Assembly (NCBI GenBank): GCA_963723105.1 | Contig: CAVRPK010000004.1 | Location: 4,765 to 68,764 of the forward strand | Source: an uncultured Candidatus Micrarchaeota archaeon | GTDB taxonomy: Archaea > Micrarchaeota > Micrarchaeia > Anstonellales > Bilamarchaeaceae | DNA: 64,000 bases | Direction of reading: 5' to 3' | Notes under the pieces: model-generated | The model's database searches: none | The model's input: only the letters and a program-made list of their open reading frames with translations | What the model was told of the DNA's origin: nothing | Shown: piece after piece, positions 1-64,000 of the stretch | Numbering within the stretch: position 1 is the first letter of the stretch | Layout: the number at the start of each line of letters is the position of its first letter | Made by a program: the position numbers and the translations under genes

Positions 1-344
1 ATCACATTTTCGATGTACTGATAATATTCTTCTTTAGTCTCGCCTTTTTTTGCATAAACCTGGATACCTTCTTCTGCCAGAGCAGCTGCAACATCATCTT
101 GCGTTGATAGTGGGTTGCAACTTGCAATTGCAACTTTTGCCCCTCCTGCAACAAGTGTTCGAACAAGCACTGCTGTTTCTTTTGTCACATGCAAAGCAAG
201 TCCAATTACCATTCCATCAAAAGGCTGCTCAGCTTTGAATCTATCTCGAATTTTTAACAGTATTGGCATGTTGCGCTCTGCATATTCTATATTTAGCGCT
301 CCTTGTTTTGCCAGTCCCATATCTTTTACTTCATAATCAGTCAT
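1..344 (-). CDS. ahcY: S-adenosyl-L-homocysteine hydrolase, N-terminal 114 codons (gene continues beyond window edge)
   Basis: Not in the ORF track because it runs off the edge. My translation of the minus strand from ATG 344-342 gives MTDYEVKDMGLAKQGALNIEYAERNMPILLKIRDRFKAEQPFDGMVIGLALHVTKETAVLVRTLVAGGAKVAIASCNPLSTQDDVAAALAEEGIQVYAKKGET. This matches the conserved SAHH N-terminal region (HxTxxTAVLxxTL, SCNxxSTQD). Confidence 0.85.
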   Translation of the reverse strand, partial: MTDYEVKDMGLAKQGALNIEYAERNMPILLKIRDRFKAEQPFDGMVIGLALHVTKETAVLVRTLVAGGAKVAIASCNPLSTQDDVAAALAEEGIQVYAKKGETKEEYYQYIENV

Positions 345-438
345 GGAAATTAGTTGCTCCTATGCTATTAAATTCATTTCTAGTTTCCAAAATAGATATC
401 AGATTTATATATGTACGTTTTCATATATATTCGATTTA

Positions 439-795
439 ATGGATATGATTCACAAACCCAAATCTCCAAAGGACACAGAAAAAGTCCTTCTTCGAGAGAT
501 GTTTTCAGTATTGCTACTTTGGCTGATTTCAAAAAAAGAAGTCCATGGCTATGAACTAATGAAAATACTGGATGAGGATGGGGGGTTTGCTATGGTTGCT
601 TCAAGTAAAATATATCCTCTACTAGCACAGCTAACCAAGAAGGGTCTGATTTCGAGCAAGAAGAAAATGCAGGGAAAAAGAGCAAGAAAAAGCTATAGTA
701 TAACTTCAAAAGGTTTGGTGCATATCAAAAAATCGAAAAAATGTCTACATGAAAGCAAATTAAAATCACAATTTCTAAAGGAGATGTTAAGATGA
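439..795 (+). CDS. PadR-family winged-helix transcriptional regulator
   Basis: Same frame as track ORF 343..795. I moved the start to ATG 439 (MDMIHKPK) because 343-438 overlaps the divergent ahcY start. HGYELMKIL, SKIYPLLAQLTKKGLI and GKRARKSYSITSKG form the PadR signature. The stop overlaps the next start (ATGA at 792-795). Confidence 0.8.
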   Translation: MDMIHKPKSPKDTEKVLLREMFSVLLLWLISKKEVHGYELMKILDEDGGFAMVASSKIYPLLAQLTKKGLISSKKKMQGKRARKSYSITSKGLVHIKKSKKCLHESKLKSQFLKEMLR

Positions 796-1493
796 ACGAA
801 GAAGCAATGAACCTGCAAAGTGTTACCAAGACCTACGAAATGGGTGAGGGCATCAAAGTCCATGCACTTCGGGATATAACTCTTAAAATTTTCAAAAACG
901 ACTTTGTTTCCATCCTTGGTCCAAGCGGATCTGGAAAATCGACACTTCTCCACGTAATGGGACTTTTGGATACTCCGACTTCTGGAAAAAGATACATTGA
1001 TGGAGTTGAAACAAGTACTATGGATGATGATGCGCAGGCAAAAATCCGAGGAGAAAAAATTGGATTTGTTTTTCAGACATTCAATTTAATTTCTTCTCTT
1101 ACTGCTCTTGAAAATGTGGAGCTTCCATTAATTCTGAGAACTGGTGATGGCCAAAAACGAAGAGACAAGGCTGCAAAATTACTTGAAGATGTTGGGCTTG
1201 GAGATCGTCTTGATCATCTTCCAGGTCAACTGTCTGGTGGCCAGAGACAAAGAGTTGCAATTGCAAGAGCTCTTGTCAATGATCCTGAAATAGTGCTTGC
1301 TGATGAGCCTACTGGAAACCTTGATTCCAAAACCGGACACGAGGTCCTTGCAATCTTTAGTGATCTTCACAAGCAAGGCAGAACAATAATCATAATTACA
1401 CATGATGAGTATATTGCAAAACAGACGAAGAGAATGTTGAAATTAAAAGACGGCCGGATTAATGACGGCCAAAGTAAAGGTGCACGAAAATGA
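792..1493 (+). CDS. ABC transporter ATP-binding protein (MacB/LolD-type)
   Basis: Walker A GPSGSGKST, signature LSGGQRQR, Walker B IVLADEPTGNLD, H-loop ITHD. ATGA overlaps with both neighbouring genes. Confidence 0.9.
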   Translation: MNEEAMNLQSVTKTYEMGEGIKVHALRDITLKIFKNDFVSILGPSGSGKSTLLHVMGLLDTPTSGKRYIDGVETSTMDDDAQAKIRGEKIGFVFQTFNLISSLTALENVELPLILRTGDGQKRRDKAAKLLEDVGLGDRLDHLPGQLSGGQRQRVAIARALVNDPEIVLADEPTGNLDSKTGHEVLAIFSDLHKQGRTIIIITHDEYIAKQTKRMLKLKDGRINDGQSKGARK

Positions 1494-2938
1494 CTATGAA
1501 AAATATATTATTGGTTTTATTATTGTTTGGAGCCTCTTTTGCAGGCTTATCCATTGAAGAGTATTCAGTTACTAAGGATGTTTTCAAGCCCGGAGAGCCT
1601 GGTGTTGCAACTGTAACTGTTAGCAATCCAACTGGAGCAGAGCGTATTACCTCAATTACTCTTTCGGTTCAAAGTCCCTCCGAACTTATTGTGACAAGCG
1701 CTCCAAAGCTTGCCGATATTGATGCTGGCGGAACTGCAATTATTTCCATTCCATTTAAGGTGGCAGCTAATGCCAAGCCTGGTATCTATACTATCCATGC
1801 CTTCTTTACAGGATACAAAAGTACTGGAGCTGTTGGGAATGCTCAAACTACAGTAAATGGTGTATCTATTCCAGTAACTGTTGTCAATGAGCCTGAGCTA
1901 TCATATTCAATGGGAACAACTCTCCTCACTGGATTTGACGATGTTGTTCTTACAATAACCAATAATGGAGGAACTGCCAAGAATGTAAAACTCAGCATGC
2001 CAGGAAATGTTTCCATTTATGGTGCTGATCAGGTTTATATCGGAGATATTAAGGACTCTGCAACTGTTGATCTTCTTCTTGATTCAAGGGATGTCCAAGA
2101 TGGCGCAACAAATGTTTTGGTATTTTTGACATATAATGATGAAATCGGAATTGCCCATACTGATGATGCATCTCTCAGGATGACAGTTAGAAATGAAAAA
2201 CTCGATGTTTCATTTACTCAGAAAACAGATCTCATGACAAGAAGTGAAAGCACACTTACTCTTGAAGTAAAAAACAATGGTGACGAAACCATCCAGGATG
2301 TTCGTCTGAATTTTGATGACGATTCACTTAGGTTAAAGGATGTTTCAGAATTCCAGTTTGGTGATCTTGAGCCTGGAGAAAGTGCAACTGCTTCTGCCCT
2401 GGTATATACTGAACTTGAGCCAGGACTTAATCTTGTTCCTTCAAATGTTGAATGGATCAAAAAAGATGTTCTAAATGAGGAATCAAGAAATATTGCCCTT
2501 AATGTAAATTCAGATGCAGAGGTTGCAGTATTCCTGGAAGCAAAACCAATCCCGCTAACAATTGGTCAGGAGCACACTATATCTGTTTTAGTATCAAACC
2601 TTGGTTCATTTCCAATTGAGAATGTCGATGTTTCACTTTCATCTCCGGCAATGCGCTCTCTTGATATTTCTGATGTACAGTATATCGGAGGTCTTCAGAG
2701 AGATGACTTCTCAACTGTTCAGTTTTTGATGGAAGCAGATGCAACTGAAACAGGCTCTTATCCAGTATACATAACTGTTAACTACAGAGATTCATCTGGG
2801 GAATGGAAATCAGAAGTAATCAAACAGAATATCACAATATATGGTGCTGTTCAAAGTGACGGAGATCCACTTCCATTGATTGGACTGATTGTCATTGTTG
2901 TTGTCGGAGTTTGGCACTTTAAGTTTCGAAAAAAGTAA
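1490..2938 (+). CDS. Surface-exposed repeat protein (CARDB/COG1361 S-layer-like domains) associated with the ABC transporter
   Basis: N-terminal signal/anchor (LLVLLLFGASFAG). Four beta-rich modules each carry an N-x-G motif (VSNPTGAERITSITL, ITNNGGTAKNVKL, VKNNGDETIQDVRL, VSNLGSFPIENVDV). C-terminal TM plus basic tail (LIGLIVIVVVGVWHFKFRKK). The family assignment is from memory of COG1361-ABC operons. Confidence 0.6.
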   Translation: MTMKNILLVLLLFGASFAGLSIEEYSVTKDVFKPGEPGVATVTVSNPTGAERITSITLSVQSPSELIVTSAPKLADIDAGGTAIISIPFKVAANAKPGIYTIHAFFTGYKSTGAVGNAQTTVNGVSIPVTVVNEPELSYSMGTTLLTGFDDVVLTITNNGGTAKNVKLSMPGNVSIYGADQVYIGDIKDSATVDLLLDSRDVQDGATNVLVFLTYNDEIGIAHTDDASLRMTVRNEKLDVSFTQKTDLMTRSESTLTLEVKNNGDETIQDVRLNFDDDSLRLKDVSEFQFGDLEPGESATASALVYTELEPGLNLVPSNVEWIKKDVLNEESRNIALNVNSDAEVAVFLEAKPIPLTIGQEHTISVLVSNLGSFPIENVDVSLSSPAMRSLDISDVQYIGGLQRDDFSTVQFLMEADATETGSYPVYITVNYRDSSGEWKSEVIKQNITIYGAVQSDGDPLPLIGLIVIVVVGVWHFKFRKK

Positions 2939-2950
2939 GGTGAAAAAACT

Positions 2951-4162
2951 TTGAATCTCTTGGACATGATAAAATTCAGTCTTACTTCCCTGACACACCA
3001 GAAACTCCGTTCATTTCTGACTGTGCTTGGGGTAATTGTAGGCATATCATCAGTGATCCTACTGGTAGGGCTTGTCCAGGGATTAAAGTTTGATATTTTA
3101 GAGCAGCTTGAAGACTTTGGTCCAAGGACATTACTCATCACCCCCAGATCAACTTCTGGCGGTGGAGGAATTGGCGCATCTTCCTCATTTCTGCCAAGTT
3201 CTGGAAAACTCTTTGAAAAGGATTATGAGCGGATAAAGCGAATGCCAGAAATTCAAAGCATTACGAAAGTCATATCCGGGCAAAAAACCATCAAATACAA
3301 GGACGAATCGATAAGCGCTTCAATCTTTGGTATCGAAGCAGGACTATTTGACGATACTGTTCCAGTTGAGATAGATTCAGGAAGATTCCTTGAAGATAGT
3401 GACCGGGGAGTTGCAGCTATTGGTGATGATATTGCTACTGGATTTGATGAAGATGTGAGGACCCAGTCAAACCTTTATCTTGGAGAGGAAAAATTCAAAG
3501 TTATAGGAGTACTAAAACCCACTGGAAATTCATTTGCACCTATTGATAATGTTATTTTTATTTCAATTGATGATGCTAAGGACTTATTCAACAGAACCCT
3601 TTTGGATGGCGAAATCTCTGCAATCCGGCTGACACTCAAAGAGGGAACTGATGTTGATGCTGCAACTGAAGAAGTTGAAAATATAATGATGGCATCTCAT
3701 CGTGTTACTGAAGATGAAAAAGATTTTGGAGTAATAAGTCCAAAATTCATAAATGAACGATTTACGGAAGTTTTGGATCTGATCACGCTATTTCTTGGTG
3801 CAATTGCATCTATTTCCCTTATTGTTGGCGGAATCGGAATTTCAAACACCATGTTCATGAGCGTCATGGAAAGGCGCAAGGAAATTGGAACTATGAAAGC
3901 AGTTGGAGCAACCACATCGCAAATCCGAAATATCTTTGTTGTTGAGGCCAGTATAATTGGACTTCTTGGCGGAATTCTTGGATTTATGCTTGCAATTGTT
4001 GTTGGATATATAATCACGCTATTTGAGGTAGCTTTCATTTTTGATCCTCTTGTTATTGCAGGATCAATAATATTCTCAATGGCAATTGGCCTGATCTCAG
4101 GAACATTTCCTGCGATTGAAGCAGCAAAAGTCGATCCAATGATCGCACTGAGGTATGAATAA
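2951..4162 (+). CDS. ABC transporter permease, MacB/FtsX-type
   Basis: N-terminal TM, large extracytoplasmic domain, and C-terminal FtsX module (GISNTMFMSVMERRKEIGTMKAVGAT). The TTG start gives MNLLDMIKFSL, which parallels the paralog start MNLIDVMIYGL. Confidence 0.85.
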   Translation: MNLLDMIKFSLTSLTHQKLRSFLTVLGVIVGISSVILLVGLVQGLKFDILEQLEDFGPRTLLITPRSTSGGGGIGASSSFLPSSGKLFEKDYERIKRMPEIQSITKVISGQKTIKYKDESISASIFGIEAGLFDDTVPVEIDSGRFLEDSDRGVAAIGDDIATGFDEDVRTQSNLYLGEEKFKVIGVLKPTGNSFAPIDNVIFISIDDAKDLFNRTLLDGEISAIRLTLKEGTDVDAATEEVENIMMASHRVTEDEKDFGVISPKFINERFTEVLDLITLFLGAIASISLIVGGIGISNTMFMSVMERRKEIGTMKAVGATTSQIRNIFVVEASIIGLLGGILGFMLAIVVGYIITLFEVAFIFDPLVIAGSIIFSMAIGLISGTFPAIEAAKVDPMIALRYE

Positions 4163-5388
4163 TGAATCTAATAGACGTAATGATCTACGGACTGAAAAAC
4201 CTCTCCAACCGCAGCATGCGCAGTTGGCTTACGATCATTGGTATGGTTATTGGAGTAATTGCTATTGTAGTTATTTTGTCTATTAGTGAAGGATTCAACA
4301 AAGATATTCTGGATCAGATGTCTGCATTTGGTGCAGATCAGATGATTATATTTCCAATATCTGATATAAGTCAGGCCTTTAGCGGAGGAGGATCTATTGC
4401 ATCGCCTCAGACAAGTGGAAAATTATTCCAGGAAGATGCTGATGATGTCGAGAATATCCCAGGGGTGAAAAATGTTGTCCGCTCTATTTTTGGCAGGGCC
4501 ACCCTTTCTTTCAAGGATAAAAATATCACGGCAACCATCATTGGTGTTGACCGGAACATGTTTGACATGTACGGCGATTATATCGAAGTTGAATCAGGTC
4601 GGATTTTCAAAGACGGAGAGAGAAATGTTGCGTTTTTTGCAGCTGATGCTGCAACTGAATATTTTGGAAACGACAAGATAGAATCCGGGAGTGTCATAAA
4701 GCTAAACGGCAAGAATTACCGTGTTGTTGGCATCCAGAAAAAAATAGGCACTTCACTTTCACAGGCAGATGATTCCTCAATATACATCCCATTTGATGAT
4801 GCAAGGGATCTATTCGAAGATCAGTTCCTTGATGATGAAGTTGGGTATATGATGGTTCAGATTGATGAAGGATTTGATGCCGATGAAATCAAGGAAAAAA
4901 TAGAGATAAAACTAGCAGACAATCATCATGTTCGTCTTGATGACAAGGACTTTTCAGTAATCACTTCAGAACAAATTTCTGAAATTGTAGGTACTGTCCT
5001 TCTTAGTGTACAATTAGTTTTGGCAGCAGTTACTCTCATTGCTTCAGTTGTTGGTGCAATTGGAATTGCAAATACAATGTTCATGAATGTTCTTGAGAGG
5101 ATAAAGGAAATCGGAATTCTCAAATCTGTCGGTGCTCGAAGAAACGATATTTTGAAGATCTTCCTAGTTGAAAGTGCAATGATAGGTCTTGCCGGCGGAA
5201 CAATAGGTTTGATTCTTGGTTATATCGCACTTGAGCTTTTGGTGGAATTCTTTGGCGTTCCAGCATTTCTTAGGTTGAGAATCGTTGCATTTGTGTTTCT
5301 CTTTTCAGTTGGAACCGGAGTTCTTGCAGGATTTATTCCTGCATGGCGCGCTGCAAAGCTGGATCCTGTAGATGCACTCAAATTCTGA
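4162..5388 (+). CDS. ABC transporter permease, MacB/FtsX-type (paralog)
   Basis: Same architecture as 2951..4162, with GIANTMFMNVLERIKEIGILKSVGAR. TAATG overlap with the upstream gene. Confidence 0.85.
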   Translation: MNLIDVMIYGLKNLSNRSMRSWLTIIGMVIGVIAIVVILSISEGFNKDILDQMSAFGADQMIIFPISDISQAFSGGGSIASPQTSGKLFQEDADDVENIPGVKNVVRSIFGRATLSFKDKNITATIIGVDRNMFDMYGDYIEVESGRIFKDGERNVAFFAADAATEYFGNDKIESGSVIKLNGKNYRVVGIQKKIGTSLSQADDSSIYIPFDDARDLFEDQFLDDEVGYMMVQIDEGFDADEIKEKIEIKLADNHHVRLDDKDFSVITSEQISEIVGTVLLSVQLVLAAVTLIASVVGAIGIANTMFMNVLERIKEIGILKSVGARRNDILKIFLVESAMIGLAGGTIGLILGYIALELLVEFFGVPAFLRLRIVAFVFLFSVGTGVLAGFIPAWRAAKLDPVDALKF

Positions 5389-5390
5389 AT

Positions 5391-6950
5391 TTATAATTTG
5401 CCAGCAGCAGCTGCTACTGTTTTGAGAAATGCTTCTGTATCCTTTTGATCTGTTAGTGCAGTTATTCTAATTAGTGCTGGATGTTCCGACCATCGCTCTT
5501 GCGGGAGGAAGGAAATTCCCGGAACGCAATTGATTACTGGAAGATCATGTTTTAGCGAAAACTCCGCGAGCCATTTTGCCTGATTAAATTTAGCTCCAAA
5601 CTTAGTTAGTCCATGAAATCCAAATCCAATGTAAAATGAAGCAAGTGTATTTGGATCAACATGGTCGATCTTTCCAGAATGATCATAATAGCGTGCCAGA
5701 TACACTCCATCTATTTTTCGAAGTGCTCTTGCAATCCCAAGTAGATTTGCATTTGCAGCTTTTCTTCTTTTATCCATATATCCAACATCTATACTAAGGG
5801 CAGAATCATCTGTTTCAATTTTCATTATGTAATCTAATAATCCTCTTTGAATTGGATTTGGAACAAGGCCAAGAGTTGGCTGAACAGAATTATCCAGGCA
5901 TGTAAAATAGTCCTCTCTATGTTCTGGGTAGAATGATTTTGGCCAAAGCATCCTAAGTGCTCCAAGTCTTAGTCCACATAACCCCTGTCCTTTTGATGCT
6001 GTTTCAAAAACGCCAACTGGAACTTCTATTTTCTCATCTATTGCAATTTCTATTGGGTCAAGTGGTTTGCCATCTGGTCTGAATGTTTCATATGCAGTAT
6101 CAAAGAATGCAATTATCGGTCTTCCTTCTTTTTCTGATTGCCGCCTAATAATTTCCATTGTCTCCACAATTACTTCTCTTGGGGTAGCAGATCCAATCGG
6201 GTTTCCAATGGTTGTTGTAACTACGCATTTGATCTCTGTTCCGTTTGAAGAGTTTTGCTCCAGCACTTTTTGAAGTGACTTCGGGTCTGGCACACCATCA
6301 TCTCTCAATTCGAAATTTCTAAGCGTTGCATTTCTGTAATATGCTGCGCCTAAATGTATTATGTATATCCAGTCATGAACAGCTACTGCATGTTCTGGCC
6401 GAAGAAGAGCTGGCGCAAGTCCATAGTGTGCTGCCTGGCTGCCTCCAGCTGTGATTAGTACTTTAACTTCAACAAATTTTCCCAAATCCTTTCTAACGCT
6501 TGCCGGATCTGAGAGGTTTACTCCTTTCAAATATTGTCTAAGTTGTGGAATCCCATATGAAGCCGTATAGCTGCAAGATGTCCTATCCTTTGCAGCGCTC
6601 ATACTTTCTCTCATACATTCCATAAGAGTAGGGTTTGGCGGAAATTCTGGGTATGTATTGGGGTTTCCAAGAGACATTCCAACCAGTCTAACTGCTTTTT
6701 CGTGATCTTTTCCACCAGCTGCTTTTACCTCATTCCATATCACTTGTGGGTTTTCTCCGGAGTTTCTAATTATTGTTTCCACGCGTGCCAGATCTCCAAG
6801 CACACTTCTCAGTGCAACTTTATTTTGTGCATTTACTTTCTCAAAAACAGGTTCAAGTCCAGTTACCCTCAATGTAGTTCTAGACATCCTTCCAAATGTT
6901 CTGCTGGCATCTCTTCTATATTCTGCAGTTCTAAACTGGCACTCTCCCAT
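5391..6950 (-). CDS. PLP-dependent aminotransferase, class I/II fold, unusually long (519 aa)
   Basis: SYGIPQLRQYL, ITAGGSQAAH, FFDTAYETF and the PLP-lysine motif ETASKGQGLCGLRLG (SxSKxxxxxGxRxG). The N-terminal ~100 aa are unassigned and the true start could be an internal Met. Confidence 0.7.
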   Translation of the reverse strand: MGECQFRTAEYRRDASRTFGRMSRTTLRVTGLEPVFEKVNAQNKVALRSVLGDLARVETIIRNSGENPQVIWNEVKAAGGKDHEKAVRLVGMSLGNPNTYPEFPPNPTLMECMRESMSAAKDRTSCSYTASYGIPQLRQYLKGVNLSDPASVRKDLGKFVEVKVLITAGGSQAAHYGLAPALLRPEHAVAVHDWIYIIHLGAAYYRNATLRNFELRDDGVPDPKSLQKVLEQNSSNGTEIKCVVTTTIGNPIGSATPREVIVETMEIIRRQSEKEGRPIIAFFDTAYETFRPDGKPLDPIEIAIDEKIEVPVGVFETASKGQGLCGLRLGALRMLWPKSFYPEHREDYFTCLDNSVQPTLGLVPNPIQRGLLDYIMKIETDDSALSIDVGYMDKRRKAANANLLGIARALRKIDGVYLARYYDHSGKIDHVDPNTLASFYIGFGFHGLTKFGAKFNQAKWLAEFSLKHDLPVINCVPGISFLPQERWSEHPALIRITALTDQKDTEAFLKTVAAAAGKL

Positions 6951-7107
6951 AATACAACCCCAAACAAGAATTAGAATAAGTAATATCTCGCGCCTTTTTT
7001 AACTCCACACCACACGAACTCAGAAATTCCGTCAATCGCCACTGTAAAAATGCATTGTTTTCCAGTTAGCTATTTATACTTTCCTAATTTAAGTCAGAAA
7101 TGATTCT

Positions 7108-9159
7108 ATGGATTTAATTGTTGCAGAAAAACCTAGGGTAGCGGAAAAGATTGCTAATGCTATAGGTGAATCGGTTAAGAAAAAGTCATACAAAGGAGTC
7201 TATTACTACGAGGCAAAAAGAAACGGGCAAGAGTTTATGGTTGCCCCAGCTGTTGGTCATGTTTATACTCTTGTTGAAAAAGAAAAAACCCGAGGTTACC
7301 CCATTTTTGATATAGAATGGGTGCCTGCTTATGAAGCATCAAAAGAAGCAGCATATACCAAAGGCTATGTAGAGCTTATTCAAAAACTTGGAAAAAGCGC
7401 AGACACTTTCGTCTCAGCTTGCGACTATGATATTGAAGGAAGTACAATTGCATACAATGTATTTCGTTTTGCAACAACTATCCGCGAAGGACAGAGAATG
7501 AAGTTCTCAGCGTTGACTCAGGGAGATCTTGAAGCTGCTTATGATGACCGCGCGGAGTTTGATTATTCTAATGCATATGCTGGTGAAGCAAGGCACATAA
7601 TTGACTGGTATTATGGTATCAATTTAAGCCGGGCTCTTATGGGAGCTCTTCGTGCTGCTCATAGATATAAAGTCATGTCAGTCGGACGTGTTCAGGGACC
7701 TGCACTTTCTCTTTTATCTAATTTAGAATCAAGCATTCGTGCTTTTGTTCCAACTCCTTATTGGGAATTAATTACTAAAATCAAAGATGTAGATTTCAAG
7801 CACAAAAAAGATCGTTTCCTTGATGATGAATCCGCATCAATATCAATGGATAATACCAAGTCTACTGGAAAAGTTTCTAAGGTTGATAAAAAAGAGCAAA
7901 AGATTGCGCCGAACCCTAATTTCGACTTAACTGCTTTGCAGGTTGAAGCATACAAGCTTTTCAAATTCTCTCCATCAAGGACATTGGAACTTTCCCAGCA
8001 TCTTTACGAAGCTTCTCTAATTACTTATCCAAGAACTTCTTCAAATCAAATCCCATCATCGATCAAACTTGGTCCGATTCTGACTGCACTTGAAAAGAAC
8101 AAGGACTATTCAGCATTAATCAAAAAGATCAAAGCAAACAAATGGACAAAACCAATTCAAGGAAAGAAAAAAGATCCAGCACATCCTGCAATTCATCCAA
8201 CTGGCCAAGCTCCCGGTTCCATTGATCCACACCAAAAGAATCTCTATGATCTTATTGTCAAAAGATTTTTGGCATCATTTGCTACTCCTGCAAAGAGAGC
8301 TCGAAACAGAGTTGAAGTTGAAAGCGGCGGCGAGGAATATGCTGCATCTGGAAGCAGAATTGTAGAGCCTGGCTGGACTGAATTTTATGGAAAGTACTAT
8401 ACAACTGAAGATGTTGAGCTTCCTGAATTCAAGGAAGGAGAATCAGTGAAACTTTCCAAAGTGGAAAAAACAAAGAAAGAAACAAAACCACCAAAACGAT
8501 TTACTCAAGCTTCAATCGTTTCCGAACTTGAAAAAAGGCATTTAGGGACCAAGGCAACTCGTTCTGTGGTTGTTGATACGCTTTTCAAAAGAGGATATGC
8601 AGAAGGCAAATCCATTGAAGTGAGTGACTTCGGGCTTAAAGTATCTGATGTTCTTCAGAAATATGCCCCAGAAATCCTTGATGAGAATTTGACAAGATCA
8701 CTTGAAGAAAAAATGGAACTTATTCAAGCCGGCAAACTTGATAAGGAAGAAGTCATTAGTGAGTCTCGGGAGCTTCTGACTGGAATTCTTAATAAGTGGA
8801 AGAAAAACGAAGCAGAAATTGGTGCCAGTCTTCTTGATGCTCTTCAAACTACCCTGGAGCAGGAAAGCTTGGTTGGTCCTTGTGATAAGTGCGATAAGAA
8901 GCTTCGTATAATCAGAATGAAATTCAAAAAACAATTCATTGGTTGCCATGGATATCCAAATTGCAGAAATACCTATCCTCTTCCAACTGGCGCATATGTT
9001 AAGCCAACTGGAAAAGAGTGTACTGCTTGCAGCAAGCCAACTATAAATGTTAAAAAGGGCCGGATTAGATATACTATGTGTATTGATCCGAATTGTCCGT
9101 CAAAAGCAGATTGGCGCAAGAAGAGTGGTAGTCGCAATGAGAAAGATAGCAAATCATGA
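7108..9159 (+). CDS. topA: DNA topoisomerase IA (archaeal TopA/Topo III-like)
   Basis: TOPRIM N-terminus MDLIVAEKPRVAEKIA, acidic cluster ACDYDIEGS, catalytic-Tyr region LITYPRTSS, and C-terminal Cys4 zinc ribbons (CDKCDKK..CHGYPNC and CTAC..CIDPNC). Confidence 0.9.
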   Translation: MDLIVAEKPRVAEKIANAIGESVKKKSYKGVYYYEAKRNGQEFMVAPAVGHVYTLVEKEKTRGYPIFDIEWVPAYEASKEAAYTKGYVELIQKLGKSADTFVSACDYDIEGSTIAYNVFRFATTIREGQRMKFSALTQGDLEAAYDDRAEFDYSNAYAGEARHIIDWYYGINLSRALMGALRAAHRYKVMSVGRVQGPALSLLSNLESSIRAFVPTPYWELITKIKDVDFKHKKDRFLDDESASISMDNTKSTGKVSKVDKKEQKIAPNPNFDLTALQVEAYKLFKFSPSRTLELSQHLYEASLITYPRTSSNQIPSSIKLGPILTALEKNKDYSALIKKIKANKWTKPIQGKKKDPAHPAIHPTGQAPGSIDPHQKNLYDLIVKRFLASFATPAKRARNRVEVESGGEEYAASGSRIVEPGWTEFYGKYYTTEDVELPEFKEGESVKLSKVEKTKKETKPPKRFTQASIVSELEKRHLGTKATRSVVVDTLFKRGYAEGKSIEVSDFGLKVSDVLQKYAPEILDENLTRSLEEKMELIQAGKLDKEEVISESRELLTGILNKWKKNEAEIGASLLDALQTTLEQESLVGPCDKCDKKLRIIRMKFKKQFIGCHGYPNCRNTYPLPTGAYVKPTGKECTACSKPTINVKKGRIRYTMCIDPNCPSKADWRKKSGSRNEKDSKS

Positions 9160-10358
9160 AGTTGAAGGAAAAACTGTCTTAGTACGTGTTGATCTCAATT
9201 GTCCTCTTGAAAATGGCAAAATCACTTCTCATATACGTATTGACGCACATGCAGTTACTCTAAAAAATCTCAGTGATCGTGGTGCGAAAGTAGTCGTTCT
9301 CTCCCACCAGGGTCGAAAAGGAGCTGATGATTTTGTTACTCTTGAGCAGCATTCAAAAATTCTTCAGGATATACTAGGGCGCGAGGTTCTATTTGTACCT
9401 GACATGATTGGTCCTGTTGCTATTGAAGCGATTTCAAAAACTAAAAAACGGCCAAATTCTTGTTCTTGATAATGTGCGTCATCTTCGCTGCGAAACTGCC
9501 CATCCACATGCAAAGGGTGAAATTGTTTATCATCTTTCTCCTCTTGCAGATTATTTTGTTTTGGATGCATTATCTGTTGCTCACAGAGCACACTCAAGCA
9601 TCATAGGTTTCAAGGATAAGATTCCTTGTTTTGCCGGAGATGTTCTTGCAGAAGAGCTTGATGCAGTCGACAAGATCCGCCAGAGCGACGACGTAACATT
9701 TATCTTTGGCGGCTCCAAGGTTAAAGATTCATTTAAAGTAATGGACAAATGGCTTACTGATGGCAGGGCAAAAAAAATTCTCGTTGGTGGGGCGCTTTCA
9801 GTTCTATTGCTTCGTGCAAATGGCAGCAATATAGGCGGCTCAAGTGAATATTTAAAAGAATCAGGACTTGACAAATACCTTCCAGCTGCAATTAAGATGA
9901 TTGAAAAATATGATGGAAAAATTCATCTTCCAACTGACGTTGGACTTTCATTTAAGAAAGAAGAGCATGGCCGTCAGGTTGTTTGGGAGCGGGTAGAATC
10001 AGACGTTTCAAAAATAGAAACCGGTCAAATCTGGGACATTGGTGAAAAGTCCACAAAAGAGTACTCAGATGCAATCTCTTCTTCCAAATGCATTGTGATG
10101 AATGGCCCTGTTGGAGTTTATGAAATTGATAAATTTTCAAAAGGAACAAAAACAATTCTTGATTCAATTGCAAAGACCAGTGTCTTTTCACTTCTTGGAG
10201 GCGGTCATACGCTTGCTGCTCTTGAAAAATTTAATATTGATAAAAACCAGTTTGGTTATGTGAGCTTATCCGGCAAAGCCCTTATTGCATATCTGTGCGG
10301 AGACAATCTTCCAGGCCTTGTTTCACTGGAAGAAAATGAGAAGCTCTTTGATATGTAA
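9137..10358 (+). pseudogene. pgk: Phosphoglycerate kinase interrupted by a +1 frameshift in an A5 run (9436-9440); a true pseudogene or an assembly error
   Basis: Track ORFs 9047..9469 and 9408..10358 together encode one PGK. Frame A reads MRKIANHEVEGKTVLVRVDLNCPL..HQGRKG..IGPVAIEAISK. Frame B continues LKNGQILVLDNVRH..FIFGGSKVKD..GGGHT. Removing one A restores AIEAISKLKNGQILVLDNVR. ATG 9137 overlaps the topA end by 23 nt. Confidence 0.85.
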
Positions 10359-10402
10359 AGTTTTATATATAATCGTGCAACTAACTAGGCAGGGGTGACT
10401 CT

Positions 10403-11515
10403 ATGAACCTGGATACAGATATTGTTGAAACTGTCAGAAAAGAACACGGCGAGGAAAAAGTAATTCTATCATTGGAACAAAAAGGTTTCTGTGTCTCCCT
10501 TCTAAAAAACGGAGAAACAAGTGAAAAAGAAGTTCGCAATGTAAAAGAGTTTGCTGATCTTATAAAATCATCTTCTGTGTCCTGGGTCGACTATATCGTA
10601 GAAGATATTGCGCGGGATGCTCCAAAGGTTTCAACTTCACTAGGTTTTAGCGAGCAGCTTATCAACACACTTATTACACGTACCTCAGAAAGTGGTTATG
10701 AAGATCTTGATTCTGAGATGGGTCTTCTTGTTCCTGTTATTTTTGCAAAAGGTTTTGACGTTAGAATCGATTACATGATTCTTCTTATTCGTAAAAACGT
10801 AGTTGTCACTATACACACAACCAAATCTACCAGGTTCTTCAGATTGAGGCGCTATGGGAAAATTTTCATGAAGAAGATTAAGCTTAAGCTTTCAAAACAA
10901 GACAAGATAACTCAAATAATTTCTCGTCTTCTGGATGAAAACAACAGCAGAAACTTTGATACCCTTCGTGGAATAGAAATTGCTGCAGATAAAATAAGTG
11001 AAATGCTCTCTCGAACAGATTCAGATCGTGAAGAAGTTGGAAAGGAAATTCACAAGATGAAACATGCACTTATGATTTACATGAATGGTCTTTGGGAAAC
11101 CATTGATGTGCTCAACACATTACGTTATGGAGACCCAGAGCTTCTCAGTGATAATAGGAGGCTTCTCGAGCGTATCGGCGCGCTTACTATTGAAACCAAT
11201 TATCAGATTGAACTTGCAGAACACATGAGCCAGGTGCTATCAAGTGGCCTTGAGGTTATGCAAAGCATTTACAACAACCAATTGCAGCTATTGAATAATC
11301 GGCTTTCACTTCTTGTTGCATATCTTACTATCATTGGTACTGCGGTTCTTGTTCCAAATACTGTTGCAACTATCTTTGGTGTTCCATTCTTTGATTTTGG
11401 TCCTGATTTTCTTCCATTTTATTACGCAATTATCATTGGTTCTACCTTGATCTCTCTGATACTTGCTTATATGTGGGTTAGGACTACTGGTCTTCTTCCT
11501 AAAGATCCAGAATAA
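10403..11515 (+). CDS. CorA-like divalent cation transporter, divergent (GVP in place of GMN)
   Basis: Large cytoplasmic N-domain plus two C-terminal TMs. The loop TVATIFGVPFFDF sits where CorA has YGMNF. SD-like AGGGGTGA lies 5 nt upstream of the ATG. Confidence 0.55.
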   Translation: MNLDTDIVETVRKEHGEEKVILSLEQKGFCVSLLKNGETSEKEVRNVKEFADLIKSSSVSWVDYIVEDIARDAPKVSTSLGFSEQLINTLITRTSESGYEDLDSEMGLLVPVIFAKGFDVRIDYMILLIRKNVVVTIHTTKSTRFFRLRRYGKIFMKKIKLKLSKQDKITQIISRLLDENNSRNFDTLRGIEIAADKISEMLSRTDSDREEVGKEIHKMKHALMIYMNGLWETIDVLNTLRYGDPELLSDNRRLLERIGALTIETNYQIELAEHMSQVLSSGLEVMQSIYNNQLQLLNNRLSLLVAYLTIIGTAVLVPNTVATIFGVPFFDFGPDFLPFYYAIIIGSTLISLILAYMWVRTTGLLPKDPE

Positions 11516-11605
11516 TTTTTTCTTATTTTCTTTATCTACTGCTGATTTTGCCAATTCATAAACTATATAAATATTCTTGTTCAAACCCAAAACCCGGCGA
11601 TCTAT

Positions 11606-12922
11606 ATGAAAAGAACAATGTTTGTGCAAAGAGCAAAGGATTTGCTAACTAGGCCTATTACTTTCAAAGGTGCAGTAGAATTTATTTCAAAACTTTTTAA
11701 GCCAAATGAAATCGTTCCTATGGCTGAGCCAATAATAAAGACCCAACCAAAAGAGCGTACTGTTGATTCTGGTCTTTTTTTCCCAAATAAGCAGTCTGCA
11801 AGAACTCCTTCTCTCACTGAGCAGGGAGAGCGATATAGGAAAAATGCAGAGCGGCTCCGTAAATTTGATGCTGAACATGAGGCAAATGAACTTGATCTAA
11901 AGGCTGCTGAAAAATTCATTGAAGCTGGCCTTCTTGGAAAAGCCGAGGAAATTGGCTTAGAGTTCAAGGAGCGCGGAAGCTTTATGATCGCTGCAAAGAT
12001 ACTTTCCAATTCTGGTGCTATTCCATTCTTTGAGCTTTTGGATAATCTTGTTGAGATGGGACTACCCAAAATTGCCCAGAGAATTATCACTGAATGTTCT
12101 GGCCCAAGGGGGCTTGTGAAATATAATGAAATGTATAAACCTGCTCCAGCAGCACTAGCACAGGCATTCTCTGACCAAGAACTTATAACTTATTCAAAGA
12201 AAATGCTGCTTCAGAGGAAGAGGCATCATGTTTTCCAGCTTGCTGAAATCACTGAGAATGCAGGAAGGTTCAATGCTGCTTCTTCTCTGTATGATTCTCT
12301 TGGAATGCACAAGACAAGTACAAAGGCCAGGATAAAGGCTCATGTTGCGGATGAGAACTACCTGGATGCAGCACAACTTGCCTTAGTATATAATATGGAA
12401 GTTGAAGCACGTGATTTGGGTTTCGAAGCAGCAAAGGCAGGACAAATCATTGTTTCAGCAGAAATCTTCAATCTTACTGGAGATAAAAAAACTGCCCATG
12501 CATTTGCAGCACAGGCAGCAACTCAGTCTGGGGATGACCCTGCTGCAGTTGAACTCTTCTTCAAGTCTGCAGATTATGGCTCTCTTTTCCTTATGAGTGG
12601 ACCTGATAAGGATCTTCTTATTTCATGCTCCAGGAAGGCTCTGACTGATGCTCTTCGCCACCTTTCAAATGACAATCTTCAATTATCATATTTCCACTCT
12701 CACAGGCCTGAGATTCTCGAAGGCGCGCTCCTGCTCTTTGAAGCTGGAAACAAGCAGGAAGCATTTGAATTTGCAAGTTCTATGAGGATGCTTGCCGATA
12801 GGCTCTCAAGTCCATTCTGCTTTGAAGTTGCTAAGAGAATATATGAGCGTGGTGCAGTAAGTCTGCTGCGAAAACAGTCTCTTGCACCAGTAATTCCATT
12901 GCGTTCGTCTGCTGCAGCATAA
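11606..12922 (+). CDS. Hypothetical alpha-helical repeat protein (438 aa)
   Basis: Long ORF with a TATA-like ACTATATAAATA about 30 nt upstream. Ala/Leu-rich helical repeats and no motif I recognise. Confidence 0.6.
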   Translation: MKRTMFVQRAKDLLTRPITFKGAVEFISKLFKPNEIVPMAEPIIKTQPKERTVDSGLFFPNKQSARTPSLTEQGERYRKNAERLRKFDAEHEANELDLKAAEKFIEAGLLGKAEEIGLEFKERGSFMIAAKILSNSGAIPFFELLDNLVEMGLPKIAQRIITECSGPRGLVKYNEMYKPAPAALAQAFSDQELITYSKKMLLQRKRHHVFQLAEITENAGRFNAASSLYDSLGMHKTSTKARIKAHVADENYLDAAQLALVYNMEVEARDLGFEAAKAGQIIVSAEIFNLTGDKKTAHAFAAQAATQSGDDPAAVELFFKSADYGSLFLMSGPDKDLLISCSRKALTDALRHLSNDNLQLSYFHSHRPEILEGALLLFEAGNKQEAFEFASSMRMLADRLSSPFCFEVAKRIYERGAVSLLRKQSLAPVIPLRSSAAA

Positions 12923-13031
12923 TATTAATCCGTCAATTGCCGACAGGTAACCGAAAAGTATTTAAATCCGTGTGCCTATTTTAAGTTTAGCAAATTTTAA
13001 AAATGTTTACTATATTTTGGGAGGATTAAAT

Positions 13032-13958
13032 ATGTCAGCAACTGGTTCTCAAGCTACCAAGAAATGTCCGGAATGCGGAAGCAAGAGAATAGTACGGGAT
13101 TATGAAAAAGGAGAGTTGATTTGTTCGCAATGCGGTCTTATTATCGCCGAAAATATCCATGATATGGGTCCTGAATGGCGTGCCTTTGATGCAGAACAAA
13201 AAGAGAAGAAAGCTCGAGGTGGAGCTCCAATCAAGTTCATGAGGCCAAACAAAGGTCTTGTTACTGAGATTGATCAATACAACCGAGATATTCGAGGAGG
13301 TAAGATCAGTCCCAAGAAACAGGCTCAGCTATATCGTATGAGAAAATGGCACAAGAGAGTCTCTATTGCAACTTCAATGGAAAGAAACCTGGTTATTGCT
13401 CTAGCTGAGCTTGACCGTGTGGCATCTTCATTGGGACTTCCAGAAAACATCAAAGAAAGCGCAGCACTTCTGTATAGGAGAGCTGTTAAGGAAGAACTCA
13501 TTCGAGGAAGACTTATTGAAAGCGTTGTTGCAGCAGTTATTTATGCTATATGCAGACTTCAGGGAATTCCAAGAACACTTGATGAAATATCTCGTGCATC
13601 TGGTATTGAGAAAAAGGAAATTGGGCGAGCATACAGATTCCTTAAGGCAGAACTTAAGATCGATGTTCCTCTAACTGACCCAGCTCAATATGTTCCAAAG
13701 TTTGCAACTGCACTTAAGCTTGGTCCTGAAGTTCAGGAAGAAGCAATTAAGCTGATCAAAAAAGCTCTTAAGAAAGGTCTTATCTCTGGCCGTGGTCCAA
13801 CTGGTGTTGCGGCAGCAGCACTGTACATTGCAAGTGCAATGCACGGAGAGAAAAAGACTCAGAAGGAAGTTGCTGATGTTGCTGGAGTGACTGAGGTTAC
13901 AATCCGAAACAGATACAGGGAACTTAAGAAAGAGCTTGGTCTCAAAGTTAATCTCTAA
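13032..13958 (+). CDS. tfb: Transcription initiation factor IIB (TFB)
   Basis: Zn ribbon CPECGS..CSQCG, a B-linker and two cyclin-fold repeats (LGLPENIKESAALLYRRA and LKLGPEVQEEAIKLIKKA). Start moved to ATG 13032 (MSATGSQ), preceded by GGGAGG (13019-13024) and ATTTTAAAAAT (12994-13004). Confidence 0.95.
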   Translation: MSATGSQATKKCPECGSKRIVRDYEKGELICSQCGLIIAENIHDMGPEWRAFDAEQKEKKARGGAPIKFMRPNKGLVTEIDQYNRDIRGGKISPKKQAQLYRMRKWHKRVSIATSMERNLVIALAELDRVASSLGLPENIKESAALLYRRAVKEELIRGRLIESVVAAVIYAICRLQGIPRTLDEISRASGIEKKEIGRAYRFLKAELKIDVPLTDPAQYVPKFATALKLGPEVQEEAIKLIKKALKKGLISGRGPTGVAAAALYIASAMHGEKKTQKEVADVAGVTEVTIRNRYRELKKELGLKVNL

Positions 13959-13959
13959 A

Positions 13960-13978
13960 TTTTTTTCTTTATTTTCTA
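13960..13978 (+). terminator. Oligo-T archaeal terminator after tfb
   Basis: A T7 run starts 2 nt after the TAA stop and is followed by further T-tracts (tttttttctttattttc). Confidence 0.4.
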
Positions 13979-13997
13979 ATTTTTCAGTTGTGGTCTT

Positions 13998-14225
13998 ATG
14001 CAGATATTTCCGAAAAAATTCGATAAAAAGGAATGGCTTGTTCTGATTGTTGCATTTCTAATTAACTCAACTATTTTTGCAGTACTTGAATATGGCTATG
14101 GGATTCGATTAGAATTTGGTGTGATATTGAATGTTGTAATAAAAACATTAATTCTGGTTCTTGTTACCTATCCTGTTGTTCGTGGGATCTACCTTCGCTT
14201 GGATCTTGCTAGATTTCTCAAGTAA
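13998..14225 (+). CDS. Small membrane protein (75 aa, 2 TM)
   Basis: The ORF has two clear hydrophobic helices (WLVLIVAFLINSTIFAVL and VVIKTLILVLVTYPVV). No homology recognised. Confidence 0.45.
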   Translation: MQIFPKKFDKKEWLVLIVAFLINSTIFAVLEYGYGIRLEFGVILNVVIKTLILVLVTYPVVRGIYLRLDLARFLK

Positions 14226-14227
14226 AG

Positions 14228-14491
14228 TTACTTTTTTGAGCGCAGCCTTGTTACTACGAATACGATTACTGACAGGATCAGGCTTGTTAGAGCAATTGCC
14301 CCTATCCAGGTATGCCTGATGTCGCATGGCGCCAGCATTAAAAGGCAATTCCAATCCCCTCCAAATATTATGGATGAGGGACAGCAATATTCTCCGGGCA
14401 GTGCATATACTTGTTTTGGAATTACTACATATCCTACAAATGCAACTGCTGAAGCAATTATCCAATAGTAAATCATTTTCATTTTTTCCAT
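14228..14491 (-). CDS. Small membrane protein (87 aa)
   Basis: N- and C-terminal TM helices flank a Cys-containing loop. Preferred over the overlapping 124-aa ORF 14148..14522, which lacks such features. Confidence 0.4.
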   Translation of the reverse strand: MEKMKMIYYWIIASAVAFVGYVVIPKQVYALPGEYCCPSSIIFGGDWNCLLMLAPCDIRHTWIGAIALTSLILSVIVFVVTRLRSKK

Positions 14492-14804
14492 GAAAACTAG
14501 TATGATTATGCTCCATTATCAAAATTATGAAATACTTCGGTCATTACCGTATCAGATTGATAAGTATCATCATAGAGTTCCAGGATCACTCCCAGCTCCC
14601 AAATTCTTACGAATTCGAGACTCTCAGTTTGTCGAACAATCATCACGTAATGATGAATTGTCTAAGAATGCTTTAAATATGGTCTATGGGTTTGGTTGGC
14701 ACATCTAACTAGAGCGAACAAAAGGACTGGAGAATGAGGATGCCATGACAAAAACTTAATAATCCTGATGATATATCTTGAGTAGACTTGACTCATGTGA
14801 TTCC

Positions 14805-15194
14805 ATGGCAGAAAAAAATCAACAAATCAATGCAAAAAAATTTTGTTTCAAATGTGGAGCAGAAATTTTTGAAGAAGCAGAGATATGTCCGAAATGCGGC
14901 GTAAGGCAATTTACACCAGTATCTGAAGTTAATGTAAGCTCAGTTACATCAAGCAGAGGTACTACGAGTCCAGGCATAGCTACGATACTAAGTTTTCTCT
15001 TTCCTGGTCTAGGTCACATTTATCTCGGAGATATATTCTTCGGATTAATAATTATGGTTTTATACGCTTGCTCGTGGGGCCTTGCCATTCTTACTGCTTT
15101 CATATGTTCTCCAATTCCCATACTCTTATGGCTTTGGTCCATGTATGATTCATATAATCTAGCACTAAAGATAAACAAAGGAGAAGTCGAATAG
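14805..15194 (+). CDS. Zinc-ribbon membrane protein (TM2-like)
   Basis: CFKCGAEIFEEAEICPKCG zinc ribbon, then two TMs with FLFPGLGHIYLGD. ATG 14805 is preferred over the TTG at 14778. Confidence 0.55.
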   Translation: MAEKNQQINAKKFCFKCGAEIFEEAEICPKCGVRQFTPVSEVNVSSVTSSRGTTSPGIATILSFLFPGLGHIYLGDIFFGLIIMVLYACSWGLAILTAFICSPIPILLWLWSMYDSYNLALKINKGEVE

Positions 15195-15204
15195 TACTTT
15201 TTTA

Positions 15205-15519
15205 TCATCCGTACTGGGTATCCTGCTCTACTGGCTTGGAATGAACTGGCTTTGGAAACAGAGACTGCACAAAAGTATTGACTTCATTGTGAAGGTTGAG
15301 GACTAGCTGCTGATATGTAAGGAAATCAGTCTTATCCAGTTTTGTATTAGACAATCTCATATTTCTTGTCTGAAGCGAAACTCCTTTCTCACTTACTTTC
15401 TTATCCTCAACATAACTAATAGTTGCAATATACGGAACTCCATTCAATTCCTTATCCAGCATTTTGTTTATCCTATCAATTCTTTCTTTAATCTCTTTTT
15501 TCTCTTCCATGATCTTCAC
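15205..15519 (-). CDS. Hypothetical protein (104 aa)
   Basis: ORF only, with a charged coiled-coil N-terminus. No motif recognised. Confidence 0.4.
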   Translation of the reverse strand: MKIMEEKKEIKERIDRINKMLDKELNGVPYIATISYVEDKKVSEKGVSLQTRNMRLSNTKLDKTDFLTYQQLVLNLHNEVNTFVQSLFPKPVHSKPVEQDTQYG

Positions 15520-15612
15520 CTTTTTTGAACTATGTGATTAGACTCATAATAATCTGCCACCAGTTAAAAACCGTACCGAAAGCAATAAAATCACGCAAGC
15601 GGTTTTCTACTT

Positions 15613-16554
15613 ATGAAAGCGCTTATCTTTGCGGAAGGCAATGGTTTTGGCCATGCTTCCCGCGATTCAATTATTTCAGAAAAATTCAATTTTCCTATCA
15701 TGACCTTTGGCAATGGGGCCCAATTCTGCAAAATGAATGATATTGATTTGATAGAAATTCCTGCTCCATACACTATCAAAAAAGTAAAAAACAGAGTCAA
15801 GATAGTAACAAATCCTGGGGAGATACTGAAGCTGGCGAGTCCCAAAACAATCCAATCAATCAAAGAGCATTTCGCAGATTATGATTACATCATCGTAGAT
15901 GGCTCTCCTCTTGGCCTGGCAATTTCTATGGCCATGAAAAAGAAAGCAATATACATCACCAATGATACCTCATCCTTGGTTGGCATCAATGGAAAAGTTT
16001 CAAAAAAAGTTGCAGCTTCTCTATATAATCAAATATTATCCTATCCGGAAAAAATAGTTATTCCTGATTTTTCTCCTCCGCTTACAGTAACTTCAAAAAA
16101 TCTAAATCCAAACCTTCCGATGGTTTTCAGCGGACCACTCGTCAAGAAAAGAAAACAAATCTCTCATAAAAAGAAAATCATAGTTGCAGGAAGGCTTGAA
16201 GAAGAGCTTCGGCCATTTCTTGGAGATGATGCACTATATGGGAATACTGTGGAACATCTAAGTTCTTACTATCGGGACTGCGAAGTTGTAATATGCCATG
16301 GTGGACACACAACAATCATGGAAGCTCTTTCATTTGGAAAACCTGTCATTGTTATTGAAAACTCAAAGCATACTGAGAGATACAACAATGCACTGGTTCT
16401 TGAAGAAAAAAATGTTGGAATTGTTTTAGAAAAATACATTCTCACAAGAGAAAGCCTGCATTCTGCAATTGAATATGCAAAAACCCTGGATCACTCAAGA
16501 CTTTCATTATACAAAAAACAATCAAAACCAAATCTGGATGTTTTTTCTCTTTAG
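15613..16554 (+). CDS. GT-B glycosyltransferase (MurG/GT28-GT1-like, archaeal MJ1255-type)
   Basis: N-terminal EGNGFGHASRD and C-terminal ICHGGHTTIMEALSFGKPVIVI nucleotide-sugar binding motifs. Confidence 0.7.
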   Translation: MKALIFAEGNGFGHASRDSIISEKFNFPIMTFGNGAQFCKMNDIDLIEIPAPYTIKKVKNRVKIVTNPGEILKLASPKTIQSIKEHFADYDYIIVDGSPLGLAISMAMKKKAIYITNDTSSLVGINGKVSKKVAASLYNQILSYPEKIVIPDFSPPLTVTSKNLNPNLPMVFSGPLVKKRKQISHKKKIIVAGRLEEELRPFLGDDALYGNTVEHLSSYYRDCEVVICHGGHTTIMEALSFGKPVIVIENSKHTERYNNALVLEEKNVGIVLEKYILTRESLHSAIEYAKTLDHSRLSLYKKQSKPNLDVFSL

Positions 16555-16591
16555 TAGGGTTTTTAACCTTAGGATGTCATATTTTTCATAA

Positions 16592-16651
16592 GTGATGAAA
16601 AAGCAATACCTCTGAGGGTTTGCCCCCTATGAAGAAGATCTTGAGTACTGA
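16592..16651 (+). ncRNA. Candidate C/D-box sRNA (2'-O-methylation guide)
   Basis: Lies in a 233-nt intergenic region. C box GTGATGA is at 16592-16598, followed by 13 nt, then D' CTGA at 16612-16615. After another 13 nt comes C' ATGAAGA at 16629-16635 (6/7 match), then 12 nt, then D CTGA at 16648-16651. A TATA-like TTTTTAA at 16560-16566 lies about 28 nt upstream. Confidence 0.5.
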
Positions 16652-16713
16652 CAAAAAGAAATCAAGAGACTTGAAACAAATTCAAGGTAATCTTGAGTTC
16701 TGACAAAAAGAAA
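16638..16713 (+). repeat. 24-nt direct repeat, two copies (23/24 identical), 52-nt period
   Basis: ATCTTGAGTaCTGACAAAAAGAAA at 16638-16661 and ATCTTGAGTtCTGACAAAAAGAAA at 16690-16713. Both continue into CTTGAAA; copy 1 has an 8-nt insertion first. Copy 1 covers the D guide and D box of the sRNA candidate. Confidence 0.8.
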
Positions 16714-16727
16714 CTTGAAATGCTTTT

Positions 16728-16772
16728 GATATAAAAAAAGGAGGAACGCCATCCAAGTTTTTGGCGTCCCTC
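16728..16772 (-). terminator. Hairpin plus U-tract terminator downstream of the acidic secreted protein gene
   Basis: On the minus strand, 15 nt after the stop at 16788, there is a GC-rich stem GAGGGACGCCA/TGGCGTTCCTC (one bulge) with a 9-nt loop, followed by CTTTTTTTAT. Confidence 0.5.
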
Positions 16773-16787
16773 TAAACATCTGGCCTA

Positions 16788-17648
16788 TTAATCCTCTTCT
16801 TCTTCGGATTCGTCGTCCTCAGATTCGTCTTCATCTTCAGATTCGTTTTCGGATTCATCTTCATCCTCAGAGTCATCTTTGGATTTTCCTGTTTTATCCT
16901 TTGTTTTTTCTTCTGTTTTTGTCTTATTCTGGCTCTTAGTCACATTCCCTTTTCCATTTTCTGATTCAGTTTCGTTTTCATCAAACTCATCCTCATCAGT
17001 TTCTGTCTCATTGCCCTTGTTCATTTTTTTCTGCTCTTTATATTCCTCTTTTTCCTGAACTTTTTCCTCATGCCTCTCCTGGTTCATTATGGAGTTGTTT
17101 AGAGCACGTAGCACTCCGTCCTTTGCTGATTCAGGTACTTTTTCATAAACTCTCTGCAGTACGGTTATGCTGTTTCTAAGCTGGGTTTCAACTTCCTCAA
17201 TATCTTCTTCATCTGCACTGCCTTCTTCAATAGCTCCCTCAAGCTCTTGCTGGGCATCTTCCATCTCATCATTCTGCTCCTCAGTAAGATTTTCTACTGC
17301 AGCAAGGGTTTCATTGGCCTCAGATTCTTTTCCTTCTGCTAAGAGCTGCTGGTATTTTTTAGTCATAACATGCGCTTCAACTGCACGAAGCTTTCCATAT
17401 TTTGCATGCTTTTTTGCTTTCTCAGCTTTGTCGAGTGTGAAAAACTTATCCACATTTTCAAAGAACCTCTGGAATCCATAACCCAGATCTCCAGGAAGTG
17501 CTCCTACTTCCTCCTCAACAAATGATAATTCTTCTTGAACTACAGTTTCATTACTAACTACTGTAACATTGCTTTCATTTGTTTCAGTTACCGCAAAAAC
17601 TGGAACTGCCAGAACTGCCAAAACAAGTACAAACATCATAATCTTCAT
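16788..17648 (-). CDS. Secreted acidic helical protein with poly-Asp/Glu/Ser tail
   Basis: Start moved to MKIMMFVLVLAVLAVPVFA (signal peptide). The body is helical and Glu-rich, ending in SEDEDESENESEDEDESEDDESEEEED. It resembles the DUF5667-type secreted proteins I remember from CPR/DPANN genomes, but I am not certain of that. Confidence 0.6.
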   Translation of the reverse strand: MKIMMFVLVLAVLAVPVFAVTETNESNVTVVSNETVVQEELSFVEEEVGALPGDLGYGFQRFFENVDKFFTLDKAEKAKKHAKYGKLRAVEAHVMTKKYQQLLAEGKESEANETLAAVENLTEEQNDEMEDAQQELEGAIEEGSADEEDIEEVETQLRNSITVLQRVYEKVPESAKDGVLRALNNSIMNQERHEEKVQEKEEYKEQKKMNKGNETETDEDEFDENETESENGKGNVTKSQNKTKTEEKTKDKTGKSKDDSEDEDESENESEDEDESEDDESEEEED

Positions 17649-17742
17649 ACATATCATCTCCATCCCAACTGGGACGAACAAATAAAAGCGTGAACAGAAT
17701 ATAATCTGTTCAGGGAACAAGCGTGAACTTTGGAGAATCTGG

Positions 17743-18576
17743 ATGAACAAAGCATTTTTTTTGCTTTTAGTACTTGCGTCTTCTGCCTATTCATCAGATT
17801 TAATCACACTTGATGTTGAACGCTCTGGTTTAACTTCAGTCATACTTTCGCTTGAAGGTGGTGGATCATCATCAGTATTCATCCCGCAAGATTCGTCAAA
17901 TTTCCGGATTGTGGGAGGATCTTACAAGATTGTAAATAATACAGCAACCATATCAGCAGGTCCATCTGGATTCACAACTTTTTCATATTCCTCATCTGAA
18001 CTTACGACGAAAACATCAAGCAGCTGGAAGCTTTTCTTTACTGCACCTGAGAATTCAATTGTATCTGTTTACATGCCAGCACACGCTGAAATTTTATCCT
18101 CCTCTCCAAAACCAGTAAAGGTTTCTGCAGATGATTCCAGAGCCTCGCTCGAATTTCAAGGTGGACAGATCAGTCTTGAATATGAACTTAAGAATCCTCC
18201 AGAGCCAGAGCAATCCGACTCAGGACTCATTCTTCCCTCAGTAATTATTCTTGCAATGTCAATAGTTATTGCAGCCTATCTGCTGCGGACTAAAAGTCAC
18301 GAACGACAAGTATCAGAAAAAAAACCTTCACTTGGATTGACTTCTGGAAAAAAGGAGATGATGGAAACATTTAATGAAAATGACAAGATCATCGTAGACT
18401 ATCTTCTTTCCTGCGAGGGCAAATCAAAAAGAAATGATCTTGAGAAGAAGACTGCAATCAGTAAATCAAGTCTGGCCAAAGCGATAAACCGGCTTGAAAA
18501 AAGAAAAATAATCGAGATAGACAGAACTTCTACTACTCATTTTGTGAAGCTCTCAGAGTATTTCCTAAAACTTTAA
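17743..18576 (+). CDS. Membrane-anchored winged-helix regulator (signal peptide, beta-rich ectodomain, TM, cytoplasmic wHTH; COG2512-like)
   Basis: Signal FFLLLVLASSAYS and TM ILPSVIILAMSIVIAAYLL. C-terminal FNENDKIIVDYLLSCEGKSKRNDLEKKTAISKSSLAKAINRLEKRKIIEI is a MarR/wHTH-like motif. Paralog of 56220..57101. Confidence 0.65.
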   Translation: MNKAFFLLLVLASSAYSSDLITLDVERSGLTSVILSLEGGGSSSVFIPQDSSNFRIVGGSYKIVNNTATISAGPSGFTTFSYSSSELTTKTSSSWKLFFTAPENSIVSVYMPAHAEILSSSPKPVKVSADDSRASLEFQGGQISLEYELKNPPEPEQSDSGLILPSVIILAMSIVIAAYLLRTKSHERQVSEKKPSLGLTSGKKEMMETFNENDKIIVDYLLSCEGKSKRNDLEKKTAISKSSLAKAINRLEKRKIIEIDRTSTTHFVKLSEYFLKL

Positions 18577-18606
18577 TCCATTAATTATGTCCAAATACGA
18601 ACTTTT

Positions 18607-18617
18607 CCATTTAAATA
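18607..18617 (+). promoter_or_regulatory. TATA box/BRE (CCATTTAAATA) for 18642 gene
   Basis: Lies about 29 nt upstream of ATG 18642 with no SD, which suggests a leaderless mRNA. Confidence 0.5.
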
Positions 18618-18641
18618 TTTTCTACAACAATATTCATCCTA

Positions 18642-19142
18642 ATGTCTTCTCACAAAGTTTCAATTCAGCTATCCAAAGTCCCAGATTCACTTGGAGATAA
18701 AAGACTTGACGGATTGCTCAAGCGAGCGCGGAGAATCAGCTTTACAAGATTAATGTCAACTGATCCAAATAACATCCAACTGCCTATCCCAACGCATCTT
18801 CTTCTAACCAAATCTGGTGAGATTTATCTGTTTATATATACTCTTCAAAATGGTGATGGGCTTGATACCAACCTATATGCAAAAACTGCAGAAATATTCG
18901 GGCCTCTTGATGTAAATAGGAATTTCCGGCGGCAAATATCCCTAAAGTATGGATGGGTAGATACGCAAGATCCGAACGAGCGACAGCTTGCTTATGACAA
19001 AATGAATTCTCTTGATGTTGCATTTTCATATGCTTTGGATTTGCGTGATCTATGTGCTTCGCAGAGAATTGCACTTGAGGCAATTGCCAAATGCGATATG
19101 GAAACTCTTCAGAGAGTTTGCCCAGCTTGGCAGATGGCATAA
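18642..19142 (+). CDS. Hypothetical protein (166 aa)
   Basis: ORF with its own TATA. No motif recognised. Confidence 0.5.
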   Translation: MSSHKVSIQLSKVPDSLGDKRLDGLLKRARRISFTRLMSTDPNNIQLPIPTHLLLTKSGEIYLFIYTLQNGDGLDTNLYAKTAEIFGPLDVNRNFRRQISLKYGWVDTQDPNERQLAYDKMNSLDVAFSYALDLRDLCASQRIALEAIAKCDMETLQRVCPAWQMA

Positions 19143-19248
19143 CTGTTTTTCTCAAGTGTATGCGCTCAAAAAATCTCTCAAAAAATATGCGCGTCTACAG
19201 AAAAAACCCCAAGACTTTTTTATTTCAGATTAGTTAGTATTCCATCTT

Positions 19249-19755
19249 ATGCGAAATTTTCTGTTTGGTTTTTCATCTGGCCTCATAATCTTTTTCTTAA
19301 TCTCTACATTCTTTCTTCAACCTGAAATCAATCCTGTTTTTTCTCCTGAAGATGGATCTGAAATCATTAACCTAATCAAAAATGCAGAAGAATCTATTGA
19401 AATTGAAATGTATGTTTTTACTTCAAGAGATGTTGTTGATGAGCTGGAAAAAGCAAAAAACCGCGGAGTCAAAATTCGACTAATAATAGAACGAAGCACA
19501 ATCAGCGGAAGCAACAAACAAATTTTTGAAGAACTCCAGGCAAAGGGATTCAACGTCAGATATGCAAGCAAAACCTACAAGCTTACTCATTCCAAATTCA
19601 TGATTATTGACAATAAATCTGTCTTGGTAGGCTCTCACAATTTCAGCAATTCTGCTCTTTTCAAAAACCGGGAAGCATCAGTAATTATCTCTGAATCAAG
19701 TACAGTATCTGAATTCCTTTCTGTTTTCGAACTTGACTGGGCAATTGCATCATGA
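19249..19755 (+). CDS. Phospholipase D-family single-HKD nuclease (Nuc-like), membrane-anchored or secreted
   Basis: N-terminal hydrophobic segment GLIIFFLISTFFL. HKD motif HSKFMIIDNKSVLVGSHNFS. Its 168-aa size matches homodimeric Nuc-type endonucleases. Confidence 0.75.
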   Translation: MRNFLFGFSSGLIIFFLISTFFLQPEINPVFSPEDGSEIINLIKNAEESIEIEMYVFTSRDVVDELEKAKNRGVKIRLIIERSTISGSNKQIFEELQAKGFNVRYASKTYKLTHSKFMIIDNKSVLVGSHNFSNSALFKNREASVIISESSTVSEFLSVFELDWAIAS

Positions 19756-19756
19756 T

Positions 19757-19767
19757 CCATTTAAATT
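19757..19767 (+). promoter_or_regulatory. TATA box/BRE (CCATTTAAATT) for 19797 gene
   Basis: Lies about 34 nt upstream of ATG 19797. Confidence 0.45.
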
Positions 19768-19796
19768 TCTATTGTACCACAATGCTCTAAGAGACT

Positions 19797-20639
19797 ATGG
19801 CAAAAAGACTAATGCTTGGAAAAAATGAAAAGGTAGATATCAAAGAGCATTTAACGAAAAAAAAGCAGAAATATCAGCTTTTAGATGCAGACAAAATGCT
19901 TTCTATGGATACGAAAAAACTACCAATCAATGAAGCATGCGAACAGCTGCTTTCTAATTTATTCGGTAGCACTTCTTCTCCTGAAATAATAGATGCTGTT
20001 GCCGATTTCCTGAAAGAATCAACCTCTATGGATGATCTTGATATCCGAACCAAGCTAGTTCCCCAACTCCTTGCTTTATACTATCGCAGCATGCCAAAAA
20101 TGCGAACAACTCATAAAAAACCAAATCTTTCTTCGGCATTCATGGGTCTCTCTTCTGAAATGAGAAAGATGTCCATACAAGAATTAGGGAAATATAAGGT
20201 TGGAATTGTTTTTAGGAATTATGAAGAAGAAACCGGAAGAACTCATGATGTGAGGGTTTCACATTATGATTATGATCCAACTGGAAACGCACAGCCAACT
20301 CCTAATTTTGAAGGAATTCCAAATATGCGGACTGTATCAACATATGATTTTACTCTAAAGAGATTATGGACCGCAGATAGAATACTGAAAGCGTCTGCTA
20401 CAATCATTGCAGCGGCTGGAATTGCCTGGTATCTTGCTTCAGCATTTGGGTATCCGCCTCCGCACAGATTACTTGTTCCATCGCAGAGAACTGAACTTAT
20501 GCAAAATTATGAAGATGATTCCTGCAGAAGAATCGGCCCATTCCACAACCTTGGCGATTCCCTGCTATCAACAGAGATCAGCCTCAAGCGTGCAAAGATT
20601 CTTTGTGCTGAAGAATTATACAGAAAAAACAATCCCTAG
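19797..20639 (+). CDS. Hypothetical protein with one C-proximal TM (280 aa)
   Basis: ORF with TM ASATIIAAAGIAWYLASAFGY. No motif recognised. Confidence 0.5.
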   Translation: MAKRLMLGKNEKVDIKEHLTKKKQKYQLLDADKMLSMDTKKLPINEACEQLLSNLFGSTSSPEIIDAVADFLKESTSMDDLDIRTKLVPQLLALYYRSMPKMRTTHKKPNLSSAFMGLSSEMRKMSIQELGKYKVGIVFRNYEEETGRTHDVRVSHYDYDPTGNAQPTPNFEGIPNMRTVSTYDFTLKRLWTADRILKASATIIAAAGIAWYLASAFGYPPPHRLLVPSQRTELMQNYEDDSCRRIGPFHNLGDSLLSTEISLKRAKILCAEELYRKNNP

Positions 20640-21646
20640 CTTCTCTGGATGACATATCTTCCATAAAGCTTTGCAAATATCCTGTATTTGCCCCGGTCAA
20701 GCTTTACAATCTGCCCGCGATCCAGCAATCTTTTGATTAGTGCTGTTATTGGGCCAAGAGGCTTTCCAAGCTCTACTGCAATCTCAGATACATGCATGCT
20801 TTCATTTTTTGCAAGAACCAGCAGTATTTCTTTTTCAGCACCAGGAGTTTCCTGATACATTTTTCCAAACCATTCACGGGAGAGCATACTCATAATATAT
20901 GGAAGATAAGCAAGGTAATGTCCTTTTGAAATAACTTTTTCATTGTCCCGAAGCCTTGCATATATGTGGTGGCAGACTGTTTTGAAAAGAAGTGGATTTC
21001 CCTGTGTATCATTCATTATTGAGTTGAAGCATTCTTCTCCCATCTTTGGCGATTCCTTTCCAAGAGCTTTTTCAACAACTTCATGCCCCTCGTGCTCTTC
21101 AAATGCACCAATCTTCATTTTTTTGACTACTGAAGAGCTGAATTTGAATTCCCTGGTCGAGCTTAGTACAAAACCAGCTGTTTTTTCTCCCCAGACTTCC
21201 TTCAGTTCTTTTTCTATCTCTGAAATAGCATCATTTGACTTCTTCATTTTATCAATATCATCGATGAAAAACACAGTTCCAAAGTGTTTTCCGCCCATTT
21301 CAATGACTTCAATAAGCTCTTTCACTGTTTTTGGAGCTGTTTTGCCTATCTTGGCCCCTGGAATCACTCTCATTTCATTATATAACTTGTCTATAGTTAC
21401 TCCCAAGCTCTCTCCTTTCTCTACTTTGGTATATGGCGCTAGGATGCCGCTTTTCTCTGCCAAATAGCCAAAATGGCGAAGAAGTGTTGTTTTTCCAGTG
21501 CCAGGTACTCCAAATACTAAAATCCCTCCTCCTTGCTTTGAGGTTGCTTCATTTGCGAAACTGTTAAATATGCGAACTTCGTCTTTCCTACCAGCTATTT
21601 CTTTGGGGTTTTCGTCCCAAAGTACGAACGGATTTGGGCCTTTCAT
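20636..21646 (-). CDS. AAA+ 'archaeal ATPase' (Arch_ATPase/ORC-like) with C-terminal winged helix
   Basis: Walker A GVPGTGKTTLL and Walker B TVFFIDDIDK. The C-terminal ESMHVSEIAVELGKPLGPITALIKRLLDRGQIVKLDRGKYRI is wHTH-like. Confidence 0.7.
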   Translation of the reverse strand: MKGPNPFVLWDENPKEIAGRKDEVRIFNSFANEATSKQGGGILVFGVPGTGKTTLLRHFGYLAEKSGILAPYTKVEKGESLGVTIDKLYNEMRVIPGAKIGKTAPKTVKELIEVIEMGGKHFGTVFFIDDIDKMKKSNDAISEIEKELKEVWGEKTAGFVLSSTREFKFSSSVVKKMKIGAFEEHEGHEVVEKALGKESPKMGEECFNSIMNDTQGNPLLFKTVCHHIYARLRDNEKVISKGHYLAYLPYIMSMLSREWFGKMYQETPGAEKEILLVLAKNESMHVSEIAVELGKPLGPITALIKRLLDRGQIVKLDRGKYRIFAKLYGRYVIQRS

Positions 21647-21751
21647 TGCAAAACCTCATGTTTGTCAAAATATGATAAAAGTCCCCAATTCTCCGCAAAA
21701 ACGCTTGTTTTTGTTAAAATATCCATGTTCTTTACCACCGTGGTATTGTTT

Positions 21752-21790
21752 CTACAACAATAAACTACAACGTATGTAGTTTTTGTAGTT
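21752..21790. promoter_or_regulatory. Composite dyad element (2x CTACAAC, 2x GTAGTT) upstream of the giant-gene TATA
   Basis: CTACAAC occurs at 21752-58 and 21765-71, and GTAGTT at 21776-81 and 21785-90. Nested inverted repeats are AAACTAC (21762-68)/GTAGTTT (21776-82) and CTACAA (21752-57)/TTGTAG (21783-88). Confidence 0.45.
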
Positions 21791-21813
21791 TCTATAAGTA
21801 CTATGAACATAAA

Positions 21814-21824
21814 CATTTTTAAAG
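21814..21824 (+). promoter_or_regulatory. TATA box (CATTTTTAAAG) for giant gene
   Basis: Lies about 26 nt upstream of ATG 21846. Confidence 0.5.
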
Positions 21825-21845
21825 AACTGGAGACCCGAATTATCT

Positions 21846-24800
21846 ATGAGCGTTAACAAGTATGTTTTCGGAGCATTGGTGTTCCTATTACTGGTTGGCA
21901 GTGTATCTGCTGGCTTCTTTGGAGCACAAACCGATATGGAGAGTCAAGTAGTCGTAGTTCCAGACGAGACAGGTTTATTGCTGAACATCAGCGTATTGAC
22001 ATTTGAACCTGCAGTTAGTACTGGTGGAACTAATATCAGAGACGTCATGCAACAGATTGTTACTGACTGTCAGGCTGAAGGCGGGGATCTCCAAGCTTGT
22101 ATTAATAGAGAATCTATAGCAAGGACTGCTTCATCTACAGGCTACCAAATGAATCTAACTTCTCTTCAAAACGCTCGTGTTACTGTAGAAATTTACAATC
22201 CAATGACCCAAGGATATACTCAAGTTACTAACTGTGGGGACCTTACTACTAATATTCATGGACTTGCATCTATTCCTGCAGAATCTGGTCAAACTGAAAC
22301 AGTAGACAATTGGTACGCTCAATGTGATCTTTCTGAAGCTGTTGAAGGACAAACCCGCTCTTCATTTAGGGTAATGTATCTCCCAGCAGATTCTACTAAT
22401 ATCAGTATGAGTTTTACACAATACGAATATGACAATGCACAAGTATCTGTTTCAAGTGCATTCACAGCAAGCTTAAACAGTGCAATAAATGGACTTGCTC
22501 AGAGTGAAACACTTCCATGTGTTGGTGTATTCCTTATACTTGGACTTCTATTATCATCATTATACTTTTCAGGCAAGTCACCAATATCACTTCTTGATAT
22601 TACTACTCCAAGGCTACCTGCTCCAAAAGGTGTTACGGCCGGAGGACAAATGCTCATGCCTTTTGGTTATACGGAAATGAAAAGAACAACAAAGGCAAAG
22701 ATGGCAGCAGCTGCCGGTGCACTTGCTGTTTCTGCAGGTGCAATAGCAAATTCAAGAAGAGGAGATTCTGTTCTAAATAGATTAAATGGCAGAGTTGCAG
22801 GACTTAATGGAACTGCAGCAGACAGAGCAGCTGGAGATGTTGCAGAAGGAAGAAGAATCGCAAGTTCTCTCATTACAGCTGGTCGAACTGCCGGAATGAG
22901 CGAGCAGGAACTTGAGAGACTTGCAGCAAGACTACCATATCATTATGGAGACGAAGAGCACAGAACTATTGCTCAACTTCTCGAACGTCTACAAGGTATG
23001 GGCGGCAGAGAAAGATTAATGGCATTAACACTCAAGGACTATATGCTTGGTCTAAGACAATATCAATCTCTTGAAGTTCTTACAGCACATCCAGATATAG
23101 GAAAGAGAAGTGCAGTTCACCAGAGAATGTCCAACGTGCTTACAAAAACTGTTGGTGTTAACAGATATGCAATCATCGGTGGTTTTGTTCCTGGTACGCT
23201 TGACTCTACTGTCAGAACTGGAAGAGTAGTTGGAAGAATGGGTAAAGGAATGGTTACTCATGCTCCAGAGCTTGCAAAAGCAACTGCAAGGACAACAATG
23301 TCTATGCTCGGAGGCAGAAAGATAGCAGAAGAGCGTGGAAGAAGCGGATCTGCTGTTGCTTGGGTAAATCAACAAGCATCAAAGAATCCGGCATCACTTA
23401 TCATTGGACAGGCATTCCCTGTTAGTGACAAGATGGGCCATCTTTACAACCAGCTTAACAAAGAAGCTCACAACGACTCAATGAGATATGTGCTCAAGCA
23501 GCTCTACAAGAAAATGGGAATGAAATTCAATGTGTCTTCAGAAGAGCTTGCAACAATGGGACACATCGATGTTGATATCCTAAAAAGATCTGGATTCAAA
23601 CAAACCGCAGAACTTGCAGCACTTGAGAAAGAAATCGGAAGAGTACTTTCAAACTCTACATTCAACTCACAGCAAAAACTTTCTGCACTTACTAGTCTTG
23701 CAGAATCTCATGGAGCTCACATTGATCACCAGATGCTTCTCTTTGCACAAAAGCTTGAGGCAATCAACACCTCTGGACATGACGATCATGTCAAGCTTAT
23801 CATGCTTCAGGAGGAGATGGAAAGACAGAACAAAGTCAGGCTTGCAACCTATGCAACTGGCCATGTTAATGACGATACATTCGTCAGCCATGTTGGTGGA
23901 GACACACTTCGTGGAAGTCAGGTCTGGGAGACAATGGTTCTTCGTACTATGATCTATGATCATGAGAATGGACAGGTTCATGGTGGCGGAATTAAGGAAG
24001 AGCTTTTATCAGCCAGACTTAATGTTGCAAACAGACTTGGTTCACTTGATCCTTCATCTTCAATGCACGAGCTTCCAGAGCACATGAGAAATGCTGGTCA
24101 GCTCAAAGCAGTAACTGCAAGAAACAAGCACGACCTTATCGAACTTTTCACAGCAGAAGGGCGAGAAGCATTCCAGCGAAATCAAGGTAAAAGTATCACT
24201 ACTGCTTCAATCGGTGACATAGTTGGATTCATGGCTGGTGGTGAACTTAACCGTACTGGTCATGTTGACAAAAAAACTGGACGTATGGTTTGGTGGGGAG
24301 CTGATATGGAACTTGCTTCTCCAGCACACTTTACCAAGGTCGATACAAAGAGACACTGGGTTAAAGATCTTAATCCAGCAGAGAACTTTGCAATTGGTCA
24401 GTGGACTGAATCCAGAATGACTAAGAGCTATGTTCCTCACTTTGATGCAGCACAAGAAGCACAACTTGATAGAATGTCTGGTTCCAGTGGATGGACAAAT
24501 GAGCAGAGAACCAATGAGAAAAAGAAACTCATGGTAGCATCTGAACTTTCCAAAGATATGGAGCAAAGATTCAACTCACAGTTTGGCCACAACACATATG
24601 GAACAACAAGGGAAACTACGAGGTTCTATAATGGTGTACTTTCTGGCTTTATGGAAAAAGCTCTTGAAGAAAAAGGTCTTTCAGCAAATCATCCAGACCT
24701 TAGATTCATTAAAGAGATGGATACCACAAACCCAGATCATCTTGCAAAGCTTAGAGATCTTATGGTTACACACAAGAAAGAGTATGAAGCTGTTCTTAGT

Positions 24801-26555
24801 AGACCTGTTAGCTATGATGATATTGCAAAATCAAACAAAGCAATGGTCATGCTTCATGAAGGTGGTTTTGCATATTACTCTAAGGGTATGATGCTCAGTG
24901 ATGCAGACCGTGTCATGGCTGGAGAAGTTTCACTTCGAGATGACAAGGGCCAGCTTCGTAAATTCGTTCCAGAAGATGTTCCAGTCAACTTTGCTGGCCG
25001 TGATGACCTTATGAGACAATATCAAAAGGTCGGAGGATCTAAGGATCCAAATGAATGGAAATCATTCATAGGCGAAGCAACTAAATGGGCAAAGGAAGGT
25101 GGATACAGCTACGACAAGGAGAAGGTGCTTGCAGCAGTTCTCTGGAGTCAAGCCGGTGCAACTTATAACTACTCCGACTACTGGAAGCACAGTGCAGTTA
25201 CTGTTGCTCCAAAGAGAGAAGTTACTCCAATTGCACCATCTCCAATGAGATTCTTCGGAGCAGAAGGACATACATTCACTACTATGATGAAGCCATTTAG
25301 AGACATTGGACTTCATGGTGGGGACTACATTTCCAAAGTTGCACTTGCAGCAGGTGGTTCTCTACAGAAAGCATCCTATGATATTACTCCAACTTCAGAG
25401 TACTATAGGCAACACTCATGGCAACTTTCCAGCAAGATCATGTCTGGTCAGGATATGAAAGGTCTATCTGAAGCAGAGAAAGTAGCATACAGGAATGTTG
25501 CAACTCAGCACTACGCATATCACCAGGTGTGGGACTATGCAATCGACAGAAACCCATGGAGAACATCAACTTCATTTGGTACTCACCAATCATGGGCTTC
25601 ATTCTTCCACTTTGGTCCAGCATCAAACTTTGATGTTCGTGATAACCTTCGAGGATACATGGGCAAGGGTGAATATGCAAACTTCATGTCACTCTATGGT
25701 TTCCCAATGAATGCTGCTGCAAAGCTGATGAAACCTTATGCAGGTATGGTCAGAGGTATGCAGATGTCTATGCAAGGTTATGCATCCAAATGGGATCAAA
25801 CGCCTGATGCACTTAAGCAATGGAACTTCACTGAACCAAGACTTCGAGAAGCTATGCAGTCAATTAATCCATTTTCTGCTAAATGGTTCTCAGGTAAAAC
25901 TTCGGAGAGGGTTGCCAAGCTTAATGTCTTTGGTGGAAGTCTTGAGCAGCACCAGCTTGCAGGTAATGACTACATGGGTGGTCTTAAGCAGGCTCCTCAG
26001 GATATATTCCTACAGAGAAAGGGTGTTTATGCATCTGCTAGAACTGGTGAAACAAATCCAGGAGCTAGCTTCATGGACTATAGGGCAAACCTACACGTTG
26101 ATGCTCCAATGGCAGAGTACCTGATCAGAAACAACGAAGCAGCCTACAAATATGATAAACAGATTCAGTCTGAGGCTATGAACAACACCACAAGGAGAAC
26201 AGTTTCTGCTGAGGCACTTTCTCTTAGAAGAGATCAGGAGCTTCGTGGATTCGGCGCAATGCAGAACCCACTTTATGGTTGGGCTAACCCACTTGCATTC
26301 CTATGGCATGCACCGGTACCACTGTTCCCACAGTCACTTACTCCAAAGGATATCATTGGAAATGCAGTGAAGAAACACAAGCATGGCCATGGTGGATCTT
26401 GGGAGCAATCTGTTGCTAATGCAGGAACAGGAGTTGCTCGTGGAACAAAGAGGCTTCTACAACCCCATCTCATTGCAAGACAGGTCTACTGTCCTAAGTG
26501 TGGCCGTGGTGGTCTTAGAGGTGCAACCTGTCAGTGCGGACAGACCCTCTATTAG
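21846..26555 (+). CDS. Giant orphan membrane-tethered protein (1569 aa) with C-terminal zinc ribbon
   Basis: One uninterrupted 4.7-kb ORF. Signal/anchor FGALVFLLLVGSVSAG, a ~200-aa ectodomain, and TM LPCVGVFLILGLLLSSLYF. An A/G/R-rich linker leads into ~1250 aa rich in M/H/W/Y/G, ending in CPKCGRGGLRGATCQCG. No catalytic motif recognised. Confidence 0.8.
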   Translation: MSVNKYVFGALVFLLLVGSVSAGFFGAQTDMESQVVVVPDETGLLLNISVLTFEPAVSTGGTNIRDVMQQIVTDCQAEGGDLQACINRESIARTASSTGYQMNLTSLQNARVTVEIYNPMTQGYTQVTNCGDLTTNIHGLASIPAESGQTETVDNWYAQCDLSEAVEGQTRSSFRVMYLPADSTNISMSFTQYEYDNAQVSVSSAFTASLNSAINGLAQSETLPCVGVFLILGLLLSSLYFSGKSPISLLDITTPRLPAPKGVTAGGQMLMPFGYTEMKRTTKAKMAAAAGALAVSAGAIANSRRGDSVLNRLNGRVAGLNGTAADRAAGDVAEGRRIASSLITAGRTAGMSEQELERLAARLPYHYGDEEHRTIAQLLERLQGMGGRERLMALTLKDYMLGLRQYQSLEVLTAHPDIGKRSAVHQRMSNVLTKTVGVNRYAIIGGFVPGTLDSTVRTGRVVGRMGKGMVTHAPELAKATARTTMSMLGGRKIAEERGRSGSAVAWVNQQASKNPASLIIGQAFPVSDKMGHLYNQLNKEAHNDSMRYVLKQLYKKMGMKFNVSSEELATMGHIDVDILKRSGFKQTAELAALEKEIGRVLSNSTFNSQQKLSALTSLAESHGAHIDHQMLLFAQKLEAINTSGHDDHVKLIMLQEEMERQNKVRLATYATGHVNDDTFVSHVGGDTLRGSQVWETMVLRTMIYDHENGQVHGGGIKEELLSARLNVANRLGSLDPSSSMHELPEHMRNAGQLKAVTARNKHDLIELFTAEGREAFQRNQGKSITTASIGDIVGFMAGGELNRTGHVDKKTGRMVWWGADMELASPAHFTKVDTKRHWVKDLNPAENFAIGQWTESRMTKSYVPHFDAAQEAQLDRMSGSSGWTNEQRTNEKKKLMVASELSKDMEQRFNSQFGHNTYGTTRETTRFYNGVLSGFMEKALEEKGLSANHPDLRFIKEMDTTNPDHLAKLRDLMVTHKKEYEAVLSRPVSYDDIAKSNKAMVMLHEGGFAYYSKGMMLSDADRVMAGEVSLRDDKGQLRKFVPEDVPVNFAGRDDLMRQYQKVGGSKDPNEWKSFIGEATKWAKEGGYSYDKEKVLAAVLWSQAGATYNYSDYWKHSAVTVAPKREVTPIAPSPMRFFGAEGHTFTTMMKPFRDIGLHGGDYISKVALAAGGSLQKASYDITPTSEYYRQHSWQLSSKIMSGQDMKGLSEAEKVAYRNVATQHYAYHQVWDYAIDRNPWRTSTSFGTHQSWASFFHFGPASNFDVRDNLRGYMGKGEYANFMSLYGFPMNAAAKLMKPYAGMVRGMQMSMQGYASKWDQTPDALKQWNFTEPRLREAMQSINPFSAKWFSGKTSERVAKLNVFGGSLEQHQLAGNDYMGGLKQAPQDIFLQRKGVYASARTGETNPGASFMDYRANLHVDAPMAEYLIRNNEAAYKYDKQIQSEAMNNTTRRTVSAEALSLRRDQELRGFGAMQNPLYGWANPLAFLWHAPVPLFPQSLTPKDIIGNAVKKHKHGHGGSWEQSVANAGTGVARGTKRLLQPHLIARQVYCPKCGRGGLRGATCQCGQTLY

Positions 26556-26558
26556 TTC

Positions 26559-26565
26559 TTTTTTT
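26559..26565 (+). terminator. T7 run between the giant gene and the SLT gene (possible attenuating terminator)
   Basis: ttttttt starts 4 nt after the TAG stop, inside a 37-nt gap. Confidence 0.3.
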
Positions 26566-26592
26566 ATTTATTCTCTTTCATATTTTTAGTGT

Positions 26593-29202
26593 ATGAGAAT
26601 CATCCTTTTGTTTGCTTTAGGCCTAGTGCTTATTTCCGGATGTTTGCAATCTGTTGGTGGAGATAGTTATACAACTGATTATGCAAATGATTTGGCACGT
26701 GTTGCTATAACTGATCCTGATCAGGTTGCACAGTGTGAATTTGGAAAATGCTGGTGCATGGTCTGTGAAAACGGAACTAATATTTTTGGAAGCTCTATTA
26801 CAAGTTTGATCGGTGGATACTGCTATCTTGAGCAAGACTGCAATGAAACTGTTTCACATTCACTTTATTCTACAAATGAAACTCCAAGTCTTTCAATTCG
26901 TGGTTTTATGATAGGCCAAGGTCCTACAATTGCTGATTTTGCAGATGCAACTCCATATTGTTCCTATCGACTTAACATGGCTGTTCAGTTTTTGAGCGCA
27001 ACAGAAGAGTCTCCATATCTTCTTCCAGATGCAGGGCGGTCAATGTGCCTTCTTAGCAAGGATGTTATGCCTGTCTATGTTCTCTACAGCGGTGGAGAAA
27101 ATATCAACAATACAAGAGCCCGGATGGTTGGTGAAGTGCTTGGAACAGAAGGTGATGATCTGTTTCTAGGAAGGCTTTCTGATGGTCCTGTTGGTCCTGT
27201 TGTTGTAGTTACTGAAATAGATTTCAATCGCAGTGATGTTAGCCAAATTGCAGATCAGGTTCGTGCAGTAAATGACGGCTGTCGAAATGTACGATCTGGT
27301 GATGATGCTCGGGTCAATTGCTGGGTTGCAGTTTCTCCAAAGTTCAATGACTTTGATTCTCTAAATGCAGTAATGGCACAGGTTGGAGATCAGGTTGATC
27401 TTATTTCCTTTGGAGTAAATGGGAAATATGTTGATGCATGTACTAATAACAGAATTAATACTGGAAAGATGATGAATCAAATTCGAAACTATACAACTTA
27501 TGCACTTTATAATCTCAGTAAACCAACAATTATTCCATATGTTTTATTTGATCCTGGAACTTCTGATGTTGGTGGATGCAACTGGACTGAGGCTGATGTA
27601 GTTTCAGCATATGCTGCATTCTGGCCAAATGGAATTCAATCTTTGCAGCAAAAAGGACTGATCGGAATTGCTCCTTATTCATTTAATTCAAGTGATTATG
27701 GATACATTGCAAATCCACTTGGATGCAATGCCTGTTCTGTTGGTTCGAGCGATGCAAGAATGCGCGCATGGTATGGCTGGTGTCAAAGTTATACAAATGT
27801 TTCAGGAAGAAACTCCCCACATCCAGGTGGTGGAACTCCAATAATTTTCCCAAATGCTTCTGGTGGTTATTGTGATTTCAATGCCCAGGCAGACTATTTG
27901 CTTCGGGAAGTGAGCTTTATGGATTCAGGTTCAAACAGGGATCTTATGAATCCTCAAACTCCAGATGTTAGGCCAGCTGGCGATCCGCTCTTTCGCTGCA
28001 GTGCATGCGTTAATTATAATTTGAGTCTTGATGCACTATCTCACTTTTCATTTGATCCAAACGAGGGAGCACCTCCAGAGCGATACTGCACTGCATTTCC
28101 GCAAATTGAGCATTGGGCAGATGCTAGAAATTTAGACCCTATGTTTGTTCGGGCAGTTATACTTACTGAAAGTGGTTTTGATCCATGTGCTGCTGCAAGA
28201 GTTTGCCGTGGCGGTTATGATGATGGCCAATGTTTCCAACCTGGTCCTGGGGTAGATGAGTGTTATGCAAAACCTGCATATAATGAAATGTGGGATCCTG
28301 ATGTTACCTGCAATGTAAACCTTACTCCAGCAGCAAACTCCAATTCAGATAATCCTGATTGGCGTTGGTGTGCCTTTGGTTTGATGCAGGTTATCAAACC
28401 TCCCTATACATACTGGCCTGCATCTGCTCATCCAGACGGTGTAGATGGAACATACCTTGATATTTATGAGCAAACTGGTTTCTATCCGCAAGAGCTTGAT
28501 TCAGTTAAGGCATGCGCAAATCCAAGCGGCGAATACAATCCATTTAATCCAAGCCATTCCATTTGCGCAGGTACTCTTGGAATTGCAAGTCAGCTTCGTT
28601 CTGCCAGAGGGATAGTGGATTCATCTCATAGTGCCGGACTACTTAATTGGGATGCTGGTGATGTTGAGAAAAATGAACTATTTGCATACTATATCGTCGG
28701 TCACCTGTATACTGGTTTCTGGGGCGCTGCAAATAGACATAATGTTGGTAGTATTCCAGCTCCATGTGGTATTGGGACAATTGGAAATGGGGATTGTCTT
28801 CTCCAGGAATTCCATAAGGCATGGACAGTTACTGATGAATACTGTGAATCTGATGATGGGCAAGCCGATACAATAGCCTGCAGTGGTGATCATCCAAGAG
28901 TGGATCCTCCAGAAGCATGTTATGGATATACTGATATCCTTCTATTTTATCAAGATTGTATACAGCCGTTCTTGCAAAGAGAGGCTGATCCTGGAAAAGA
29001 AAAAATGGAAGCATATTTGTGGCTTCGTGGATGCCCGAATAATATGTGTCCGGATGGTCAGGCTTTAATCAATGCAATCTGCACACCTGATGCAACTGGC
29101 CAGGTTGATCCAAGTCTTTGCATTGGTCCAAATCAACCTTTAGTAACTGGAAATCCATACATAATAGATGAGGAAGCTGAGGAAGAAACTCCAGAAGAAT
29201 GA
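26593..29202 (+). CDS. Secreted Cys-rich lipoprotein with SLT/GH23 lytic transglycosylase-like domain (869 aa)
   Basis: Lipobox signal LVLISGC. About 40 Cys in total. SLT core RAVILTESGFDPCAAA (catalytic Glu codon at 28168-28170) and FGLMQV (28375-28392) are separated by a ~70-aa Cys-rich insertion. Confidence 0.7.
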   Translation: MRIILLFALGLVLISGCLQSVGGDSYTTDYANDLARVAITDPDQVAQCEFGKCWCMVCENGTNIFGSSITSLIGGYCYLEQDCNETVSHSLYSTNETPSLSIRGFMIGQGPTIADFADATPYCSYRLNMAVQFLSATEESPYLLPDAGRSMCLLSKDVMPVYVLYSGGENINNTRARMVGEVLGTEGDDLFLGRLSDGPVGPVVVVTEIDFNRSDVSQIADQVRAVNDGCRNVRSGDDARVNCWVAVSPKFNDFDSLNAVMAQVGDQVDLISFGVNGKYVDACTNNRINTGKMMNQIRNYTTYALYNLSKPTIIPYVLFDPGTSDVGGCNWTEADVVSAYAAFWPNGIQSLQQKGLIGIAPYSFNSSDYGYIANPLGCNACSVGSSDARMRAWYGWCQSYTNVSGRNSPHPGGGTPIIFPNASGGYCDFNAQADYLLREVSFMDSGSNRDLMNPQTPDVRPAGDPLFRCSACVNYNLSLDALSHFSFDPNEGAPPERYCTAFPQIEHWADARNLDPMFVRAVILTESGFDPCAAARVCRGGYDDGQCFQPGPGVDECYAKPAYNEMWDPDVTCNVNLTPAANSNSDNPDWRWCAFGLMQVIKPPYTYWPASAHPDGVDGTYLDIYEQTGFYPQELDSVKACANPSGEYNPFNPSHSICAGTLGIASQLRSARGIVDSSHSAGLLNWDAGDVEKNELFAYYIVGHLYTGFWGAANRHNVGSIPAPCGIGTIGNGDCLLQEFHKAWTVTDEYCESDDGQADTIACSGDHPRVDPPEACYGYTDILLFYQDCIQPFLQREADPGKEKMEAYLWLRGCPNNMCPDGQALINAICTPDATGQVDPSLCIGPNQPLVTGNPYIIDEEAEEETPEE

Positions 29203-30300
29203 CTAGCTTAGCCATTCTTTATTTTCTATTTTTTGTTTTATGTATTCTCCAACAAAAGTAAGTCTTTGTCCTTGAAGAGCATCCTGCTCAATCTTTTTCT
29301 TGGTCTTTAGAACAAGTTTTAGTTCGCGAACCCAGTCCTTGTGCCTGTTGATCCAAGGGTAGCTCATCATTTCTTCAGCTCTTTTGATGTCTACATCCTT
29401 AGCTTTAATCGTTAGCTTATCAAGGAAACTAAATTCAGTAATATCACTCATAGTAACTCCGATAAATCTAGATTCCGGAACTGCAAAGTCACGCCCCAGG
29501 TAAGCAAGATTCATGCTTCCTGTCTTTATTGTCCAGTAGATGTACCATCCCCAGGCATCACAGTCCATGAGGCAGTAAACTGGCAATTTTTTGTCAGCTA
29601 GTTTTCGAAGCAGTCTTCTGGTTCCTCTGGTGGATTGTCCCTTTGGAGTAACAAGAAGGCAATTTTCTTCCTTCCAGAATTTATCCTCATTTAGTCTCTG
29701 CCAAAGCGCATCCTTTTCAACTACTAGAACATAATCAGCTTCTAAGCTTTCAATTTCCATACCATTGTCAACATCACTTGGAATACTCCAGCCGCTTCGT
29801 CCTTGTTTTGCCAGATCTATTATTGTTTCCTCTCCACCGAATTTATCTAGGATTTTCATATTTCCGGCAAGGAATCCCTTTCGATCTGTTGTCAAATGCA
29901 AATCTTCTCTCTTAATCTTTAGCGCAACTTCAAGGTCTTCAATAAGTCCGTTTGATTCACTTTGCTCTGTAAATAAGTCTTCATCAAGGTTTTCTCCAAG
30001 ACTGAACTTAAGCTGGTAAAACAGACCTCTGATTGATGTGTGAAGGTCCTGAGCTAGAAATTGCTTTGTTTTTGCTGCAATTGCAACTGTCTGCATGAAT
30101 GTTCTTGCCTGTGCAACGCTCAAATATTTCCTCGTTTCTTTTTTCTCTCCGGTTCTAAGACAGCCATATCCCTCATCATAAATAGTATTGCTTTTTGTCC
30201 TCAAAGTTGTTTCAAATGTTGGCCCTTCTCCTGCGTCAATCTGCTTTACCATTCCTCGTCCAAGCTCTTCAAGCTTTTTCATTGCCTTGGAATCACTCAT
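29203..30300 (-). CDS. top6A: DNA topoisomerase VI subunit A (Spo11-like)
   Basis: 5Y-CAP region IRGLFYQL, Toprim VVEKDALWQRL, DxD LMDCDAWGWYIY and PKGQSTRGTRRLL. The stop abuts the SLT gene stop with no spacer. Confidence 0.9.
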   Translation of the reverse strand: MSDSKAMKKLEELGRGMVKQIDAGEGPTFETTLRTKSNTIYDEGYGCLRTGEKKETRKYLSVAQARTFMQTVAIAAKTKQFLAQDLHTSIRGLFYQLKFSLGENLDEDLFTEQSESNGLIEDLEVALKIKREDLHLTTDRKGFLAGNMKILDKFGGEETIIDLAKQGRSGWSIPSDVDNGMEIESLEADYVLVVEKDALWQRLNEDKFWKEENCLLVTPKGQSTRGTRRLLRKLADKKLPVYCLMDCDAWGWYIYWTIKTGSMNLAYLGRDFAVPESRFIGVTMSDITEFSFLDKLTIKAKDVDIKRAEEMMSYPWINRHKDWVRELKLVLKTKKKIEQDALQGQRLTFVGEYIKQKIENKEWLS

Positions 30301-31921
30301 TTGCTTCAGCCTCCTCTACATTAGGTTTCTTTGACTTATCCGCTTCCTTATCCTCTACCTTAGGTTTCTCCGGGGGTTTTATCTCTTCTTTTTTTGACTC
30401 TGTATATTTGTCTTCAACGATTTCTCTAAGTTCTTTTGCAATTCTCTCTGGTTTTCTTTGAGTGAGGGAAGCGAGATCATTTGACAGTTGCTCAATGTAT
30501 CTGCTCACAACCTTTTTCTTTGTGGCAATTTCATTTGCCTTTTTCCTTCCAGAAATAAATCTTTGAATTCCACGAGAAGCTTCCATAACAGCAAATTTTA
30601 TCTCTGCCATTAGGTCCTCTTCACTTGCAAGTGCTTGTTTTCCGGCACTTGTATATGGAACATGTACAGAAACTACATTCACAAGTACTGCAATGGGCTC
30701 CTCATCAAAATTACGAATATTATATCTTTTCCAGTCAATAGTCTTTATTGTTTCAGTAATTGCACATCCGCCTGCATCAAACAAAAGAGGCACCTTATTT
30801 GCAAACCTCATAACTTCTCCTCGTTTATTTGCAGCAGCAACACCTCCGCCATAAGCAATTCCAACTTCAACTGAAAATGGAATTCCTCCTCGATAAACCT
30901 TGGGGCTTCTCTGGGTGATTACCAAAACTTCTGGATTGAAAATGTTTCTAAAAGATGCTTCTACCTGTTCTCTTCCAATTGGAACTAGAGAGTCTGTTGA
31001 AGGTGCGATCCATTTGACCTTTTCAATTGCACCAACTATTGCCTCTGCATCTTCCCAGCTCATCTTGTCTGGTCTTTTGTTGAAATCAATTTCTGGTAGC
31101 ATGCTTTTGAGGTCTTCAACCTTAGCAGCACTAACTCTTGCAAAAGTATTCTGAAGAAATGATGATATTCTCTTGTGTTCTACTGAATGCTTTGCAAATT
31201 CAAGAAGATCATGCGGTTTGATTCCAAGTGGGTGCGGTTTTATCTCATATGCTTTCTTTGGATTTATTTCAACTGATCTTGGAAATACTGTTTTTTCATT
31301 ATTTGGTTCGGTCAAAGATATGATGCAATGCGGATTTGCAAGAGCTGTTCTTCGAAGATATTCAAAGATACCATAATTGCTCCTTTCATACCGAACATCT
31401 TTGTATTCAGAAATAACAGTCAGGCCATGTTCCTCTGTATCTGTTTCTTCTGTAACCTCAATTATCGGTTTATTTTTCTTAAAATCCATTGAAATTATTG
31501 CAGTCAGTTTTTTTCCACCGTGTGATGTAATTGCTTTTGTTGATTGTCCAGTAGTAATATATGAGAACATAGTACATGCAGCAGCACCAATACCCTGCTG
31601 TCCTCTTTGTTGAATATATCTGTGGAATTTGGTTCCAGCGAGCATTTGCCCAAGAGCCTTTCCAAGGTGTGATTTTGGAATTCCAGGTCCATTATCGCTG
31701 ATAGTTACTTTGTAGTGGTCCTTTCCAAGTTCCTCAACCTGTACTGAAATTTCCGGGAGAATTCCTGCTTCTTCACAAGCATCCAGGCCATTTGTCACAA
31801 ATTCATGCACTATCATTGTTAGAGAACGAACCTTTCCTGAAAATCCAAGCATTTGTCTATTTTTCTTGAAAAATTCAGCTACTGAGTGTTCTCTGAATTG
31901 TTTGAATACGTCGTCTTCCAT
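30293..31921 (-). CDS. top6B: DNA topoisomerase VI subunit B (GHKL ATPase)
   Basis: Bergerat-fold motifs EFVTNGLDACEE, DNGPGI and GQQGIGAAA. Lys/Glu-rich C-terminal tail. 8-nt overlap with top6A. Confidence 0.9.
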   Translation of the reverse strand: MEDDVFKQFREHSVAEFFKKNRQMLGFSGKVRSLTMIVHEFVTNGLDACEEAGILPEISVQVEELGKDHYKVTISDNGPGIPKSHLGKALGQMLAGTKFHRYIQQRGQQGIGAAACTMFSYITTGQSTKAITSHGGKKLTAIISMDFKKNKPIIEVTEETDTEEHGLTVISEYKDVRYERSNYGIFEYLRRTALANPHCIISLTEPNNEKTVFPRSVEINPKKAYEIKPHPLGIKPHDLLEFAKHSVEHKRISSFLQNTFARVSAAKVEDLKSMLPEIDFNKRPDKMSWEDAEAIVGAIEKVKWIAPSTDSLVPIGREQVEASFRNIFNPEVLVITQRSPKVYRGGIPFSVEVGIAYGGGVAAANKRGEVMRFANKVPLLFDAGGCAITETIKTIDWKRYNIRNFDEEPIAVLVNVVSVHVPYTSAGKQALASEEDLMAEIKFAVMEASRGIQRFISGRKKANEIATKKKVVSRYIEQLSNDLASLTQRKPERIAKELREIVEDKYTESKKEEIKPPEKPKVEDKEADKSKKPNVEEAEANE

Positions 31922-32028
31922 TCAATATCCTCTTTTACTTCTACTGGTCTTCTTGCATATTGTATTTCCTTTCCCATATTAATACTTATCTTTGGCTAGA
32001 GCCATTAAACACCATCTTTTAAAATATT

Positions 32029-32535
32029 TTGAAGATAATTAGTTTTATGCGCTTTTGGCAAAAAAAACATCAGCCTAAGTTTAATTCTGGAAATGCTCCA
32101 AGTATTACTAGTGGAACATCCAAAGTTCCGATGGCAGAATCTCTAAGAAAAAAAGCAAAAGTCGCAATCTTTGATGATGTTGCTGAAATTATTGAAGCAT
32201 ATTCCGTTTTTCTAGGCGAATCAGAAGTGTGCATAGTTTCCAGAGAACCTGTATGCTCTGTTTCTGATGCAATTGCAGTCTTTCGTTCTAACCATCCTAA
32301 CTTTGTTATAACTGATCTTTCACTTACTGTTGGTGGAACTGAAGGCTTTGAGATACTTGATCAGATAAGAACTATTGACCCAGAAGTTCCAGTTGTTCTC
32401 TCAACTTCTGCTTATTCTCATACCTCAGTTGATGAAATTTGTGTAAAAATTAGGGCCAAAGGTTATGATGCTGTTTTTGAAAAAAGGGATGGAGATGGAA
32501 TTGCAGAATTTTTCAGATCTCGGTTCAGCTCCTGA
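32029..32535 (+). CDS. Orphan response-regulator receiver domain protein
   Basis: KVAIFDDV acidic pocket, phospho-acceptor Asp in FVITDLSL, VVLSTSA and AVFEK. The true start may be an internal Met. No kinase gene in the window. Confidence 0.65.
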   Translation: MKIISFMRFWQKKHQPKFNSGNAPSITSGTSKVPMAESLRKKAKVAIFDDVAEIIEAYSVFLGESEVCIVSREPVCSVSDAIAVFRSNHPNFVITDLSLTVGGTEGFEILDQIRTIDPEVPVVLSTSAYSHTSVDEICVKIRAKGYDAVFEKRDGDGIAEFFRSRFSS

Positions 32536-33046
32536 ATTTGGCCTCTAAAATCTTTCTTCTTGCTTTTGATAAATATGCAAGAACTGAGGCATGCTGAGAT
32601 CCATTTATGATCATTGATATTGCTTCTTTAGCATAATTTATTGTTTCAACATTTGAAATAATCCCAATTGTGCTTCCATAAACGCTGATGAAAGAATCTG
32701 TTGCATCTTCTATTGCTATTTTTATTTTTCCATCATCTCCAATAACTCTTCCTTTCATTCTTGTTATTGTCTTCTCTGTTGAAGCAAGTTCGCGAAGTGA
32801 AATCAAATAAAATGTGTTTTCTGGCTTTAGTAGCATGAAAGCTTTTCTTGGCTCAAAACCTCTTCCAATTGCCTTTACTATATCTTGTGCAAAGAATACA
32901 TCTGCAGGTTCTCCCACAATTTCTACTTCGCTATCGCTGATCTTTAGTGAAACGTTGCATTTTTCTTCAATCTTTTCTTTTGTTTTTTTGTTAGTTCCAA
33001 TTAAAATTTTAATTCGTTCTTCTGGAATTCGTATTATCTCGCTCAT
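32525..33046 (-). CDS. KH-domain RNA-binding protein (archaeal Dim2/Pno1-like)
   Basis: Two KH modules (IRIPEERIKILIGTNKKTKEKIEE and RVIGDDGKIKIAIED). 173 aa. Confidence 0.75.
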   Translation of the reverse strand: MSEIIRIPEERIKILIGTNKKTKEKIEEKCNVSLKISDSEVEIVGEPADVFFAQDIVKAIGRGFEPRKAFMLLKPENTFYLISLRELASTEKTITRMKGRVIGDDGKIKIAIEDATDSFISVYGSTIGIISNVETINYAKEAISMIINGSQHASVLAYLSKARRKILEAKFRS

Positions 33047-33828
33047 TTTGCAATCCTCTTTAATATTTTCTTAATCTCTGCATCGCTTTCAGAATTTAGT
33101 CTTTCTCTGGCAGCTTTTTTCACTTCTTCATCATCAATTCCCTCAAGTGCTTTGGCAGCCGATGCTCTTGCATTTTTATCCCAATGAGAAAGCAATATGA
33201 TGAATGCTTTTTTCACTTCAGGTTCTTCCTTTATTGTTGAAATTGCTTCAATTGCACTATTCTGATTTTTTCCAATATCTCCCCTGGCAAAAATAACCAA
33301 TTCTTTTTTCAGAAATCTGGAAAGTTCAGCTTCTTTGATAAATGCTACATGGGCCAGCGCAACTGGAGCATCATCACTGTTTCTTAGCATATTCATCATG
33401 TAGCTATATATTGTTTTTTTATACTCGTCTTGAGTCACTAATCTTTTGAGAGCACTTCCAACACTTTCAAATATGTCATATTTTTTGTTGAGTGCAATTT
33501 CAAGAAATTCTCCGAATTCATCCTCCCACTTTCCATCGAGCATCATCATTGAGCTGTAAAGTGAAATGAATTTAGAAGGCAGTCCGAATTTTTCTCCTTC
33601 GGGATTTGACAATACTGATACTGCTACTCTCATCAATGCAAATCTTTCTTCTTCCAGTTTTTCAAGTTCAATTCCTGGTTTTTTGGTAGCGGCATATGAC
33701 CCCATTATCTTCCAAAAGAGATCCCGAATATTCATATCTGGGGAAAGTTCAAATTTATCCAGCCCCAACTTCTTTCGCTCTTCTGGGACCTCATCGTCTA
33801 TATCGCCGCCAAATGCTTCCTTTGGCAT
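33043..33828 (-). CDS. Hypothetical helical (HEAT-like) protein
   Basis: ORF coupled to the KH gene by a 4-nt overlap. The C-terminal ARASAAKALEGIDDEEVKKAARERL is HEAT-like. Confidence 0.5.
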   Translation of the reverse strand: MPKEAFGGDIDDEVPEERKKLGLDKFELSPDMNIRDLFWKIMGSYAATKKPGIELEKLEEERFALMRVAVSVLSNPEGEKFGLPSKFISLYSSMMMLDGKWEDEFGEFLEIALNKKYDIFESVGSALKRLVTQDEYKKTIYSYMMNMLRNSDDAPVALAHVAFIKEAELSRFLKKELVIFARGDIGKNQNSAIEAISTIKEEPEVKKAFIILLSHWDKNARASAAKALEGIDDEEVKKAARERLNSESDAEIKKILKRIAK

Positions 33829-33850
33829 ACAATATCTATCATCATCCTTG

Positions 33851-33860
33851 TTTATAAAAA
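33851..33860 (+). promoter_or_regulatory. TATA box (TTTATAAAAA) for GGR-family gene
   Basis: Lies about 27 nt upstream of ATG 33883. Confidence 0.5.
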
Positions 33861-33882
33861 CATTTTGAATAATCGATATCCA

Positions 33883-34902
33883 ATGCCTGATTATGATATT
33901 GTGATTATAGGCTCTGGTCCAGCTGGTCTATCCTGTGCCAGAACTCTTGCCAAATCCAACCTTTCTGTTCTTGTTCTTGAGAAAAACGACCAGCTTGGGA
34001 AGAAAATTTGCTCCGGGGAGATATCTCCCAAAGTGCTTCCTGATGAAAAATTTGATCGGGGCCATCCCTGGAAGAGCATGGTTGTTGGAACTGATACTAC
34101 AAAGCACACAGTACATTTTGATCGTCCTTACCTATGGACTATTGGAAGGTATGAGTTTGAAAGCTACCTTATGAGCAAAACAGATGCAGATATTCATTTT
34201 TCTGAACTTGTTACTGAGATTACAAACAAGTATGTCAAAACAGACAAGGCAAAATATTCATACAAATATCTTATTGGTGCGGATGGATCATTTTCAAAAG
34301 TCCGTGAATTTTTGTCTCTTCCAACAAAACATATTGTTGGTTGGGCGTTTCACGTAGTATTAGAAAAGCCTGCCAACGAGTTTCATCTTTACTGGCTTCC
34401 CAAATCATTTCCAAAATGTTATGGGTATGTGATGTCAAAAAACAAAGATCAGACGATGGTGGGAGTTGCAACTACGGGTGAAAATTTTGATCATGATTTT
34501 GCCCGAAGAACAAAAATCTGGGTAGAAAATCAATTTTCTCTTGACACTAATCTGCTAAGATCTGAATCTATGAAGGGCAATGCAGATTATCGGGGCTGGA
34601 ACTTTGGTAATATCTTTCTGGTTGGAGATGCAGGCGGGTTTCTTAATCCACTAACTACTGAGGGAATCTATTATGCTGTTAAAAGCGGAGAGGGTGCTGC
34701 GAAGCATATTCTTGGCAACAGTGGCGGGCAAAAAATAATGGATAAATTAGTCAGTACTCACAAATGGCAGGTCCTGATTTTTGATCTTGCAACAAATACT
34801 AAACTTCCATTTTGCTGGATTATCAATTGGATCCTTCAAGATCCAAGAAAAGGAATAAGAAGAAAAATCTTTGATTTTGTCCTCTGGAAATTAATTGCTT
34901 AG
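33883..34902 (+). CDS. Geranylgeranyl reductase-family FAD-dependent oxidoreductase
   Basis: YDIVIIGSGPAGLSCA..LVLEK (GxGxxG) and GDAGGFLNPLTTEGIYYA. Start moved to ATG 33883. Confidence 0.75.
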   Translation: MPDYDIVIIGSGPAGLSCARTLAKSNLSVLVLEKNDQLGKKICSGEISPKVLPDEKFDRGHPWKSMVVGTDTTKHTVHFDRPYLWTIGRYEFESYLMSKTDADIHFSELVTEITNKYVKTDKAKYSYKYLIGADGSFSKVREFLSLPTKHIVGWAFHVVLEKPANEFHLYWLPKSFPKCYGYVMSKNKDQTMVGVATTGENFDHDFARRTKIWVENQFSLDTNLLRSESMKGNADYRGWNFGNIFLVGDAGGFLNPLTTEGIYYAVKSGEGAAKHILGNSGGQKIMDKLVSTHKWQVLIFDLATNTKLPFCWIINWILQDPRKGIRRKIFDFVLWKLIA

Positions 34903-35459
34903 TCCTTCCACTTGATGCTGCATCCACATGAAGGATTGAATTCTGCCGTGATCTCTTCTCCTGCAAGAAGTTTTTTTATTGCATCTTCAATTTCACTGGT
35001 TTTTCCTTCTCCGTGAGATTCTGCATGAGCATCATCGAATCTTCCGTGGTACTTGAGTTTAAGTTCTGAATCAAATAAGTAAGGGTCTGGAGTGCACATT
35101 GCTCCATATGCCTTTGCAATTTCCTGTGTTTTGTCGATCAGATAATGGAAATTGAACTTGTATTTTTCTGCATATTCCTTCATTTTCTCAAAACTGTCTT
35201 CTGGGTATTTTACTGAATCATTAGAATTGATCGCAACAACCTGTAAACCTTGTTTTCCATATTTGCTTTGCAGCTCTACTATGTAATCCATTTTAGGAAC
35301 AACATAAGGGCAGTGGTTGCACATGAAAATTATCAAAACTGCTTTTTTACCTCTGAATTCTTCCAAAGAATGATTTTTTCCATCAATCCCATTAAGATCA
35401 AAAGTTGGTGCCTCATTATCCCTTTCCAAAACTCTGTCATTTGAATATTCCAGGCTCAT
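34899..35459 (-). CDS. Thioredoxin-fold thiol-disulfide oxidoreductase (TlpA/redoxin-like)
   Basis: CNHCPYV CxxC motif in a redoxin-like context (GKKAVLIIFMCNHCPYV). ATGA overlap with the hicB-like gene. Confidence 0.65.
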   Translation of the reverse strand: MSLEYSNDRVLERDNEAPTFDLNGIDGKNHSLEEFRGKKAVLIIFMCNHCPYVVPKMDYIVELQSKYGKQGLQVVAINSNDSVKYPEDSFEKMKEYAEKYKFNFHYLIDKTQEIAKAYGAMCTPDPYLFDSELKLKYHGRFDDAHAESHGEGKTSEIEDAIKKLLAGEEITAEFNPSCGCSIKWKD

Positions 35460-35695
35460 TTTTTCATCCTCGAATCCTTTGTTTTTCTTACGCTGCTTTC
35501 AGGTCCATTATTATTTTTGTGCTTTGGTCTTTTGGATGCTAGTTCCGTCAAGTAGAGTCCGATCATTTCACGAATGGCATTTTTTGCATCCTTTTTCTCA
35601 TCAACCTGGACACTGCAACCTGGAAGCTCTGGAACAGAAACCATGAATTTATCTTCTACTTTTGTAATATCTACTTCATAACCTTCTATTTTCAT
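35456..35695 (-). CDS. HicB-like (UPF0150) antitoxin-family protein lacking a DNA-binding domain
   Basis: VSVPELPGCSVQVDEKKDAKNAIREMIGLYL matches the HicB N-domain pattern (LPGCxxxGxTxEEAxxNxxEAI). It has a basic tail instead of an RHH/HTH domain. Confidence 0.6.
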   Translation of the reverse strand: MKIEGYEVDITKVEDKFMVSVPELPGCSVQVDEKKDAKNAIREMIGLYLTELASKRPKHKNNNGPESSVRKTKDSRMKK

Positions 35696-36657
35696 AATCT
35701 CAACTCTCTTCTTTTTTCTTCAAACTTATCCAATTCTACCCCGCTTTCCACAAGCTTTGCCTTTAAAACTGATCTGTTCAGTTGCGTTTGTGCCTTGTGC
35801 GACCTTTGAATGCACATTATCTTGTCTCCTCTTCTAAAGAGGGTTCCGTGGTTTGATTCTCTCATTTTTTCAAACCCAAGTGCTTCAACAACTTTTGTAA
35901 AATCATTCGGATACATTGGCTTGCCCCTGTACTTTGTTTCTTTTTTATTCAACTCTTCTACTTGCTCTTGTTCTTCGAGATCAAGCAGTCTTGCAATATC
36001 ATGATACTCATCGAGCAAAATCCCTGGGAAAATTTTGAAGTCTGCCCATACTGGCAGGGGCTTCTCATTTGCTTTGGACCAAGTTGTAATCATATTTTTC
36101 TTTGTGCCAATTGATTCAAGTTCTGCTATGAACTCATCTTCATCTGGAATAAGTAAGATATTGGGCCAACTGCCAAAAAGTTTCTTTTTGGTTTCCGTAT
36201 CAAGATCCAGATATTCTATAAATTCAACTCTGGTTTCAATTGAATCAACGCCAAACATGGCCTCTGCCTGTCCTGCGATTTTTTCATCATCAATTCCAAT
36301 GGATTTGAGAAGCTCAATCGTTTTTTTGCTGGCCTTCAGCTCACTATCTACCAACCTGAATGTCCTTTTCCTTTTCTGCTCTTGTTTCCTTCTTTTTGTT
36401 TCTCTATGTGTGACTGCTTCTGATAATGCTGCCAGACTTAGAATGATATTTTTTGCTTTTTGCAATCTTTCCCTGCTTTTCTTTTCCTTTGCCTCTTGTT
36501 TGCAGCAGTTTTGGTATAAAAAATGAAGTGTGCTGTTTGATTTAATTGCTTTCTCTATCCCAAATTCTTTTGCAACTTCTATTGCCTCTGATTGAATTAT
36601 TGGATCAAGCTGCCTGATTTTAACCTTTTTGAGCAGGTCAATATCCCCATTATCCAT
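35692..36657 (-). CDS. 321-aa protein with long helical N-terminal region and HicA-like C-terminal domain
   Basis: The C-terminal FTKVVEALGFEKMRESNHGTLFRRGDKIMCIQRSHKAQTQLNRSVLKAKLVESGV resembles HicA (xxLxxxGFxxxRxxGSHxxF..xxlkxilkqxG). The N-terminal 250 aa are coiled-coil/helical. ATGA overlap with the hicB-like gene. Confidence 0.5.
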   Translation of the reverse strand: MDNGDIDLLKKVKIRQLDPIIQSEAIEVAKEFGIEKAIKSNSTLHFLYQNCCKQEAKEKKSRERLQKAKNIILSLAALSEAVTHRETKRRKQEQKRKRTFRLVDSELKASKKTIELLKSIGIDDEKIAGQAEAMFGVDSIETRVEFIEYLDLDTETKKKLFGSWPNILLIPDEDEFIAELESIGTKKNMITTWSKANEKPLPVWADFKIFPGILLDEYHDIARLLDLEEQEQVEELNKKETKYRGKPMYPNDFTKVVEALGFEKMRESNHGTLFRRGDKIMCIQRSHKAQTQLNRSVLKAKLVESGVELDKFEEKRRELRL

Positions 36658-36735
36658 GATATTATATCGTAACTATCGAATTTAACCGTTTCTTTTTTAA
36701 TTCTGAGGTGTGATCTCCGTCTATTGGTTGATTCT

Positions 36736-37005
36736 ATGGCAATTGTAGTAAAGAGAAGAGGAAAAAACGAAACATATGATGATCGAAAGATCTATGGTTC
36801 TATTTATGCAGCATGTAAAGATTGTGATCTTGGAGAAAAGGAATCAGAAAAAATTGCTGAAAAGACCTGCTCCGAAGTGAAAAAATTTCTCCAAGGAAAA
36901 AAAGAGGTCAATTCAACTGAAATCTTTGGTTTTGTACTACAAAAGCTTGCTAAGGAACACGAGGCTGTGGCATTCATGTACCAGACTCACAGGGATATTG
37001 TATAG
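36736..37005 (+). CDS. Stand-alone ATP-cone domain protein
   Basis: MAIVVKRRGKNETYDDRKIYGSIYAAC..STEIFGFVLQKL..AFMY fits the ATP-cone pattern (VxKRDGxxExFxxxKI..). Confidence 0.6.
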   Translation: MAIVVKRRGKNETYDDRKIYGSIYAACKDCDLGEKESEKIAEKTCSEVKKFLQGKKEVNSTEIFGFVLQKLAKEHEAVAFMYQTHRDIV

Positions 37006-37014
37006 GAGAAGCCT

Positions 37015-38457
37015 ATGAACGTTATAGCATGCGGAAACAAAAACACTGCGCAGGCTGCTAAAGAAGTAATGGATAAAGGCGGAAATGCCTTTGATGGAAT
37101 TGTTGCTGCCTGTTTTGCAAGTACGGTTACAGAGCCAATGCTTACATCTCTTGGGGGCGGCGGAATTGGATTATTGCGTTTTCCAACAGGCAAGACAAAA
37201 TGCATTGATTTTCTAACTGATTATTCAAGATCCAAATCTCATGTGGATGCAGAAAAGATAGTAGTAAGCTTTGGAGGTGAAAAACAAGTTTTTTACCTTG
37301 GTTATGGTTCACTAGGGGTACCTGGTTGCCTTGATGGCTTTCTTCACATGCACAAACACTATTGTACAATGGATCTTGCTACTCTTCTTGCTCCTTCAAT
37401 AAGATTTGCAAAAGGACATAAACTGGATAACTTCCAGGCCTTTGTGTTTCAAGTACTTGAGACATTTTGTATGTATACTGATGAGTCAAAAGAAGTATTT
37501 GCACCCAATGGCATTCTTCTCAAGGGAGATGATGTAATAAAAAATCTGAAACTTGCTTCCTTTCTTGAGGCTCTTGCAAATGATAAACAATCTGCATTAC
37601 AATCCTTTCGAGAGGCAACTACAACTACCGTTGCAGGGAAGATGAGCACTCTTACCCCAGAGGATTTGGAGAGCTATCAGGTTTTTGAGCGCGAACCACT
37701 TTCAATGAATTATAATAACTATGAGCTGGCACTTACCCCCCCACCATCTGCAGGCGGACTTTTGATTGCTCATGGTTTAAAGTTTCTGGAAAATAAACTT
37801 GAAGGAATCAAACACAATTCTCCTGAGCATATCAAACTTTTAGTAGAATCAACGAAATACTCAAACTCACAAAGAACAAGGGAATTTTTCAAAGGACTTC
37901 TATTTGAGGAAGGATTTTGGAAGAAATCCCTTGATCGGCTTGGCGGCACAACTCACATCAGTATCATTGATTCTGAAGGAAATGCTGCTAGCATAACCAC
38001 AAGCAATGGCCAGGGGGCAGGAATAATGGTAAAAGGAACTGGCATAATGCTCAACAATTTTGCAGCAGAGCCGGATCTCATGCAATATAAAGATGTTTAT
38101 CTACCTGGAAAAAGAATAACGAGTATGATGTGCCCTTCTATAATAAGCAAACATGGCCAGATATATGCAGTGTTGGGTAGTGGGGGAAGTAACAGAATAA
38201 GGAGTGCAATGCTCCAGAGCATCTCTAATCTTACTGATTTCAAAATGTCTCCTCAAGAAACAACAGATGCAAGTAGAGTGCATTTTGAAGATAACCTTCT
38301 ACAAGTTGAAAGTGGCATCTCTCCAAAAGGTCTTGAAGAATACAAGACTAATCTGTGGACTGAAAACACAAACTTTTATTTTGGTGGAGTTCACATAGCT
38401 GGAATCAATGAGGCAGGAGGGGACCAAAGAAGAGGTGGGGTCGTAATTCTCTCTTAA
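37015..38457 (+). CDS. ggt: Gamma-glutamyltranspeptidase family protein
   Basis: Autoprocessing/catalytic Thr context LGGTTHISIIDSEGNAASITTSNG, plus MMCPSII and LGSGGSNRI. Confidence 0.8.
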   Translation: MNVIACGNKNTAQAAKEVMDKGGNAFDGIVAACFASTVTEPMLTSLGGGGIGLLRFPTGKTKCIDFLTDYSRSKSHVDAEKIVVSFGGEKQVFYLGYGSLGVPGCLDGFLHMHKHYCTMDLATLLAPSIRFAKGHKLDNFQAFVFQVLETFCMYTDESKEVFAPNGILLKGDDVIKNLKLASFLEALANDKQSALQSFREATTTTVAGKMSTLTPEDLESYQVFEREPLSMNYNNYELALTPPPSAGGLLIAHGLKFLENKLEGIKHNSPEHIKLLVESTKYSNSQRTREFFKGLLFEEGFWKKSLDRLGGTTHISIIDSEGNAASITTSNGQGAGIMVKGTGIMLNNFAAEPDLMQYKDVYLPGKRITSMMCPSIISKHGQIYAVLGSGGSNRIRSAMLQSISNLTDFKMSPQETTDASRVHFEDNLLQVESGISPKGLEEYKTNLWTENTNFYFGGVHIAGINEAGGDQRRGGVVILS

Positions 38458-38504
38458 GCACTAATTGAGAAAATATATTAATATTCCATTGTAAATTATT
38501 CTTT

Positions 38505-39281
38505 ATGGCAGCTCCTCGTTCCAGAACTCGAAGAAGAACTCCTTCTCCTCCGGTATATTCCCCAAGAGCAGTTACCCCTAGGAGATCTCAACCCAAGGGA
38601 AGATCAAGATCCAAGGAAGTTCCAAGAAGAGTGGTACGTTCTCCAGAAAGTACCCGTGCTGCAATGAGAGCACAAGCACTTCATGATCTATCAAGCACCA
38701 GGCCTCAAACTAGGATAAGGGGTCTTTTTGTGCTTGGAGACCTTCGTGATGCATCTTCTGCAGGGCGCGTTTCAGGATTTCTTACTGATGAAAATGGGGC
38801 TGTTCGAAGAGCAGCTGCTATTGCTCTTGGTACTATGGGAGATCGAAGTGCTGGACGTAACTTGGTTCGTGCTTTGAGAGATGGAGAGCCTGCTGTTCGT
38901 GAAGCTGCGGCAGCTGCCATAGGGAACCTTGGCGAGCCTCAAGCAGTTCGTTATCTCATTCTTCGTCTTCGAGATCCAAATGCAGCAGTTCGAAGAGCAG
39001 CTATCCACTCACTTGGACAAATTGGAGATGTTAGGGCAACTCCTGCACTAAGTGCGAGGTTAGTTGGTGGAACTGTTTCAGGCCAAGTACTTCCTGTGGA
39101 TCCTGATCATTACAATAGAATTGAAATTGCGCGCGCTCTTCGGCAAATTGCCGATCCAAATGCACTTCCTGCTCTTGATCGAGCAAGGCGATATGATCAA
39201 AATGCATTGGTTCGAAGATATGCTCTTGATGCTCATCGTGAGATAACTGCTGCACAACAGACTGCAGAAGCCGGAGAGTAA
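38505..39281 (+). CDS. HEAT-repeat (PBS-lyase type) protein with Arg/Pro/Ser-rich N-terminus
   Basis: MAAPRSRTRRRTPSPPVYSPRAVTPRRSQPKGRSRSK is followed by repeats VRRAAAIALGTMGD, VREAAAAAIGNLGE and VRRAAIHSLGQIGD. Local GC is clearly above that of the neighbours. Confidence 0.7.
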   Translation: MAAPRSRTRRRTPSPPVYSPRAVTPRRSQPKGRSRSKEVPRRVVRSPESTRAAMRAQALHDLSSTRPQTRIRGLFVLGDLRDASSAGRVSGFLTDENGAVRRAAAIALGTMGDRSAGRNLVRALRDGEPAVREAAAAAIGNLGEPQAVRYLILRLRDPNAAVRRAAIHSLGQIGDVRATPALSARLVGGTVSGQVLPVDPDHYNRIEIARALRQIADPNALPALDRARRYDQNALVRRYALDAHREITAAQQTAEAGE

Positions 39282-39283
39282 TA

Positions 39284-40057
39284 ATGGATTTTTTTGAAGC
39301 AATAATCCTCGGTATCATCCAGGGTATTGCAGAATGGCTTCCTATAAGCTCTGAAGCAATGGTTACCCTTGCTGGAAAGTTTCTTTTTAATACAGAATAT
39401 AAGGAAGCACTTGGTACTGCAATTTGGCTTCATAGCGGCACCACTCTATCTGCTATTATCTATTTCCGTAACGATGTTATTACAATAATAAAAAGCATTT
39501 TTAGTGGAAACCGAAGTTTATTGTTTTTTTTGACAATTGCAACTTTATCCACATCAATAAGTGCAATTCCTCTTTTGCTTCTTGCATTTTCAATAGAGCT
39601 TCCTGATGTTCTATTTACTCTTTTTATCGGGATTTTTTTGCTTCTCATCTCTTATCTTCAAAAAAGCAAACACATCTCAAAATCAGATGATTCAACAACT
39701 TCAAAAAAAGCAGTTATATCTGGCATTGTTCAAGGTTTTGCAGTTCTTCCTGGAGTGAGCAGATCTGGATTGACTGTTGCAGCATTGCTTTCTCAAAAGT
39801 TTTCATTGAAGGAATCCCTTAGGTTAAGTTTTTTGATGAGCATTCCAGTTACTGGCGGAATCCAGATCTTTCTTCCTCTTGTAAGCGATGGTTTCAGTAT
39901 AACTGCTCCTTTGATTCTTGGAAGTCTTGTTGCTTGTGCTGTGGGGCTTTTGACTATAAAAACACTGATGGAATTTGCACAGCGCATTAGTTTTGTCCGG
40001 GCAACATTTGCTCTTGGTGTTATTGTTATTCTTCTTGCAATAGTTCTTGCACTGTAA
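39284..40057 (+). CDS. uppP: Undecaprenyl-diphosphatase (UppP/BacA family)
   Basis: MDFFEAIILGIIQGIAEWLPISSEAM and the PGVSRSG motif. Multi-TM. Confidence 0.85.
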   Translation: MDFFEAIILGIIQGIAEWLPISSEAMVTLAGKFLFNTEYKEALGTAIWLHSGTTLSAIIYFRNDVITIIKSIFSGNRSLLFFLTIATLSTSISAIPLLLLAFSIELPDVLFTLFIGIFLLLISYLQKSKHISKSDDSTTSKKAVISGIVQGFAVLPGVSRSGLTVAALLSQKFSLKESLRLSFLMSIPVTGGIQIFLPLVSDGFSITAPLILGSLVACAVGLLTIKTLMEFAQRISFVRATFALGVIVILLAIVLAL

Positions 40058-40922
40058 ATGATGCCCAAACCGGATAATGGTCCGAGACTTCTTCAGCCTG
40101 CGATTGGTTTAATTCATATACTAAATCAAATCTGAAAACTCCACTTTGAATATATTCATCTACTGTAGAGTTTGTTATGATTATCCTGTCATAATTGCAT
40201 ACTGTTGATTTTGTTGTCGTATCCTCATCCTTTATCAGCCAGATATACTCTCTAAGCGAAACGTTGTCGCTGTCTTTCAAATAATTGCAATCTGCATTAA
40301 GGTCGCCAAGAATAATGAAGTCTTCTTCGTCTGGATATTCTGCCATAGAATGATTCAAGACAATTGGCAGCGCATCTAATTCCTGAGGGGTTTCATCTGG
40401 GTCACTGTGGAATACAAGAAGTACAAAGTCAAATTCTTCAGAAACAAATCTTGCGATGTAAGGCTCTCTATGAAATTTGTCTTTAGTATCATTGAAAGTA
40501 TAATTTGAGAGCAGCTCAATTTTGCTGTTATATATGTAGGCATATTGTTCTTTGCTGGAGGTTCTACCAAGCCTTGGCCCTACTGTGTAATTGTATTTTT
40601 CTCCTGGCAGTGAGTTTATCCTTTCTATAAGAAGAGGCAGAGCGCTCTGGTCTTTGTCTCTGATTTCCTGCATTGCTATAATGTCAAAATTTCTCATGGT
40701 TTTTGCCAGGATTTCCATTACTTCTTCTTTCTCTGATTTTGATTTTCCAAAAATCTGAACATTAAATGCAGCAATTGTTATGTTTTCCAGCTCGCTTGTA
40801 TTCTTTTCAAAAACAGTATGATTATCCTCGCCAGAATCATTTATTATTGGCTGCTCATTTTCAATAGTAGTAACACATCCAAAAACCAAAAACACAAGAA
40901 TTACAATGCCTACTTTATTCAT
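40026..40922 (-). CDS. Secreted DNase I-like endonuclease (EEP superfamily), lipobox signal
   Basis: Signal VFLVFGC. EEP motifs IAAFNVQIFG, IIAMQEIRD, ILGDLNADCNY and SDHYPVWASF. The 3' end overlaps uppP convergently by 32 nt. Confidence 0.8.
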   Translation of the reverse strand: MNKVGIVILVFLVFGCVTTIENEQPIINDSGEDNHTVFEKNTSELENITIAAFNVQIFGKSKSEKEEVMEILAKTMRNFDIIAMQEIRDKDQSALPLLIERINSLPGEKYNYTVGPRLGRTSSKEQYAYIYNSKIELLSNYTFNDTKDKFHREPYIARFVSEEFDFVLLVFHSDPDETPQELDALPIVLNHSMAEYPDEEDFIILGDLNADCNYLKDSDNVSLREYIWLIKDEDTTTKSTVCNYDRIIITNSTVDEYIQSGVFRFDLVYELNQSQAEEVSDHYPVWASFTVQELLQEE

Positions 40923-40952
40923 GCTGCCTTTCTACAATGTTAAAGAATAAGA

Positions 40953-42164
40953 TTATTCTCTTTTCTTTCTGTATGGTTTTTTTCCTCGCACAGGACGCTT
41001 TCCTCTAGTGTCCCTGCTTGGCCTTCTGCCTGAATCTCTTGAGGGTCTTTCTCTTGGACTATGATCAATTCCATGCTTCATCCACGCGAAATCCGGGTGA
41101 TCATCAGCATGTCTTTCTTTTACTGTTTCTACTCTCTGGACAAAGTTGACTACCTTGCCCTCAGCACCCATTCTTCCAGTTCTGCCTACTCTATGAAGGT
41201 GCGTTTCTTCACTTTCTGCTTTATCATAATTGATTATAAGTCCAACTTCATCAATATGCAGTCCTCTGGCAGCAACATTTGTTGCAACAAGAATGTCAAT
41301 TTTCCCTTCTTTGAATTTTGATAAGACTGCGTTTCTTCTTGACTGACTCATATCTCCCTGAAGCATATCTACATTCTTGAATCCTTTGAATGAAAGTTTT
41401 TCTTCAAGCCACATGGTGCCTCTTTTTGTTTCCATGAAAATGATTGTTTTTACTCCTATATGTGATTTCAGGACACGAAGAAGTTCTGAGAATTTTTCTC
41501 TTCTGATTGTTTCAACGTGCTCTTCTTTTATTGATGCAACAACCTCTATCTCTCCAATTTCAATTGTTTTTGCATTTGGAATATACTTTGATGCAATATT
41601 GAGAATACTTTCATCAATCGTTGCCGAGATTAAAAGCATTGTTCTTTGATCTGGAAGCTGTGCTAGGATATCCGTCATTTCATCTGCAAATCCCATGTCA
41701 AGCATGTGATCTGCTTCATCAAGAATAATAGTATCAAACTCCTTGATTGAAACAACCCCTCTTCTGTTTAGATCAAGAAGTCTTCCTGGAGTTGCAACTA
41801 AGATGTCTACTCCCCCTTTCAAGTCCCTGATCTGGACAGTTATGCTATGTCCTCCATAAACAGCAAATACTCTCATTTGATGGACTATTCCAATAGATTG
41901 AAGTTCTTTACATACCTGAAGAGCAAGTTCTCTTGTTGGAGTTAGTATAAGTCCTTTTTTTGAACTTCCAGAAGCAATTCTTTCTATTATTCCAATTCCA
42001 AATGCTGCTGTTTTTCCGGTTCCAGTCTGACTTCTAACAATCAGGTTATGTCCTTCCATAATCTCTGGTACTGCCTTTTCCTGCACTTCAGTTGGTTCTT
42101 CATAACCTAATTTTTCAAGTGCTTCTAATGTCTTCCTATTTAATTTTAAATCGCTAAATTTCAT
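40953..42164 (-). CDS. DEAD-box ATP-dependent RNA helicase
   Basis: Q-motif region, SQTGTGKT, ILDEADHML, SAT and HRVGRTGR. Arg-rich C-terminal tail. Confidence 0.9.
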   Translation of the reverse strand: MKFSDLKLNRKTLEALEKLGYEEPTEVQEKAVPEIMEGHNLIVRSQTGTGKTAAFGIGIIERIASGSSKKGLILTPTRELALQVCKELQSIGIVHQMRVFAVYGGHSITVQIRDLKGGVDILVATPGRLLDLNRRGVVSIKEFDTIILDEADHMLDMGFADEMTDILAQLPDQRTMLLISATIDESILNIASKYIPNAKTIEIGEIEVVASIKEEHVETIRREKFSELLRVLKSHIGVKTIIFMETKRGTMWLEEKLSFKGFKNVDMLQGDMSQSRRNAVLSKFKEGKIDILVATNVAARGLHIDEVGLIINYDKAESEETHLHRVGRTGRMGAEGKVVNFVQRVETVKERHADDHPDFAWMKHGIDHSPRERPSRDSGRRPSRDTRGKRPVRGKKPYRKKRE

Positions 42165-42225
42165 TATCTCACTTTTTGGTAAAAAGAGTAATTCTATGTA
42201 ATTATCTCTTTACTTATATATAAAC

Positions 42226-42795
42226 CTATTCATTTTTTACAAAAATCGCTATCATGAGTAATCCCACTAAAATGAAGGCTTCTCCGCAAACAAAATCCCA
42301 AAGAGGAGCTTCTCTTTCTTGTTTTGATGGTGGTTTGGTTTCATTGATTGGTTTATCTGGTACTGTTCCTCCAGCAGAAACATTGTTGAATCCAGCATCT
42401 TTCTCTGTTTTGCCTTCTGTGCATACTCCATTTGATGCTTCTGCGCATCTATCTGCAGTCTTAAAACATTCGATCATTTCTGCATTGTTGCAATCTCTTG
42501 CATCTGATCCTGTTTTGAACAATTCCTTGCATGTACTGAGTCTGCTCACACATTCGTCCATATGAGGACAGCTTCCAAGTGCATACTTTATGCTCATCAT
42601 TGGATATGTAGTTGCAAGGCAACCTGTTCCAGTTTCCTGGATTGCCTCGTAGCATTCCTTATCCATTTTCCCGCTTTCATCAAATGGACAATCATTGCAT
42701 GATTTGGTAAATGAATCAAGTGCGCAACTTCCAGCAAAAGAAATGGCGCTAAGAGCTATTATAACAAGGCCAATTAGGAATATTCGAGTTAGCAT
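42226..42795 (-). CDS. Secreted Cys-rich protein with C-terminal TM anchor
   Basis: Signal peptide, about 16 Cys, and C-terminal TM FILVGLLMIAIFV. No homology recognised. Confidence 0.5.
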   Translation of the reverse strand: MLTRIFLIGLVIIALSAISFAGSCALDSFTKSCNDCPFDESGKMDKECYEAIQETGTGCLATTYPMMSIKYALGSCPHMDECVSRLSTCKELFKTGSDARDCNNAEMIECFKTADRCAEASNGVCTEGKTEKDAGFNNVSAGGTVPDKPINETKPPSKQEREAPLWDFVCGEAFILVGLLMIAIFVKNE

Positions 42796-42829
42796 AACTC
42801 AAATTCTGTGTACTCATTTTAATATTTTG

Positions 42830-43981
42830 TCATTTTGCCAATTCGTATATCCTTTCAATATCCTCTGATTTCAATCTAACAAAACTGCCTCTTCTTCCAG
42901 ATCCAGCACAGATTTTTGCCATTTCCCCGAATTTTTCATTATCGATATTTAGCTCGGACAGAGAGGTTGGAAGTCCAAGTTCTCCGAAGAATTCCCTTGT
43001 TTTTTCTATTGCCGAAATTGCCATATCCTCATCGCAGCATTCATCAATTTTCCATACTTCTCTTGCAAATTGGGCAAATCTTGAAATATCCTGTTTAACT
43101 ACGTATCTCATCCATGCAGGGAAAATAATCGCAAGTCCGGCTCCGTGTGGAATGTCATAAAATGCGCTGAGCTGATGCTCTATTCCATGAGATGCCCAGT
43201 CTTCTTCTCTTCCTGTTCCGAGAAGTCCAGTATGTGCAAGAGTGCTTGCCCACATCAGGTTTGCCCGAGCATCATAATCTTCCGGCTCGCCCATAACTAT
43301 TCTTCCATTTTTTATTATTGACCTAAGAGCACCTTCACAAAGTTTGTCTGTCAAATCAACTGAACTCGAATTAGTAAAATATCTCTCAAAAATATGCGCC
43401 ATCATATCTGCAATTCCATTTGCAGTCTGATCTTTTGAGACTGAGTATGTCAGCTCTGGATTCAGTATGGCAAACTTTGGCCTTATGTTTCCATGCGATG
43501 AAGCTTTTCTTGGTCCATCTTCATTAGTTATTACTGTTGCATTGCTTGCTTCAGAGCCTGCTGCAGATATTGTCAAAACAACTCCAACTGGAAGTGATTT
43601 TTCAATTATTTTCCCTTCAAAGAAATCCCAAACATCCCCATCATAAACTGCTCCAGCTCCAATTGCCTTTGCCGAATCTATTACGCTTCCTCCTCCAACT
43701 GCAAGGATGCAATCTACTGATTCCTTTTTGCAAAGTTCTATCCCTTCTTTGACTAAACTAAGTCTTGGATTTGGAACAACTCCAGAAAGTTCAACAAAAT
43801 CAACGTTCGCCTTTTTCAGACTCTCTGTGATTCGATCATAAAGTCCGTTTTTCTTTATGCTTCCGCTGCCATAGTGCAAAAGCACCTTTTTTCCAAGCTT
43901 GCCTATCTCTTTTCCAACTCGATTTTCTGTTTCTTTTCCAAAAATAATTTTTGTCTCACACTGATACTCGAAATTTTCCAT
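42830..43981 (-). CDS. Iron-containing alcohol dehydrogenase (butanol DH/YqhD-like)
   Basis: AVGGGSVIDSAKA and His-rich metal sites (ADMMAHIFERY, WASHGIEHQLS). Start moved to MENFEY (ATG 43981), which removes the overlap with 44073. Confidence 0.85.
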   Translation of the reverse strand: MENFEYQCETKIIFGKETENRVGKEIGKLGKKVLLHYGSGSIKKNGLYDRITESLKKANVDFVELSGVVPNPRLSLVKEGIELCKKESVDCILAVGGGSVIDSAKAIGAGAVYDGDVWDFFEGKIIEKSLPVGVVLTISAAGSEASNATVITNEDGPRKASSHGNIRPKFAILNPELTYSVSKDQTANGIADMMAHIFERYFTNSSSVDLTDKLCEGALRSIIKNGRIVMGEPEDYDARANLMWASTLAHTGLLGTGREEDWASHGIEHQLSAFYDIPHGAGLAIIFPAWMRYVVKQDISRFAQFAREVWKIDECCDEDMAISAIEKTREFFGELGLPTSLSELNIDNEKFGEMAKICAGSGRRGSFVRLKSEDIERIYELAK

Positions 43982-44072
43982 TATTTGATCACCATGTTTA
44001 TCATTTAAATATTCTCTAATTTTCATTGCAAAATAAAGCGTCTTATATGATTTTACCTGCCATATTGCATCT

Positions 44073-44915
44073 ATGAAGAGCAACTGGGATAAGGCAGCTT
44101 CTAACTATGTCGATATAATAGGAGAAACTGGAAGCCATTCACAAAGAACGTATATTACTCCTGCAATGCTAGAAATGGTTGGGGATATAAAGGACAAAAA
44201 AGTTCTTGATCTTGGCTGTGGTGAAGGCTATTTCTCAAGAAAAGTTGCAGAACTTGGGGCAGAAGTTATTGGGATTGACATATCTGCAGAACTAGTGAAA
44301 ATTGCAAAGGAAAAGGAAAAAAGAAAGTCTCTTGGAATCAAATATCATAATTTGAGTTCCGAAAGTCTTGATGGCATAAAAGATTCATCCTTTGATCTTA
44401 TTGTATCCAACATGGTTCTTCATAATGTCAAGAATCTGGAAGCTACTTTTGCAGAATGCTCACGTGTTCTCAAAAATAATGGCCGTTTGATATTTGTAAT
44501 TATCCATCCCCTGGTCGATACAATGAAGATGGCTTCATTTGACAATGATCTCCAAGGGCTTTTCGTCAAGCTCAGAATTTATGGCAAGCAATGCACTGTT
44601 CCACATCGTACTCACTGGAACAAGGGAGTTGTTCTCTATCACCGTCCATTTCAATATTATTTTAATCATCTGTTCAAAAGTGGCTTTTCTATATCCAAAT
44701 TTGATGAAATTTCATTAAAGCATAGGTCTCCTATGGCAGAAGCCTCACTTGTAAGTCGTCTTCTTATGCGATTAAATGTATTTGGCAAATTCTTTTTTCC
44801 TGATAAATCTGTGAAATCAATAATCGGAAATGAAACTGTTCTTGAATTCTGGGAACAGATGCCTTCTTTTGTTGCAATCGAGGCAACCAAAAATTCTAAA
44901 GAAGCTCAAGACTAA
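44073..44915 (+). CDS. Class I SAM-dependent methyltransferase
   Basis: Motif I VLDLGCGEGYF, acidic loop VIGIDIS and post-I IVSNMVLH. Confidence 0.75.
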   Translation: MKSNWDKAASNYVDIIGETGSHSQRTYITPAMLEMVGDIKDKKVLDLGCGEGYFSRKVAELGAEVIGIDISAELVKIAKEKEKRKSLGIKYHNLSSESLDGIKDSSFDLIVSNMVLHNVKNLEATFAECSRVLKNNGRLIFVIIHPLVDTMKMASFDNDLQGLFVKLRIYGKQCTVPHRTHWNKGVVLYHRPFQYYFNHLFKSGFSISKFDEISLKHRSPMAEASLVSRLLMRLNVFGKFFFPDKSVKSIIGNETVLEFWEQMPSFVAIEATKNSKEAQD

Positions 44916-45657
44916 GAGCCATTATCGCCATTCCCAGAAACAGGCCAAGAATTGACAGATGTGCATGACTTTCTTCTTTTAGAGATAGTGGAAGAAGCTC
45001 ATCAAAGCTGATGAATATCATGATTCCTGCAACAAATGCAAGAAGAAGGGACATGATATCTGTTGTGAGGAAAGGTGCCAGGATCAATATTCCTATGACT
45101 GCACCAACTGGTTCTGCAACCCCTGATAAAAGAGATATCCAGAATGCCTTTGCCTTGCTCTTAGTTGCATAATATATTGGCATAGCAACTGCAATTCCTT
45201 CTGGGATATTGTGCATTGCAATTGCAAAAGCAAGAGGAACTCCGACAGATATATCTCCAAGTGCGCTTACAAAAACTGCAAGGCCCTCTGGGAAATTGTG
45301 GATTGCTATTCCTATTGCTGTGAAAACACCTGCAGTCATTAGTTTTTTGTTTTTCTTGTCTACCTTGACATGCTCGCCAATGTAGTTGTGCGGCATTAGA
45401 AAATCAATTGCCATGATGAAAATGATTCCAATAAAAAATGCCAGATTAGCAGGTCCAAATCCCACTCCTTCAATTGCCGTTGCAAGAAGTTCTGCAAAAG
45501 AAACATATATCATAACACCGGCAGAAAGTCCCAGTGCAAAGACCAGGTATTTCTTTTTGAAATTTGTGATAAATAGTGAGATGAGGCTTCCAATTCCTGT
45601 TGAAAGTCCTGCGAGTATTGTAAGTGCCAGGGGTATTTCTATGTTCCCAATTTCCAT
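44896..45657 (-). CDS. zupT: ZIP-family zinc transporter
   Basis: HNFPEGLAV and HNIPEGIAV motifs with 8 TMs. Start moved to MEIGNIEIP (ATG 45657). Confidence 0.85.
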   Translation of the reverse strand: MEIGNIEIPLALTILAGLSTGIGSLISLFITNFKKKYLVFALGLSAGVMIYVSFAELLATAIEGVGFGPANLAFFIGIIFIMAIDFLMPHNYIGEHVKVDKKNKKLMTAGVFTAIGIAIHNFPEGLAVFVSALGDISVGVPLAFAIAMHNIPEGIAVAMPIYYATKSKAKAFWISLLSGVAEPVGAVIGILILAPFLTTDIMSLLLAFVAGIMIFISFDELLPLSLKEESHAHLSILGLFLGMAIMALSLELL

Positions 45658-45835
45658 AATATCAGTTCTTCTGGTCAATTCAATCCTATTAGAATTTAAA
45701 AAACAGACGCCTTGGAGAGGGGCCATGGTTTTAGGATGGCACCTTCACCAAACGTGCAACTTCCAGTACTTTCGTGCAAAATGTTTTTGCTAGCAATTTG
45801 ACTATATAGTAAGAAAGTACGGGCGGCCCAGAAAG

Positions 45836-45845
45836 CAATTTAAAT
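45836..45845 (+). promoter_or_regulatory. TATA box (CAATTTAAAT) for 45867 gene
   Basis: Lies about 26 nt upstream of ATG 45867. Confidence 0.5.
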
Positions 45846-45866
45846 CAAGGCTTGTAGATATCTCCA

Positions 45867-46832
45867 ATGGCTCTACTACCTAGAATACTGATGCTGCTGC
45901 TGATTTTAGTATCATCATCCTATGCAGGTGATGGTACTGGTGTCGATCCGATCCTTGAATCAGTTGGTATTGAAAAGCCTGCAGAGTGGAATGGCTGGAG
46001 CCAGGAGCAGAAACATGACTATCTTCAAGGAATGGGCATTTATCCAATCTCCGGAGAAAAGTACCAAGGCCAAGCCAATATCACTGGATTCTTTGATTGG
46101 TTGGGTGTTGAGAGGCCTGATGGCTGGGAAAACCTAAGTTTCGAAGAGAAAAGTGCATTTGTAGAAAGCACATTATCTGAAAATGAAAAGACGGAAGATC
46201 CGGCTTTAGTAAATTTTAAATTTGCAGAGTGGATAGTAATTCTCTCAAGTGTATTCATCCTAATCGCAGGATTTTTACCTGCAAAAAGCACAATCAGAAG
46301 TTTTGGCCGGCTTTTTAGTTTATATCTATTTCCAGTTCTTCTTATTCTCCTGGCAATTCTCTTTCCATGGAAGACTACTTTTGTGGAAATGGGCCGGTGG
46401 GCAGAATATCTTCTGATATTCCTGCTCTTCATCAAACCCTTATCAGTTGTCTTCTCTATCAAGCAACTCTCAAAGGTTATTATGTTCAGGCAAGAGCTGG
46501 GACTTTCATGCTTCTGGCTTTTCCTGATTCACGCACTAGGGCGTATAATTATCACTCCTCTCGGTTTAGAGAAGCTAATTGGAGTTCCATATCTTCTCTG
46601 GGGAGTTATTGCAGCTATTGCCCTGATTATTCTTGCCATAACTTCGAATAAAAAATCAATCATGCTCCTCAAAAGCAACTGGAAAAAGGTTCAGTCACTA
46701 GCTTACTTTGCGCTTTTTGCAACTTTGCTTCATACGAGTATTGTAAGTGGCGAGATGATTAAACTCTATATTGTGTTTGGTATCTTCATTTTATTAAAAA
46801 TCCTGGAGTGGAAGAGAATAATCATTCGGTGA
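45867..46832 (+). CDS. Membrane protein: secreted N-domain plus polytopic C-half (possibly YedZ/ferric-reductase-like)
   Basis: Signal LLLILVSSSYA and 5-6 TMs in the C-half with conserved His residues (FWLFLIHALG, LLHTS). The family call is tentative. Confidence 0.4.
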   Translation: MALLPRILMLLLILVSSSYAGDGTGVDPILESVGIEKPAEWNGWSQEQKHDYLQGMGIYPISGEKYQGQANITGFFDWLGVERPDGWENLSFEEKSAFVESTLSENEKTEDPALVNFKFAEWIVILSSVFILIAGFLPAKSTIRSFGRLFSLYLFPVLLILLAILFPWKTTFVEMGRWAEYLLIFLLFIKPLSVVFSIKQLSKVIMFRQELGLSCFWLFLIHALGRIIITPLGLEKLIGVPYLLWGVIAAIALIILAITSNKKSIMLLKSNWKKVQSLAYFALFATLLHTSIVSGEMIKLYIVFGIFILLKILEWKRIIIR

Positions 46833-46842
46833 TTTGCGGACC

Positions 46843-46852
46843 AAATAAAAAA
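46843..46852 (-). terminator. Oligo-T terminator after tRNA-Asn
   Basis: The minus strand reads TTTTTTATTT starting 7 nt after the tRNA 3' end. Confidence 0.5.
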
Positions 46853-46858
46853 CAGAAA

Positions 46859-46982
46859 CGCCTCGGGGAGGATTCGAACTTCCGGCCTGCTGATGTCTGT
46901 AACTGAATAATCAGTTTTGATCCAACTTTTTCCAAAAGTTGGAATAACAGTCAGCCGCTCTAACCAGCTGAGCTACCGAGGC
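46859..46982 (-). tRNA. tRNA-Asn(GUU) with 50-nt canonical (37/38) intron
   Basis: The minus strand reads GCCTCGG-TA-GCTC-AGCTGGTTA-GAGC-G-GCTGA-CTGTTA. The intron follows at 46895-46944. The 3' exon is A-TCAGC-AGGCC-GGAAG-TTCGAAT-CCTCC-CCGAGGC-G. There is one A:C mismatch in the T stem. Confidence 0.8.
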
Positions 46983-47032
46983 ATATAGCTTCGGTAGCGC
47001 ATTGAACGAAGTTCAATCCAATCTACCGAGGC
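46983..47032 (-). other. Structured 50-nt element upstream of tRNA-Asn that begins with an exact copy of the tRNA 5' end (GCCTCGGTAG)
   Basis: The minus strand reads GCCTCGGTAG-ATTGGA-TTGAAC-TTC-GTTCAA-TGCG-CTACCGAAGC-TATAT and then the tRNA. A 9/10-bp outer stem encloses a 6-bp hairpin. TATA TTTATAA (47066-47060) lies about 31 nt upstream of the first copy. Confidence 0.6.
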
Positions 47033-47066
47033 AATTAAGGGATATTTGATGATATGTAGTTATAAA

Positions 47067-47198
47067 TCATCCTTCTTCGCAAAGACCCCATCCGCAACCT
47101 TCGCACTCAAGACAGCCTTCCTTGTGTGCTAGCTTATTCTGACAGACTGGGCAAATGCCTTCGCTTACAAATTTCCGAACTTTCTCATCGTTAGTCAT
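47067..47198 (-). CDS. Small zinc-ribbon protein (43 aa), below the ORF-track cutoff
   Basis: My translation gives MTNDEKVRKFVSEGICPVCQNKLAHKEGCLECEGCGWGLCEEG, with CxxC..CxxCxxC. Its ATG overlaps the stop of 47195..47602 (ATGA). Confidence 0.5.
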   Translation of the reverse strand: MTNDEKVRKFVSEGICPVCQNKLAHKEGCLECEGCGWGLCEEG

Positions 47199-47602
47199 TC
47201 TGCCCCAACAACACTCTTGAGGCCTTTGATTATGCCTTCAGACTTTGCTTTCCAGCCCATAAGGAATCCACTAAGTCCATCCATACCTCCTAGCATGGAT
47301 AAAAGTTCCTCTGCAGAGCCAAGTACATCACTATCTGATTCAAGCCCTGGATTCTGGAAAAGGGTTTTTAGAAGACCAACAACTCCTCTTTTTGTATACA
47401 ATGACTTTCCATCTCTGGTTTTCTGTGACCATTTTTTGATAAATGTCTTTGTTTTTGCACTACTTAAGAATGATTCTGAATCATTTGATTTTTGTGATTC
47501 TGGAGGTTTCTGAGTTGTTTCAGGCTCTTTTTCTTTAGTTGTTTGTGTCGTGACGGGTCTAAATTGGCCAAGGAATCCACTGAACATGACTGTAGAACTC
47601 AT
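47195..47602 (-). CDS. Hypothetical protein (135 aa), low-complexity T/K/E/S-rich middle
   Basis: ORF only. Translationally coupled to the downstream zinc-ribbon ORF. Confidence 0.45.
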   Translation of the reverse strand: MSSTVMFSGFLGQFRPVTTQTTKEKEPETTQKPPESQKSNDSESFLSSAKTKTFIKKWSQKTRDGKSLYTKRGVVGLLKTLFQNPGLESDSDVLGSAEELLSMLGGMDGLSGFLMGWKAKSEGIIKGLKSVVGAE

Positions 47603-47620
47603 AACAAGTTTATAAATATT

Positions 47621-48154
47621 TCACAGGCCAAGGTCTTCAAGGATTTTTCTGGTTTTGAATTTGCTATCATCAATCTTCTTCGAAACCTTGATAATTTCAA
47701 TTCCATTTGGTTTGAGGAATTCTTTTTGGTCATACCCATATGCAATTACATCTGGCCTGATGAACTCAATCATCTCCTCTGGATTCTCAAAACCAGACAG
47801 TGCAAGGTCAACCATTTTCAGAGAGCCTACCATAATCTTCCTGTAATCTTGTCCATGAATGGGCTCACGGTTTTTCTTTCGAATCATCTCGTCTTTTGCA
47901 ACTGCCACAATGAGTAGGTCTCCCTGTTTTTTTGCTTCTTCAAGTGTGAATATGTGTCCTATATGAAGAATGTCAAAAACTCCTCCAGTCAGCACAACCC
48001 TTATCTTTTTCCGCTCTTCATCCTTGATGAAAAACCTCCCTTTTTTCTCAATCAGTAGTTTTCGCTCTGACTCTGGCAGGAAATGGTATGCATCTTCTGG
48101 AATTCCAGCATATTGAAGCTGCATAAGAAAAAGCTTTTTGACAGTTTTCTTCAT
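47621..48154 (-). CDS. Cytidylyltransferase-family nucleotidyltransferase (RibL-like FAD synthase / TagD-like)
   Basis: VLTGGVFDILHIGHIFTLEEAKKQGDLLIVAVAKD carries the (H/T)xGH motif. A ~40-aa N-terminal extension is present. Confidence 0.7.
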   Translation of the reverse strand: MKKTVKKLFLMQLQYAGIPEDAYHFLPESERKLLIEKKGRFFIKDEERKKIRVVLTGGVFDILHIGHIFTLEEAKKQGDLLIVAVAKDEMIRKKNREPIHGQDYRKIMVGSLKMVDLALSGFENPEEMIEFIRPDVIAYGYDQKEFLKPNGIEIIKVSKKIDDSKFKTRKILEDLGL

Positions 48155-48218
48155 GCTTATCTCTTAGTTGCCTGATTTTTTAAACAATACTTATAATCTT
48201 TTCCTGGGAGTTTCCATC

Positions 48219-49772
48219 ATGAGGCTCTACATAGTTGCAATGCTGATGGCAGCTCTAATCTTCGGCTGCGTAAGTGAGGACAACCCTCCTGAAAATACTC
48301 CTAATAACCCTGCCGAACTTCCAAAACCTGATTGTATTGATTCTGATGGGCTTGATGAATCGATAAAAGGTACTGTAACTTTCAACGGTACTGAATATCC
48401 TGATACCTGTGATGATGAATCAACTGTCAAAGAATATTTCTGCAATGGAAATTCTCTTGAAATAAAACAGATTTCCTGTAAAGAAACCGAAGAGTGTATA
48501 TCAGGAAAATGTGTTGAAAAAGAAGAACCTGTACCCGAGCCTGCTCCAGAGCCCAAATGCATTGAAACAGATTCTGGATCTGACTATTACAACTATGGTT
48601 CTGTAAATCATAATGATCAGCTTTATCATGATGTTTGCCAGGGCAATTATGATCTTTTGGAATACTACTGTGATAATGATGAACTCAAACAAACAACCCA
48701 CCATTGTTCAACTGGAGAAAAATGCGAAGAAGGAAAATGTATCAGCCTTGATAAAACTTGTGAAGAAACAGACGCAAATGATCCAACCTTATATGGCACT
48801 GTAACTCAGTATGGCGGCGGAATGGTAATATACTCTGAACATGATTCATGTATTGACGAGCAAAATAGATTGGAGTTCTACTGTGATTCAAATTCAATAA
48901 TGAATAAGACTGAGTCTTGTCCATCTGATACTTACTGCTACAATGGAGTTTGCAGGTCAATTTGCCAGGATAATGATGATGGTGAAAACTATTTTGTTGC
49001 ATCTTCTGCCAGTGAAAAAACCGAAGTTTTCGTTGACTACTGCAAGGATGAAAACACACTAATAGAATATTACTGTTCTGGAAATGTGCTTCTTGAGAGA
49101 TCACAAAATTGTGATTATTGCTTTGAAGGGCGCTGCGTTAAGCTATCCGATATCAAATGCAAGGAATACTCAAAATCAACACAACTGACTGTTGATTCAG
49201 AATTAATTGAAGAAAAGAACGACACATGCGCTGGTACTAAACTTAGGGATTATTTCTGTTTTGAAAATGAGATTGATTACGTTAATGAAGTGTGTGATGA
49301 TCTTTGCATTAATGCTGAGTGTGTCGAGATAACTGAAGAAGCGTGCTTTGATCTGGATCTTCTTGATCCAAATGGAAGCTCCCACGTTGCATCATCTGTA
49401 ATTCTGACTACCAATACTAGTGTCAAAGACACTCGTGAAGATTACTGCCTCAATGACATTACTCTGGTCGAGTATCTTTGTGACGGCTCTGGCTTTGAAA
49501 CTGAATATGTTACATGTTCCGAAGATGACAAATGTGTTGATGGTGCATGCATATATCCATACACATGCACTGAGACTGATGGTGGACAGTCAATTGTTCC
49601 TGGAGAAGCGTCAATTTGGGATGGAGATACTTTAATCAGGACTGAACATGATGCGTGCATGAGCGATGGCCGTGTTTTTGATGCATATTGTTCTGATGGA
49701 AAAGTGAAATTCATCGCACTTGATTGTCCTGATGGGACTAATTGCGATAGTGAAACTAGACAATGTAATTAG
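48219..49772 (+). CDS. Secreted lipoprotein made of seven ~65-aa Cys-rich repeats
   Basis: Start moved to MRLYIVAMLMAALIFGC (lipobox), with GGGAG 9 nt upstream. The repeat pattern C-x-(D/E)-(S/T)-D..G-x-V..Y-x-D-x-C..L-x-E-Y-(Y/F)-C..C..G-x-C occurs 7 times. Confidence 0.7.
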   Translation: MRLYIVAMLMAALIFGCVSEDNPPENTPNNPAELPKPDCIDSDGLDESIKGTVTFNGTEYPDTCDDESTVKEYFCNGNSLEIKQISCKETEECISGKCVEKEEPVPEPAPEPKCIETDSGSDYYNYGSVNHNDQLYHDVCQGNYDLLEYYCDNDELKQTTHHCSTGEKCEEGKCISLDKTCEETDANDPTLYGTVTQYGGGMVIYSEHDSCIDEQNRLEFYCDSNSIMNKTESCPSDTYCYNGVCRSICQDNDDGENYFVASSASEKTEVFVDYCKDENTLIEYYCSGNVLLERSQNCDYCFEGRCVKLSDIKCKEYSKSTQLTVDSELIEEKNDTCAGTKLRDYFCFENEIDYVNEVCDDLCINAECVEITEEACFDLDLLDPNGSSHVASSVILTTNTSVKDTREDYCLNDITLVEYLCDGSGFETEYVTCSEDDKCVDGACIYPYTCTETDGGQSIVPGEASIWDGDTLIRTEHDACMSDGRVFDAYCSDGKVKFIALDCPDGTNCDSETRQCN

Positions 49773-49780
49773 GTGAAAAT

Positions 49781-50266
49781 ATGTTATTGCCAAAACAACA
49801 ACTGGAAAATGCAAATGTAGTGGAAGTGCTTAATTCAAGCCAATACCAGCCTTCTGGAGTTGACATCTCTCTTAAGGAAGTTTATTCCTTCAAGAATGCC
49901 GGAGTAATTGATTTTGATAACAAAGACCGAAAAATCAGCGAGGTAGAGCCATTATCTTTTGATGGTGATTTTGTTACTCTAAAGCCTGGAGCATACAAGG
50001 TAATATTCAATGAATATGTAAGAATTCCAAAAGATGTTGCAGGGCTTTGTCTTCCACGCTCTTCACTCTTGCGCTGCGGAGTTACACTTGAATGCGCAGT
50101 CTGGGATCCAGGTTATGAAGGCCGAAGTGAGGCTCTTCTTCTTGTTAAAAATGAGCACGGTATAAAATTCAAAAAAGATGCAAAAATAGGCCAGATGGTC
50201 TTCATCAAACTGGCCGAAGCAACAAACTCTACGTATGAAGGAGTTTACAAAGGAGAAAACAAATAA
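49781..50266 (+). CDS. dUTPase/dCTP deaminase-family protein
   Basis: PSGVDISL, LPRSSLLRCGV and AVWDPGYEGRSE motifs of the trimeric dUTPase/Dcd fold. Confidence 0.75.
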   Translation: MLLPKQQLENANVVEVLNSSQYQPSGVDISLKEVYSFKNAGVIDFDNKDRKISEVEPLSFDGDFVTLKPGAYKVIFNEYVRIPKDVAGLCLPRSSLLRCGVTLECAVWDPGYEGRSEALLLVKNEHGIKFKKDAKIGQMVFIKLAEATNSTYEGVYKGENK

Positions 50267-51568
50267 TTATTTCAAAAACTTATCAATTATTCCCCCTAAA
50301 CTTCCCTTTCTTTCGACAAATGTATAGTTTATGTCTAGAACTGGGATATCTATCTTCAGAATGCTTCCAAGATGCATAGGAGTTCCTGAGACTACTAATT
50401 CTGCTTCGCTATTTTTTATTGTCTTGATAAGCTCTTCTCTCTGTTTTCCATAATAGCCCAAAGAAGGAACGACGTCTCCCATATGATCATATTTTTCATA
50501 AGCTTCTTTGATGCTTCCAACTGCGGATGGTCTTGGATCAATGATGTCTGCACCGCATCTTGCAGCATATTCAAATCCTGCACCAAATCTCATGCCTCCA
50601 TGAGTGATTGTAGGGCCATCCTCAATCACAATAACCTTCTTTCCATAGATGTTTCTCTCTTCGATTGGTGAGAGCTCCATATCGCTTTCAATAACTTCTG
50701 CGTTTGGGTTTACCTTTTCTACATTTTTCATGATTCTATTAACATCTGTTGGATTCTCGCTTGTTTTGTTGATGATTATCACATCTGCTGCTCTGAAGTT
50801 TGTTTCTCCTGGATAATACCACATTTCATTTCCTGGACGAAGAGCATCGGTCACTGTAATATAAAGATCTGGTTTGTAGAACGGAATGTCATTATTTCCT
50901 CCATCCCAGATTATCACATCTGATTCTTTTTCTGCTTCTTTGAGAATAGCTTCATAGTCAATTCCAGAAAATACTATGACTCCATCCTTCAAGTGCGGCT
51001 CATACTCCTCCCGCTCTTCTATTGTGCAGTTGTGCAAATCAAGATCCTCGATTGTAGCGAATCTCTGTACCTTCTGTTTTACGAGGTCTCCATAAGGCAT
51101 GGGATGCCTGATAACGACAAATTTCACATTTTTTTCTTTGAGCTTTTTTGTAATTGCTCTGGTTACTGTAGTTTTTCCAACTCCGGTCCGAACTCCTGTA
51201 ACTGCGATTATTTTTTTGCTGCTCTTAATCATGGTTTCTATTGGTCCAAGAAGAACGAAACTTGCTCCACATGCTTGCGATCTGCATGCCAGATGCATTA
51301 CATACTCGTGTGAAACATCCGAATATGAGAAATAAACTTCATCAATTTTTTTCTCAGTAATATGCTTTTCAAGGTCTTTTTCCTCAAAGATCGGAATGCC
51401 GTTTGGGTATAATTCTCCTGCAAGTTCTGCAGGATACTTCCTGTTTGCAATATTTGGAATCTGGGTTGCAGTGAATCCAACCACCTCGTAATTTTTATTT
51501 TTTCTAAAAAATACATTGAAGTTGTGAAAATCTCTGCCGGCTGCTCCAAGAATAAGTACTTTTCTCAT
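50267..51568 (-). CDS. COG2403-type predicted GTPase / cyclic 2,3-diphosphoglycerate synthetase-like protein
   Basis: MRKVLILGAAGRDFHNFN N-terminus and P-loop VTGVRTGVGKTTV. The family is assigned from memory. Confidence 0.55.
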   Translation of the reverse strand: MRKVLILGAAGRDFHNFNVFFRKNKNYEVVGFTATQIPNIANRKYPAELAGELYPNGIPIFEEKDLEKHITEKKIDEVYFSYSDVSHEYVMHLACRSQACGASFVLLGPIETMIKSSKKIIAVTGVRTGVGKTTVTRAITKKLKEKNVKFVVIRHPMPYGDLVKQKVQRFATIEDLDLHNCTIEEREEYEPHLKDGVIVFSGIDYEAILKEAEKESDVIIWDGGNNDIPFYKPDLYITVTDALRPGNEMWYYPGETNFRAADVIIINKTSENPTDVNRIMKNVEKVNPNAEVIESDMELSPIEERNIYGKKVIVIEDGPTITHGGMRFGAGFEYAARCGADIIDPRPSAVGSIKEAYEKYDHMGDVVPSLGYYGKQREELIKTIKNSEAELVVSGTPMHLGSILKIDIPVLDINYTFVERKGSLGGIIDKFLK

Positions 51569-51619
51569 AAACTGATTTTGATCAAATAGGTTTTTTATTC
51601 TATTCTGTAAAATCTAGAT

Positions 51620-52495
51620 ATGAGAATAGTTATCGCACTTGGAGGAAATGCTCTTTTGCCAAAAGGAGCCAAAGGCACTGCAGAGGAGCAATTGGGCTCT
51701 GCAAAACAAGTTGTTATGCAGATAGAAGAGATGCTCAAAGCCAACCAAGTAGTCTTGACTCACGGAAATGGGCCTCAGGTTGGGAACCTGCTATTACAAC
51801 AACAAGGGACAAAAGAAGTTCCAGAGATGCCCCTTGATGTTCTTGGTGCAATGACTCAGGGCCAGATAGGTTATTTTATTGCCAGCGCTATTTCCCTTAC
51901 TGGTCTTCATTCATCTACTCTTATTACTAGGGTTGTTGTTGATCAAGAAGATCCAGCGTTTGCAAATCCTACTAAACCAATTGGTCCTTTTTATGAAACC
52001 GCAGTTCGTCCAAATATGAGAATGGATGCTGGAAGGGGGTATCGGCTGGTAGTTCCTTCGCCAAAACCAGTTAAAATCAGGGAACATGATGCAATATCAG
52101 CTCTTCTTGAAAAAGGATTTGTCGTGATAGCTGTTGGTGGGGGCGGAATTCCAATCAAAGAAAACGGAGAAGGACTTGAGGCAGTAATAGATAAAGATCA
52201 GGCAACATCACTTCTTGCAAATCAGGTGGAAGCCGGTCTTCTTGTTTTTGTCACTTCAGTTGACAATGTCTATCTTGATTTTGGAAAACCAACTCAAAGA
52301 TCTATTTCACATACTTCTATTGATATTCTGAAAAAATACTTGCAATCTGGGCATTTTGCAGAAGGAAGTATGAAACCAAAAGTCGAAGCAGCAATTAAAT
52401 TTGTAGAGAATGGCGGCAAAAAAGCAATCATATGTTCAATCAACAACATCAAAGCTGCCATAGATGGAAAAGCAGGTACTGCCATCTCCAAGTGA
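51620..52495 (+). CDS. arcC: Carbamate kinase
   Basis: MRIVIALGGNALL and VLTHGNGPQVGNLLLQ are characteristic of the amino-acid-kinase fold. At 291 aa it is slightly short. Confidence 0.8.
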   Translation: MRIVIALGGNALLPKGAKGTAEEQLGSAKQVVMQIEEMLKANQVVLTHGNGPQVGNLLLQQQGTKEVPEMPLDVLGAMTQGQIGYFIASAISLTGLHSSTLITRVVVDQEDPAFANPTKPIGPFYETAVRPNMRMDAGRGYRLVVPSPKPVKIREHDAISALLEKGFVVIAVGGGGIPIKENGEGLEAVIDKDQATSLLANQVEAGLLVFVTSVDNVYLDFGKPTQRSISHTSIDILKKYLQSGHFAEGSMKPKVEAAIKFVENGGKKAIICSINNIKAAIDGKAGTAISK

Positions 52496-52499
52496 TCAT

Positions 52500-53396
52500 A
52501 TGCTCAATGATATCATTATGGCAATTGGAAACACTCCACTAGTCCGAATCAATAAACTGACTCCAAATCCAAAAACAACCATATATGCTAAACTAGAAGG
52601 TTTTAATCCAACTGGAAGTATCAAAGATCGTATTGCTTTGAAGATGATTGAACAGGCAGAAAAAAACGGAGATTTATCAAAAGGAAAAACAATACTTGAG
52701 CCTACTTCTGGAAACACTGGAGTTTCACTAGCAATGATAGGAACTGTCAAAGGTTATGATGTTGAAATTGTCATGAACAGTGCAGTTTCTATTGAAAGGC
52801 GCCAAATGATCCGTGCATTCGGTGCTAAAGTAACTTTGACAGACAGTGACCTTGGAACTGATGGTGCGATTCTAAAAGCCAAAGAACTAGTCAAAAAATA
52901 TCCCGATAAATATTTCATGCCAGATCAGTTTTCTAACGAATACAATAAACTGGCTCACTACAAGACTACTGCCGAAGAAATCTGGAAACAGACAAATGGG
53001 AATGTGGATTATCTGGTTTCATCAATTGGAACATCTGGGACAATAATGGGAGTCGGAAGATATCTGAAAGAAAAAAATCCAAATGTTAAAATTGTTTGCG
53101 CGCACCCTGTCAAGGGCCACTATATCCAGGGCTTGAAAAATATGGATGAGGCAATAGTTCCATCTATTTATGATCCTTCTAAAATTGACGAAACTATCAT
53201 GGTTGAAACTCATGTTGCATTTGAAACTGCGAGAAAAATCGTGAGAAATGAAGGGATTTTTATTGGAATGAGCAGCGGAGCAGCAATGTATGCTGCAATT
53301 GAAATTTCAAAGAAAGCAGAATCTGGAAACATTGTAGTTATATTCCCTGATAGGGGAGAGAAATATCTGAGTACTGGTTTATTTGAAGTAGATTAA
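52500..53396 (+). CDS. cysK: Cysteine synthase / O-acetylserine sulfhydrylase-family PLP enzyme
   Basis: PLP lysine in NPTGSIKDR, plus EPTSGNTG and GMSSGAA. Start moved to ATG 52500. Confidence 0.8.
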   Translation: MLNDIIMAIGNTPLVRINKLTPNPKTTIYAKLEGFNPTGSIKDRIALKMIEQAEKNGDLSKGKTILEPTSGNTGVSLAMIGTVKGYDVEIVMNSAVSIERRQMIRAFGAKVTLTDSDLGTDGAILKAKELVKKYPDKYFMPDQFSNEYNKLAHYKTTAEEIWKQTNGNVDYLVSSIGTSGTIMGVGRYLKEKNPNVKIVCAHPVKGHYIQGLKNMDEAIVPSIYDPSKIDETIMVETHVAFETARKIVRNEGIFIGMSSGAAMYAAIEISKKAESGNIVVIFPDRGEKYLSTGLFEVD

Positions 53397-53812
53397 ACAT
53401 CTAATATTACGGATGCCTTCCATCCTTCTTCCGTTTTTTCGAGTTTGTACATGTGCCAGCTTACTGCTTTAACATCTGTTATCCATTCATGCTTCTCTTG
53501 ATCCAATTCCTCTCCGACTAGTTCTGCTTCAAGTGAATTTCCTGTGATCTTAATTGTATATTTACTAAAAACAAGACATTCGGAATCCTTGTAAAATAGC
53601 AATTCCTGCATGAAATTATGCAACAACCTCTCACGGTCTTTTCCAGAAATCGATATTTTTTTTGTTATTTTTTCTTCTATTGTTTTAAGGTCATCAACCA
53701 TTGAAGCTGTAACTGCTTTTGCGGCACTCTCAAAGAGCTCTTCAAGAGTGTTTCCTGTTGCTTCGAAAGTGACGTCTGCAATTGCGACTCCGTCAACAAA
53801 TTTATATGGCAT
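53393..53812 (-). CDS. Archease (RtcB activator)
   Basis: MPYKFVDGVAIADVTFEATGNTLEELFESAAKA is the archease N-terminus. Start moved to ATG 53812, immediately after the rtcB stop. Confidence 0.85.
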   Translation of the reverse strand: MPYKFVDGVAIADVTFEATGNTLEELFESAAKAVTASMVDDLKTIEEKITKKISISGKDRERLLHNFMQELLFYKDSECLVFSKYTIKITGNSLEAELVGEELDQEKHEWITDVKAVSWHMYKLEKTEEGWKASVILDV

Positions 53813-53813
53813 T

Positions 53814-55271
53814 TTATCCCTTGATATTTCCAATTGGAATAAGCTTTGCAACTTTCTTTGAAATTCCAGCACTAGTTGCAGACTCAATGACTTCGTCTAT
53901 TTTTTTGTATGCTCCGCCTGCTTCTTCTGCCAAACCTTTGAATGATACTGCTTTGATGTAAATTCCTTTTTTCTCCATGTCCTTTTGGAGTTGTTCTCCC
54001 TGATATGTCCTTTTTGCCTGAGCTCTGCTCATAACTCTTCCAGATCCGTGTGCTGTTGTGAACCAAGTATCTGCTGCATTATCCACGCCAGCAAGAAGCC
54101 ATGAACCTGTTTCCATACTTCCTCCAATGAGTATTGGCTGTCCATCCTCACGGTATAACTCTGGAATTTCTTCTCTTCCTGGACCAAATGCTGCAGTTGC
54201 ACCTTTTCTGTGGACTATGAGTTCTTTCATCTCTCCATTAACATTGTGCTTTTCAACTGAAGCGCGATTATGGCATATATCATATATCTGGTGCATTTCA
54301 AGTTCTTCTGCGCTTTTTCCAAACACATTTGCAAATGTTTCTCTAACTCCATGTAATATCGTCTGCCTGTTTGCAAATCCCATGTTTACTGCACAGTTCA
54401 TAGCTGAGAAATAATCCTGCCCTTCTTTTGATTTGAATGGGGCGCATGCAAGTTCTCGATCAAGAATTTTTATCCCGTATTTGCTTTGCATAACATCCAG
54501 GAATAAGTCTAGATAGTCTGATGCAACCTGGTGGCCAAATCCTCTGCTTCCGCAGTGGAACATAATAACTACCTGATCAGGAAATAATCCCCATTTTTTT
54601 GCAAGTTCGCTGTTTTCTATATTCTCTTCTTTGACATGCTGTATCTCAAGGTAGTGATTTCCTGAGCCAAGCGTTCCAACCTGCCCAAGTCCTCTTTTTA
54701 TTGCTTTTTCGCTTACCTTACTTGAATCAGCATTTTCAACAGAACCTTTCATTTCAGTTCTCTCAAGGTCTTCCTCCCATCCAAGTCCTTTTTCAATACA
54801 CCATTTTGAGCCTTGTTCCATCACCTGCTTGAATTCCTGCGGAGAAAGTCTCATTTTACTTTTTCCGCCAACTCCTGCAGGTATCCTCCTAAACAATGTG
54901 TCAACTAGTTCATGGAGTTTGGGTTTAACCTCATCAATTGTCAGATTGGTTCGAATAAGTCTCATACCGCAGTTGATATCAAATCCAATCCCGCCTGGGC
55001 TAATGACTCCCTCTTCAGTATCCATTGCAGCAACCCCGCCAATCGGGAACCCATACCCCGAATGTCCATCTGGCATACAATATGCATAATTGACAATTCC
55101 AGGAAGTGTTGCAACATTTGTTATCTGATCATAAACATGATCGTCCATCTGATCAAGAATTTTTTTGCTTGCAATGATTCTGGCAGGAACTCTCATTCCT
55201 TGTTTGTAATCCTTTGAAATTTCCCAAATATAATCACTAATTTTTGTGAACTGTGGTTTTTTGAAATCCAT
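53814..55271 (-). CDS. rtcB: RNA-splicing ligase RtcB
   Basis: MPDGHSGYGFPIGG, CGSRGFGHQ and TTAHGSGR (guanylylated His region). 485 aa with no intein. Confidence 0.95.
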   Translation of the reverse strand: MDFKKPQFTKISDYIWEISKDYKQGMRVPARIIASKKILDQMDDHVYDQITNVATLPGIVNYAYCMPDGHSGYGFPIGGVAAMDTEEGVISPGGIGFDINCGMRLIRTNLTIDEVKPKLHELVDTLFRRIPAGVGGKSKMRLSPQEFKQVMEQGSKWCIEKGLGWEEDLERTEMKGSVENADSSKVSEKAIKRGLGQVGTLGSGNHYLEIQHVKEENIENSELAKKWGLFPDQVVIMFHCGSRGFGHQVASDYLDLFLDVMQSKYGIKILDRELACAPFKSKEGQDYFSAMNCAVNMGFANRQTILHGVRETFANVFGKSAEELEMHQIYDICHNRASVEKHNVNGEMKELIVHRKGATAAFGPGREEIPELYREDGQPILIGGSMETGSWLLAGVDNAADTWFTTAHGSGRVMSRAQAKRTYQGEQLQKDMEKKGIYIKAVSFKGLAEEAGGAYKKIDEVIESATSAGISKKVAKLIPIGNIKG

Positions 55272-55344
55272 AATAAACCCCTCAAAATGAGTACGTTAAA
55301 GTTAACAGATAACTAAATTAAAGTTAGCACCTATATTTATCTCT

Positions 55345-55836
55345 ATGTCCGAAATAAAAAGCCTTGCTGATGCGGCTCGTTCTATTGCAAAAAGCGGGAG
55401 CTCTAAGAATGCCTGGTCAAAACTAAAAACCTGGGCAGGTTCACAAAACCATCCATCTGCTATGAAAGTGGCAGTTATGCAATTTTTAGATGCTCACGGC
55501 ACAAGTCCTGATGCAGTTGCCGTTCTTCCAGAAGTGCTTCGTACTGCCTCACGAATTCCATTTGAAGGCGATGAGAGAAAAACACTTATTGATATGACTG
55601 ACCGCGCTTTCAAATCTATTGAACTTAACACTGCCTCAGCAAGACAATTGCCAATTTCGGATAATCGTCCTGCTCCCATACTTTCACTAAATCCTATGAA
55701 GCAAGGATCTTCAGATATTTATGCTCCAGTGCATCATTCAAAGGATGTGGCGAGCCTCATCGAAGCAAGAAATACTTTATTCCATGTTAATGATCATTTA
55801 CTCAAAAAGGTGAAGAAAGATGAAAAATCTTATTGA
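55345..55836 (+). CDS. Hypothetical protein (163 aa)
   Basis: ORF only. First gene of a 5-gene same-strand cluster. Confidence 0.45.
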   Translation: MSEIKSLADAARSIAKSGSSKNAWSKLKTWAGSQNHPSAMKVAVMQFLDAHGTSPDAVAVLPEVLRTASRIPFEGDERKTLIDMTDRAFKSIELNTASARQLPISDNRPAPILSLNPMKQGSSDIYAPVHHSKDVASLIEARNTLFHVNDHLLKKVKKDEKSY

Positions 55837-56218
55837 ATCTGAATATTTTGTACTATCTGCTGACAAGGGAGAAGCACTAGTTCGCTCACTTATTTCTAAG
55901 ATGCAAGCTCAGGCAAGTGATGCTCCACGGGTCTCTAGGCCTAAATCAAAGCGATCATCAACTTCTCAAAGTTCTTCAGAATCAAAGACAACAAAAAAGA
56001 AAACAGTCAAGAAAAAAGCTGCGAAAAAGAAACAAGCTAAGAGAAAATCAGTGCAAAAGCCTGTTCGAAAAAAACCAGCCACTAAAAAACCTGTAAAAAA
56101 GCCAGTTAAGAAAAAACCAGCGAAAAAGAAGCCAATGCGAAAAAAACCTATCAGGAAACAACTGGTGAAAAAGAAAACAGTCAAAAAAACCAAGAAGAAA
56201 TCCAAAAAGAAGAGATAA
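55820..56218 (+). CDS. Highly basic Lys-rich protein with KKP-repeat tail (histone H1-tail-like)
   Basis: A ~45-aa N-domain is followed by KKKTVKKKAAKKKQAKRK..KKPATKKPVKKPVKKKPAKKKPMRKKP..KKSKKKR. Confidence 0.55.
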   Translation: MKNLIESEYFVLSADKGEALVRSLISKMQAQASDAPRVSRPKSKRSSTSQSSSESKTTKKKTVKKKAAKKKQAKRKSVQKPVRKKPATKKPVKKPVKKKPAKKKPMRKKPIRKQLVKKKTVKKTKKKSKKKR

Positions 56219-56219
56219 A

Positions 56220-57101
56220 ATGTTCTCAAAATTCTTCTTTCTTTCACTTATTCTCCTAACTCTCTCATTTGCTACCATCGATAATCTTTCAATTACTTCA
56301 TCTGTTGATCAATCTGGCGAATCTAACATTCTGATAAAATCTTCATTTTCAAATTCCGAATCTAAAGAAATCTTTCTCAATTTGTCTGCTCCTGTTGATT
56401 CTGTATTTGTAAAAGACAGGAGCGGACTTTCGATTGAACATTCCATTGTCAGCCAAGGAAAAAATTCAATCATAACAGCAACAGTGCCATATGATTATCT
56501 TCAATTTGAAATTTCTTCAAATTCATTTACCATGAAAAACGCATCCCGCTGGGATTATGATTTTTCTATTTCTGCATCTGAGAACATATCCTCTCTTTCA
56601 GCTTCATTATCGCTTCCCAAAGGCGCCAAACTCAAAGGAACTAATGGAGCAGTTGAAGCAACTGATTCACTAATTGTATCATGGAGTACGAATGATCTTG
56701 ATACTAATCATAAATCTAGGATGTATGTGTCCTATGAGCTTTTTGAGGTTGAAGATGACTTAACCCCTATCATCATGCTTGGAGCTGGATGTGTTCTTGC
56801 GATACTAGTAATATCATATCTAAGAAATTCAAAAACAAAAACCACTGTTGCTATGCCTAAAACAGATTTCCTAGAATCCCACAGTTTATTCAAAACCTTA
56901 GAAGAGAATGATAAGGAAATAGTCCGTGAAATCTACAGGCAAAAAGGCAAAACAACTCAATCCCATCTTTATCTGCAAACTCATATTGCTAAGGCAACCC
57001 TTTCTAGAAGAATCAATTCACTGGAAAATCGTGGCATATTAAAAAAATCACAAAAAGGCAACAGGAATCTGATCACTCTGACTGATGTTTTTAAGCAGTA
57101 A
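56220..57101 (+). CDS. Membrane-anchored winged-helix regulator (paralog of 17743..18576)
   Basis: Signal FFFLSLILLTLSFA, a beta-rich ectodomain, TM IIMLGAGCVLAILVISYL, and C-terminal LEENDKEIVREIYRQKGKTTQSHLYLQTHIAKATLSRRINSLENRGIL. Confidence 0.65.
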   Translation: MFSKFFFLSLILLTLSFATIDNLSITSSVDQSGESNILIKSSFSNSESKEIFLNLSAPVDSVFVKDRSGLSIEHSIVSQGKNSIITATVPYDYLQFEISSNSFTMKNASRWDYDFSISASENISSLSASLSLPKGAKLKGTNGAVEATDSLIVSWSTNDLDTNHKSRMYVSYELFEVEDDLTPIIMLGAGCVLAILVISYLRNSKTKTTVAMPKTDFLESHSLFKTLEENDKEIVREIYRQKGKTTQSHLYLQTHIAKATLSRRINSLENRGILKKSQKGNRNLITLTDVFKQ

Positions 57102-57236
57102 TGTTTCGCTATTGTTTCACACTTCTTCTTTTTCTTCGTCGTAACTTGTTCCACTTGTTTCAGGGAAAATATAAATACCGTTCCAGGAAACTTCCATCAA
57201 TCATCTGGCAGTTTTGTGCAGATGGGGGTGAAAAAT

Positions 57237-58157
57237 ATGGATTATAAATTTGTGATACTTGCACTTTTGCTTGTACCTGTGGCTTCTGCCAATCCCGGTA
57301 TGTTTGATATGGAAAAGGGGGATGGTCTTGAAGCTGCGATGGACAATGTGGCGTGTAGGGCTGGATTTACAGTTGGGGTTCTTGAATCTCATATATCAAT
57401 TCTTGGAGCAGATGAACTTCAGGATGACGTTGATGAGATTGAAGAAGATGTAGATGAACTTCAAGAGCTTGCTGATGAAGGTGATGTTTCTGGATTTAGG
57501 GAACATGTGCATGGAGATTATTCACAGCACATGAAAAATGCCAGACAAAATACTCTTCAATACAGGAACCAGGGCAATATGACTCATGGTGTCAAAGCCC
57601 AGCTCCGGGATGCCTATAATGGCCTTCATGAAGATTTCGAGGCATGCAACTCTGAATCTATGGGAAGATTCGCACAGGCAAAAATTGACGGTTATGAGAA
57701 AGTCCTTGAGCGAGCAGATGATGTGTCAGAGGATCTTTCTGAAAAAGGAGTAGATACAACTGCGCTTGATGCTCTTATAGCAGATGCAGAGGATGAAATT
57801 GTTGATCCATTGAAGGATGCTGTTGATGAAGCTGAAACTACAGAAGAGCTTCGTGAAGCACTTGGTTCCTATTGCCTGTTCAATGGCTGTACAAATGGCA
57901 TCAACTTCCACTTTGCAGCTAACTGGCAAATCGAAAAGCTTGATTCAATCCTTGATCTGATTGAGGATGATGCAGAAGAAGCAGGACTTTCTGATGATTG
58001 GGATGCTGCAGATGACTATCTAGTTACTGCATCTGAAAATCTTGAGGATGTCGGTACAGACCAGTATGAAGGAACTGAACATGATGATGTTTGGGACAAC
58101 ATTCGCTTGGCGTCTGGTGCTCTCAAGGATATCATATCTACACTGAGGTCAGGATGA
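57237..58157 (+). CDS. Secreted acidic helical protein
   Basis: Start moved to MDYKFVILALLLVPVASA, with GGGGGTG 7 nt upstream. Asp/Glu-rich helical body. Confidence 0.6.
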   Translation: MDYKFVILALLLVPVASANPGMFDMEKGDGLEAAMDNVACRAGFTVGVLESHISILGADELQDDVDEIEEDVDELQELADEGDVSGFREHVHGDYSQHMKNARQNTLQYRNQGNMTHGVKAQLRDAYNGLHEDFEACNSESMGRFAQAKIDGYEKVLERADDVSEDLSEKGVDTTALDALIADAEDEIVDPLKDAVDEAETTEELREALGSYCLFNGCTNGINFHFAANWQIEKLDSILDLIEDDAEEAGLSDDWDAADDYLVTASENLEDVGTDQYEGTEHDDVWDNIRLASGALKDIISTLRSG

Positions 58158-58495
58158 TGAATGTTGCATTGTTCATTATGGGCGGTCTGGCAGTTTTACT
58201 GCTTTTTGGTTGTGTGGGTCCTGCAAACGGCCCCAAAGAAGTAGTAAGCGGGCCAGATGACTATACTGATGCTCCAAGTCAGCCAGCAGGTGAGCTGGGT
58301 GATGCTGAGATCTCCACATCTGAGAGCGAGGATCTTGATGATGTTCTTCCAGAAGAAGACCTTCTCATTCCTCCTCCGGAAGAGGAACCTGAAGAATCTG
58401 AAAGCAGTATTACTATAGATGTTTCAGATGTATTTGTTGAAGAAGGTTCTGATATGGATATCATAAGTGAAGAGGAAATCATCGAACCTATCTAA
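58154..58495 (+). CDS. Small acidic lipoprotein (113 aa)
   Basis: MMNVALFIMGGLAVLLLFGC lipobox followed by an E/D/S/P-rich sequence. ATGA overlap with the upstream gene. Confidence 0.55.
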   Translation: MMNVALFIMGGLAVLLLFGCVGPANGPKEVVSGPDDYTDAPSQPAGELGDAEISTSESEDLDDVLPEEDLLIPPPEEEPEESESSITIDVSDVFVEEGSDMDIISEEEIIEPI

Positions 58496-58555
58496 TTTTT
58501 TCTTTTTTCCTTACTTTTATAAGTTCTACGGATAAATGTTCAGCTAGGTGAAATT

Positions 58556-58717
58556 ATGTCAATTGTAGCTTTTGATGAATTTAAAGGAAATAAACTCATT
58601 GTTCTCAAGAGAGATGAAGAGGATCAGTATGCATTTAAATTTGGTAAAGGAAAGGCAAGACTTATCGTCGAGAATTTTGAGGCAATAAAGAAATTCGCAG
58701 AAGAAGAAGAAGGATAA
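58556..58717 (+). CDS. Small conserved-looking protein (53 aa), below the ORF-track cutoff
   Basis: My translation gives MSIVAFDEFKGNKLIVLKRDEEDQYAFKFGKGKARLIVENFEAIKKFAEEEEG. SD-like AGGTGA lies 5 nt upstream. Confidence 0.45.
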   Translation: MSIVAFDEFKGNKLIVLKRDEEDQYAFKFGKGKARLIVENFEAIKKFAEEEEG

Positions 58718-58751
58718 TTTAAAAATTCTTTTTCTCAAATGCATTTTCCAA

Positions 58752-58962
58752 GCTCCTGTAGTCTAGTGACCTTTTTGACTTACGTCCTTCTAAGGGCAAA
58801 AATCTCAACCAAAAAGCCCTGAGGAAAACGAGTCAAATGGTTGGACATCCCGGTCAAGGATATCAGACTCTCAGCAAACTTTTAGGAAAAGTTTGATCAA
58901 AACTAATTAGCTAAAAGTTTGAGGGAACTCTGAGGACCCGGGTTCGAATCCCGGCGGGAGCA
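58752..58962 (+). tRNA. tRNA-Glu(CUC) with two introns (D-loop and canonical 37/38)
   Basis: Exon 1 is GCTCCTG-TA-GTCT-AGT, followed by an 82-nt intron at 58768-58849. Exon 2 is CCGGTCAA-GGAT-A-TCAGA-CTCTCA, followed by a 54-nt intron at 58874-58927. Exon 3 is C-TCTGA-GGAC-CCGGG-TTCGAAT-CCCGG-CGGGAGC-A. The mature tRNA is 75 nt. Splice boundaries are good to about 2 nt. Confidence 0.75.
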
Positions 58963-59073
58963 ATTATACTTTACGAGCAAAGACCACATTTAGTAATATA
59001 TACTGTTATAAGCGACTCTTCTTAGTCCCTCTCTTCTTTTGATATATTTTTTGAATAAAGCTGAAACTTTTTG

Positions 59074-59469
59074 TTATTCTCGTGTTTCTTTTTTCAATCG
59101 CTTCTTTTTTATATCATAATATCTCTTATTGTGAACACAAAAAATTCTATTATTCTTTATCCATTTAGCTCTTTCGTGTTTAATAAAATCTTCAATCCCT
59201 TTTTTATAAATGAAATCGATATTTTCAAGCATGCTCATGCCATACTTAGTTCTGTACCGTTCATCTATTTTTTTTAATCTTGTACATGGGAATTTTTCAC
59301 ATTTAATTGAACAATATTTCCAGTTGTTTTTCTGGAGAATTTTACAATTCTTGATTGTGCATTTTTTACAATCTGTTAATCTACATCCAGGACATTTATT
59401 TTTGTCTCTAAGATGTGCTATGCATAAGGAACAATTCATTCCGCATGGAGCAATTAAATTTGATTTCAT
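59074..59469 (-). CDS. Cys-rich DUF3795-like protein
   Basis: CGMNCSLC..CPGC..CKKC..C cluster at the N-terminus. Sits in a very AT-rich region. Confidence 0.5.
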   Translation of the reverse strand: MKSNLIAPCGMNCSLCIAHLRDKNKCPGCRLTDCKKCTIKNCKILQKNNWKYCSIKCEKFPCTRLKKIDERYRTKYGMSMLENIDFIYKKGIEDFIKHERAKWIKNNRIFCVHNKRYYDIKKKRLKKETRE

Positions 59470-59576
59470 GTGGATCCGTTCTGAGTGAAATTTTTAAATA
59501 TGATTCTATACCTATGCACGGCGGGATCATTTATTCGTTTATGGATATTAAATAAAATTATTTCCTCTGGCTACTG

Positions 59577-60536
59577 TTATTGTCCTGCATAAGTGGCTAC
59601 GATTGGATCTCCATCCCCAGTATAAGAATAGTAATCCTCATTCACTTTCACTATTGATACTGTTGCAGAAACCTCTTCAGAGACAGTTACGGTGATATAC
59701 GGTCCGTTACCACAGCCACATGCTCCAACCCCGCAGATTCTCATCGGAGCATCTACGACGAAATATTCTTTAGTGCCAGCCTTTTCCACAAGAATCTCAA
59801 ACATCCCTTCTTTGGTCTGCCCATCTGTTGTGTTCATATCAGTGAATGGCCTTCCTTTCCAGCAGTCAAATGCTGTGCCGTTGGCAAATTCCATGTTCCA
59901 TCTACACTTTCTGTAGTATGACTTTTCTCCTAGAGAAATATCTTTGCATTCAGTACTCACAACGACCAATCCCTGATCAGGCACTTCTATTGTGATAGTT
60001 CCATCTCCACTGTAGTTTTTTTCATTAGAATAATCATTGTCAAGAATTCCGCAGACTTCAAAGGTATAATCTCCTGGAATTCTGGTTTTCATTGAGAATT
60101 GAGGTATTCCGTATTCATCCAATGGAATGTAAAGATTTCTCCATTGTTTATCTACCCTTTCTCTATCCATGATGGGTTCTCCTGAATCATAGTCCTCCCA
60201 GAATCTTTCCGGAAGTTCTGTTGGTTTCACACATGCAATTTTTTGTAATGGTGGCTCCTCACCTTCTTGAGTGTGCAATATCCATGAGAAAGTGGCAATG
60301 CCACTGCTTTTGTCATATGTTCCCTCGCTTCCAACAACCTTGTAATCTGCATCGTCATATTCTACATTCTCTTCCTCTTCAGTTGGCCCAAACAAATCTG
60401 GATCTATATCAGTTGGGTTTCCTAAAAAGGAATCAATTGGATTGTTGAAAGCATTCTGCATACATCCAAAAGTGAAGAAAAAAGATAAGATGATCGTAAG
60501 TATGAATCCTTTTTCTATGAGTTTACTTGAGCGCAT
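59577..60536 (-). CDS. Secreted lipoprotein, hypothetical (319 aa)
   Basis: Lipobox FFFTFGC. Beta-rich with scattered Cys. No homology recognised. Confidence 0.55.
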   Translation of the reverse strand: MRSSKLIEKGFILTIILSFFFTFGCMQNAFNNPIDSFLGNPTDIDPDLFGPTEEEENVEYDDADYKVVGSEGTYDKSSGIATFSWILHTQEGEEPPLQKIACVKPTELPERFWEDYDSGEPIMDRERVDKQWRNLYIPLDEYGIPQFSMKTRIPGDYTFEVCGILDNDYSNEKNYSGDGTITIEVPDQGLVVVSTECKDISLGEKSYYRKCRWNMEFANGTAFDCWKGRPFTDMNTTDGQTKEGMFEILVEKAGTKEYFVVDAPMRICGVGACGCGNGPYITVTVSEEVSATVSIVKVNEDYYSYTGDGDPIVATYAGQ

Positions 60537-60640
60537 ATTGACTTATCTTAAGGAAGCTATAAAACTCTTTTTCAGAGTCATTTTCTGGCGAAATTGACTC
60601 TATGATCGCTTCGGCGGAGTATATATATCTCAAGTTTGTT

Positions 60641-60859
60641 TTAGAAGTAGATCAAAACTCCCAGTATCCCATGGATCATGGCAAAAATTATTCCTACTGC
60701 TGCCAGACGAGAATGCCATTCAAAAGGAATTCTTCGTATGCCTCTTTTGTTCAGAATGGCAACTGCAGCAGAAAGCAGGATAAAAAATAAAGTAAATATG
60801 CCAAGATACATTATCAGAGGCTTGCCTAAGATCTGGAAATATGTTATTTCAGTTAACAT
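60641..60859 (-). CDS. Small 2-TM membrane protein downstream of the cytochrome b5-like gene
   Basis: Two hydrophobic helices with His residues (FEWHSRLAAVGIIFAMIHGILG). 11-nt overlap with the upstream gene. Confidence 0.45.
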   Translation of the reverse strand: MLTEITYFQILGKPLIMYLGIFTLFFILLSAAVAILNKRGIRRIPFEWHSRLAAVGIIFAMIHGILGVLIYF

Positions 60860-61211
60860 CTTCTAGCTCTCCTATGTAATAATTATCCAACCAATCATGT
60901 GCGTTTTGGGAATGTGGTGTGCCAGAGCCCATAGGTCTTGTTTCAAAAAGCACTGTTGCATCAGTTCCACATCCTTTGAGTATTGTCTCTCCTCCTGGGT
61001 GCGGGGATATGGCGTCAGTAACATCGTATACTTTGCCATCGATCACCATCCAGCAGTCATTGCTTGAATTATGTTGCGAAATGCTCTCAAGAGTATGGCT
61101 ACTGACATTCGTAAAAGTACTATTGTTCTGCTCTGCTGGTTGTTCCGCTACACACCCATTTAGTAACATGAGCGTTAGGAACAGGCCAAAGCCAATATAT
61201 TTATTTTTCAT
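60849..61211 (-). CDS. Cytochrome b5-like heme-binding lipoprotein
   Basis: Lipobox MLLNGC. DCWMVIDGKVYDVTDAISPHPGG is the cytochrome b5 HPGG motif. Confidence 0.7.
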   Translation of the reverse strand: MKNKYIGFGLFLTLMLLNGCVAEQPAEQNNSTFTNVSSHTLESISQHNSSNDCWMVIDGKVYDVTDAISPHPGGETILKGCGTDATVLFETRPMGSGTPHSQNAHDWLDNYYIGELEDVN

Positions 61212-61341
61212 ATTTGGAAAATAATCAAAGTAAGATTAAATAGTATTCTAATTTATCTGTTCATTTGCATTGGTATTCAAATGCTTTAGAAATTATTCCA
61301 TGTAATTCCAGTGCACCATGTGCAAACCAAATCAGGATTGA

Positions 61342-61350
61342 CATTTAAAT
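61342..61350 (+). promoter_or_regulatory. TATA box (CATTTAAAT) for MFS gene
   Basis: Lies about 25 nt upstream of ATG 61371. Confidence 0.5.
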
Positions 61351-61370
61351 GTAATCAGATTATCTCAATT

Positions 61371-62516
61371 ATGGGCAAGCAGAAAAATGGGAAGAAGAAT
61401 GTTTTTCTTTTAGGTGCAACCAGTTTTCTAAACGATTTTAGCAGCGAGATGATAATGCCGATTCTGCCATTTTTTCTTTCATCTCTAGGAGCGCCAGTGG
61501 TTCTGATAGGGCTAGTTGGAGGACTTCGTGATTCTCTCGGCAGTATATTGAAGGTTCTCTTTGGCTATCTTTCAGATAAAACAGGCAAAAGAAAACCTTT
61601 TGTTTATGCCGGATATCTAACATCTGCATTCTTCAAATTACTGCTGGCATTTTCCCCCAATGCATTATTTGCTCTTTCCTCAGCATCACTTGAGCGAATA
61701 GGAAAAGGCATGCGCAATGCACCCAGAGATGCAATGATCGGTCAATTTATGCCTAAAAAAACGGGTACGGGTTTTGGGATTCATCAAATGATGGATACTG
61801 CAGGTGCTATACTTGGTTCACTTGCTGTTTTGATCATGATCGGATATCTGGCCATGAGCTATGATCTGATAATAGCACTGGCTGCTCTGCTTGCAATTCT
61901 TTCAATAGGTCCATTATTTCTGGTCAAAGAACCTATCTTCAAACCATATCAAAACAACTATGGGTTTAGGTCAGCATTATCCAAGCTGCCCGGGAATCTA
62001 TTAGCATTTACAATTATTGCCTCGCTTTTTTCTTTGGCAAATTTCAGCTATATGTTCTTCATACTGAAAGCGCAGGTTAGTGAGGACATAGTAACTGCCA
62101 TTGCACTTTATGTTGTATTCAACGTTTTCTTTGCTATATTCGCATATCCCATCGGAAAGTATGCTGACAAAGTAGGAAAACGTAAAGTATTGATATTTGG
62201 CTATGTCCTTTTTGCCCTTGTTTCATTTGCATTTGTATTCTATTCTGGATTATATGCACTTCTTATATTATTCATTCTCTACGGCATAGCAAATGCTGCA
62301 GTAAAGGGAGTAGAGCGAGCATATGTTGTAGATCTGTCCCCTGCAAATCTCAAGGCCACTTCAATCGGCACTTTCCAGCTGATGACTGGTCTTGCTGCTC
62401 TTCCAGCGAGCATAATAGCAGGGTATCTTTGGGAAGCCATATCTCCGGAAGCAACATTTATGTTTGGGGCTGTAGTTTCATTTGGGGCGACCATCTTGTT
62501 AGCACTTAAAAAATAA
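61371..62516 (+). CDS. MFS transporter
   Basis: About 12 TMs with the loop motif GYLSDKTGKRKP (MFS motif A-like). Start moved to ATG 61371. Confidence 0.8.
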   Translation: MGKQKNGKKNVFLLGATSFLNDFSSEMIMPILPFFLSSLGAPVVLIGLVGGLRDSLGSILKVLFGYLSDKTGKRKPFVYAGYLTSAFFKLLLAFSPNALFALSSASLERIGKGMRNAPRDAMIGQFMPKKTGTGFGIHQMMDTAGAILGSLAVLIMIGYLAMSYDLIIALAALLAILSIGPLFLVKEPIFKPYQNNYGFRSALSKLPGNLLAFTIIASLFSLANFSYMFFILKAQVSEDIVTAIALYVVFNVFFAIFAYPIGKYADKVGKRKVLIFGYVLFALVSFAFVFYSGLYALLILFILYGIANAAVKGVERAYVVDLSPANLKATSIGTFQLMTGLAALPASIIAGYLWEAISPEATFMFGAVVSFGATILLALKK

Positions 62517-62582
62517 AAATCCTCATAATAACATTTCTAATTTTATCTAAAGACTTTAAAAAATTGGCAAGAAAATAATATC

Positions 62583-63815
62583 ATGCAAAAGCACATTGTG
62601 TCATTATTGGTCTTTAGTCTGCTTATCTCTGGTTGTGTGCAGGGTTCAGAACCTCGCTCTGATGCAGATGTAAAAAGTACTGCCAGTAATGATGGGGTGC
62701 CTGAAGTCACAGAAACAAAAGAATCACCAAAAGAACTCCCCAAAGGAATCCTGGTAGATGAAATTCCTGAAAACGCAGATGTAATATTCGGCTCAATAAG
62801 ATATGTGCTGAATGATATGGCTTGTTTGAACGAGGATTATGAACTCAAAGACAATTTCATCAATGATCCTGATTGCAATGGAAAAATATATGCTTCGGAT
62901 GGTCAGCTGGCTTCTTTAGTTCAGCTTTTTACTATGGATATTGAAACAGGTCATGTTGAGCAGATAACAAATACGGATTGTTTTTTCGTCAACGGACAGG
63001 TGGTGGACTCAAAAACCATTATGGCTATTGCGATATGTTCTGATACTGATGGTAATGGAAGGCTCAATCATCAAGATCAGCCACAACTCTATATGCTGGA
63101 TATGGGAACTGAAAATATGGATTGCCTTACATGTGGTTTGGATCTAATTGCCATAAACAATCCAGATTATTCTTCTGTGAATAAAAAAATACTCTTCTCA
63201 TCGGGAATAGAACCTGGGATGAATAATCACCTATTTACAATTGATTCTGATAAAAATCTTGTTCAGTTGACTAATGATAGTGAATATCTGGATTTTGACT
63301 GTTCCTGGTCAGAAGATGGGACTAAGATTGTCGCTAGCAGATTGCCAAATCAGGAATTTCCATTTTCCATTCCGTCACAGGTATGGCTAATGGATGCGGA
63401 TGGAACAAATATGGAAAAAATAACTGATGGAGGAAAAAACCCAGAAGGAGAAGAAAATCAAGGTCCCTATCCGATAGGAATTGATGCTGATCCTGATTTA
63501 AGTCCTGATAATCATGAAATAGTTTTCTCAAGATTAAAGACAGGAAAGCAAAATGGATTTGGAATCTTTGAACTGGTTATTGTTGATGTTGATACCAAGG
63601 AAGAAAGAATCCTGGATTCAAAGTATGCAAACATGGTGCCTGAATGGAAGAGCAGAGGAATCCTCCTTTTGCGTCAAATAGGGGAAGACTTTAGCAGTCC
63701 GACTGATGTAAAACAAGCTCTATATCTATACAAAGATGGAACTTTTGAGGATTTGGAAGGCTATCCATATAATGTATTTCCTCTTGGCGCTTATAGTGGC
63801 AGCTGGATAGAGTAA
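62583..63815 (+). CDS. Lipoprotein with TolB-like (PD40/WD40-like) beta-propeller repeats
   Basis: Lipobox LLISGC. Repeats resemble PD40 (DFDCSWSEDGTKIVASR and DADPDLSPDNHEIVFSR). Confidence 0.6.
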   Translation: MQKHIVSLLVFSLLISGCVQGSEPRSDADVKSTASNDGVPEVTETKESPKELPKGILVDEIPENADVIFGSIRYVLNDMACLNEDYELKDNFINDPDCNGKIYASDGQLASLVQLFTMDIETGHVEQITNTDCFFVNGQVVDSKTIMAIAICSDTDGNGRLNHQDQPQLYMLDMGTENMDCLTCGLDLIAINNPDYSSVNKKILFSSGIEPGMNNHLFTIDSDKNLVQLTNDSEYLDFDCSWSEDGTKIVASRLPNQEFPFSIPSQVWLMDADGTNMEKITDGGKNPEGEENQGPYPIGIDADPDLSPDNHEIVFSRLKTGKQNGFGIFELVIVDVDTKEERILDSKYANMVPEWKSRGILLLRQIGEDFSSPTDVKQALYLYKDGTFEDLEGYPYNVFPLGAYSGSWIE

Positions 63816-63872
63816 TTATATACTCAATTGTTCTACAGAAAATATCAAAATGAATGTTAGTGAGGTTGAAAA

Positions 63873-64000
63873 ATGACAAAAACTGAAGAAAATCTAAAGG
63901 CTGCTTTTGCAGGAGAAAGTCAGGCAAGGAACAAATACACTTATTATGCAAAAGTCGCAAGAAAGGCAGGATATCACTACATTGCCAAAATCTTTGAGGA
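63873..64000 (+). CDS. rbr: Rubrerythrin, N-terminal fragment (continues beyond window end)
   Basis: MTKTEENLKAAFAGESQARNKYTYYAKVARKAGYHYIAKIFE is the ferritin-like diiron helix 1. SD-like TGAGGT lies upstream. Confidence 0.8.
   Translation, partial: MTKTEENLKAAFAGESQARNKYTYYAKVARKAGYHYIAKIFE

Follow-up and report, generated by a model that had tools for sequence, protein, structure and literature searches.

The longest ORF of the window (the whole 64-kb stretch of DNA analysed; all coordinates refer to it and to its plus strand unless stated otherwise) runs from an ATG at 21846 to a stop codon at 26555 and encodes a protein of 1,569 aa. This raises the question of what this giant protein is, and what it does between a divergent AAA+ ATPase gene and a lipoprotein gene. 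A previous sequence-only reading had described it as an orphan membrane-tethered protein, possibly part of an envelope-spanning apparatus for DNA or protein transfer. We found that it is a type-I, single-pass membrane protein, vertically inherited across Micrarchaeota.

A native gene present across Micrarchaeota

The gene has its own TATA-like box (cattttTAAAG, 21814..21824), as previously proposed, and the same box is kept in the form aCATTTaTAAAG at 16 other loci; CCCGAA follows aCATTTaTAAAG, about 12 nt 5' of the giant ATG. The position of the box, 22-32 nt before the ATG, implies an mRNA with little or no leader. The comparison with the 47 other ORFs confirmed that the protein differs in composition from its neighbours, being richer in M, H, W, G, A and R and poorer in I, K and E. 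Its GC3 is native (0.319 vs 0.305 +/- 0.034).

The protein is not an orphan. We identified 75 near-full-length homologs (27-89% identical, almost all of 1,565-1,630 aa) and 57 loci in species-representative genomes, the titles of which give Micrarchaeota, Micrarchaeia or one of their genera or families in 53 cases and only "archaeon" in the other four. An exhaustive profile search on 1.84 billion representatives retrieved only 124 proteins, and the named ones were from Micrarchaeota. The family spans Micrarchaeota, and every member with a taxon label belongs to it.

Each fetched locus has a single copy of the gene, and its chromosomal position is fixed, with housekeeping genes (TopoVI, TFB, topoisomerase I, and PGK) as neighbours; this context is the same across the phylum. 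Locus divergence tracks that of TopoVI (r = 0.79), and searches for phage or plasmid similarity of the locus found none. On the basis of GC3 and of the housekeeping neighbours, it is a native chromosomal gene. An assembly chimera is ruled out, as more than 40 independent assemblies contain full-length, collinear homologs.

A conserved membrane module at the N terminus

The predicted topology (a signal sequence, a Cys-containing ectodomain of about 200 aa, one TM helix and a cytoplasmic mass of about 1,300 aa) was borne out by the hydropathy of 46 homologs, in which the signal peptide and one TM are the sole hydrophobic segments, and by the contrast in charge, Cys and pI between the two sides of the membrane. 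The signal peptide (21846..21911, aa 1-22, ending in VGSVSA) has the same h-region in 44/46 homologs. The ectodomain that follows (21921..22511, aa 26-222) is acidic (pI 4.05, zero Lys), with C130 and C160 invariant and C75 and C85 kept in at least 90% of the members. AlphaFold2 models it as a beta-sandwich with two inserted helices, for which Foldseek returned weak generic Ig-like matches only.

The TM helix (aa 223-241, 22512-22568) and the juxtamembrane motif GKSPISLLDITTPRLPxPKGVTAGGQ together occupy 22512..22682. The helix is followed by K244, R256 and K261, and the 1,326 aa beyond it have a pI of 9.44. Past C225, the window protein has no Cys apart from the four in the ribbon. The TM and the LLDITTPRLP motif form the best-conserved stretch of the protein (column conservation 0.84 vs ~0.4-0.7 elsewhere). 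The motif was found in 53 ORFs, some of them Micrarchaeum-type giants whose bodies are unrelated. Residues 248-271 have low AlphaFold2 confidence when the segment is modelled alone. The ectodomain evolves faster than the body (p-distance 0.73 vs 0.51).

A helical body and a C-terminal zinc ribbon

The cytoplasmic body (22683..26315, aa 280-1490) is mostly alpha-helical, and AlphaFold2 modelled aa 400-1569 with confidence (pLDDT 83.2, pTM 0.84). The Ala/Gly/Arg stretch at aa 281-350, previously read as low complexity, is modelled as confident helices and not as disorder. Foldseek of the body in large tiles against PDB and BFVD, a scale that could miss the resemblance of a single domain to a known fold, gave no match at E <= 1e-3 (TM-scores of 0.09 or below vs PDB, and similarly low vs BFVD). 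Internal repeats of the body were looked for and not found. The whole protein matched no known family in Pfam, PHROGs, NCBIfam, PADLOC or PDB, in agreement with the claim that it falls in no described family. Taken as modelled, the body is predicted to be folded but novel.

The claim that the protein has no P-loop requires a qualification: the Walker-A regular expression matches once (AKWFSGKT at 1345). We read this match as chance, because it is not conserved and the model puts a helix, not a strand, before it.

A basic linker (26316..26477, aa 1491-1544, KKHKHGHGG...GTKRLL) of low confidence (pLDDT 45-58) and low conservation leads to the C-terminal C4 zinc ribbon (26478..26552). The ribbon is present as expected, with the spacing CPKCG-x8-CQCG instead of x9 (nine residues separate the second and third Cys). 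Three of its Cys (C1549, C1552 and C1564) are invariant, and the fourth, C1562, is kept in at least 90% of the members. The zf-tcix model matches the ribbon in 8/18 members (best E 4.8e-4), and a weak bL32-like similarity was also seen.

A lipoprotein that probably co-evolves with the ectodomain

The next gene (26593..29202) starts 37 nt after the giant stop codon and encodes a secreted protein of 869 aa with a lipobox (LISGC) and 38 Cys. The homologs found, 70 in total, come from Micrarchaeota in every case in which the source name includes a taxon. The N-terminal domain (aa ~20-500) is conserved without a recognised fold, while the C-terminal region is SLT / lysozyme-like; the catalytic region spans 28105..28722 (LDPMFVRAVILTESGF ... 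FGLMQ ... AYYIVGHLYTG), and E526, G596 and Q599 are kept in at least 90% of the members.

The assignment of this gene to the SLT type held at the family level, SLT being the only recurring Pfam family (21/41 members, best E 2.3e-5), but the copy in the window falls below the Pfam cut-off (E 5.9e-4, 19.8 bits vs 21.3). EtgA (4xp8) was the second PDB match on the SLT-like stretch, with an E of 0.5 that is not significant alone. The lipoprotein encoded next to the giant is disulfide-rich and has a divergent SLT / lysozyme-like domain. No murein-like wall is known in Micrarchaeota.

The gene adjoins the giant gene in 40/41 loci. After removal of the TopoVI-based species divergence, the ectodomain and lipoprotein distances showed the best correlation (r = 0.77, Mantel p ~5e-4), whereas the same correction left the lipoprotein and the ATPase with a non-significant 0.10. 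Computed on 24 related genomes, these statistics are soft evidence that the ectodomain co-evolves with the lipoprotein.

The Micrarchaeum-type giants are longer (2,100-2,200 aa), have an unrelated coiled-coil-like body and lack the zinc ribbon. They share only the TM and the motif with the window-type giants (hhalign probability 96), and body homology between the two types was not detected. A lipoprotein homolog starts 2 nt downstream (probability 99.7, E 1e-25, 461 columns); it shares the N-terminal domain, and its catalytic Glu is missing together with most of the SLT region, so glycan cleavage is not the universal role of the pair. Likewise, as their body is different and carries no zinc ribbon, it is unlikely that the body has a universal core function. 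In every occurrence of the giant-lipoprotein pair, the conserved portion of the giant is its N-terminal module of signal peptide, small ectodomain, TM and LLDITTPRLP motif.

The divergent ATPase and a conserved operator

Upstream of the giant gene, on the minus strand (20636..21646), lies an AAA+ ATPase (AAA_16 / Arch_ATPase-like) with a C-terminal winged HTH, as previously described. Both models score above their cut-off (AAA_16 36.8 bits, HTH_24 28.5 bits), whereas the Orc1/Cdc6 model reaches only 26 bits against a cut-off of 181; Walker A is GVPGTGKTT and Walker B is FFIDDID. All of the tier-1 loci (43/43) carry the gene in divergent orientation. Together with the 40/41 loci for the lipoprotein gene, this gives a positive outcome to the linkage test that the sequence-only reading had proposed. 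The Micrarchaeum-type and tier-2 loci in which the giant and lipoprotein genes are retained as a pair lack the ATPase gene.

The intergenic region contains an operator (21762..21791, no strand assigned), AAACTACA-acgta-TGTAGTTT-t-TGTAGTTT, that is, an inverted repeat with a third direct copy. The palindrome AAACTACA-N5-TGTAGTTT is single-copy in the window. Allowing up to two mismatches, it was found once per locus between the ATPase and giant genes in 40/61 fetched loci, roughly 50-200 nt 5' of the giant start and upstream of its TATA box, also in a relative with 27% protein identity. The winged HTH, the conserved palindromic operator and the absence from Micrarchaeum-type loci that keep the pair make a regulatory role of the ATPase more likely than one as a motor.

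A small membrane-anchored PLD/HKD protein (Nuc or DrmC-like; PLDc_2 105.8 bits, HxK..D motif present) is encoded at 19249..19755. It is a frequent, not a universal, neighbour: in 31/43 loci its gene is found upstream of the giant at a distance of up to 4 kb.

Possible functions of the giant protein

Our best reading, held tentatively, is that the giant could be a transmembrane coupler for an extracellular glycan-cleaving lipoprotein, with the wHTH ATPase as regulator. The ectodomain and TM would dock the N-terminal domain of the lipoprotein on the external side of the membrane, and the juxtamembrane motif, the basic helical body of ~1,200 aa and the zinc ribbon on its flexible tether would bind cytoplasmic partners. 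In this way the coupler would place or control the extracellular enzyme by a cytoplasmic cue, for example the place of division or budding or of contact with a host. In the window lineage, the ATPase would control transcription via the palindromic operator ~25 nt upstream of the TATA box. The mechanism would be analogous to the bacterial FtsEX control of hydrolases, with no homology to FtsEX. A single TM helix, however, is a poor transmitter of conformational signals unless the protein oligomerises.

The signal could also travel from outside to inside, the ectodomain and lipoprotein sensing contact with the host or with surface glycans and passing it to the body, possibly by proteolytic release at the TM / juxtamembrane site, after which the zinc ribbon would engage DNA, the transcription machinery or the cytoskeleton. 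The type-I architecture, the basic cytoplasmic part with its ribbon on a flexible linker, and the extreme conservation of the TM and juxtamembrane segment, which resembles a linear recognition or cleavage site and stays unstructured in AlphaFold2 if modelled in isolation, are coherent with such a receptor, and the dedicated regulator and operator suggest conditional expression. We consider it unlikely, however: the 1,300 aa contain no detectable signalling domain (kinase, cyclase, HTH or other), the body is much bigger than all known transducers, consistent linkage to a protease gene is lacking, and the ectodomain is small and fast-evolving.

The single copy per locus, the fixed position among housekeeping genes, the vertical inheritance and the better conservation of the body than of the ectodomain also fit a membrane-tethered cytoplasmic housekeeping scaffold, such as a divisome/Z-ring anchor or a chromosome-membrane tether, in which FtsZ or another core protein would be bound through the CPxCG ribbon, with the lipoprotein as an accessory partner in the envelope. 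As a lead only, the membrane anchor CdpC of Haloferax volcanii binds FtsZ1 through its C-terminal C4 zinc ribbon, and distant multi-zinc-ribbon relatives are reported in Micrarchaeota (bioRxiv 10.64898/2026.07.16.738847). This role is quite improbable, considering that the Micrarchaeum-type proteins have a wholly different body without the ribbon and that FtsZ is universal, unlike this family, which is limited to one phylum.

Type III and IV secretion systems come with lytic transglycosylases, EtgA being one example, and the linkage of the giant, the SLT-like lipoprotein and the ATPase, often close to a secreted PLD-type nuclease-like gene, would fit an AAA+-powered, envelope-spanning apparatus that breaches the host wall and moves DNA or protein. 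The loss of the SLT catalytic region in the Micrarchaeum lineage, whose cultured relatives have Thermoplasmatales hosts without an S-layer, points in the same direction, and an action on host walls has been proposed for large SLT proteins of other DPANN lineages (10.1101/2021.01.12.426361). Despite this, transfer of DNA or protein is not supported, and the apparatus as a whole appears very unlikely. No VirB4, VirD4, FtsK or HerA-type motor or channel-forming protein is encoded near the giant, and all of the loci lack secretion/translocation ATPases, pilins and polytopic channel proteins. The ATPase carries a winged HTH, lies beside an operator and is missing from Micrarchaeum-type and tier-2 loci with the pair; a single-TM protein is a poor conduit; phage or plasmid similarity is lacking; and high sequence conservation at a fixed position is atypical for host-interaction genes.

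Lastly, a defence island or mobile-element remnant (PLD nuclease, STAND-like ATPase and giant effector) or a chimeric ORF, suggested by the match of the PLD protein to DrmC-type models (E 9.5e-23) and by weak BrxC and Csa3-type matches of the ATPase, is largely refuted and extremely improbable, given no PADLOC match for giant or lipoprotein, the constant context with divergence tracking TopoVI, the native GC3, the lack of phage or plasmid matches and the collinear assemblies.

Overall, the giant and the lipoprotein look like an undescribed cell-envelope module, and its fixed position and vertical inheritance suit a role in core cell biology no less than one in attacking a host.

A native gene for a single-pass membrane protein

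The giant protein is encoded by an open reading frame (ORF) that runs from an ATG at 21846 to a stop at 26555 (1569 aa), and no longer ORF occurs in the window, as the sequence-only reading had stated. The gene is real and native to the genome: its third-position GC is 0.319, compared with 0.305 ± 0.034 for the 47 other ORFs. The TATA-like box at 21814-21824, already noticed in that reading, is real and conserved across loci, and the 37-nt gap to the next gene was also correctly described. The same can be said of the unusual composition relative to the neighbours, with M, H, W, G, A, R and Q raised and I, K and E lowered.

The N-terminus is signal-peptide-like (…LLLVGSVSA) and is followed by an acidic ectodomain of ~200 aa (pI 4.05), devoid of Lys, in which C130 and C160 are invariant and C75 and C85 are present in at least 90% of the members. 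One hydrophobic transmembrane (TM) helix (aa 223-241, nt 22512-22568) precedes K244, R256 and K261, and the post-TM part, 1,326 aa long, is basic (pI 9.44). Hydropathy scans of 46 homologs returned the signal segment and one TM as the only hydrophobic segments, so the mass of the protein lies on the opposite membrane face from the small N-terminal domain; the positive-inside charges, together with the zinc ribbon, place this mass in the cytoplasm. The topology originally proposed (signal, Cys-containing ectodomain, single TM, Lys/Arg after it) was therefore confirmed.

After C225, the only Cys residues of the window protein are the four of the C-terminal CPKCG-x8-CQCG. A zinc ribbon or treble-clef C4 was defined as four conserved Cys in the arrangement CxxC-x(n)-CxC(G), with profile support. 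C1549, C1552 and C1564 are invariant, C1562 is conserved in at least 90% of the members, and the zf-tcix profile matches the C-terminus in 8 of the 18 members scanned; in the AlphaFold2 model the region forms short strands (pLDDT 80-88). The ribbon proposed earlier is thus well founded. Regarding P-loops, which the same reading had not seen, no conserved one exists, although a single Walker-A regex match is found at aa 1345. For a P-loop NTPase we looked for a conserved Walker A in a strand-loop-helix context: at this match position 1 is A in 7/46 members, with gaps, and in the model a helix precedes it, hence this candidate was rejected.

An S-layer identity was also rejected. We would expect an S-layer domain match in a mostly extracellular, acidic and sulfur-amino-acid-poor protein; the giant does not match PF05123, is ~85% cytoplasmic and basic, and contains 4.5% Met. 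The published S-layer protein (SLP) of Ca. Micrarchaeum harzensis is a different, 101-kDa molecule.

A predicted fold without recognised relatives

The giant was searched as a single sequence, as family profiles and as 18 members one by one: Pfam, PHROGs, NCBIfam, PADLOC and PDB sequences returned nothing except the C-terminal zinc finger. The five most divergent full-length relatives likewise had no Pfam domain, save one weak, sub-threshold zinc-ribbon match. We then considered structure. AlphaFold2 (45 sequences) modelled aa 400-1569 with a mean pLDDT of 83.2 and a pTM of 0.84, predicting a largely alpha-helical, non-repetitive body with few small beta elements; in aa 1-450 the ectodomain came out as a beta-sandwich, followed by the TM helix and, starting at aa 272, by helices of high confidence. 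The Ala/Gly/Arg low-complexity stretch noted earlier is present; as a minor correction, the model places confident helices there.

Foldseek, run with these large tiles, found no match at E ≤ 1e-3 for aa 400-1569 in PDB and BFVD, nor for aa 1-450 in PDB, and TM-scores were at most 0.09 against PDB, with comparably low values against BFVD. For the ectodomain, only weak generic Ig-like matches were returned. The best viral matches, to tape-measure or internal-virion proteins (E >= 0.01, TM-score ~0.07), were judged generic long-helix noise, and internal repeats or a solenoid were rejected. These results agree with the view of the sequence-only reading that the protein fits no described family: the giant fails every membership test applicable to it, and its body, confidently folded in the model, has no relative in the databases searched. 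No publication describing the giant family or the operator was found in the literature.

Distribution within Micrarchaeota

The label “orphan”, given to the giant before any database search, did not survive. A search of 5.8 billion proteins identified 75 homologous clusters (27-89% identity), nearly all of 1,565-1,630 aa and collinear from end to end; when one genome per GTDB species was scanned, 57 loci emerged. All the source names of the homologs that carry a taxon are Micrarchaeota, Micrarchaeia or a genus placed there; among the record titles of the 57 loci, 53 name Micrarchaeota, Micrarchaeia or an included genus or family, and 4 only ‘archaeon’. A match in JAHJDH010000032.1 is 97% identical to the window giant at the protein level. 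As the gene recurs collinearly in many independent assemblies, a chimeric ORF was excluded.

An exhaustive, filter-free profile search with aa 400-1569 against 1.84 billion cluster representatives returned only 124 proteins at E ≤ 1e-3, which are giant family members or fragments, the named ones from Micrarchaeota; no relative outside the phylum was found among these representatives. On the sequences searched, the family appears confined to one phylum, Micrarchaeota.

A fixed chromosomal neighbourhood

To describe the neighbourhood, we compared the window proteins with all fetched loci by tblastn and counted the loci with a long-range homolog and enough flank. The divergent AAA+/wHTH gene (hereafter the ATPase, 20636..21646 on the minus strand), which ends 199 nt upstream of the giant and had been noticed in the sequence-only reading as divergent, is present in 43/43 loci. 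Downstream, a protein of 830-960 aa of the lipoprotein family (in the window 26593..29202 on the plus strand) occurs in 40/41, and a small membrane-anchored PLD gene (19249..19755, plus strand) in 31/43. The precomputed annotations of four distant loci agree with these counts. The expected linkage of the giant to an SLT-like gene and to an ATPase gene thus held, strictly so for the single-pass giant and its SLT-like lipoprotein partner.

The wider context is of housekeeping type (TopoVI A/B, TFB, topoisomerase I, PGK and CorA). The locus showed no similarity to phages or plasmids and the giant's GC3 is native, on which grounds a mobile-element or phage origin was rejected. Rather than forming an island, the locus occupies a fixed place on the chromosome. 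An anti-phage defence system, for which core proteins should match defence models and the genomic location should vary, was rejected as well, as the giant and the lipoprotein have no PADLOC match and the location is fixed across the phylum. Among the giant, lipoprotein and PLD genes, the optional PLD gene is the only one matching PADLOC (DrmC-type models), and its product is an ordinary HKD nuclease-like protein.

Several other features of the window were recorded. About 5 kb upstream of the cluster, 15613-16554 (+) encodes a MurG/Alg13-like protein (glycosyltransferase family 28 C-terminal domain, E 8e-19), which may or may not be related to the glycan acted on by the SLT-like protein. A DUF5667 protein (16788-17750, minus strand) and a 277-aa protein (17743-18576, plus strand) form a slightly overlapping divergent pair; the latter has a C-terminal wHTH with weak TFIIE-alpha, MarR and CARF-associated HTH matches, and both genes lie upstream of the cluster in 16 fetched loci by tblastn. 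Between the PLD gene and the ATPase, a 280-aa ORF without family match (19797-20639, plus strand) has a counterpart only in the nearest relative (L005, 93%), apart from a weak trace in L046; it looks like an insertion that this lineage acquired within the conserved cluster. Phosphoglycerate kinase appears split into two overlapping ORFs in different frames (9047-9469 and 9408-10358, plus strand); the 316-aa ORF matches only positions 97-378 of the PGK profile, and the relative in locus L001 is a 410-aa product, which suggests a frameshift due to sequencing error or a pseudogene. Finally, Rfam identified a tRNA of 124 nt (55 bits) at 46859-46982 on the minus strand, presumably with an intron; the ARAGORN scan of the window listed no tRNA.

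The downstream lipoprotein

The lipoprotein (869 aa) carries the lipobox LISGC; of its 38 Cys, about three dozen are invariant in five distant members. Its family counts 70 members, and every taxon-bearing source name is Micrarchaeota. The SLT family (PF01464) matches the window protein with 19.8 bits, below the 21.3 cut-off and over profile positions 3-35 only. In the family as a whole, SLT is the only recurrent Pfam match, found in 21/41 members at E <= 1 (best 2.3e-5), and a precomputed PF01464 assignment exists for 1/70. The second-best match of the family profile in PDB is EtgA (4xp8), aligned on the catalytic stretch with an E-value of 0.5, non-significant alone.

Family 1 lytic transglycosylases have a catalytic Glu-Ser, a GLMQ and an AYNxG-like motif. 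The lipoprotein presents TESGF, within a stretch of the form LDP..RA....ES, with E526 conserved in at least 90% of the members, and FGLMQ, with G596 and Q599 conserved to the same extent; the third motif, AYYIVGHLYTG, is a loose match. From the recurrence of SLT, the EtgA alignment and the conservation of E526, G596 and Q599, we accepted aa ~505-710 as a probable divergent SLT/lysozyme-like domain. The placement differs from that of known relatives such as EtgA and VirB1: here the domain stands at the C-terminus of an archaeal lipoprotein, behind a Cys-rich N-domain of 500 aa without a recognised fold, and the locus has no associated secretion system, while EtgA is associated with a T3SS.

In aa 20-500 (window 26593-28100) we noticed strand-like hydrophobic motifs with acidic or polar ends: MPVYVLYS, VGPVVVVTEIDFN (E208 invariant), CWVAVSPKFND, KPTIIPYVLFD and LIGIAPYSFN. 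The pattern is reminiscent of a beta/alpha-barrel hydrolase, for which no supporting profile match was obtained.

A conserved coupling module and interchangeable bodies

Conservation in the giant peaks outside the body, in the TM helix and the adjoining GKSPISLLDITTPRLPxPKGVTAGGQ (column conservation 0.84). The TM and LLDITTPRLP module was found in 53 ORFs, including those of a group of Micrarchaeum-type loci (L060:5458-11973, L055:5524-12213, L054, L056, L062:3009-9266 with L062:9269-11230, and L063). The giants of these loci are larger (2,085-2,240 aa), with a K/E-rich, coiled-coil-like cytoplasmic part and a hydrophobic C-terminus without zinc ribbon, and have in common with the window giant only the signal peptide, ectodomain, TM and LLDITTPRLP module. 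In hhalign, only 43 columns (TM plus motif) align, with probability 96, and no homology between the window body and the Micrarchaeum-type C-terminal region was found. A search with the N-terminal module of one of these giants returned one partial protein only.

Two nucleotides downstream of the Micrarchaeum-type giants lies a 653-aa lipobox protein, homologous to the first ~530 aa of the window lipoprotein (hhalign probability 99.7, E 1e-25, 461 columns), in which AFNDYG replaces the catalytic TESGF and most of the SLT-like region is missing. These loci have no divergent AAA+/wHTH gene, and their upstream genes encode an S49 peptidase, a CDP-archaeol synthase and a small kinase-like ATPase. 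Since the pairing with the lipoprotein persists despite the changed body, what evolution has kept stable is the combination of the giant's N-module with the lipoprotein's N-domain.

A second tier of relatives (L051, L052 and L057, also L050 and L053) is 24-29% identical to the window giant and 1,624-1,761 aa long where the ORF is intact. The zinc ribbon is at the C-terminus in L050-L053, and the downstream lipoprotein is kept except in L053, where an Arch_ATPase gene is convergent and downstream. Three loci, L051, L052 and L057, have the large chain of carbamoyl-phosphate synthase encoded upstream instead of the AAA+/wHTH protein, and the operator is absent from them.

We then measured co-evolution in 24 genomes, regressing out the species divergence measured on TopoVI. 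The strongest correlation was between ectodomain and lipoprotein distances (r = 0.77, Mantel p ≈ 5e-4), followed by body and lipoprotein (0.55) and body and ATPase (0.41); that of lipoprotein and ATPase was 0.10, not significant. As soft evidence, this fits a contact between ectodomain and lipoprotein outside the cell.

The ATPase and its operator

The ATPase passes the Pfam thresholds for an AAA_16/Arch_ATPase-wHTH protein (PF13191 36.8 vs 32.6; PF13412 28.5 vs 21.9), with Walker A GVPGTGKTT and Walker B FFIDDID, and is assigned to this class by sequence. Phylogenetic footprinting identified, in the ATPase-giant intergenic region, a dedicated operator of the form AAACTACA-N5-TGTAGTTT-T-TGTAGTTT (21762-21791). 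It lies ~25 nt upstream of the TATA box and combines an inverted repeat with a third copy in direct orientation. The 64-kb window contains no second instance and, with <=2 mismatches allowed, the operator occurs once per locus in 40/61 fetched loci, including that of a 27%-identity relative, always between the ATPase and the giant and ~50-200 nt upstream of the giant's start. This conserved operator and the wHTH of the ATPase suggest that the latter is a transcription regulator of the locus and not a mechanical partner.

A P-loop AAA+ protein with wHTH beside inverted and direct octamer repeats also recalls Orc1/Cdc6 and Arch_ATPase (PF01637) proteins. However, the ATPase fails the Orc1/Cdc6 model (TIGR02928, 26.3 bits vs a trusted cut-off of 181.3), and this identity was rejected. 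A replication origin was considered unlikely too: the repeats lie in a 199-nt divergent promoter and not around an AT-rich unwinding element, and no global turn of the GC-skew is centred on them.

Possible roles and comparison with known systems

Tentatively, we read the giant as a transmembrane coupler that positions or controls an extracellular enzyme from within, a plausible role still short of probable. On the outer face, ectodomain and TM would hold the lipoprotein. Cytoplasmic partners would be engaged by the juxtamembrane motif, by the basic alpha-helical platform of 1,200 aa and by the zinc ribbon, the latter on a flexible basic tether of ~50 aa. The logic would be that of FtsEX and its hydrolases, without homology. 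In bacterial FtsEX systems (with EnvC, PcsB, CwlO or RipC), encoded by adjacent genes, an extracellular domain holds a secreted wall hydrolase that cytoplasmic components govern. The analogy may hold in logic only: FtsEX has an ABC ATPase and the four-TM FtsX, while the giant crosses the membrane once and has a 147-kDa cytoplasmic domain, and neither Pfam nor Foldseek found similarity to FtsEX-type systems.

The same conserved TM/juxtamembrane site could serve an outside-in receptor, possibly by proteolytic release, which we regard as unlikely. Quite unlikely, in our opinion, is a membrane-tethered housekeeping scaffold such as a divisome anchor, for which CdpC of Haloferax volcanii offers a lead: this 346-aa FtsZ1 anchor, peripheral via an amphipathic helix, has two ribbons, and its C-terminal C4 ribbon binds the cytoskeletal partner FtsZ1 (bioRxiv 10.64898/2026.07.16.738847). 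Compared by architecture, CdpC and the giant are both membrane-attached with a C-terminal C4 (CPxCG-type) ribbon ending a flexible linker, but CdpC has no counterpart of the 1,200-aa folded body. The DNA/protein transfer apparatus suggested in the sequence-only reading has become improbable: a Type IV secretion or conjugation-like system would bring a VirB4, VirD4, FtsK or HerA-type ATPase and polytopic channel components, and no such motor or channel gene is among the annotated neighbours in the window and the four distant loci. A defence island, mobile element or artefact is hardly credible.

A comparable case in DPANN archaea is the fam00969 family of Woesearchaeota/Pacearchaeota, large extracellular SLT proteins, each a single chain reaching up to 3,000 aa, for which a part in cell-cell interaction has been proposed (Castelle et al., 10.1101/2021.01.12.426361). 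Both cases combine a DPANN-specific, very large protein with a murein-type transglycosylase domain; in ours, however, a separate lipoprotein of 870 aa carries the SLT-like domain, and almost all of the giant is cytoplasmic. The fam00969 proteins are unrelated to the giant, whose profile search of 1.84 billion representatives returned no such relatives.

A host-directed role of the SLT domain is kept alive by a single lineage: the Micrarchaeum lineage has lost the SLT catalytic region, and its relatives in culture live with Thermoplasmatales hosts that lack an S-layer. Extending the coupler in this direction, giant and lipoprotein might form a new archaeal trans-envelope machine at the host-contact or budding site, a prospect that we consider doubtful. 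In it, the ectodomain-TM-LLDITTPRLP module would link interchangeable bodies (a novel 1,200-aa alpha fold with zinc ribbon in the window lineage, a 1,700-aa coiled-coil in Micrarchaeum) to a surface enzyme, and SLT activity would be kept where a glycan barrier must open and lost in the Micrarchaeum lineage.

Significance

DPANN genomes contain many lineage-specific families without assigned function, and Micrarchaeota are ultra-small, host-dependent archaea; the molecular basis of their envelope, division and host contact is, to our knowledge, almost unexplored. We rate the giant-lipoprotein module as outside known kinds of system, which does not make its function a proven new mechanism. What was unexpected is that the fold is novel and confidently predicted, that the operator footprint reaches deep, and that the conserved coupling module carries an interchangeable body. 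The locus offers a concrete, phylum-wide, membrane-spanning candidate, with a novel 147-kDa domain, a lysozyme-like partner, a conserved TM/juxtamembrane motif and a putative regulator with its operator, and the sister version of the pair is present in existing Micrarchaeum co-cultures. Should the module act in host contact or division, a basic problem of cell biology would have been solved here in a way specific to this lineage, and the known protein folds would gain a large new one.

Follow-up and report, generated by a model that had tools for sequence, protein, structure and literature searches.

Within the window, a stretch of 64,000 nucleotides, a gene for a Cys-rich lipoprotein follows a giant partner gene on the same strand, and the genes for topoisomerase VI A and B lie directly downstream. 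One tRNA was called in the window by Rfam and none by ARAGORN. The lipoprotein gene and its upstream neighbours are laid out as follows:

20636..21646, − strand: AAA_16 ATPase with a C-terminal winged helix (Pfam AAA_16, AAA_22, HTH_24), divergent
21846..26555, + strand: giant partner gene, an ORF of 1569 aa (173 kDa, pI 9.0); the protein has a signal peptide (residues 1-23) and an ectodomain (residues 24-219) with 4 invariant Cys
22503-22655, + strand: transmembrane and juxtamembrane motif KSPISLLDITTPRLP of the giant protein, a conserved feature
26481-26552, + strand: C-terminal C4 zinc ribbon of the giant protein, which follows about 1300 Cys-free residues
26593..29202, + strand: Cys-rich lipoprotein gene from the ORF list, ATG to TGA, 869 aa
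26593..26643, + strand: signal peptide with lipobox L-I-S-G-C, in which Cys17 is the predicted lipidation site

The lipoprotein has a calculated mass of 94.6 kDa, a pI of 4.3, 13 N-x-S/T sequons and 38 Cys (4.4%), about 26 of which are invariant in the alignment. The original prediction had given about 40 Cys; the Cys-richness holds, but the exact count is 38. Residues 1-17, MRIILLFALGLVLISGC, contain the lipobox, and the ending ...L-V-L-I-S-G-C17 matches the archaeal pattern [LVI][ASTVI][GAS]C as defined for AliA/AliB-dependent lipoproteins (PMC12462473). Both lipoproteins and AliA are reported to be prevalent in DPANN archaea (PMC12462473). The proposed lipoprotein nature is supported by the alignments, where G16-C17 is invariant (42/42 homologs) and where 173 of the 174 wider-family sequences aligned have the lipobox Cys. 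The only hydrophobic segment is N-terminal (residues 1-23), and the protein is predicted to be secreted and lipid-anchored at the cell surface, in line with its 38 Cys and 13 sequons. A reading as S-layer protein (SLP_Mh, PF05123) was discarded: no PF05123 match was obtained, and the 38 Cys differ from the published Micrarchaeota S-layer protein, which carries PF05123 domains and is almost devoid of sulfur-containing residues (bioRxiv 10.1101/2021.04.28.441871).

The giant gene ends 37 nt before the lipoprotein gene, and this T-rich and AT-rich gap could possibly hold a separate promoter or terminator. The original prediction had noticed the tight pairing and proposed to examine co-occurrence; the giant lies directly upstream of the lipoprotein gene in 37 of 38 loci. 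It is also found upstream in two distant loci with a different neighbourhood (L040 and L041). The locus tags of the pair run consecutively in 7 more genomes, and in one locus (L003) the genes overlap by 4 nt. Both genes are probably co-transcribed. The 75 homologs of the giant belong to Micrarchaeota wherever they are named, and no Pfam, PDB (profile) or PHROG match was found for the giant protein. At nearly every locus whose flank is long enough, the AAA_16 ATPase gene precedes the giant as a conserved neighbour, and it is a possible regulator. A secretion or conjugation cluster (T3SS, T4SS, flagellar or pilus) was not found, the neighbours being the giant, the AAA_16 ATPase and topoisomerase VI.

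The lipoprotein has 70 full-length homologs, and an exhaustive search collected 309 clusters of its family. All named members are Micrarchaeota, cluster look-ups of distant relatives returned only the names Micrarchaeota or Bilamarchaeaceae, and no bacterial member occurred among the named matches. The archaeal origin assumed at the outset agrees with these names, with the topoisomerase VI genes and with TFIIB and RtcB elsewhere in the window. The topoisomerase VI synteny is conserved, archaeal genes flank the lipoprotein gene at 38 loci, the longest contig measuring 1.57 Mb, and the GC content of the lipoprotein gene (about 0.42 vs 0.36-0.43 across the window) shows no strong anomaly. The gene adjoins topoisomerase VI and is therefore considered a vertically inherited core gene rather than a recent transfer; judged by these sequence comparisons, the giant–lipoprotein pair is a vertically inherited, near-universal core module of Micrarchaeota. 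The flanking genes, the synteny, the GC content and the lack of bacterial members among the named matches all speak against bacterial contamination or recent horizontal transfer, which would have made the finding an artefact.

The C-terminal half of the lipoprotein contains the following parts:

28078..28200, + strand: SLT core segment 1 (residues 496-536), a helix with D515-P516, R520 and Glu526-Ser527, covering Pfam SLT positions 3-33
28168-28173, + strand: codons of the candidate catalytic Glu526-Ser527, which align to the catalytic ES of EtgA and MltC
28201..28356, + strand: insertion 1 (residues 537-588) with 4 Cys, splitting ES from GLMQ
28357..28416, + strand: SLT core segment 2 (residues 589-608), a beta strand with G596-L-M-Q599
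28417..28521, + strand: insertion 2 (residues 609-643), parting GLMQ from the NPFN...C.GT helix
28522..28737, + strand: SLT core segment 3 (residues 644-715) with the NPFN...C.GT helix and the Y706-x-G708 motif
28738..29199, + strand: Cys-rich helical C-terminal extension (residues 716-869) with 10 Cys and an acidic tail, packing on the SLT core in the structure model

Residues 521-535, AVILTESGFDPCAAA, hold E526-S527, with E526 invariant (42/42) and S527 kept in 36 of 42 sequences. A lack of conservation of the catalytic Glu had been named beforehand as a reason to give up the SLT assignment; Glu526 is present in 186 of 199 wider-family sequences. The FGLMQV motif (residues 595-600) is similarly well kept, with G596 invariant and Q599 in 40/42, and with Gly596 in 191/194 and Gln599 in 185/196 of the wider family. 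In segment 3, the conserved residues are N649, P650, F651, C658, G660, Y706 and G708. The motif Y706-T-G708, with Y kept in 175 and G in 178 out of roughly 190 sequences, is a candidate for the C-terminal aromatic motif of GH23 (A-Y-N-x-G type). It reads AAYYYNG or AAYRYNG in distant members, but the Pfam alignment reaches no further than profile position 85 of 117. Conserved Cys of the C-terminal extension are found at positions 751, 763, 776, 789, 814 and 819.

In alignments to EtgA and MltC, GLMQ is contiguous with ES. The spacing from E526 to G596 is 70 residues, vs 15 between the equivalent points of E. coli MltC, so that the net insertion 1 is estimated at about 52-55 aa; across the family, its length varies from 33 to 59 aa. 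The Cys-rich insertion of about 70 aa described in the original prediction is therefore real, but 70 is the spacing and not the net length, and the second insertion (609-643) had been missed.

The proposed HMM search with PF01464 (SLT, gathering threshold 21.3 bits) gave 19.8 bits for the full-length protein, below the threshold, but 26.2 bits (E=6e-6), above it, for the isolated region 495-730. Of 42 family members, only 7 matched Pfam SLT at E<0.01. When insertion 1 was excised in silico, the score rose to 32.6 bits and the match extended to profile position 45; with both insertions excised, it reached 35.6 bits over profile positions 3-85 of 117, and the matched positions grew from 31 to 83. 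Whole-protein sequence searches against the PDB yielded marginal matches only, and excision of the insertions was needed first. The insertion-free family profile then matched only GH23 chains, led by EtgA (E=0.001) and followed by MltC, MltE and goose-type lysozyme. The structure model of the C-domain (pLDDT 90.6) was compared with two fold libraries. In the PDB, the top 39 Foldseek matches were all GH23 lytic transglycosylases, albeit weak (best E=0.017, TM <= about 0.5), and in BFVD nearly all named matches were LT_GEWL, SLT, muramidase, endolysin or tail-lysin (best E=0.008).

Part of the record would suit chance motifs without an SLT domain, the other form of artefact: the whole-protein Pfam score is sub-threshold, and a precomputed SLT annotation is attached to only 1 of 70 homologs. 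However, the resemblance exceeds chance, because the isolated region scores above the gathering threshold at E=6e-6 and the motifs can be followed to identities as low as 26%. Four independent lines converge on GH23, namely Pfam after excision, the PDB profile search, the two fold libraries and the invariant Glu. Artefact of either form is extremely improbable and effectively refuted by the results. Sequence and model together support that the C-terminal half adopts a lysozyme fold of the GH23/SLT lytic transglycosylase type, split by two insertions, and the split core first read from the sequence stands in this amended form.

Lytic transglycosylases cleave the MurNAc-GlcNAc bond non-hydrolytically and release 1,6-anhydroMurNAc. 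With the family-1 enzymes MltE, MltC, Slt70, Neisseria LtgA and EPEC EtgA, the Micrarchaeota protein shares the Glu-Ser at a helix end after DP...RA, the G-L-M-Q strand and the downstream helix with N-P...G; its Tyr-x-Gly may correspond to theirs, and its model gives weak matches to their lysozyme-like fold. MltE and MltC are lipoproteins, too, and EtgA, the best sequence match among solved structures, serves a membrane-spanning machine. In contrast to these enzymes, the Micrarchaeota core carries two insertions (about 52 and 35 aa) and a 150-aa Cys-rich cap, is fused to a 320-aa TIM barrel in a protein with 38 Cys that scores sub-threshold in Pfam at full length, belongs to a host that makes no murein, and has no T3SS or T4SS genes nearby.

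The N-terminal half, about 480 aa of which had been left unassigned in the original prediction, contains this barrel:

26710..26889, + strand: N-terminal Cys-rich cap (residues 40-99) with C48, C53, C55, C58, C77, C83 and the motif C.C[MV].C
26890..27852, + strand: clan GH-A-like (beta/alpha)8 barrel (residues ~100-420), from Foldseek and DSSP
27214..27216, + strand: Glu208 codon, C-terminal end of barrel strand beta4, candidate catalytic acid
27550..27552, + strand: Asp320 codon, end of strand beta7, a carboxylate conserved only in the core clade

The Cys of the N-terminal cap are invariant or nearly so, the C.C[MV].C motif is retained in distant relatives, and the cap is modelled as short beta strands. 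No Pfam or NCBIfam match and no PDB sequence match was found for the N-terminal half. In the structure model (pLDDT mostly >90), DSSP delineated eight alternating beta/alpha units, and Foldseek matched the barrel to GH53, GH5, GH26, GH2 and GH51 structures in the PDB with a probability of 1.0 (E=2.3e-5 to 1e-3, target TM about 0.5). By this model, a (β/α)8 barrel resembling clan GH-A makes up the N-terminal half, which is a new finding. Matches of the barrel to DltD (E=0.03-0.3) were treated as noise.

The barrel shares with clan GH-A (the 4/7 superfamily) its fold and a conserved Glu at the C-terminal end of β4. Glu208 follows the strand 203-206, with strands numbered in DSSP order and not by structural superposition, and is invariant in 42/42 sequences and Glu in 177 of 185 wider-family sequences. 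Unlike the clan GH-A families, the barrel has no Pfam GH membership, and the nucleophile Glu expected at the end of β7 was not found there; the residue is Asp320 and is not kept family-wide. In the core clade, the position is occupied by 40 Asp and 2 Glu (of 42), and this combination with Glu208 had first raised a two-Glu GH-A mechanism. The case for this mechanism later weakened, as no more than 130/180 wider-family sequences have a carboxylate (Asp or Glu) at the β7 position and the others have Ser, Ala or Lys. GH5 enzymes have conserved His, Asn and Trp residues, and such residues were not apparent in the barrel strand sequences inspected.

The poorly kept β7 carboxylate would also suit a non-catalytic adhesin or structural protein, whose folds bind glycans or build a Cys-knotted ectodomain capping the giant, as would the very heavy disulfide-rich embellishment. 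Three stand-alone C-domain paralogs (P0219, P0226, P0235) carry Gln in place of the catalytic Glu, and the fold can thus be maintained in the absence of catalysis. However, these Gln variants are limited to a separate short paralog group, and Glu526 and Glu208 are retained at identities as low as about 25%, as catalytic residues typically are, which renders a purely non-catalytic role quite improbable.

For the target, the original prediction had named a bacterial neighbour or host, or a repurposed domain. With regards to the substrate, two relatives provide clues. One (P0253) has a C-terminal CHAP domain (30.1 bits vs a cutoff of 26) and, two genes downstream, a VirB4/TraG-like ATPase gene (DUF87, P-loop_TraG); a homolog search with this protein returned only itself and one weak match. 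The other (P0263) is followed directly by a YkuD_2 gene. An SGNH/GDSL esterase tail in a further relative (P0240) was not confirmed (E=0.036, 14.7 bits vs a cutoff of 23.6). Because of the CHAP fusion and the YkuD neighbour, and with EtgA as the best sequence match among solved structures, we lean towards a murein-type substrate. SLT and CHAP are also joined in cell-wall hydrolases of Gram-positive conjugation, such as PrgK of pCF10 and TraG of pIP501, and P0253 resembles these in both its SLT core with CHAP and the nearby ATPase gene. Unlike them, the lipoprotein of the window lacks CHAP and flanking conjugation genes, and the giant has no detectable T4SS similarity.

A different substrate has to be weighed against this. 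The same folds could act on an archaeal glycan, the SLT fold having been repurposed for sugar scavenging or for remodelling of the own envelope; candidates are a host glycocalyx or lipoglycan, the pseudomurein of a methanogen host, chitin-like GlcNAc polymers, or the own S-layer or N-glycans. A near-universal core gene that is inherited vertically and set among housekeeping genes would suit a constitutive function of the lineage more than a weapon used now and then, and the second module, the barrel, resembles a clan that acts on many non-murein polysaccharides. Murein-synthesis genes were not found within the window, which has only a GT28-C protein and BacA, both compatible with N-glycosylation. 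Furthermore, all Micrarchaeota cultured so far have S-layers, are unable to make their own activated sugars and depend on Thermoplasmatales hosts that lack a wall (bioRxiv 10.1101/2021.04.28.441871); if this lineage carries the family, these hosts would count against a murein target, since they have no murein to cut. On the other hand, the family strictly conserves ES and GLMQ, the signature of family-1 lytic transglycosylases, and the CHAP and YkuD_2 domains of the relatives both act on peptidoglycan peptides. GH23 enzymes are not known to act on any archaeal glycan. We regard an archaeal glycan as a possible but rather unlikely substrate.

The best explanation, and one we hold with slightly better than even confidence, is a lipid-anchored, disulfide-rich surface enzyme with barrel and SLT modules that is paired with the giant and would cut a murein-type wall. 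The lipoprotein would sit on the cell surface, where it may dock onto the ectodomain of the giant. The latter would be a single-pass membrane protein with a small Cys-containing ectodomain, an ultra-conserved transmembrane and juxtamembrane segment, about 1300 cytoplasmic residues and the zinc ribbon. Relying on Glu526 as its only acid/base, in the manner of lytic transglycosylases, the enzyme would cleave glycan strands where a neighbour or a host cell has a wall of murein type (GlcNAc/MurNAc-like), and the opening of the wall may serve contact or nutrient scavenging.

Large extracellular SLT-domain proteins (fam00969) have been described in Woesearchaeota and Pacearchaeota, and their GH23-type proteins were interpreted as tools to attach to or attack bacterial walls (Castelle et al. 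2021, PMC8204110; Vigneron et al. 2022, PMC9723730). As far as the SLT core is compared, the Micrarchaeota family is similar in being a secreted GH23-type domain protein of DPANN archaea. However, the fam00969 proteins can be as long as 3000 aa, come from other phyla, readily receive a GH23 annotation and are described as patchy, whereas the Micrarchaeota family is about 870 aa long, phylum-specific, lipid-anchored, fused to a barrel, paired with the giant and vertically inherited. Within Micrarchaeota, an SLT annotation was mentioned in one sentence for three genomes (PMC5864196), so the bare presence of SLT is not new. That the family went unnoticed beyond this sentence can be explained by its only sporadic detection with Pfam.

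Hosts and attachment mechanisms have been described for very few Micrarchaeota, and the lipoprotein may bear on both. Either many Micrarchaeota engage with murein-walled cells, or a wall-cutting fold that is classic for bacteria has come to act on an archaeal substrate. The family further adds an unclassified GH-A-like barrel and a conserved 170-kDa partner. A bolder proposal, which we put forward as speculation and consider doubtful, is that the giant and the dual-glycosidase lipoprotein form an unrecognised, phylum-wide apparatus of Micrarchaeota for cell–cell contact or penetration. Here, the lipoprotein would be the wall-cutting head on the ectodomain of the giant, while the cytoplasmic domain and zinc ribbon would couple the breach to an intracellular process. 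The lipoprotein–giant pair is a concrete target for cryo-ET and proteomics of DPANN contact sites. If such an apparatus exists, many non-acidophilic Micrarchaeota would attach to or prey on murein-walled bacteria, and not only on wall-less archaea.

The lipoprotein has a mass of 94.6 kDa, a pI of 4.3 and a single hydrophobic segment at its N-terminus, where a lipobox closes the sequence MRIILLFALGLVLISGC. It is encoded by the following gene:

26593..29202, forward strand: lipoprotein gene, open reading frame from ATG to TGA, 869 aa

The protein carries 13 N-x-S/T sequons and 38 Cys residues (4.4%), and is thus Cys-rich as originally predicted, at a count somewhat lower than the "about 40" proposed. 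The catalytic-helix motif AVILTESGFDPCAAA spans residues 521-535 with Glu526-Ser527 (ES) inside it, and FGLMQV occupies residues 595-600. The open reading frame, the lipobox, the ES pair and FGLMQV of the original prediction were all recovered at their positions. An insertion between ES and FGLMQV is likewise present, but the size of ~70 aa had been overestimated, as 70 is the spacing from Glu526 to Gly596. Since only 15 residues separate the equivalent points of the alignment in E. coli MltC, the net insertion amounts to ~52-55 aa.

The C-terminal half had been read as an SLT/GH23 core split by this one insertion. Against the Pfam SLT profile, the whole lipoprotein scored 19.8 bits, below the threshold of 21.3 bits, and covered profile positions 3-35 of 117. 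Stepwise excision of two segments raised both score and coverage, which is expected where two foreign segments break a genuine SLT core.

Match of the lipoprotein C-terminal region to the Pfam SLT profile
Region 495-730, intact: 26.2 bits, profile positions 3-33
Region 495-730 without residues 537-588: 32.6 bits, profile positions 3-45
Region 495-730 without residues 537-588 and 609-643: 35.6 bits, profile positions 3-85

An insertion-free SLT core profile (A4), built from 25 family members, matched ten PDB sequences at E≤1, and all ten belonged to GH23, among them EtgA (E=0.001), an EtgA fusion, MltC, several MltE entries and a goose-type lysozyme. These alignments were unbroken from DP..RA...ES through G[LI]MQ. 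Residues 470-869 were modeled by AlphaFold2 with the family alignment (pLDDT 90.6, pTM 0.87), and Foldseek matched this model to an uninterrupted run of 39 GH23 lytic transglycosylases in the PDB (LtgA/Slt, MltE, MltF, MltC), with a g-type lysozyme lower in the list. In BFVD, nearly all named matches were LT_GEWL, SLT, muramidase, endolysin or tail-lysin proteins. Individually, these matches scored weakly (best E=0.017 and 0.008, TM no higher than ~0.5), which is what ~240 residues of embellishment on the core would lead one to expect.

All 42 sequences in the alignment of closer homologs have Glu526, and the signature residues are also largely retained across the 212 sequences in which wider-family conservation was counted.

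Conservation of SLT signature residues in the wider family
Glu526: kept in 186/199 sequences
Ser527: kept in 176/199 sequences
Gly596: kept in 191/194 sequences
Gln599: kept in 185/196 sequences

Downstream of GLMQ, N649-P650-F651...C658.G660 and Y706-x-G708 are similarly conserved, the latter reading AAYYYNG or AAYRYNG in distant members, near the classical AYNxG motif. Excision, profile, fold and conservation tests therefore converge on GH23, and the split-SLT reading is correct, albeit with two insertions (residues 537-588 and 609-643) instead of one. We conclude that the interrupted core is followed by a 150-aa Cys-rich C-terminal extension. GH23 membership is evident from the catalytic motifs and only marginal on the curated score and the fold statistics.

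The full-length model (pLDDT 84.4, pTM 0.85) places a small cap with six conserved Cys at residues 40-99 and eight alternating β/α units at residues ~100-420. While sequence searches detected no family for this barrel, Foldseek matched it in the PDB to clan GH-A (GH53 galactanases, GH5, GH26, GH2 β-glucuronidases and GH51) with a probability of ~1.0, E-values of 2.3e-5 to 1e-3 and a target TM of ~0.5. Conserved residues cluster at the C-terminal strand ends. Glu208, just past β4, occurs in every sequence of the alignment and in 177/185 wider-family sequences, and the N-terminal domain is probably a catalytic barrel with Glu208 as candidate residue. The β7 residue Asp320 is Asp in 40 and Glu in 2 core-clade sequences, whereas distant members have Ser, Ala or Lys. 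With a β7 carboxylate in only 130/180 wider-family sequences, the barrel departs from the two-Glu definition of clan GH-A, and it is at the β7 nucleophile that membership fails. As a speculation, a single-carboxylate, substrate-assisted mechanism might operate, comparable to barrels acting on N-acetylhexosamines. Overall, the original interpretation is supported, and the protein is a predicted lipid-anchored, lytic-transglycosylase-like protein that additionally bears a putative barrel glycosidase.

The genes flanking the lipoprotein gene are archaeal. Both topoisomerase VI subunits (A and B) are encoded directly downstream, and TFIIB, RtcB and a KH/PNO1-like protein, among others, occur elsewhere in the window. 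The GC content of ~0.42 at the gene is similar to the 0.36-0.43 over the window and gives no island signal. A word-indexed search yielded 70 full-length homologs of 780-960 aa at 26-89% identity, each labelled "hypothetical" and from Micrarchaeota wherever the source gives a name; a precomputed PF01464 match existed for just one of them. Scanning species-representative genomes returned 35 loci, all from Micrarchaeota or unclassified-archaeon MAGs, with a 97% identical locus in isolate Modern_marine.mb.41. When 1.84 billion representatives were searched exhaustively with a profile, 309 clusters (50% identity) reached E≤1e-3, 204 of them E≤1e-30, and the further names recoverable were Micrarchaeota or Bilamarchaeaceae.

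Elsewhere in the window, an Rfam tRNA call (46859-46982, reverse strand, 55 bits, 124 nt) is probably an intron-containing archaeal tRNA; ARAGORN reports none in the window. An operon-like cluster at 343-5388 (forward strand) comprises genes for an ABC ATPase, two MacB-type FtsX permeases and a CARDB/NPCBM_assoc surface protein of 482 aa; this may be a system for export or efflux to which the surface protein is linked.

The tight pairing with the upstream giant gene was borne out by the genomic comparison.

21846..26555, forward strand: giant gene, open reading frame ending 37 nt upstream of the lipoprotein gene
22503-22655, within the giant gene: TM helix and juxtamembrane motif ...LLGLLL.SLYF.GKSPISLLDITTPRLP.PKGVTAGGQ, giant residues 220-270, almost invariant

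The giant (173 kDa, pI 9.0) has a signal peptide at residues 1-23, an ectodomain of ~200 aa with four invariant Cys, a single TM helix followed by the near-invariant segment KSPISLLDITTPRLP.PKGVTAGGQ, and ~1300 Cys-free residues before a C-terminal C4 zinc ribbon; such a placement of Cys is consistent with an N-out, C-in topology. Its 75 homologs are again from Micrarchaeota where named, and Pfam, PDB and PHROG searches returned no similarity. By tblastn, 37 of the 38 loci fetched have the giant immediately upstream in the same orientation, and the remaining one is a 3.2-kb fragment; consecutive locus tags place the two genes side by side in seven further genomes. In one locus (L003), they share an overlap of 4 nt. 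Upstream of the giant, nearly every locus with sufficient flank has a divergently transcribed AAA_16 ATPase gene with a winged helix, and in most loci topoisomerase VI follows the lipoprotein gene. Even in the divergent relatives P0227 and P0263, whose neighbourhoods differ, the lipoprotein is preceded by a giant ORF (2143 or 1817 aa) that matches the window giant over the TM and juxtamembrane segment only (E≈1e-17). The retained pairing indicates that the pair is old and vertically inherited.

Locus L009 (MAG DeMMO3_13) holds tandem lipoprotein copies at 6968-9526 and 9513-12149 (852 and 878 aa), both retaining ES and G[IL]MQ. A gap of ~1.4 kb separates giant and lipoprotein genes in L009 and L014, and in the L009 lineage an extra low-complexity ORF of 384 aa separates the giant from the first copy. 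In the window, a 280-aa ORF lacking a Pfam match (19797-20639, forward strand) is otherwise found only in the closest relative, L004; the adjoining PLDc_2 protein (19249-19755, forward strand) is also encoded upstream of the module in L002 and L003.

With regard to the substrate, two relatives are informative. In P0253 (1094 aa, archaeal context), the first insertion is shorter, the SLT match covers profile positions 4-82, and the C-terminus carries a CHAP domain (30.1 bits, cutoff 26), a type of domain with peptidoglycan amidase or endopeptidase activity. At locus L041 of a divergent archaeal relative, a YkuD_2 gene (10989-12029) of L,D-transpeptidase fold directly follows the giant-lipoprotein pair. 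Both point to a peptide-cross-linked, murein-type polymer. The P0253 gene (L039, 10001-13285) is flanked by two Laminin_G_3 surface proteins, with a DUF87/TraG-like (VirB4/HerA-type) ATPase gene two genes downstream, and this arrangement is reminiscent of Gram-positive conjugation wall hydrolases.

A repurposed SLT fold acting on an archaeal glycan follows close behind. Cultured Micrarchaeota have an S-layer, live on wall-less Thermoplasmatales hosts and depend on them for sugars (bioRxiv 10.1101/2021.04.28.441871), which argues against a murein target. So do the lack of murein-synthesis genes in the 64-kb window and the Gln found at the catalytic position of three stand-alone paralogs. Six stand-alone SLT-like C-domain proteins (P0212, P0214, P0219, P0223, P0226 and P0235; about 330-445 aa) each have their own lipobox and a Pro/Ala/Ser-rich linker, and those with Gln for Glu (P0219, P0226, P0235) are probably non-catalytic binders. 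One stand-alone gene (L042, 6149-7393) sits in an archaeal housekeeping context with no giant adjacent. The window also encodes a MurG/Alg13-like protein limited to the C-terminal domain of GT28 (15613-16554, forward strand) and a BacA/UppP polyprenyl-diphosphate phosphatase (39284-40057, forward strand), both compatible with N-glycosylation; such genes are also cited when bacterial-type envelope pathways in DPANN are discussed. On balance, a foreign murein-type wall is ranked ahead of the archaeal glycan, though not by much.

SLT-domain proteins in DPANN have been described as mostly large ones from Woesearchaeota and Pacearchaeota (PMC8204110, PMC9723730), and a single sentence in PMC5864196 records a "lytic murine transglycosylase" for three Micrarchaeota genomes. 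Experiments in other lineages have demonstrated bacteria-killing peptidoglycan hydrolases of archaea (PMC12352652), and a high prevalence of lipobox lipoproteins in DPANN is predicted (PMC12462473). We found no published description of the barrel-plus-split-SLT architecture, of the lipoprotein as a phylum-wide core gene, or of its obligate pairing with a giant membrane protein. The finding also flags this uncharacterised giant partner, and the question of the Micrarchaeota host becomes tractable as an enzyme assay.

Follow-up and report, generated by a model that had tools for sequence, protein, structure and literature searches.

The question raised by this locus is why the introns of two tRNA genes for different amino acids should look so much alike. 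The stretch of Micrarchaeota DNA analyzed here, 64 kb in length and referred to below as the window, carries a tRNA-Asn(GTT) gene and a tRNA-Glu(CTC) gene, and the original prediction was that their canonical introns share a hairpin module that had either spread between tRNA genes or is kept by selection as a functional RNA or protein-binding element.

Two tRNA genes with introns

The window has a G+C content of about 39% and encodes archaeal genes, including those for TFB, topoisomerase VI subunit B and RtcB, the last followed by archease (Table 1). The RtcB/archease pair is placed between the two tRNA genes, while no EndA gene is found within the 64 kb. Standard finders overlook tRNA genes of this kind: ARAGORN in its default mode reported no tRNA in the whole window, and Rfam, at its gathering score, detected only the tRNA-Asn. 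In the Rfam alignment of this gene there is a 51-nt insertion after position 37, and ARAGORN, when introns were permitted, called a tRNA-Asn(GTT) with an intron of 50 nt. The spliced product is 74 nt long, forms a cloverleaf and is called by ARAGORN. The tRNA-Glu gene was missed by both programs because it carries two introns, and its model was rebuilt by hand; with both introns taken out, it gives a normal cloverleaf of 76 nt, which ARAGORN calls as tRNA-Glu. Two tRNA genes were detected in the window, and both carry the unit described below. The tRNA-Asn is nearly identical to that of a Micrarchaeota MAG (L040), and an ortholog of the tRNA-Glu with the same two-intron architecture is present in a MAG of the Micrarchaeia (L089); both point to a probable origin of the window in the Micrarchaeota, a DPANN lineage of very small archaea.

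Table 1. Positions of the tRNA genes, their introns and associated features in the window.
Feature	Position	Strand	Evidence or remark
tRNA-Asn(GTT) gene	46859-46982	minus	Rfam tRNA at 55 bits; ARAGORN with introns allowed
tRNA-Asn exons	exon 1 46945-46982, exon 2 46859-46894	minus	
Canonical 37/38 intron of tRNA-Asn, 50 nt	46895-46944	minus	sequence and predicted fold
Second hairpin in tRNA-Asn intron	46901-46916	minus	
ACAG strand of central 4-bp helix, tRNA-Asn intron	46897-46900	minus	3' bulge also within the intron
29-nt unit of tRNA-Asn: CCAACTTTT-GGA-AAAAGTTGG-ATCAAAAC	46914-46942	minus	covariance model R1, 50.4 bits, E=3e-13
Parts of the tRNA-Asn unit	hairpin 46922-46942, tail 46914-46921	minus	
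tRNA-Glu(CTC) gene, two introns	58752-58962	plus	acceptor halves GCTCCTG/CGGGAGC pair
tRNA-Glu exons	58752-58766, 58848-58873, 58928-58962	plus	
Non-canonical D-loop intron of tRNA-Glu, 81 nt, after G15	58767-58847	plus	boundary ambiguous by 1 nt
Canonical 37/38 intron of tRNA-Glu, 54 nt	58874-58927	plus	sequence and predicted fold
29-nt unit of tRNA-Glu: CAAACTTTT-AGG-AAAAGTTTG-ATCAAAAC	58875-58903	plus	covariance model R1, 52.5 bits, E=6e-14
Second 3'-arm copy in tRNA-Glu intron (CTAAAAGTTTG)	58911-58921	plus	minimum-energy fold of anticodon arm and intron
RtcB tRNA-splicing ligase	53814-55271	minus	Pfam RtcB, E=8e-168; context only
Archease	about 53393-53887	minus	called beside RtcB on an independent contig; context only

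The further intron of the tRNA-Glu gene, in the D-loop, had been overlooked in the original prediction. Its removal leaves a D-loop of AG-TCCCGGTCAA, which we take to be typical of archaeal tRNA-Glu. It aligns with the D-loop intron of L089, where a degenerate form of the unit can be recognized (GAAACTTTG...CAAAGTTTC-ATCAAAAC), and the alignment suggests that the intron in the window may be a decayed intron of the unit type, more decayed than its counterpart in L089. A model of the tRNA-Glu with three introns (the extra one of 15 nt, at 26/27) has a slightly higher ARAGORN score, yet it was rejected because the segment it would remove, TCCCGGTCAAGGATA, is retained in both L089 and L213 and matches what is presumably the usual D-loop sequence of archaeal tRNA-Glu.

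A shared 29-nt unit at the 5' splice site

The sequences of the two canonical introns are identical to those originally transcribed, and both introns interrupt position 37/38 of their tRNAs, 12 kb apart. In a local alignment they are identical at 29 of 33 positions, or at 30 of 35 (86%) if the outer C is included. The claim that this exceeds chance was borne out: the alignment score was 46, while the best of 5000 shuffles scored 26. Both introns open with a unit of 29 nt, which consists of a 9-bp, A/T-rich hairpin closed by a C-G pair and a tail, AUCAAAAC. The two copies differ by a single compensatory pair of the stem, C-G in tRNA-Asn and A-T in tRNA-Glu, just as had been described. The associated claim that the 9-bp hairpin is preserved applies to its pairing potential but not to the predicted structure of tRNA-Glu, since the minimum-energy fold does not join the adjacent arms. 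A pattern of 23 nt covering the core is matched at these two places and nowhere else in the window, where 0.01 matches are expected. Covariance model R1 likewise detects no copies in the window other than those of the tRNA-Glu intron (52.5 bits) and the tRNA-Asn intron (50.4 bits), with 15 bits for the match that follows. The sequence GATCAAAACT taken alone is at chance level (12 matches with at most one mismatch, against 10.9 expected), and its occurrence at 60650 has no hairpin.

Both canonical introns are predicted to form bulges of 3 nt on either side of a 4-bp helix, a bulge-helix-bulge arrangement that was read from the sequence and is compatible with the predicted folds. In tRNA-Asn, the anticodon-loop sequence CUGU would pair with an ACAG close to the intron's 3' end, giving the bulges UA|U and AC|A, and in tRNA-Glu the central helix would be CUCU/AGGG, with bulges CA|G and AA|C. 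The D-loop intron of tRNA-Glu shows a relaxed version of the motif only. In both genes the hairpin begins at intron base 2, one base past the 5' splice site (in tRNA-Asn this counts an extra U-A pair that extends the hairpin), and the 5' arm of the unit is modelled as the helix flanking the 5' bulge. In the predicted fold of the tRNA-Asn intron, part of the tail (AAC) pairs with downstream sequence within the second hairpin. In the minimum-energy fold of tRNA-Glu, the 5' arm pairs with the second copy of the 3' arm in an 11-bp closing helix, and this pairing produces a strict helix-bulge-helix-bulge-helix motif; a counterpart of the second copy, CAAAAGTTTG, is present in the tRNA-Glu intron of L089. 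On these models, the introns would be excised from the RNA at the predicted junctions.

Occurrence of the unit in Archaea and Bacteria

Exact-pattern scans were made of genomes (one genome per GTDB species) and of metagenomes (3-nt loops only), and each returned at least 120 loci, the matches listed from the two amounting to about 250 copies; for the genome scan, by our own arithmetic (22 fixed bases, 596 Gb), about 0.3 matches are expected by chance. Because the pattern was exact, the copy numbers and taxon proportions given here are lower bounds and are biased toward the consensus. The taxonomy of MAGs is that of the depositors' labels, while metagenome contigs come without taxonomy and an archaeal origin was assigned only from tRNA or rRNA genes on the contig. 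Among the genome-scan matches listed, bacterial loci are in the majority and comprise dozens of gut Clostridia MAGs, Aminicenantes, Anaerolineae and Deferrimicrobium; the unit is also carried by an isolate, Desulfatibacillum alkenivorans DSM 16219. The archaeal loci listed are from six Micrarchaeota MAGs, Methanocellales, Methanophagales, Methanovirga and Methanobrevibacter. Absence of the module from related genomes had been named as the result that would point to a recent local duplication, and the opposite was found, with the unit present in other Micrarchaeota.

The consensus of the unit is C-N-AACTTTT, a loop of 2–3 nt, AAAAGTT-N-G and then ATCAAAAC. The closing C-G pair, though outside the search pattern, is present in 251 of the 257 copies listed, and the bases flanking the unit are close to random, so that the ends of the unit are sharp; in the metagenome copies this is true of both boundaries. 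The variable stem pair is A-T in 209 of these 257 copies, C-G in 24, G-C in 20 and a non-Watson-Crick combination in 4. Covariation of the stem extends across the approximately 250 copies listed, with about 2% non-Watson-Crick pairs. Pairing of the stem reaches 99.6% when the copies are aligned to the model, three of its nine pairs being changed on both sides, and the observed covariation score was reached in none of 500 shuffles. No Rfam family matches the unit, either at gathering scores or at relaxed E-values, and a search of the searchable literature for its sequence returned nothing relevant, only an unrelated occurrence.

Free-standing copies, for which a search had been recommended in the original prediction, are absent from the window (covariance-model search, filters off) but exist elsewhere, between genes in methanogens and bacteria. 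In a Methanobrevibacter MAG they lie directly past stop codons. One MAG of the Aminicenantes carries at least about 40 copies, and in Clostridia MAGs there are several copies per 8 kb, so that in these two groups a short palindrome is present in many dispersed intergenic copies per genome. The window departs from this dispersed intergenic pattern, its sole copies being those of the two introns. Many of the copies listed sit at contig ends, a position typical of repeats that break assemblies, and inverted pairs of units are seen at two loci (L024 and L059). Bacterial copies are preceded by one or two GC-rich hairpins, the sequence of which is lineage-specific, and their conservation stops three T's past the 29-nt unit (...GATCAAAACTTT). 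The genome-scan loci listed are for the most part bacterial, and in them the unit has no preferred orientation with respect to the flanking genes. The neighboring genes sampled, among them those that end within 45 nt of a unit, are ordinary housekeeping genes. An all-against-all BLAST of the ORFs flanking the approximately 250 copies listed revealed no recurrent protein family, integrases included, and no repeated occurrence of TnpA, TnpB or Rep-like genes at distances of up to 3 kb. Searches of cultured phage records gave no match, and plasmid records gave one weak match.

In archaea, the unit is also found inside genes for stable RNAs. Of the metagenome copies listed, 25% have a canonical T-arm at a distance of at most 200 nt, compared with 1.1% of control positions; unit and tRNA share a strand in 14 of these cases and are on different strands in 17. 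Where ARAGORN called a tRNA gene, the unit is on the tRNA strand in 12 and on the opposite strand in 5, a count that includes the tRNA-Asn of the window but not its tRNA-Glu, which was read by hand and has the unit on the same strand. Introns bearing the unit are found in at least ten types of tRNA (Asn, Glu, Lys, Ala or Gly, Ile, Phe, Met, Cys, Gln and Thr); they interrupt the D-loop, the anticodon loop or the T-loop, and the unit may have either orientation. Ten metagenome copies within tRNAs were assigned by ARAGORN to Ile, Phe, Asp, Met (two), Cys (two), Gln, Thr and Gly, although some of these isotype calls are unreliable, the 'Asp' of L165 aligning as an ortholog of tRNA-Asn. Virtual splicing of copies followed by ARAGORN yielded a tRNA from 40 of the 251 listed, with isotype and position calls that are too noisy to be of use.

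Among the Micrarchaeota, the unit is seen in the orthologous tRNA-Asn introns of L040 and L041 and in a further tRNA intron of L026, and it is likewise found in the orthologous tRNA-Glu intron of L089 and in a tRNA-Lys(CTT) intron of the Methanocellales (L022). D-loop introns that begin with the unit occur in L192 and L213, the tRNA of L213 having two introns of the unit type, as does the tRNA-Glu of the window, and a T-loop intron with the unit is present in L245. The intron of L248 is made up of AG and the unit, with CAAA of the tail pairing with UUUG of the anticodon loop (structure by eye), and that of L152 consists of two units head to head. In the tRNA-Glu(TTC) of L090, a unit on the opposite strand abuts the 3' splice site. 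Within introns, the hairpin is invariably on the exon side, with the tail directed toward the interior. Three loci have other arrangements: the unit directly abuts the 5' ends of complete tRNA genes in L227 and L249, and in L162 it is contained in a 49-nt insertion within an archaeal 23S rRNA gene (all by Rfam). In four orthologous tRNA-Asn(GTT) genes (the window, L040, L041 and L165), the intron is at an identical place and the unit is about as conserved as the exons, while the remaining intron diverges. The second hairpin is retained in these introns through compensatory changes, being CAAAC/GTTTG in L041 and CCAAC/GTTGG in the other three.

Other identities for the unit were examined and rejected. 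A C/D box small RNA within the introns does not fit, since there is no C box (RUGAUGA), the D-box sequence CUGA, present in tRNA-Asn, is CUAA in tRNA-Glu, and no snoRNA of Rfam matches. The copies are mostly single, and the tandem cases have periods of 35–45 nt (36–45 nt in L194 and L212) with near-identical short linkers, which is not the structure of a CRISPR array. As coding sequence, the unit would specify KLLKKFDQNF, a frame that acquires a stop in GT-loop variants and is shifted by 3-nt loops. A promoter or an intrinsic terminator was dismissed on account of wrong spacing for a -10-like element, the lack of a U-tract after the GC-rich hairpins and the lack of orientation bias. An IS200/IS605 derivative or a TnpB guide RNA, taken up again below, found no support, as no tnpA/tnpB cluster was found among the ORFs flanking the approximately 250 copies listed. 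Half-sites of the Hin and Gin invertases, the consensus sequence for IHF and the boxes bound by FNR and CodY do not fit in spacing or phylogenetic range.

Probable nature of the unit and its proposed relation to intron gain

Any interpretation has to account for the anatomy of the unit, its distribution and covariation, the absence of a linked gene near the copies listed, and the geometry at the splice sites. We consider it most likely, at a little better than even odds (a rough probability of 0.55), that the unit is a small, non-autonomous, selfish palindromic DNA repeat of the REP or MITE kind, which multiplies at the DNA level. Its movement would depend on a factor whose gene lies at another place in the genome. 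In bacteria, where we know of no splicing of the bulge-helix-bulge type, it would persist only between genes, while in archaea it could also persist in tRNA and rRNA genes, being cut from the RNA as a bulge-helix-bulge intron. Such insertions would be tolerated in archaeal genes for stable RNAs because the hairpin, one base past the 5' splice site, supplies a helix for the splicing endonuclease, namely the intron-side helix of the 5' bulge. What is left of each intron differs from tRNA to tRNA; it would have been acquired or adjusted in place so as to complete the motif, and by pairing with the anticodon loop it would form the 4-bp helix at the center as well as the 3' bulge. Cleavage by EndA would follow, and RtcB and archease would rejoin the exons. 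A broad-specificity, three-unit EndA has been reported in Micrarchaeota (PMC3239211), and tolerance of the unit introns fits its broad substrate range. As regards the direction of events, we infer insertion of the unit into DNA and the seeding of introns by it. Since no transposase, target-site duplication or terminal inverted repeat was found among the copies listed (filled sites only), mobility is deduced from the distribution of the unit. The proposal that the intron had spread between tRNA genes is supported for the 29-nt unit, but it does not extend to the whole intron, the rest of which is peculiar to each tRNA and is predicted to pair with the adjoining exon.

Several known families of short repeats bear comparison with the unit. 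REP, BIME and REPIN sequences are imperfect palindromes of small size that bear a conserved single-stranded extension; they are present in many copies outside genes and are often located past stop codons. Each REP family is confined to one species or genus and is accompanied by a RAYT transposase gene, and we know of none inside tRNA or rRNA genes. Like them, the unit occurs singly, as inverted doublets and in clusters of hairpins, and contains no gene. Unlike REPs, it is near-identical over phyla and domains, and no linked gene was found beside the copies listed. Rickettsia palindromic elements are selfish and are tolerated in functional genes, including RNA genes, but they are 100–150 nt long, belong to one genus and remain in the gene product, whereas the unit has 29 nt and is predicted to be spliced out. 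CRISPR repeats of the type with a hairpin and an 8-nt handle are similar in length (28–30 nt), have a tail such as AUUGAAAC or AUUAAAAC and are shared between domains; the unit, by contrast, is never found in repeat-spacer arrays among the copies listed.

The closest parallel in archaeal tRNA genes is that of the paralogous, or 'transposed', tRNA introns of the Thermoproteales (Fujishima et al. 2010, as cited in PMC4090602). [quoted passage not shown] As far as that account goes, the introns described here resemble those of the Thermoproteales in their predicted excision by a protein enzyme that acts on a bulge-helix-bulge motif, their presence in tRNAs for different amino acids and their varied positions, and they differ in that it is the 29-nt unit, and not the whole intron, that is held in common. 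The introns of the window agree at 30 of 35 positions over the unit, the unit recurs in at least ten types of tRNA, and similarity is absent beyond it. The lineages concerned are Micrarchaeota, other DPANN and Euryarchaeota, rather than the Thermoproteales of the review. Copies of the unit are also present outside introns, within a 23S rRNA gene and in bacteria, and to our knowledge nothing of the kind has been reported for the introns of the Thermoproteales. The unit is a candidate agent for the spread of introns between archaeal tRNA genes and, by analogy, a candidate agent for intron 'transposition' of the Thermoproteales type.

The similarity of the two introns could be dismissed most simply as a chance resemblance of A/T-rich hairpins, which are of low complexity and contain overlapping palindromes, and the 10-mer GATCAAAACT is indeed no more frequent than expected; the shuffles, the two occurrences of the 23-mer and the gap between the covariance-model scores have already refuted this, and its probability is practically nil. 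A recent local duplication or gene conversion between two introns of one genome, with no wider meaning, would be in keeping with two copies 12 kb apart that are 86% identical over 35 nt, and it too has been refuted, with scarcely any probability left to it: other Micrarchaeota have the unit at the corresponding site of their tRNA-Asn and tRNA-Glu orthologs, and it is found at more than 240 unrelated loci. A functional RNA motif is a more substantial alternative: a conserved protein, or the splicing endonuclease, would bind the hairpin and the AUCAAAAC tail, and the unit would have a role in folding, in splicing or afterwards, for example as a stable circular intron RNA. The strict Watson-Crick covariation of the stem argues for it, as do the constant distance to the 5' splice site (0–2 nt) and the pairing of part of the tail with the downstream intron, maintained by compensatory changes. 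The exon-like conservation of the unit in four tRNA-Asn orthologs, amid divergent intron sequence, keeps this explanation alive, and points to sequence-specific selection or gene conversion rather than a neutral relic. We nevertheless regard it as rather unlikely, given that at least five tRNA introns carry the unit on the opposite strand, where the RNA would have GUUUUGAU before the hairpin and no tail after it, that the unit occurs in bacteria in any orientation relative to genes, and that it has neither C/D boxes nor a match in Rfam. The original suggestion of a module under selection thus receives limited support from ortholog conservation and stem covariation, but a strand-specific RNA function is difficult to square with copies on either strand and in bacteria.

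The unit might instead be the terminal hairpin and tail of single-stranded-DNA or rolling-circle transposons (IS200/IS605, IS91 or Helitron-like), its copies being remnants of ends or minimal derivatives mobilized in trans. These families have subterminal hairpins, with about 10 nt to a sharp boundary at the ends of IS200/IS605 elements and PATEs and at the 3' ends of Helitron and IS91; IS200/IS605 elements occur in both domains, and their end systems have an affinity for hairpin-forming DNA. The unit has a comparable form, a hairpin followed by a conserved tail of 8–11 nt, and in bacterial copies conservation ends abruptly, the tail end being shared and the sequence on the other side lineage-specific. 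Its copies are often beside other hairpins and in tRNA genes, which are themselves rich in hairpins. Yet the unit has a single type of hairpin, so that there is no second, similar one to serve as the other end, and no conserved target tetranucleotide lies outside it. The lack of a recurrent TnpA, TnpB or Rep-like gene within 3 kb of the approximately 250 copies listed counts against a transposon end, as do the metagenome copies with two sharp boundaries, which are unlike a shortening from one end, and we judge this origin improbable.

The selfish-repeat reading has difficulties of its own. The near-identity of the unit across two domains requires a conserved factor that recognizes it, which counts against a selfish repeat, and we know of no element as short as 29 nt that transposes by itself. 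The constant arrangement within introns, hairpin outward and tail inward, could reflect selection by splicing rather than the mode of insertion. A more far-reaching form of the proposal, which we put forward tentatively and at somewhat less than even odds, is that a 29-nt element near-identical in Bacteria and Archaea serves as a vehicle that creates new bulge-helix-bulge introns with a ready-made splice-site helix, and that a widely distributed factor recognizes its hairpin and GATCAAAAC tail and copies or maintains it.

The near-identity of a non-coding unit of 29 nt in two domains is unusual and calls for an explanation. For archaeal tRNA genes, the unit provides a concrete, searchable sequence that would mark newly colonized intron sites and that also exists outside introns, and through it the mode of intron gain in these genes becomes testable.

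Introns of tRNA genes and a possible rRNA intron

The tRNA-Glu(CTC) gene of the window carries, besides its canonical intron, a non-canonical one of 81 nt that is inserted in the D-loop after G15, and it is because of this second intron that the gene was missed by both tRNA finders. The original prediction had described the canonical intron, which stands, but had overlooked the one in the D-loop. In a Micrarchaeia MAG (locus L089), the ortholog of the D-loop intron contains a degenerate copy of the hairpin-plus-ATCAAAAC unit. The genes for the splicing ligase RtcB and for archease are found between the two intron-bearing tRNA genes, and no gene for the splicing endonuclease EndA was found within the 64-kb window. 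Elsewhere in the window, a 1.6 kb region (13958-15613) has no ORF of at least 150 aa and no Rfam match at the gathering score.

Coordinates of window features and of database loci matching the unit pattern
Feature	Sequence	Position	Strand
D-loop intron of tRNA-Glu(CTC)	window	58767-58847	+
RtcB gene, then archease gene	window	53393-55271	-
Unit in the tRNA-Asn intron	window	46914-46942	-
23S rRNA gene insertion	L162	1866-1914
tRNA-Phe intron	L152	~7620-7700
tRNA intron of minimal form	L248	~1520-1552
Unit in contig classed as viral	L007	1933-1959
Unit in contig classed as viral	L013	4112-4140
Tandem array	L194	550-724
Tandem array	L212	2056-2174

Two unit-bearing introns at metagenome loci have an extreme form. 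In the tRNA-Phe intron of L152, a pair of units is arranged head to head and the two tails are complementary. The whole intron of L248 is AG plus the 29-nt unit and nothing more. By our own reading, the L248 tRNA is Ala(TGC) with a G3-U70 pair, as against the ARAGORN call of Cys. The unit also occurs in a 49-nt insertion that splits an archaeal 23S rRNA gene within its 5' domain, at about model position 67 (L162, metagenome contig Ga0213870_1013111), and this insertion is possibly an rRNA counterpart of the unit-bearing tRNA introns. In the tRNA-Asn copy, the GUUGG-AUCA junction at which the foot of the hairpin meets the tail and the purine-rich loop are reminiscent of helix 45 and the 3' tail (...GGUUGGAUCACCUCC) of small-subunit rRNA, a likeness that could be coincidence.

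Copies in bacterial sequences and in contigs classed as viral

At loci L020-L139, most of them bacterial, the unit is frequently found with its tail end 3-45 nt past the stop codon of an opposite-strand gene; among the matches listed, 37 cases are of this kind, versus 18 in which a gene on the same strand ends close to the hairpin side. In several copies from Oscillospiraceae, GTGCGAACA follows about 15 nt beyond the tail. Two IMG/VR contigs classed as viral hold a complete unit, one of them between the replication-initiator and terminase genes of a tailed phage, and the remaining 17 matches of the viral scan are apparently chance matches to the 17-mer.

Tandem and composite copies

Tandem arrays are formed by five copies with a period of 35-38 nt (L194) and by three with a period of 45 nt (L212); likeness to CRISPR was rejected, since the linkers are short and near-identical. 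Copy number is very high in the Aminicenantes MAG CSMAG_1899 (DAOWCY01; L023, L027 and about 30 further loci among the matches listed), where the unit sits within a larger repeat of ~55-130 nt, ordered as GCCTCCGGCGGCCCTGCCGGGGGC, unit and an optional AATCAAAAGCGCTCAC... part, and in some places tandem with a period of ~132 nt. Sub-families with conserved sequence beyond the tail are seen among metagenome loci (L154, L164, L166, L176, L230, L247 and others). In one example ...cggaaaacggcgtgatcaaccggcgcaacggttg stands there, preceded by a degenerate second unit; in another, GTGCGAAGG comes after a GTGC...GCAC hairpin; a further example shows a GTGCTATC...GATAGCAC hairpin. Their sequences suggest that these sub-families represent a mosaic of hairpin units.
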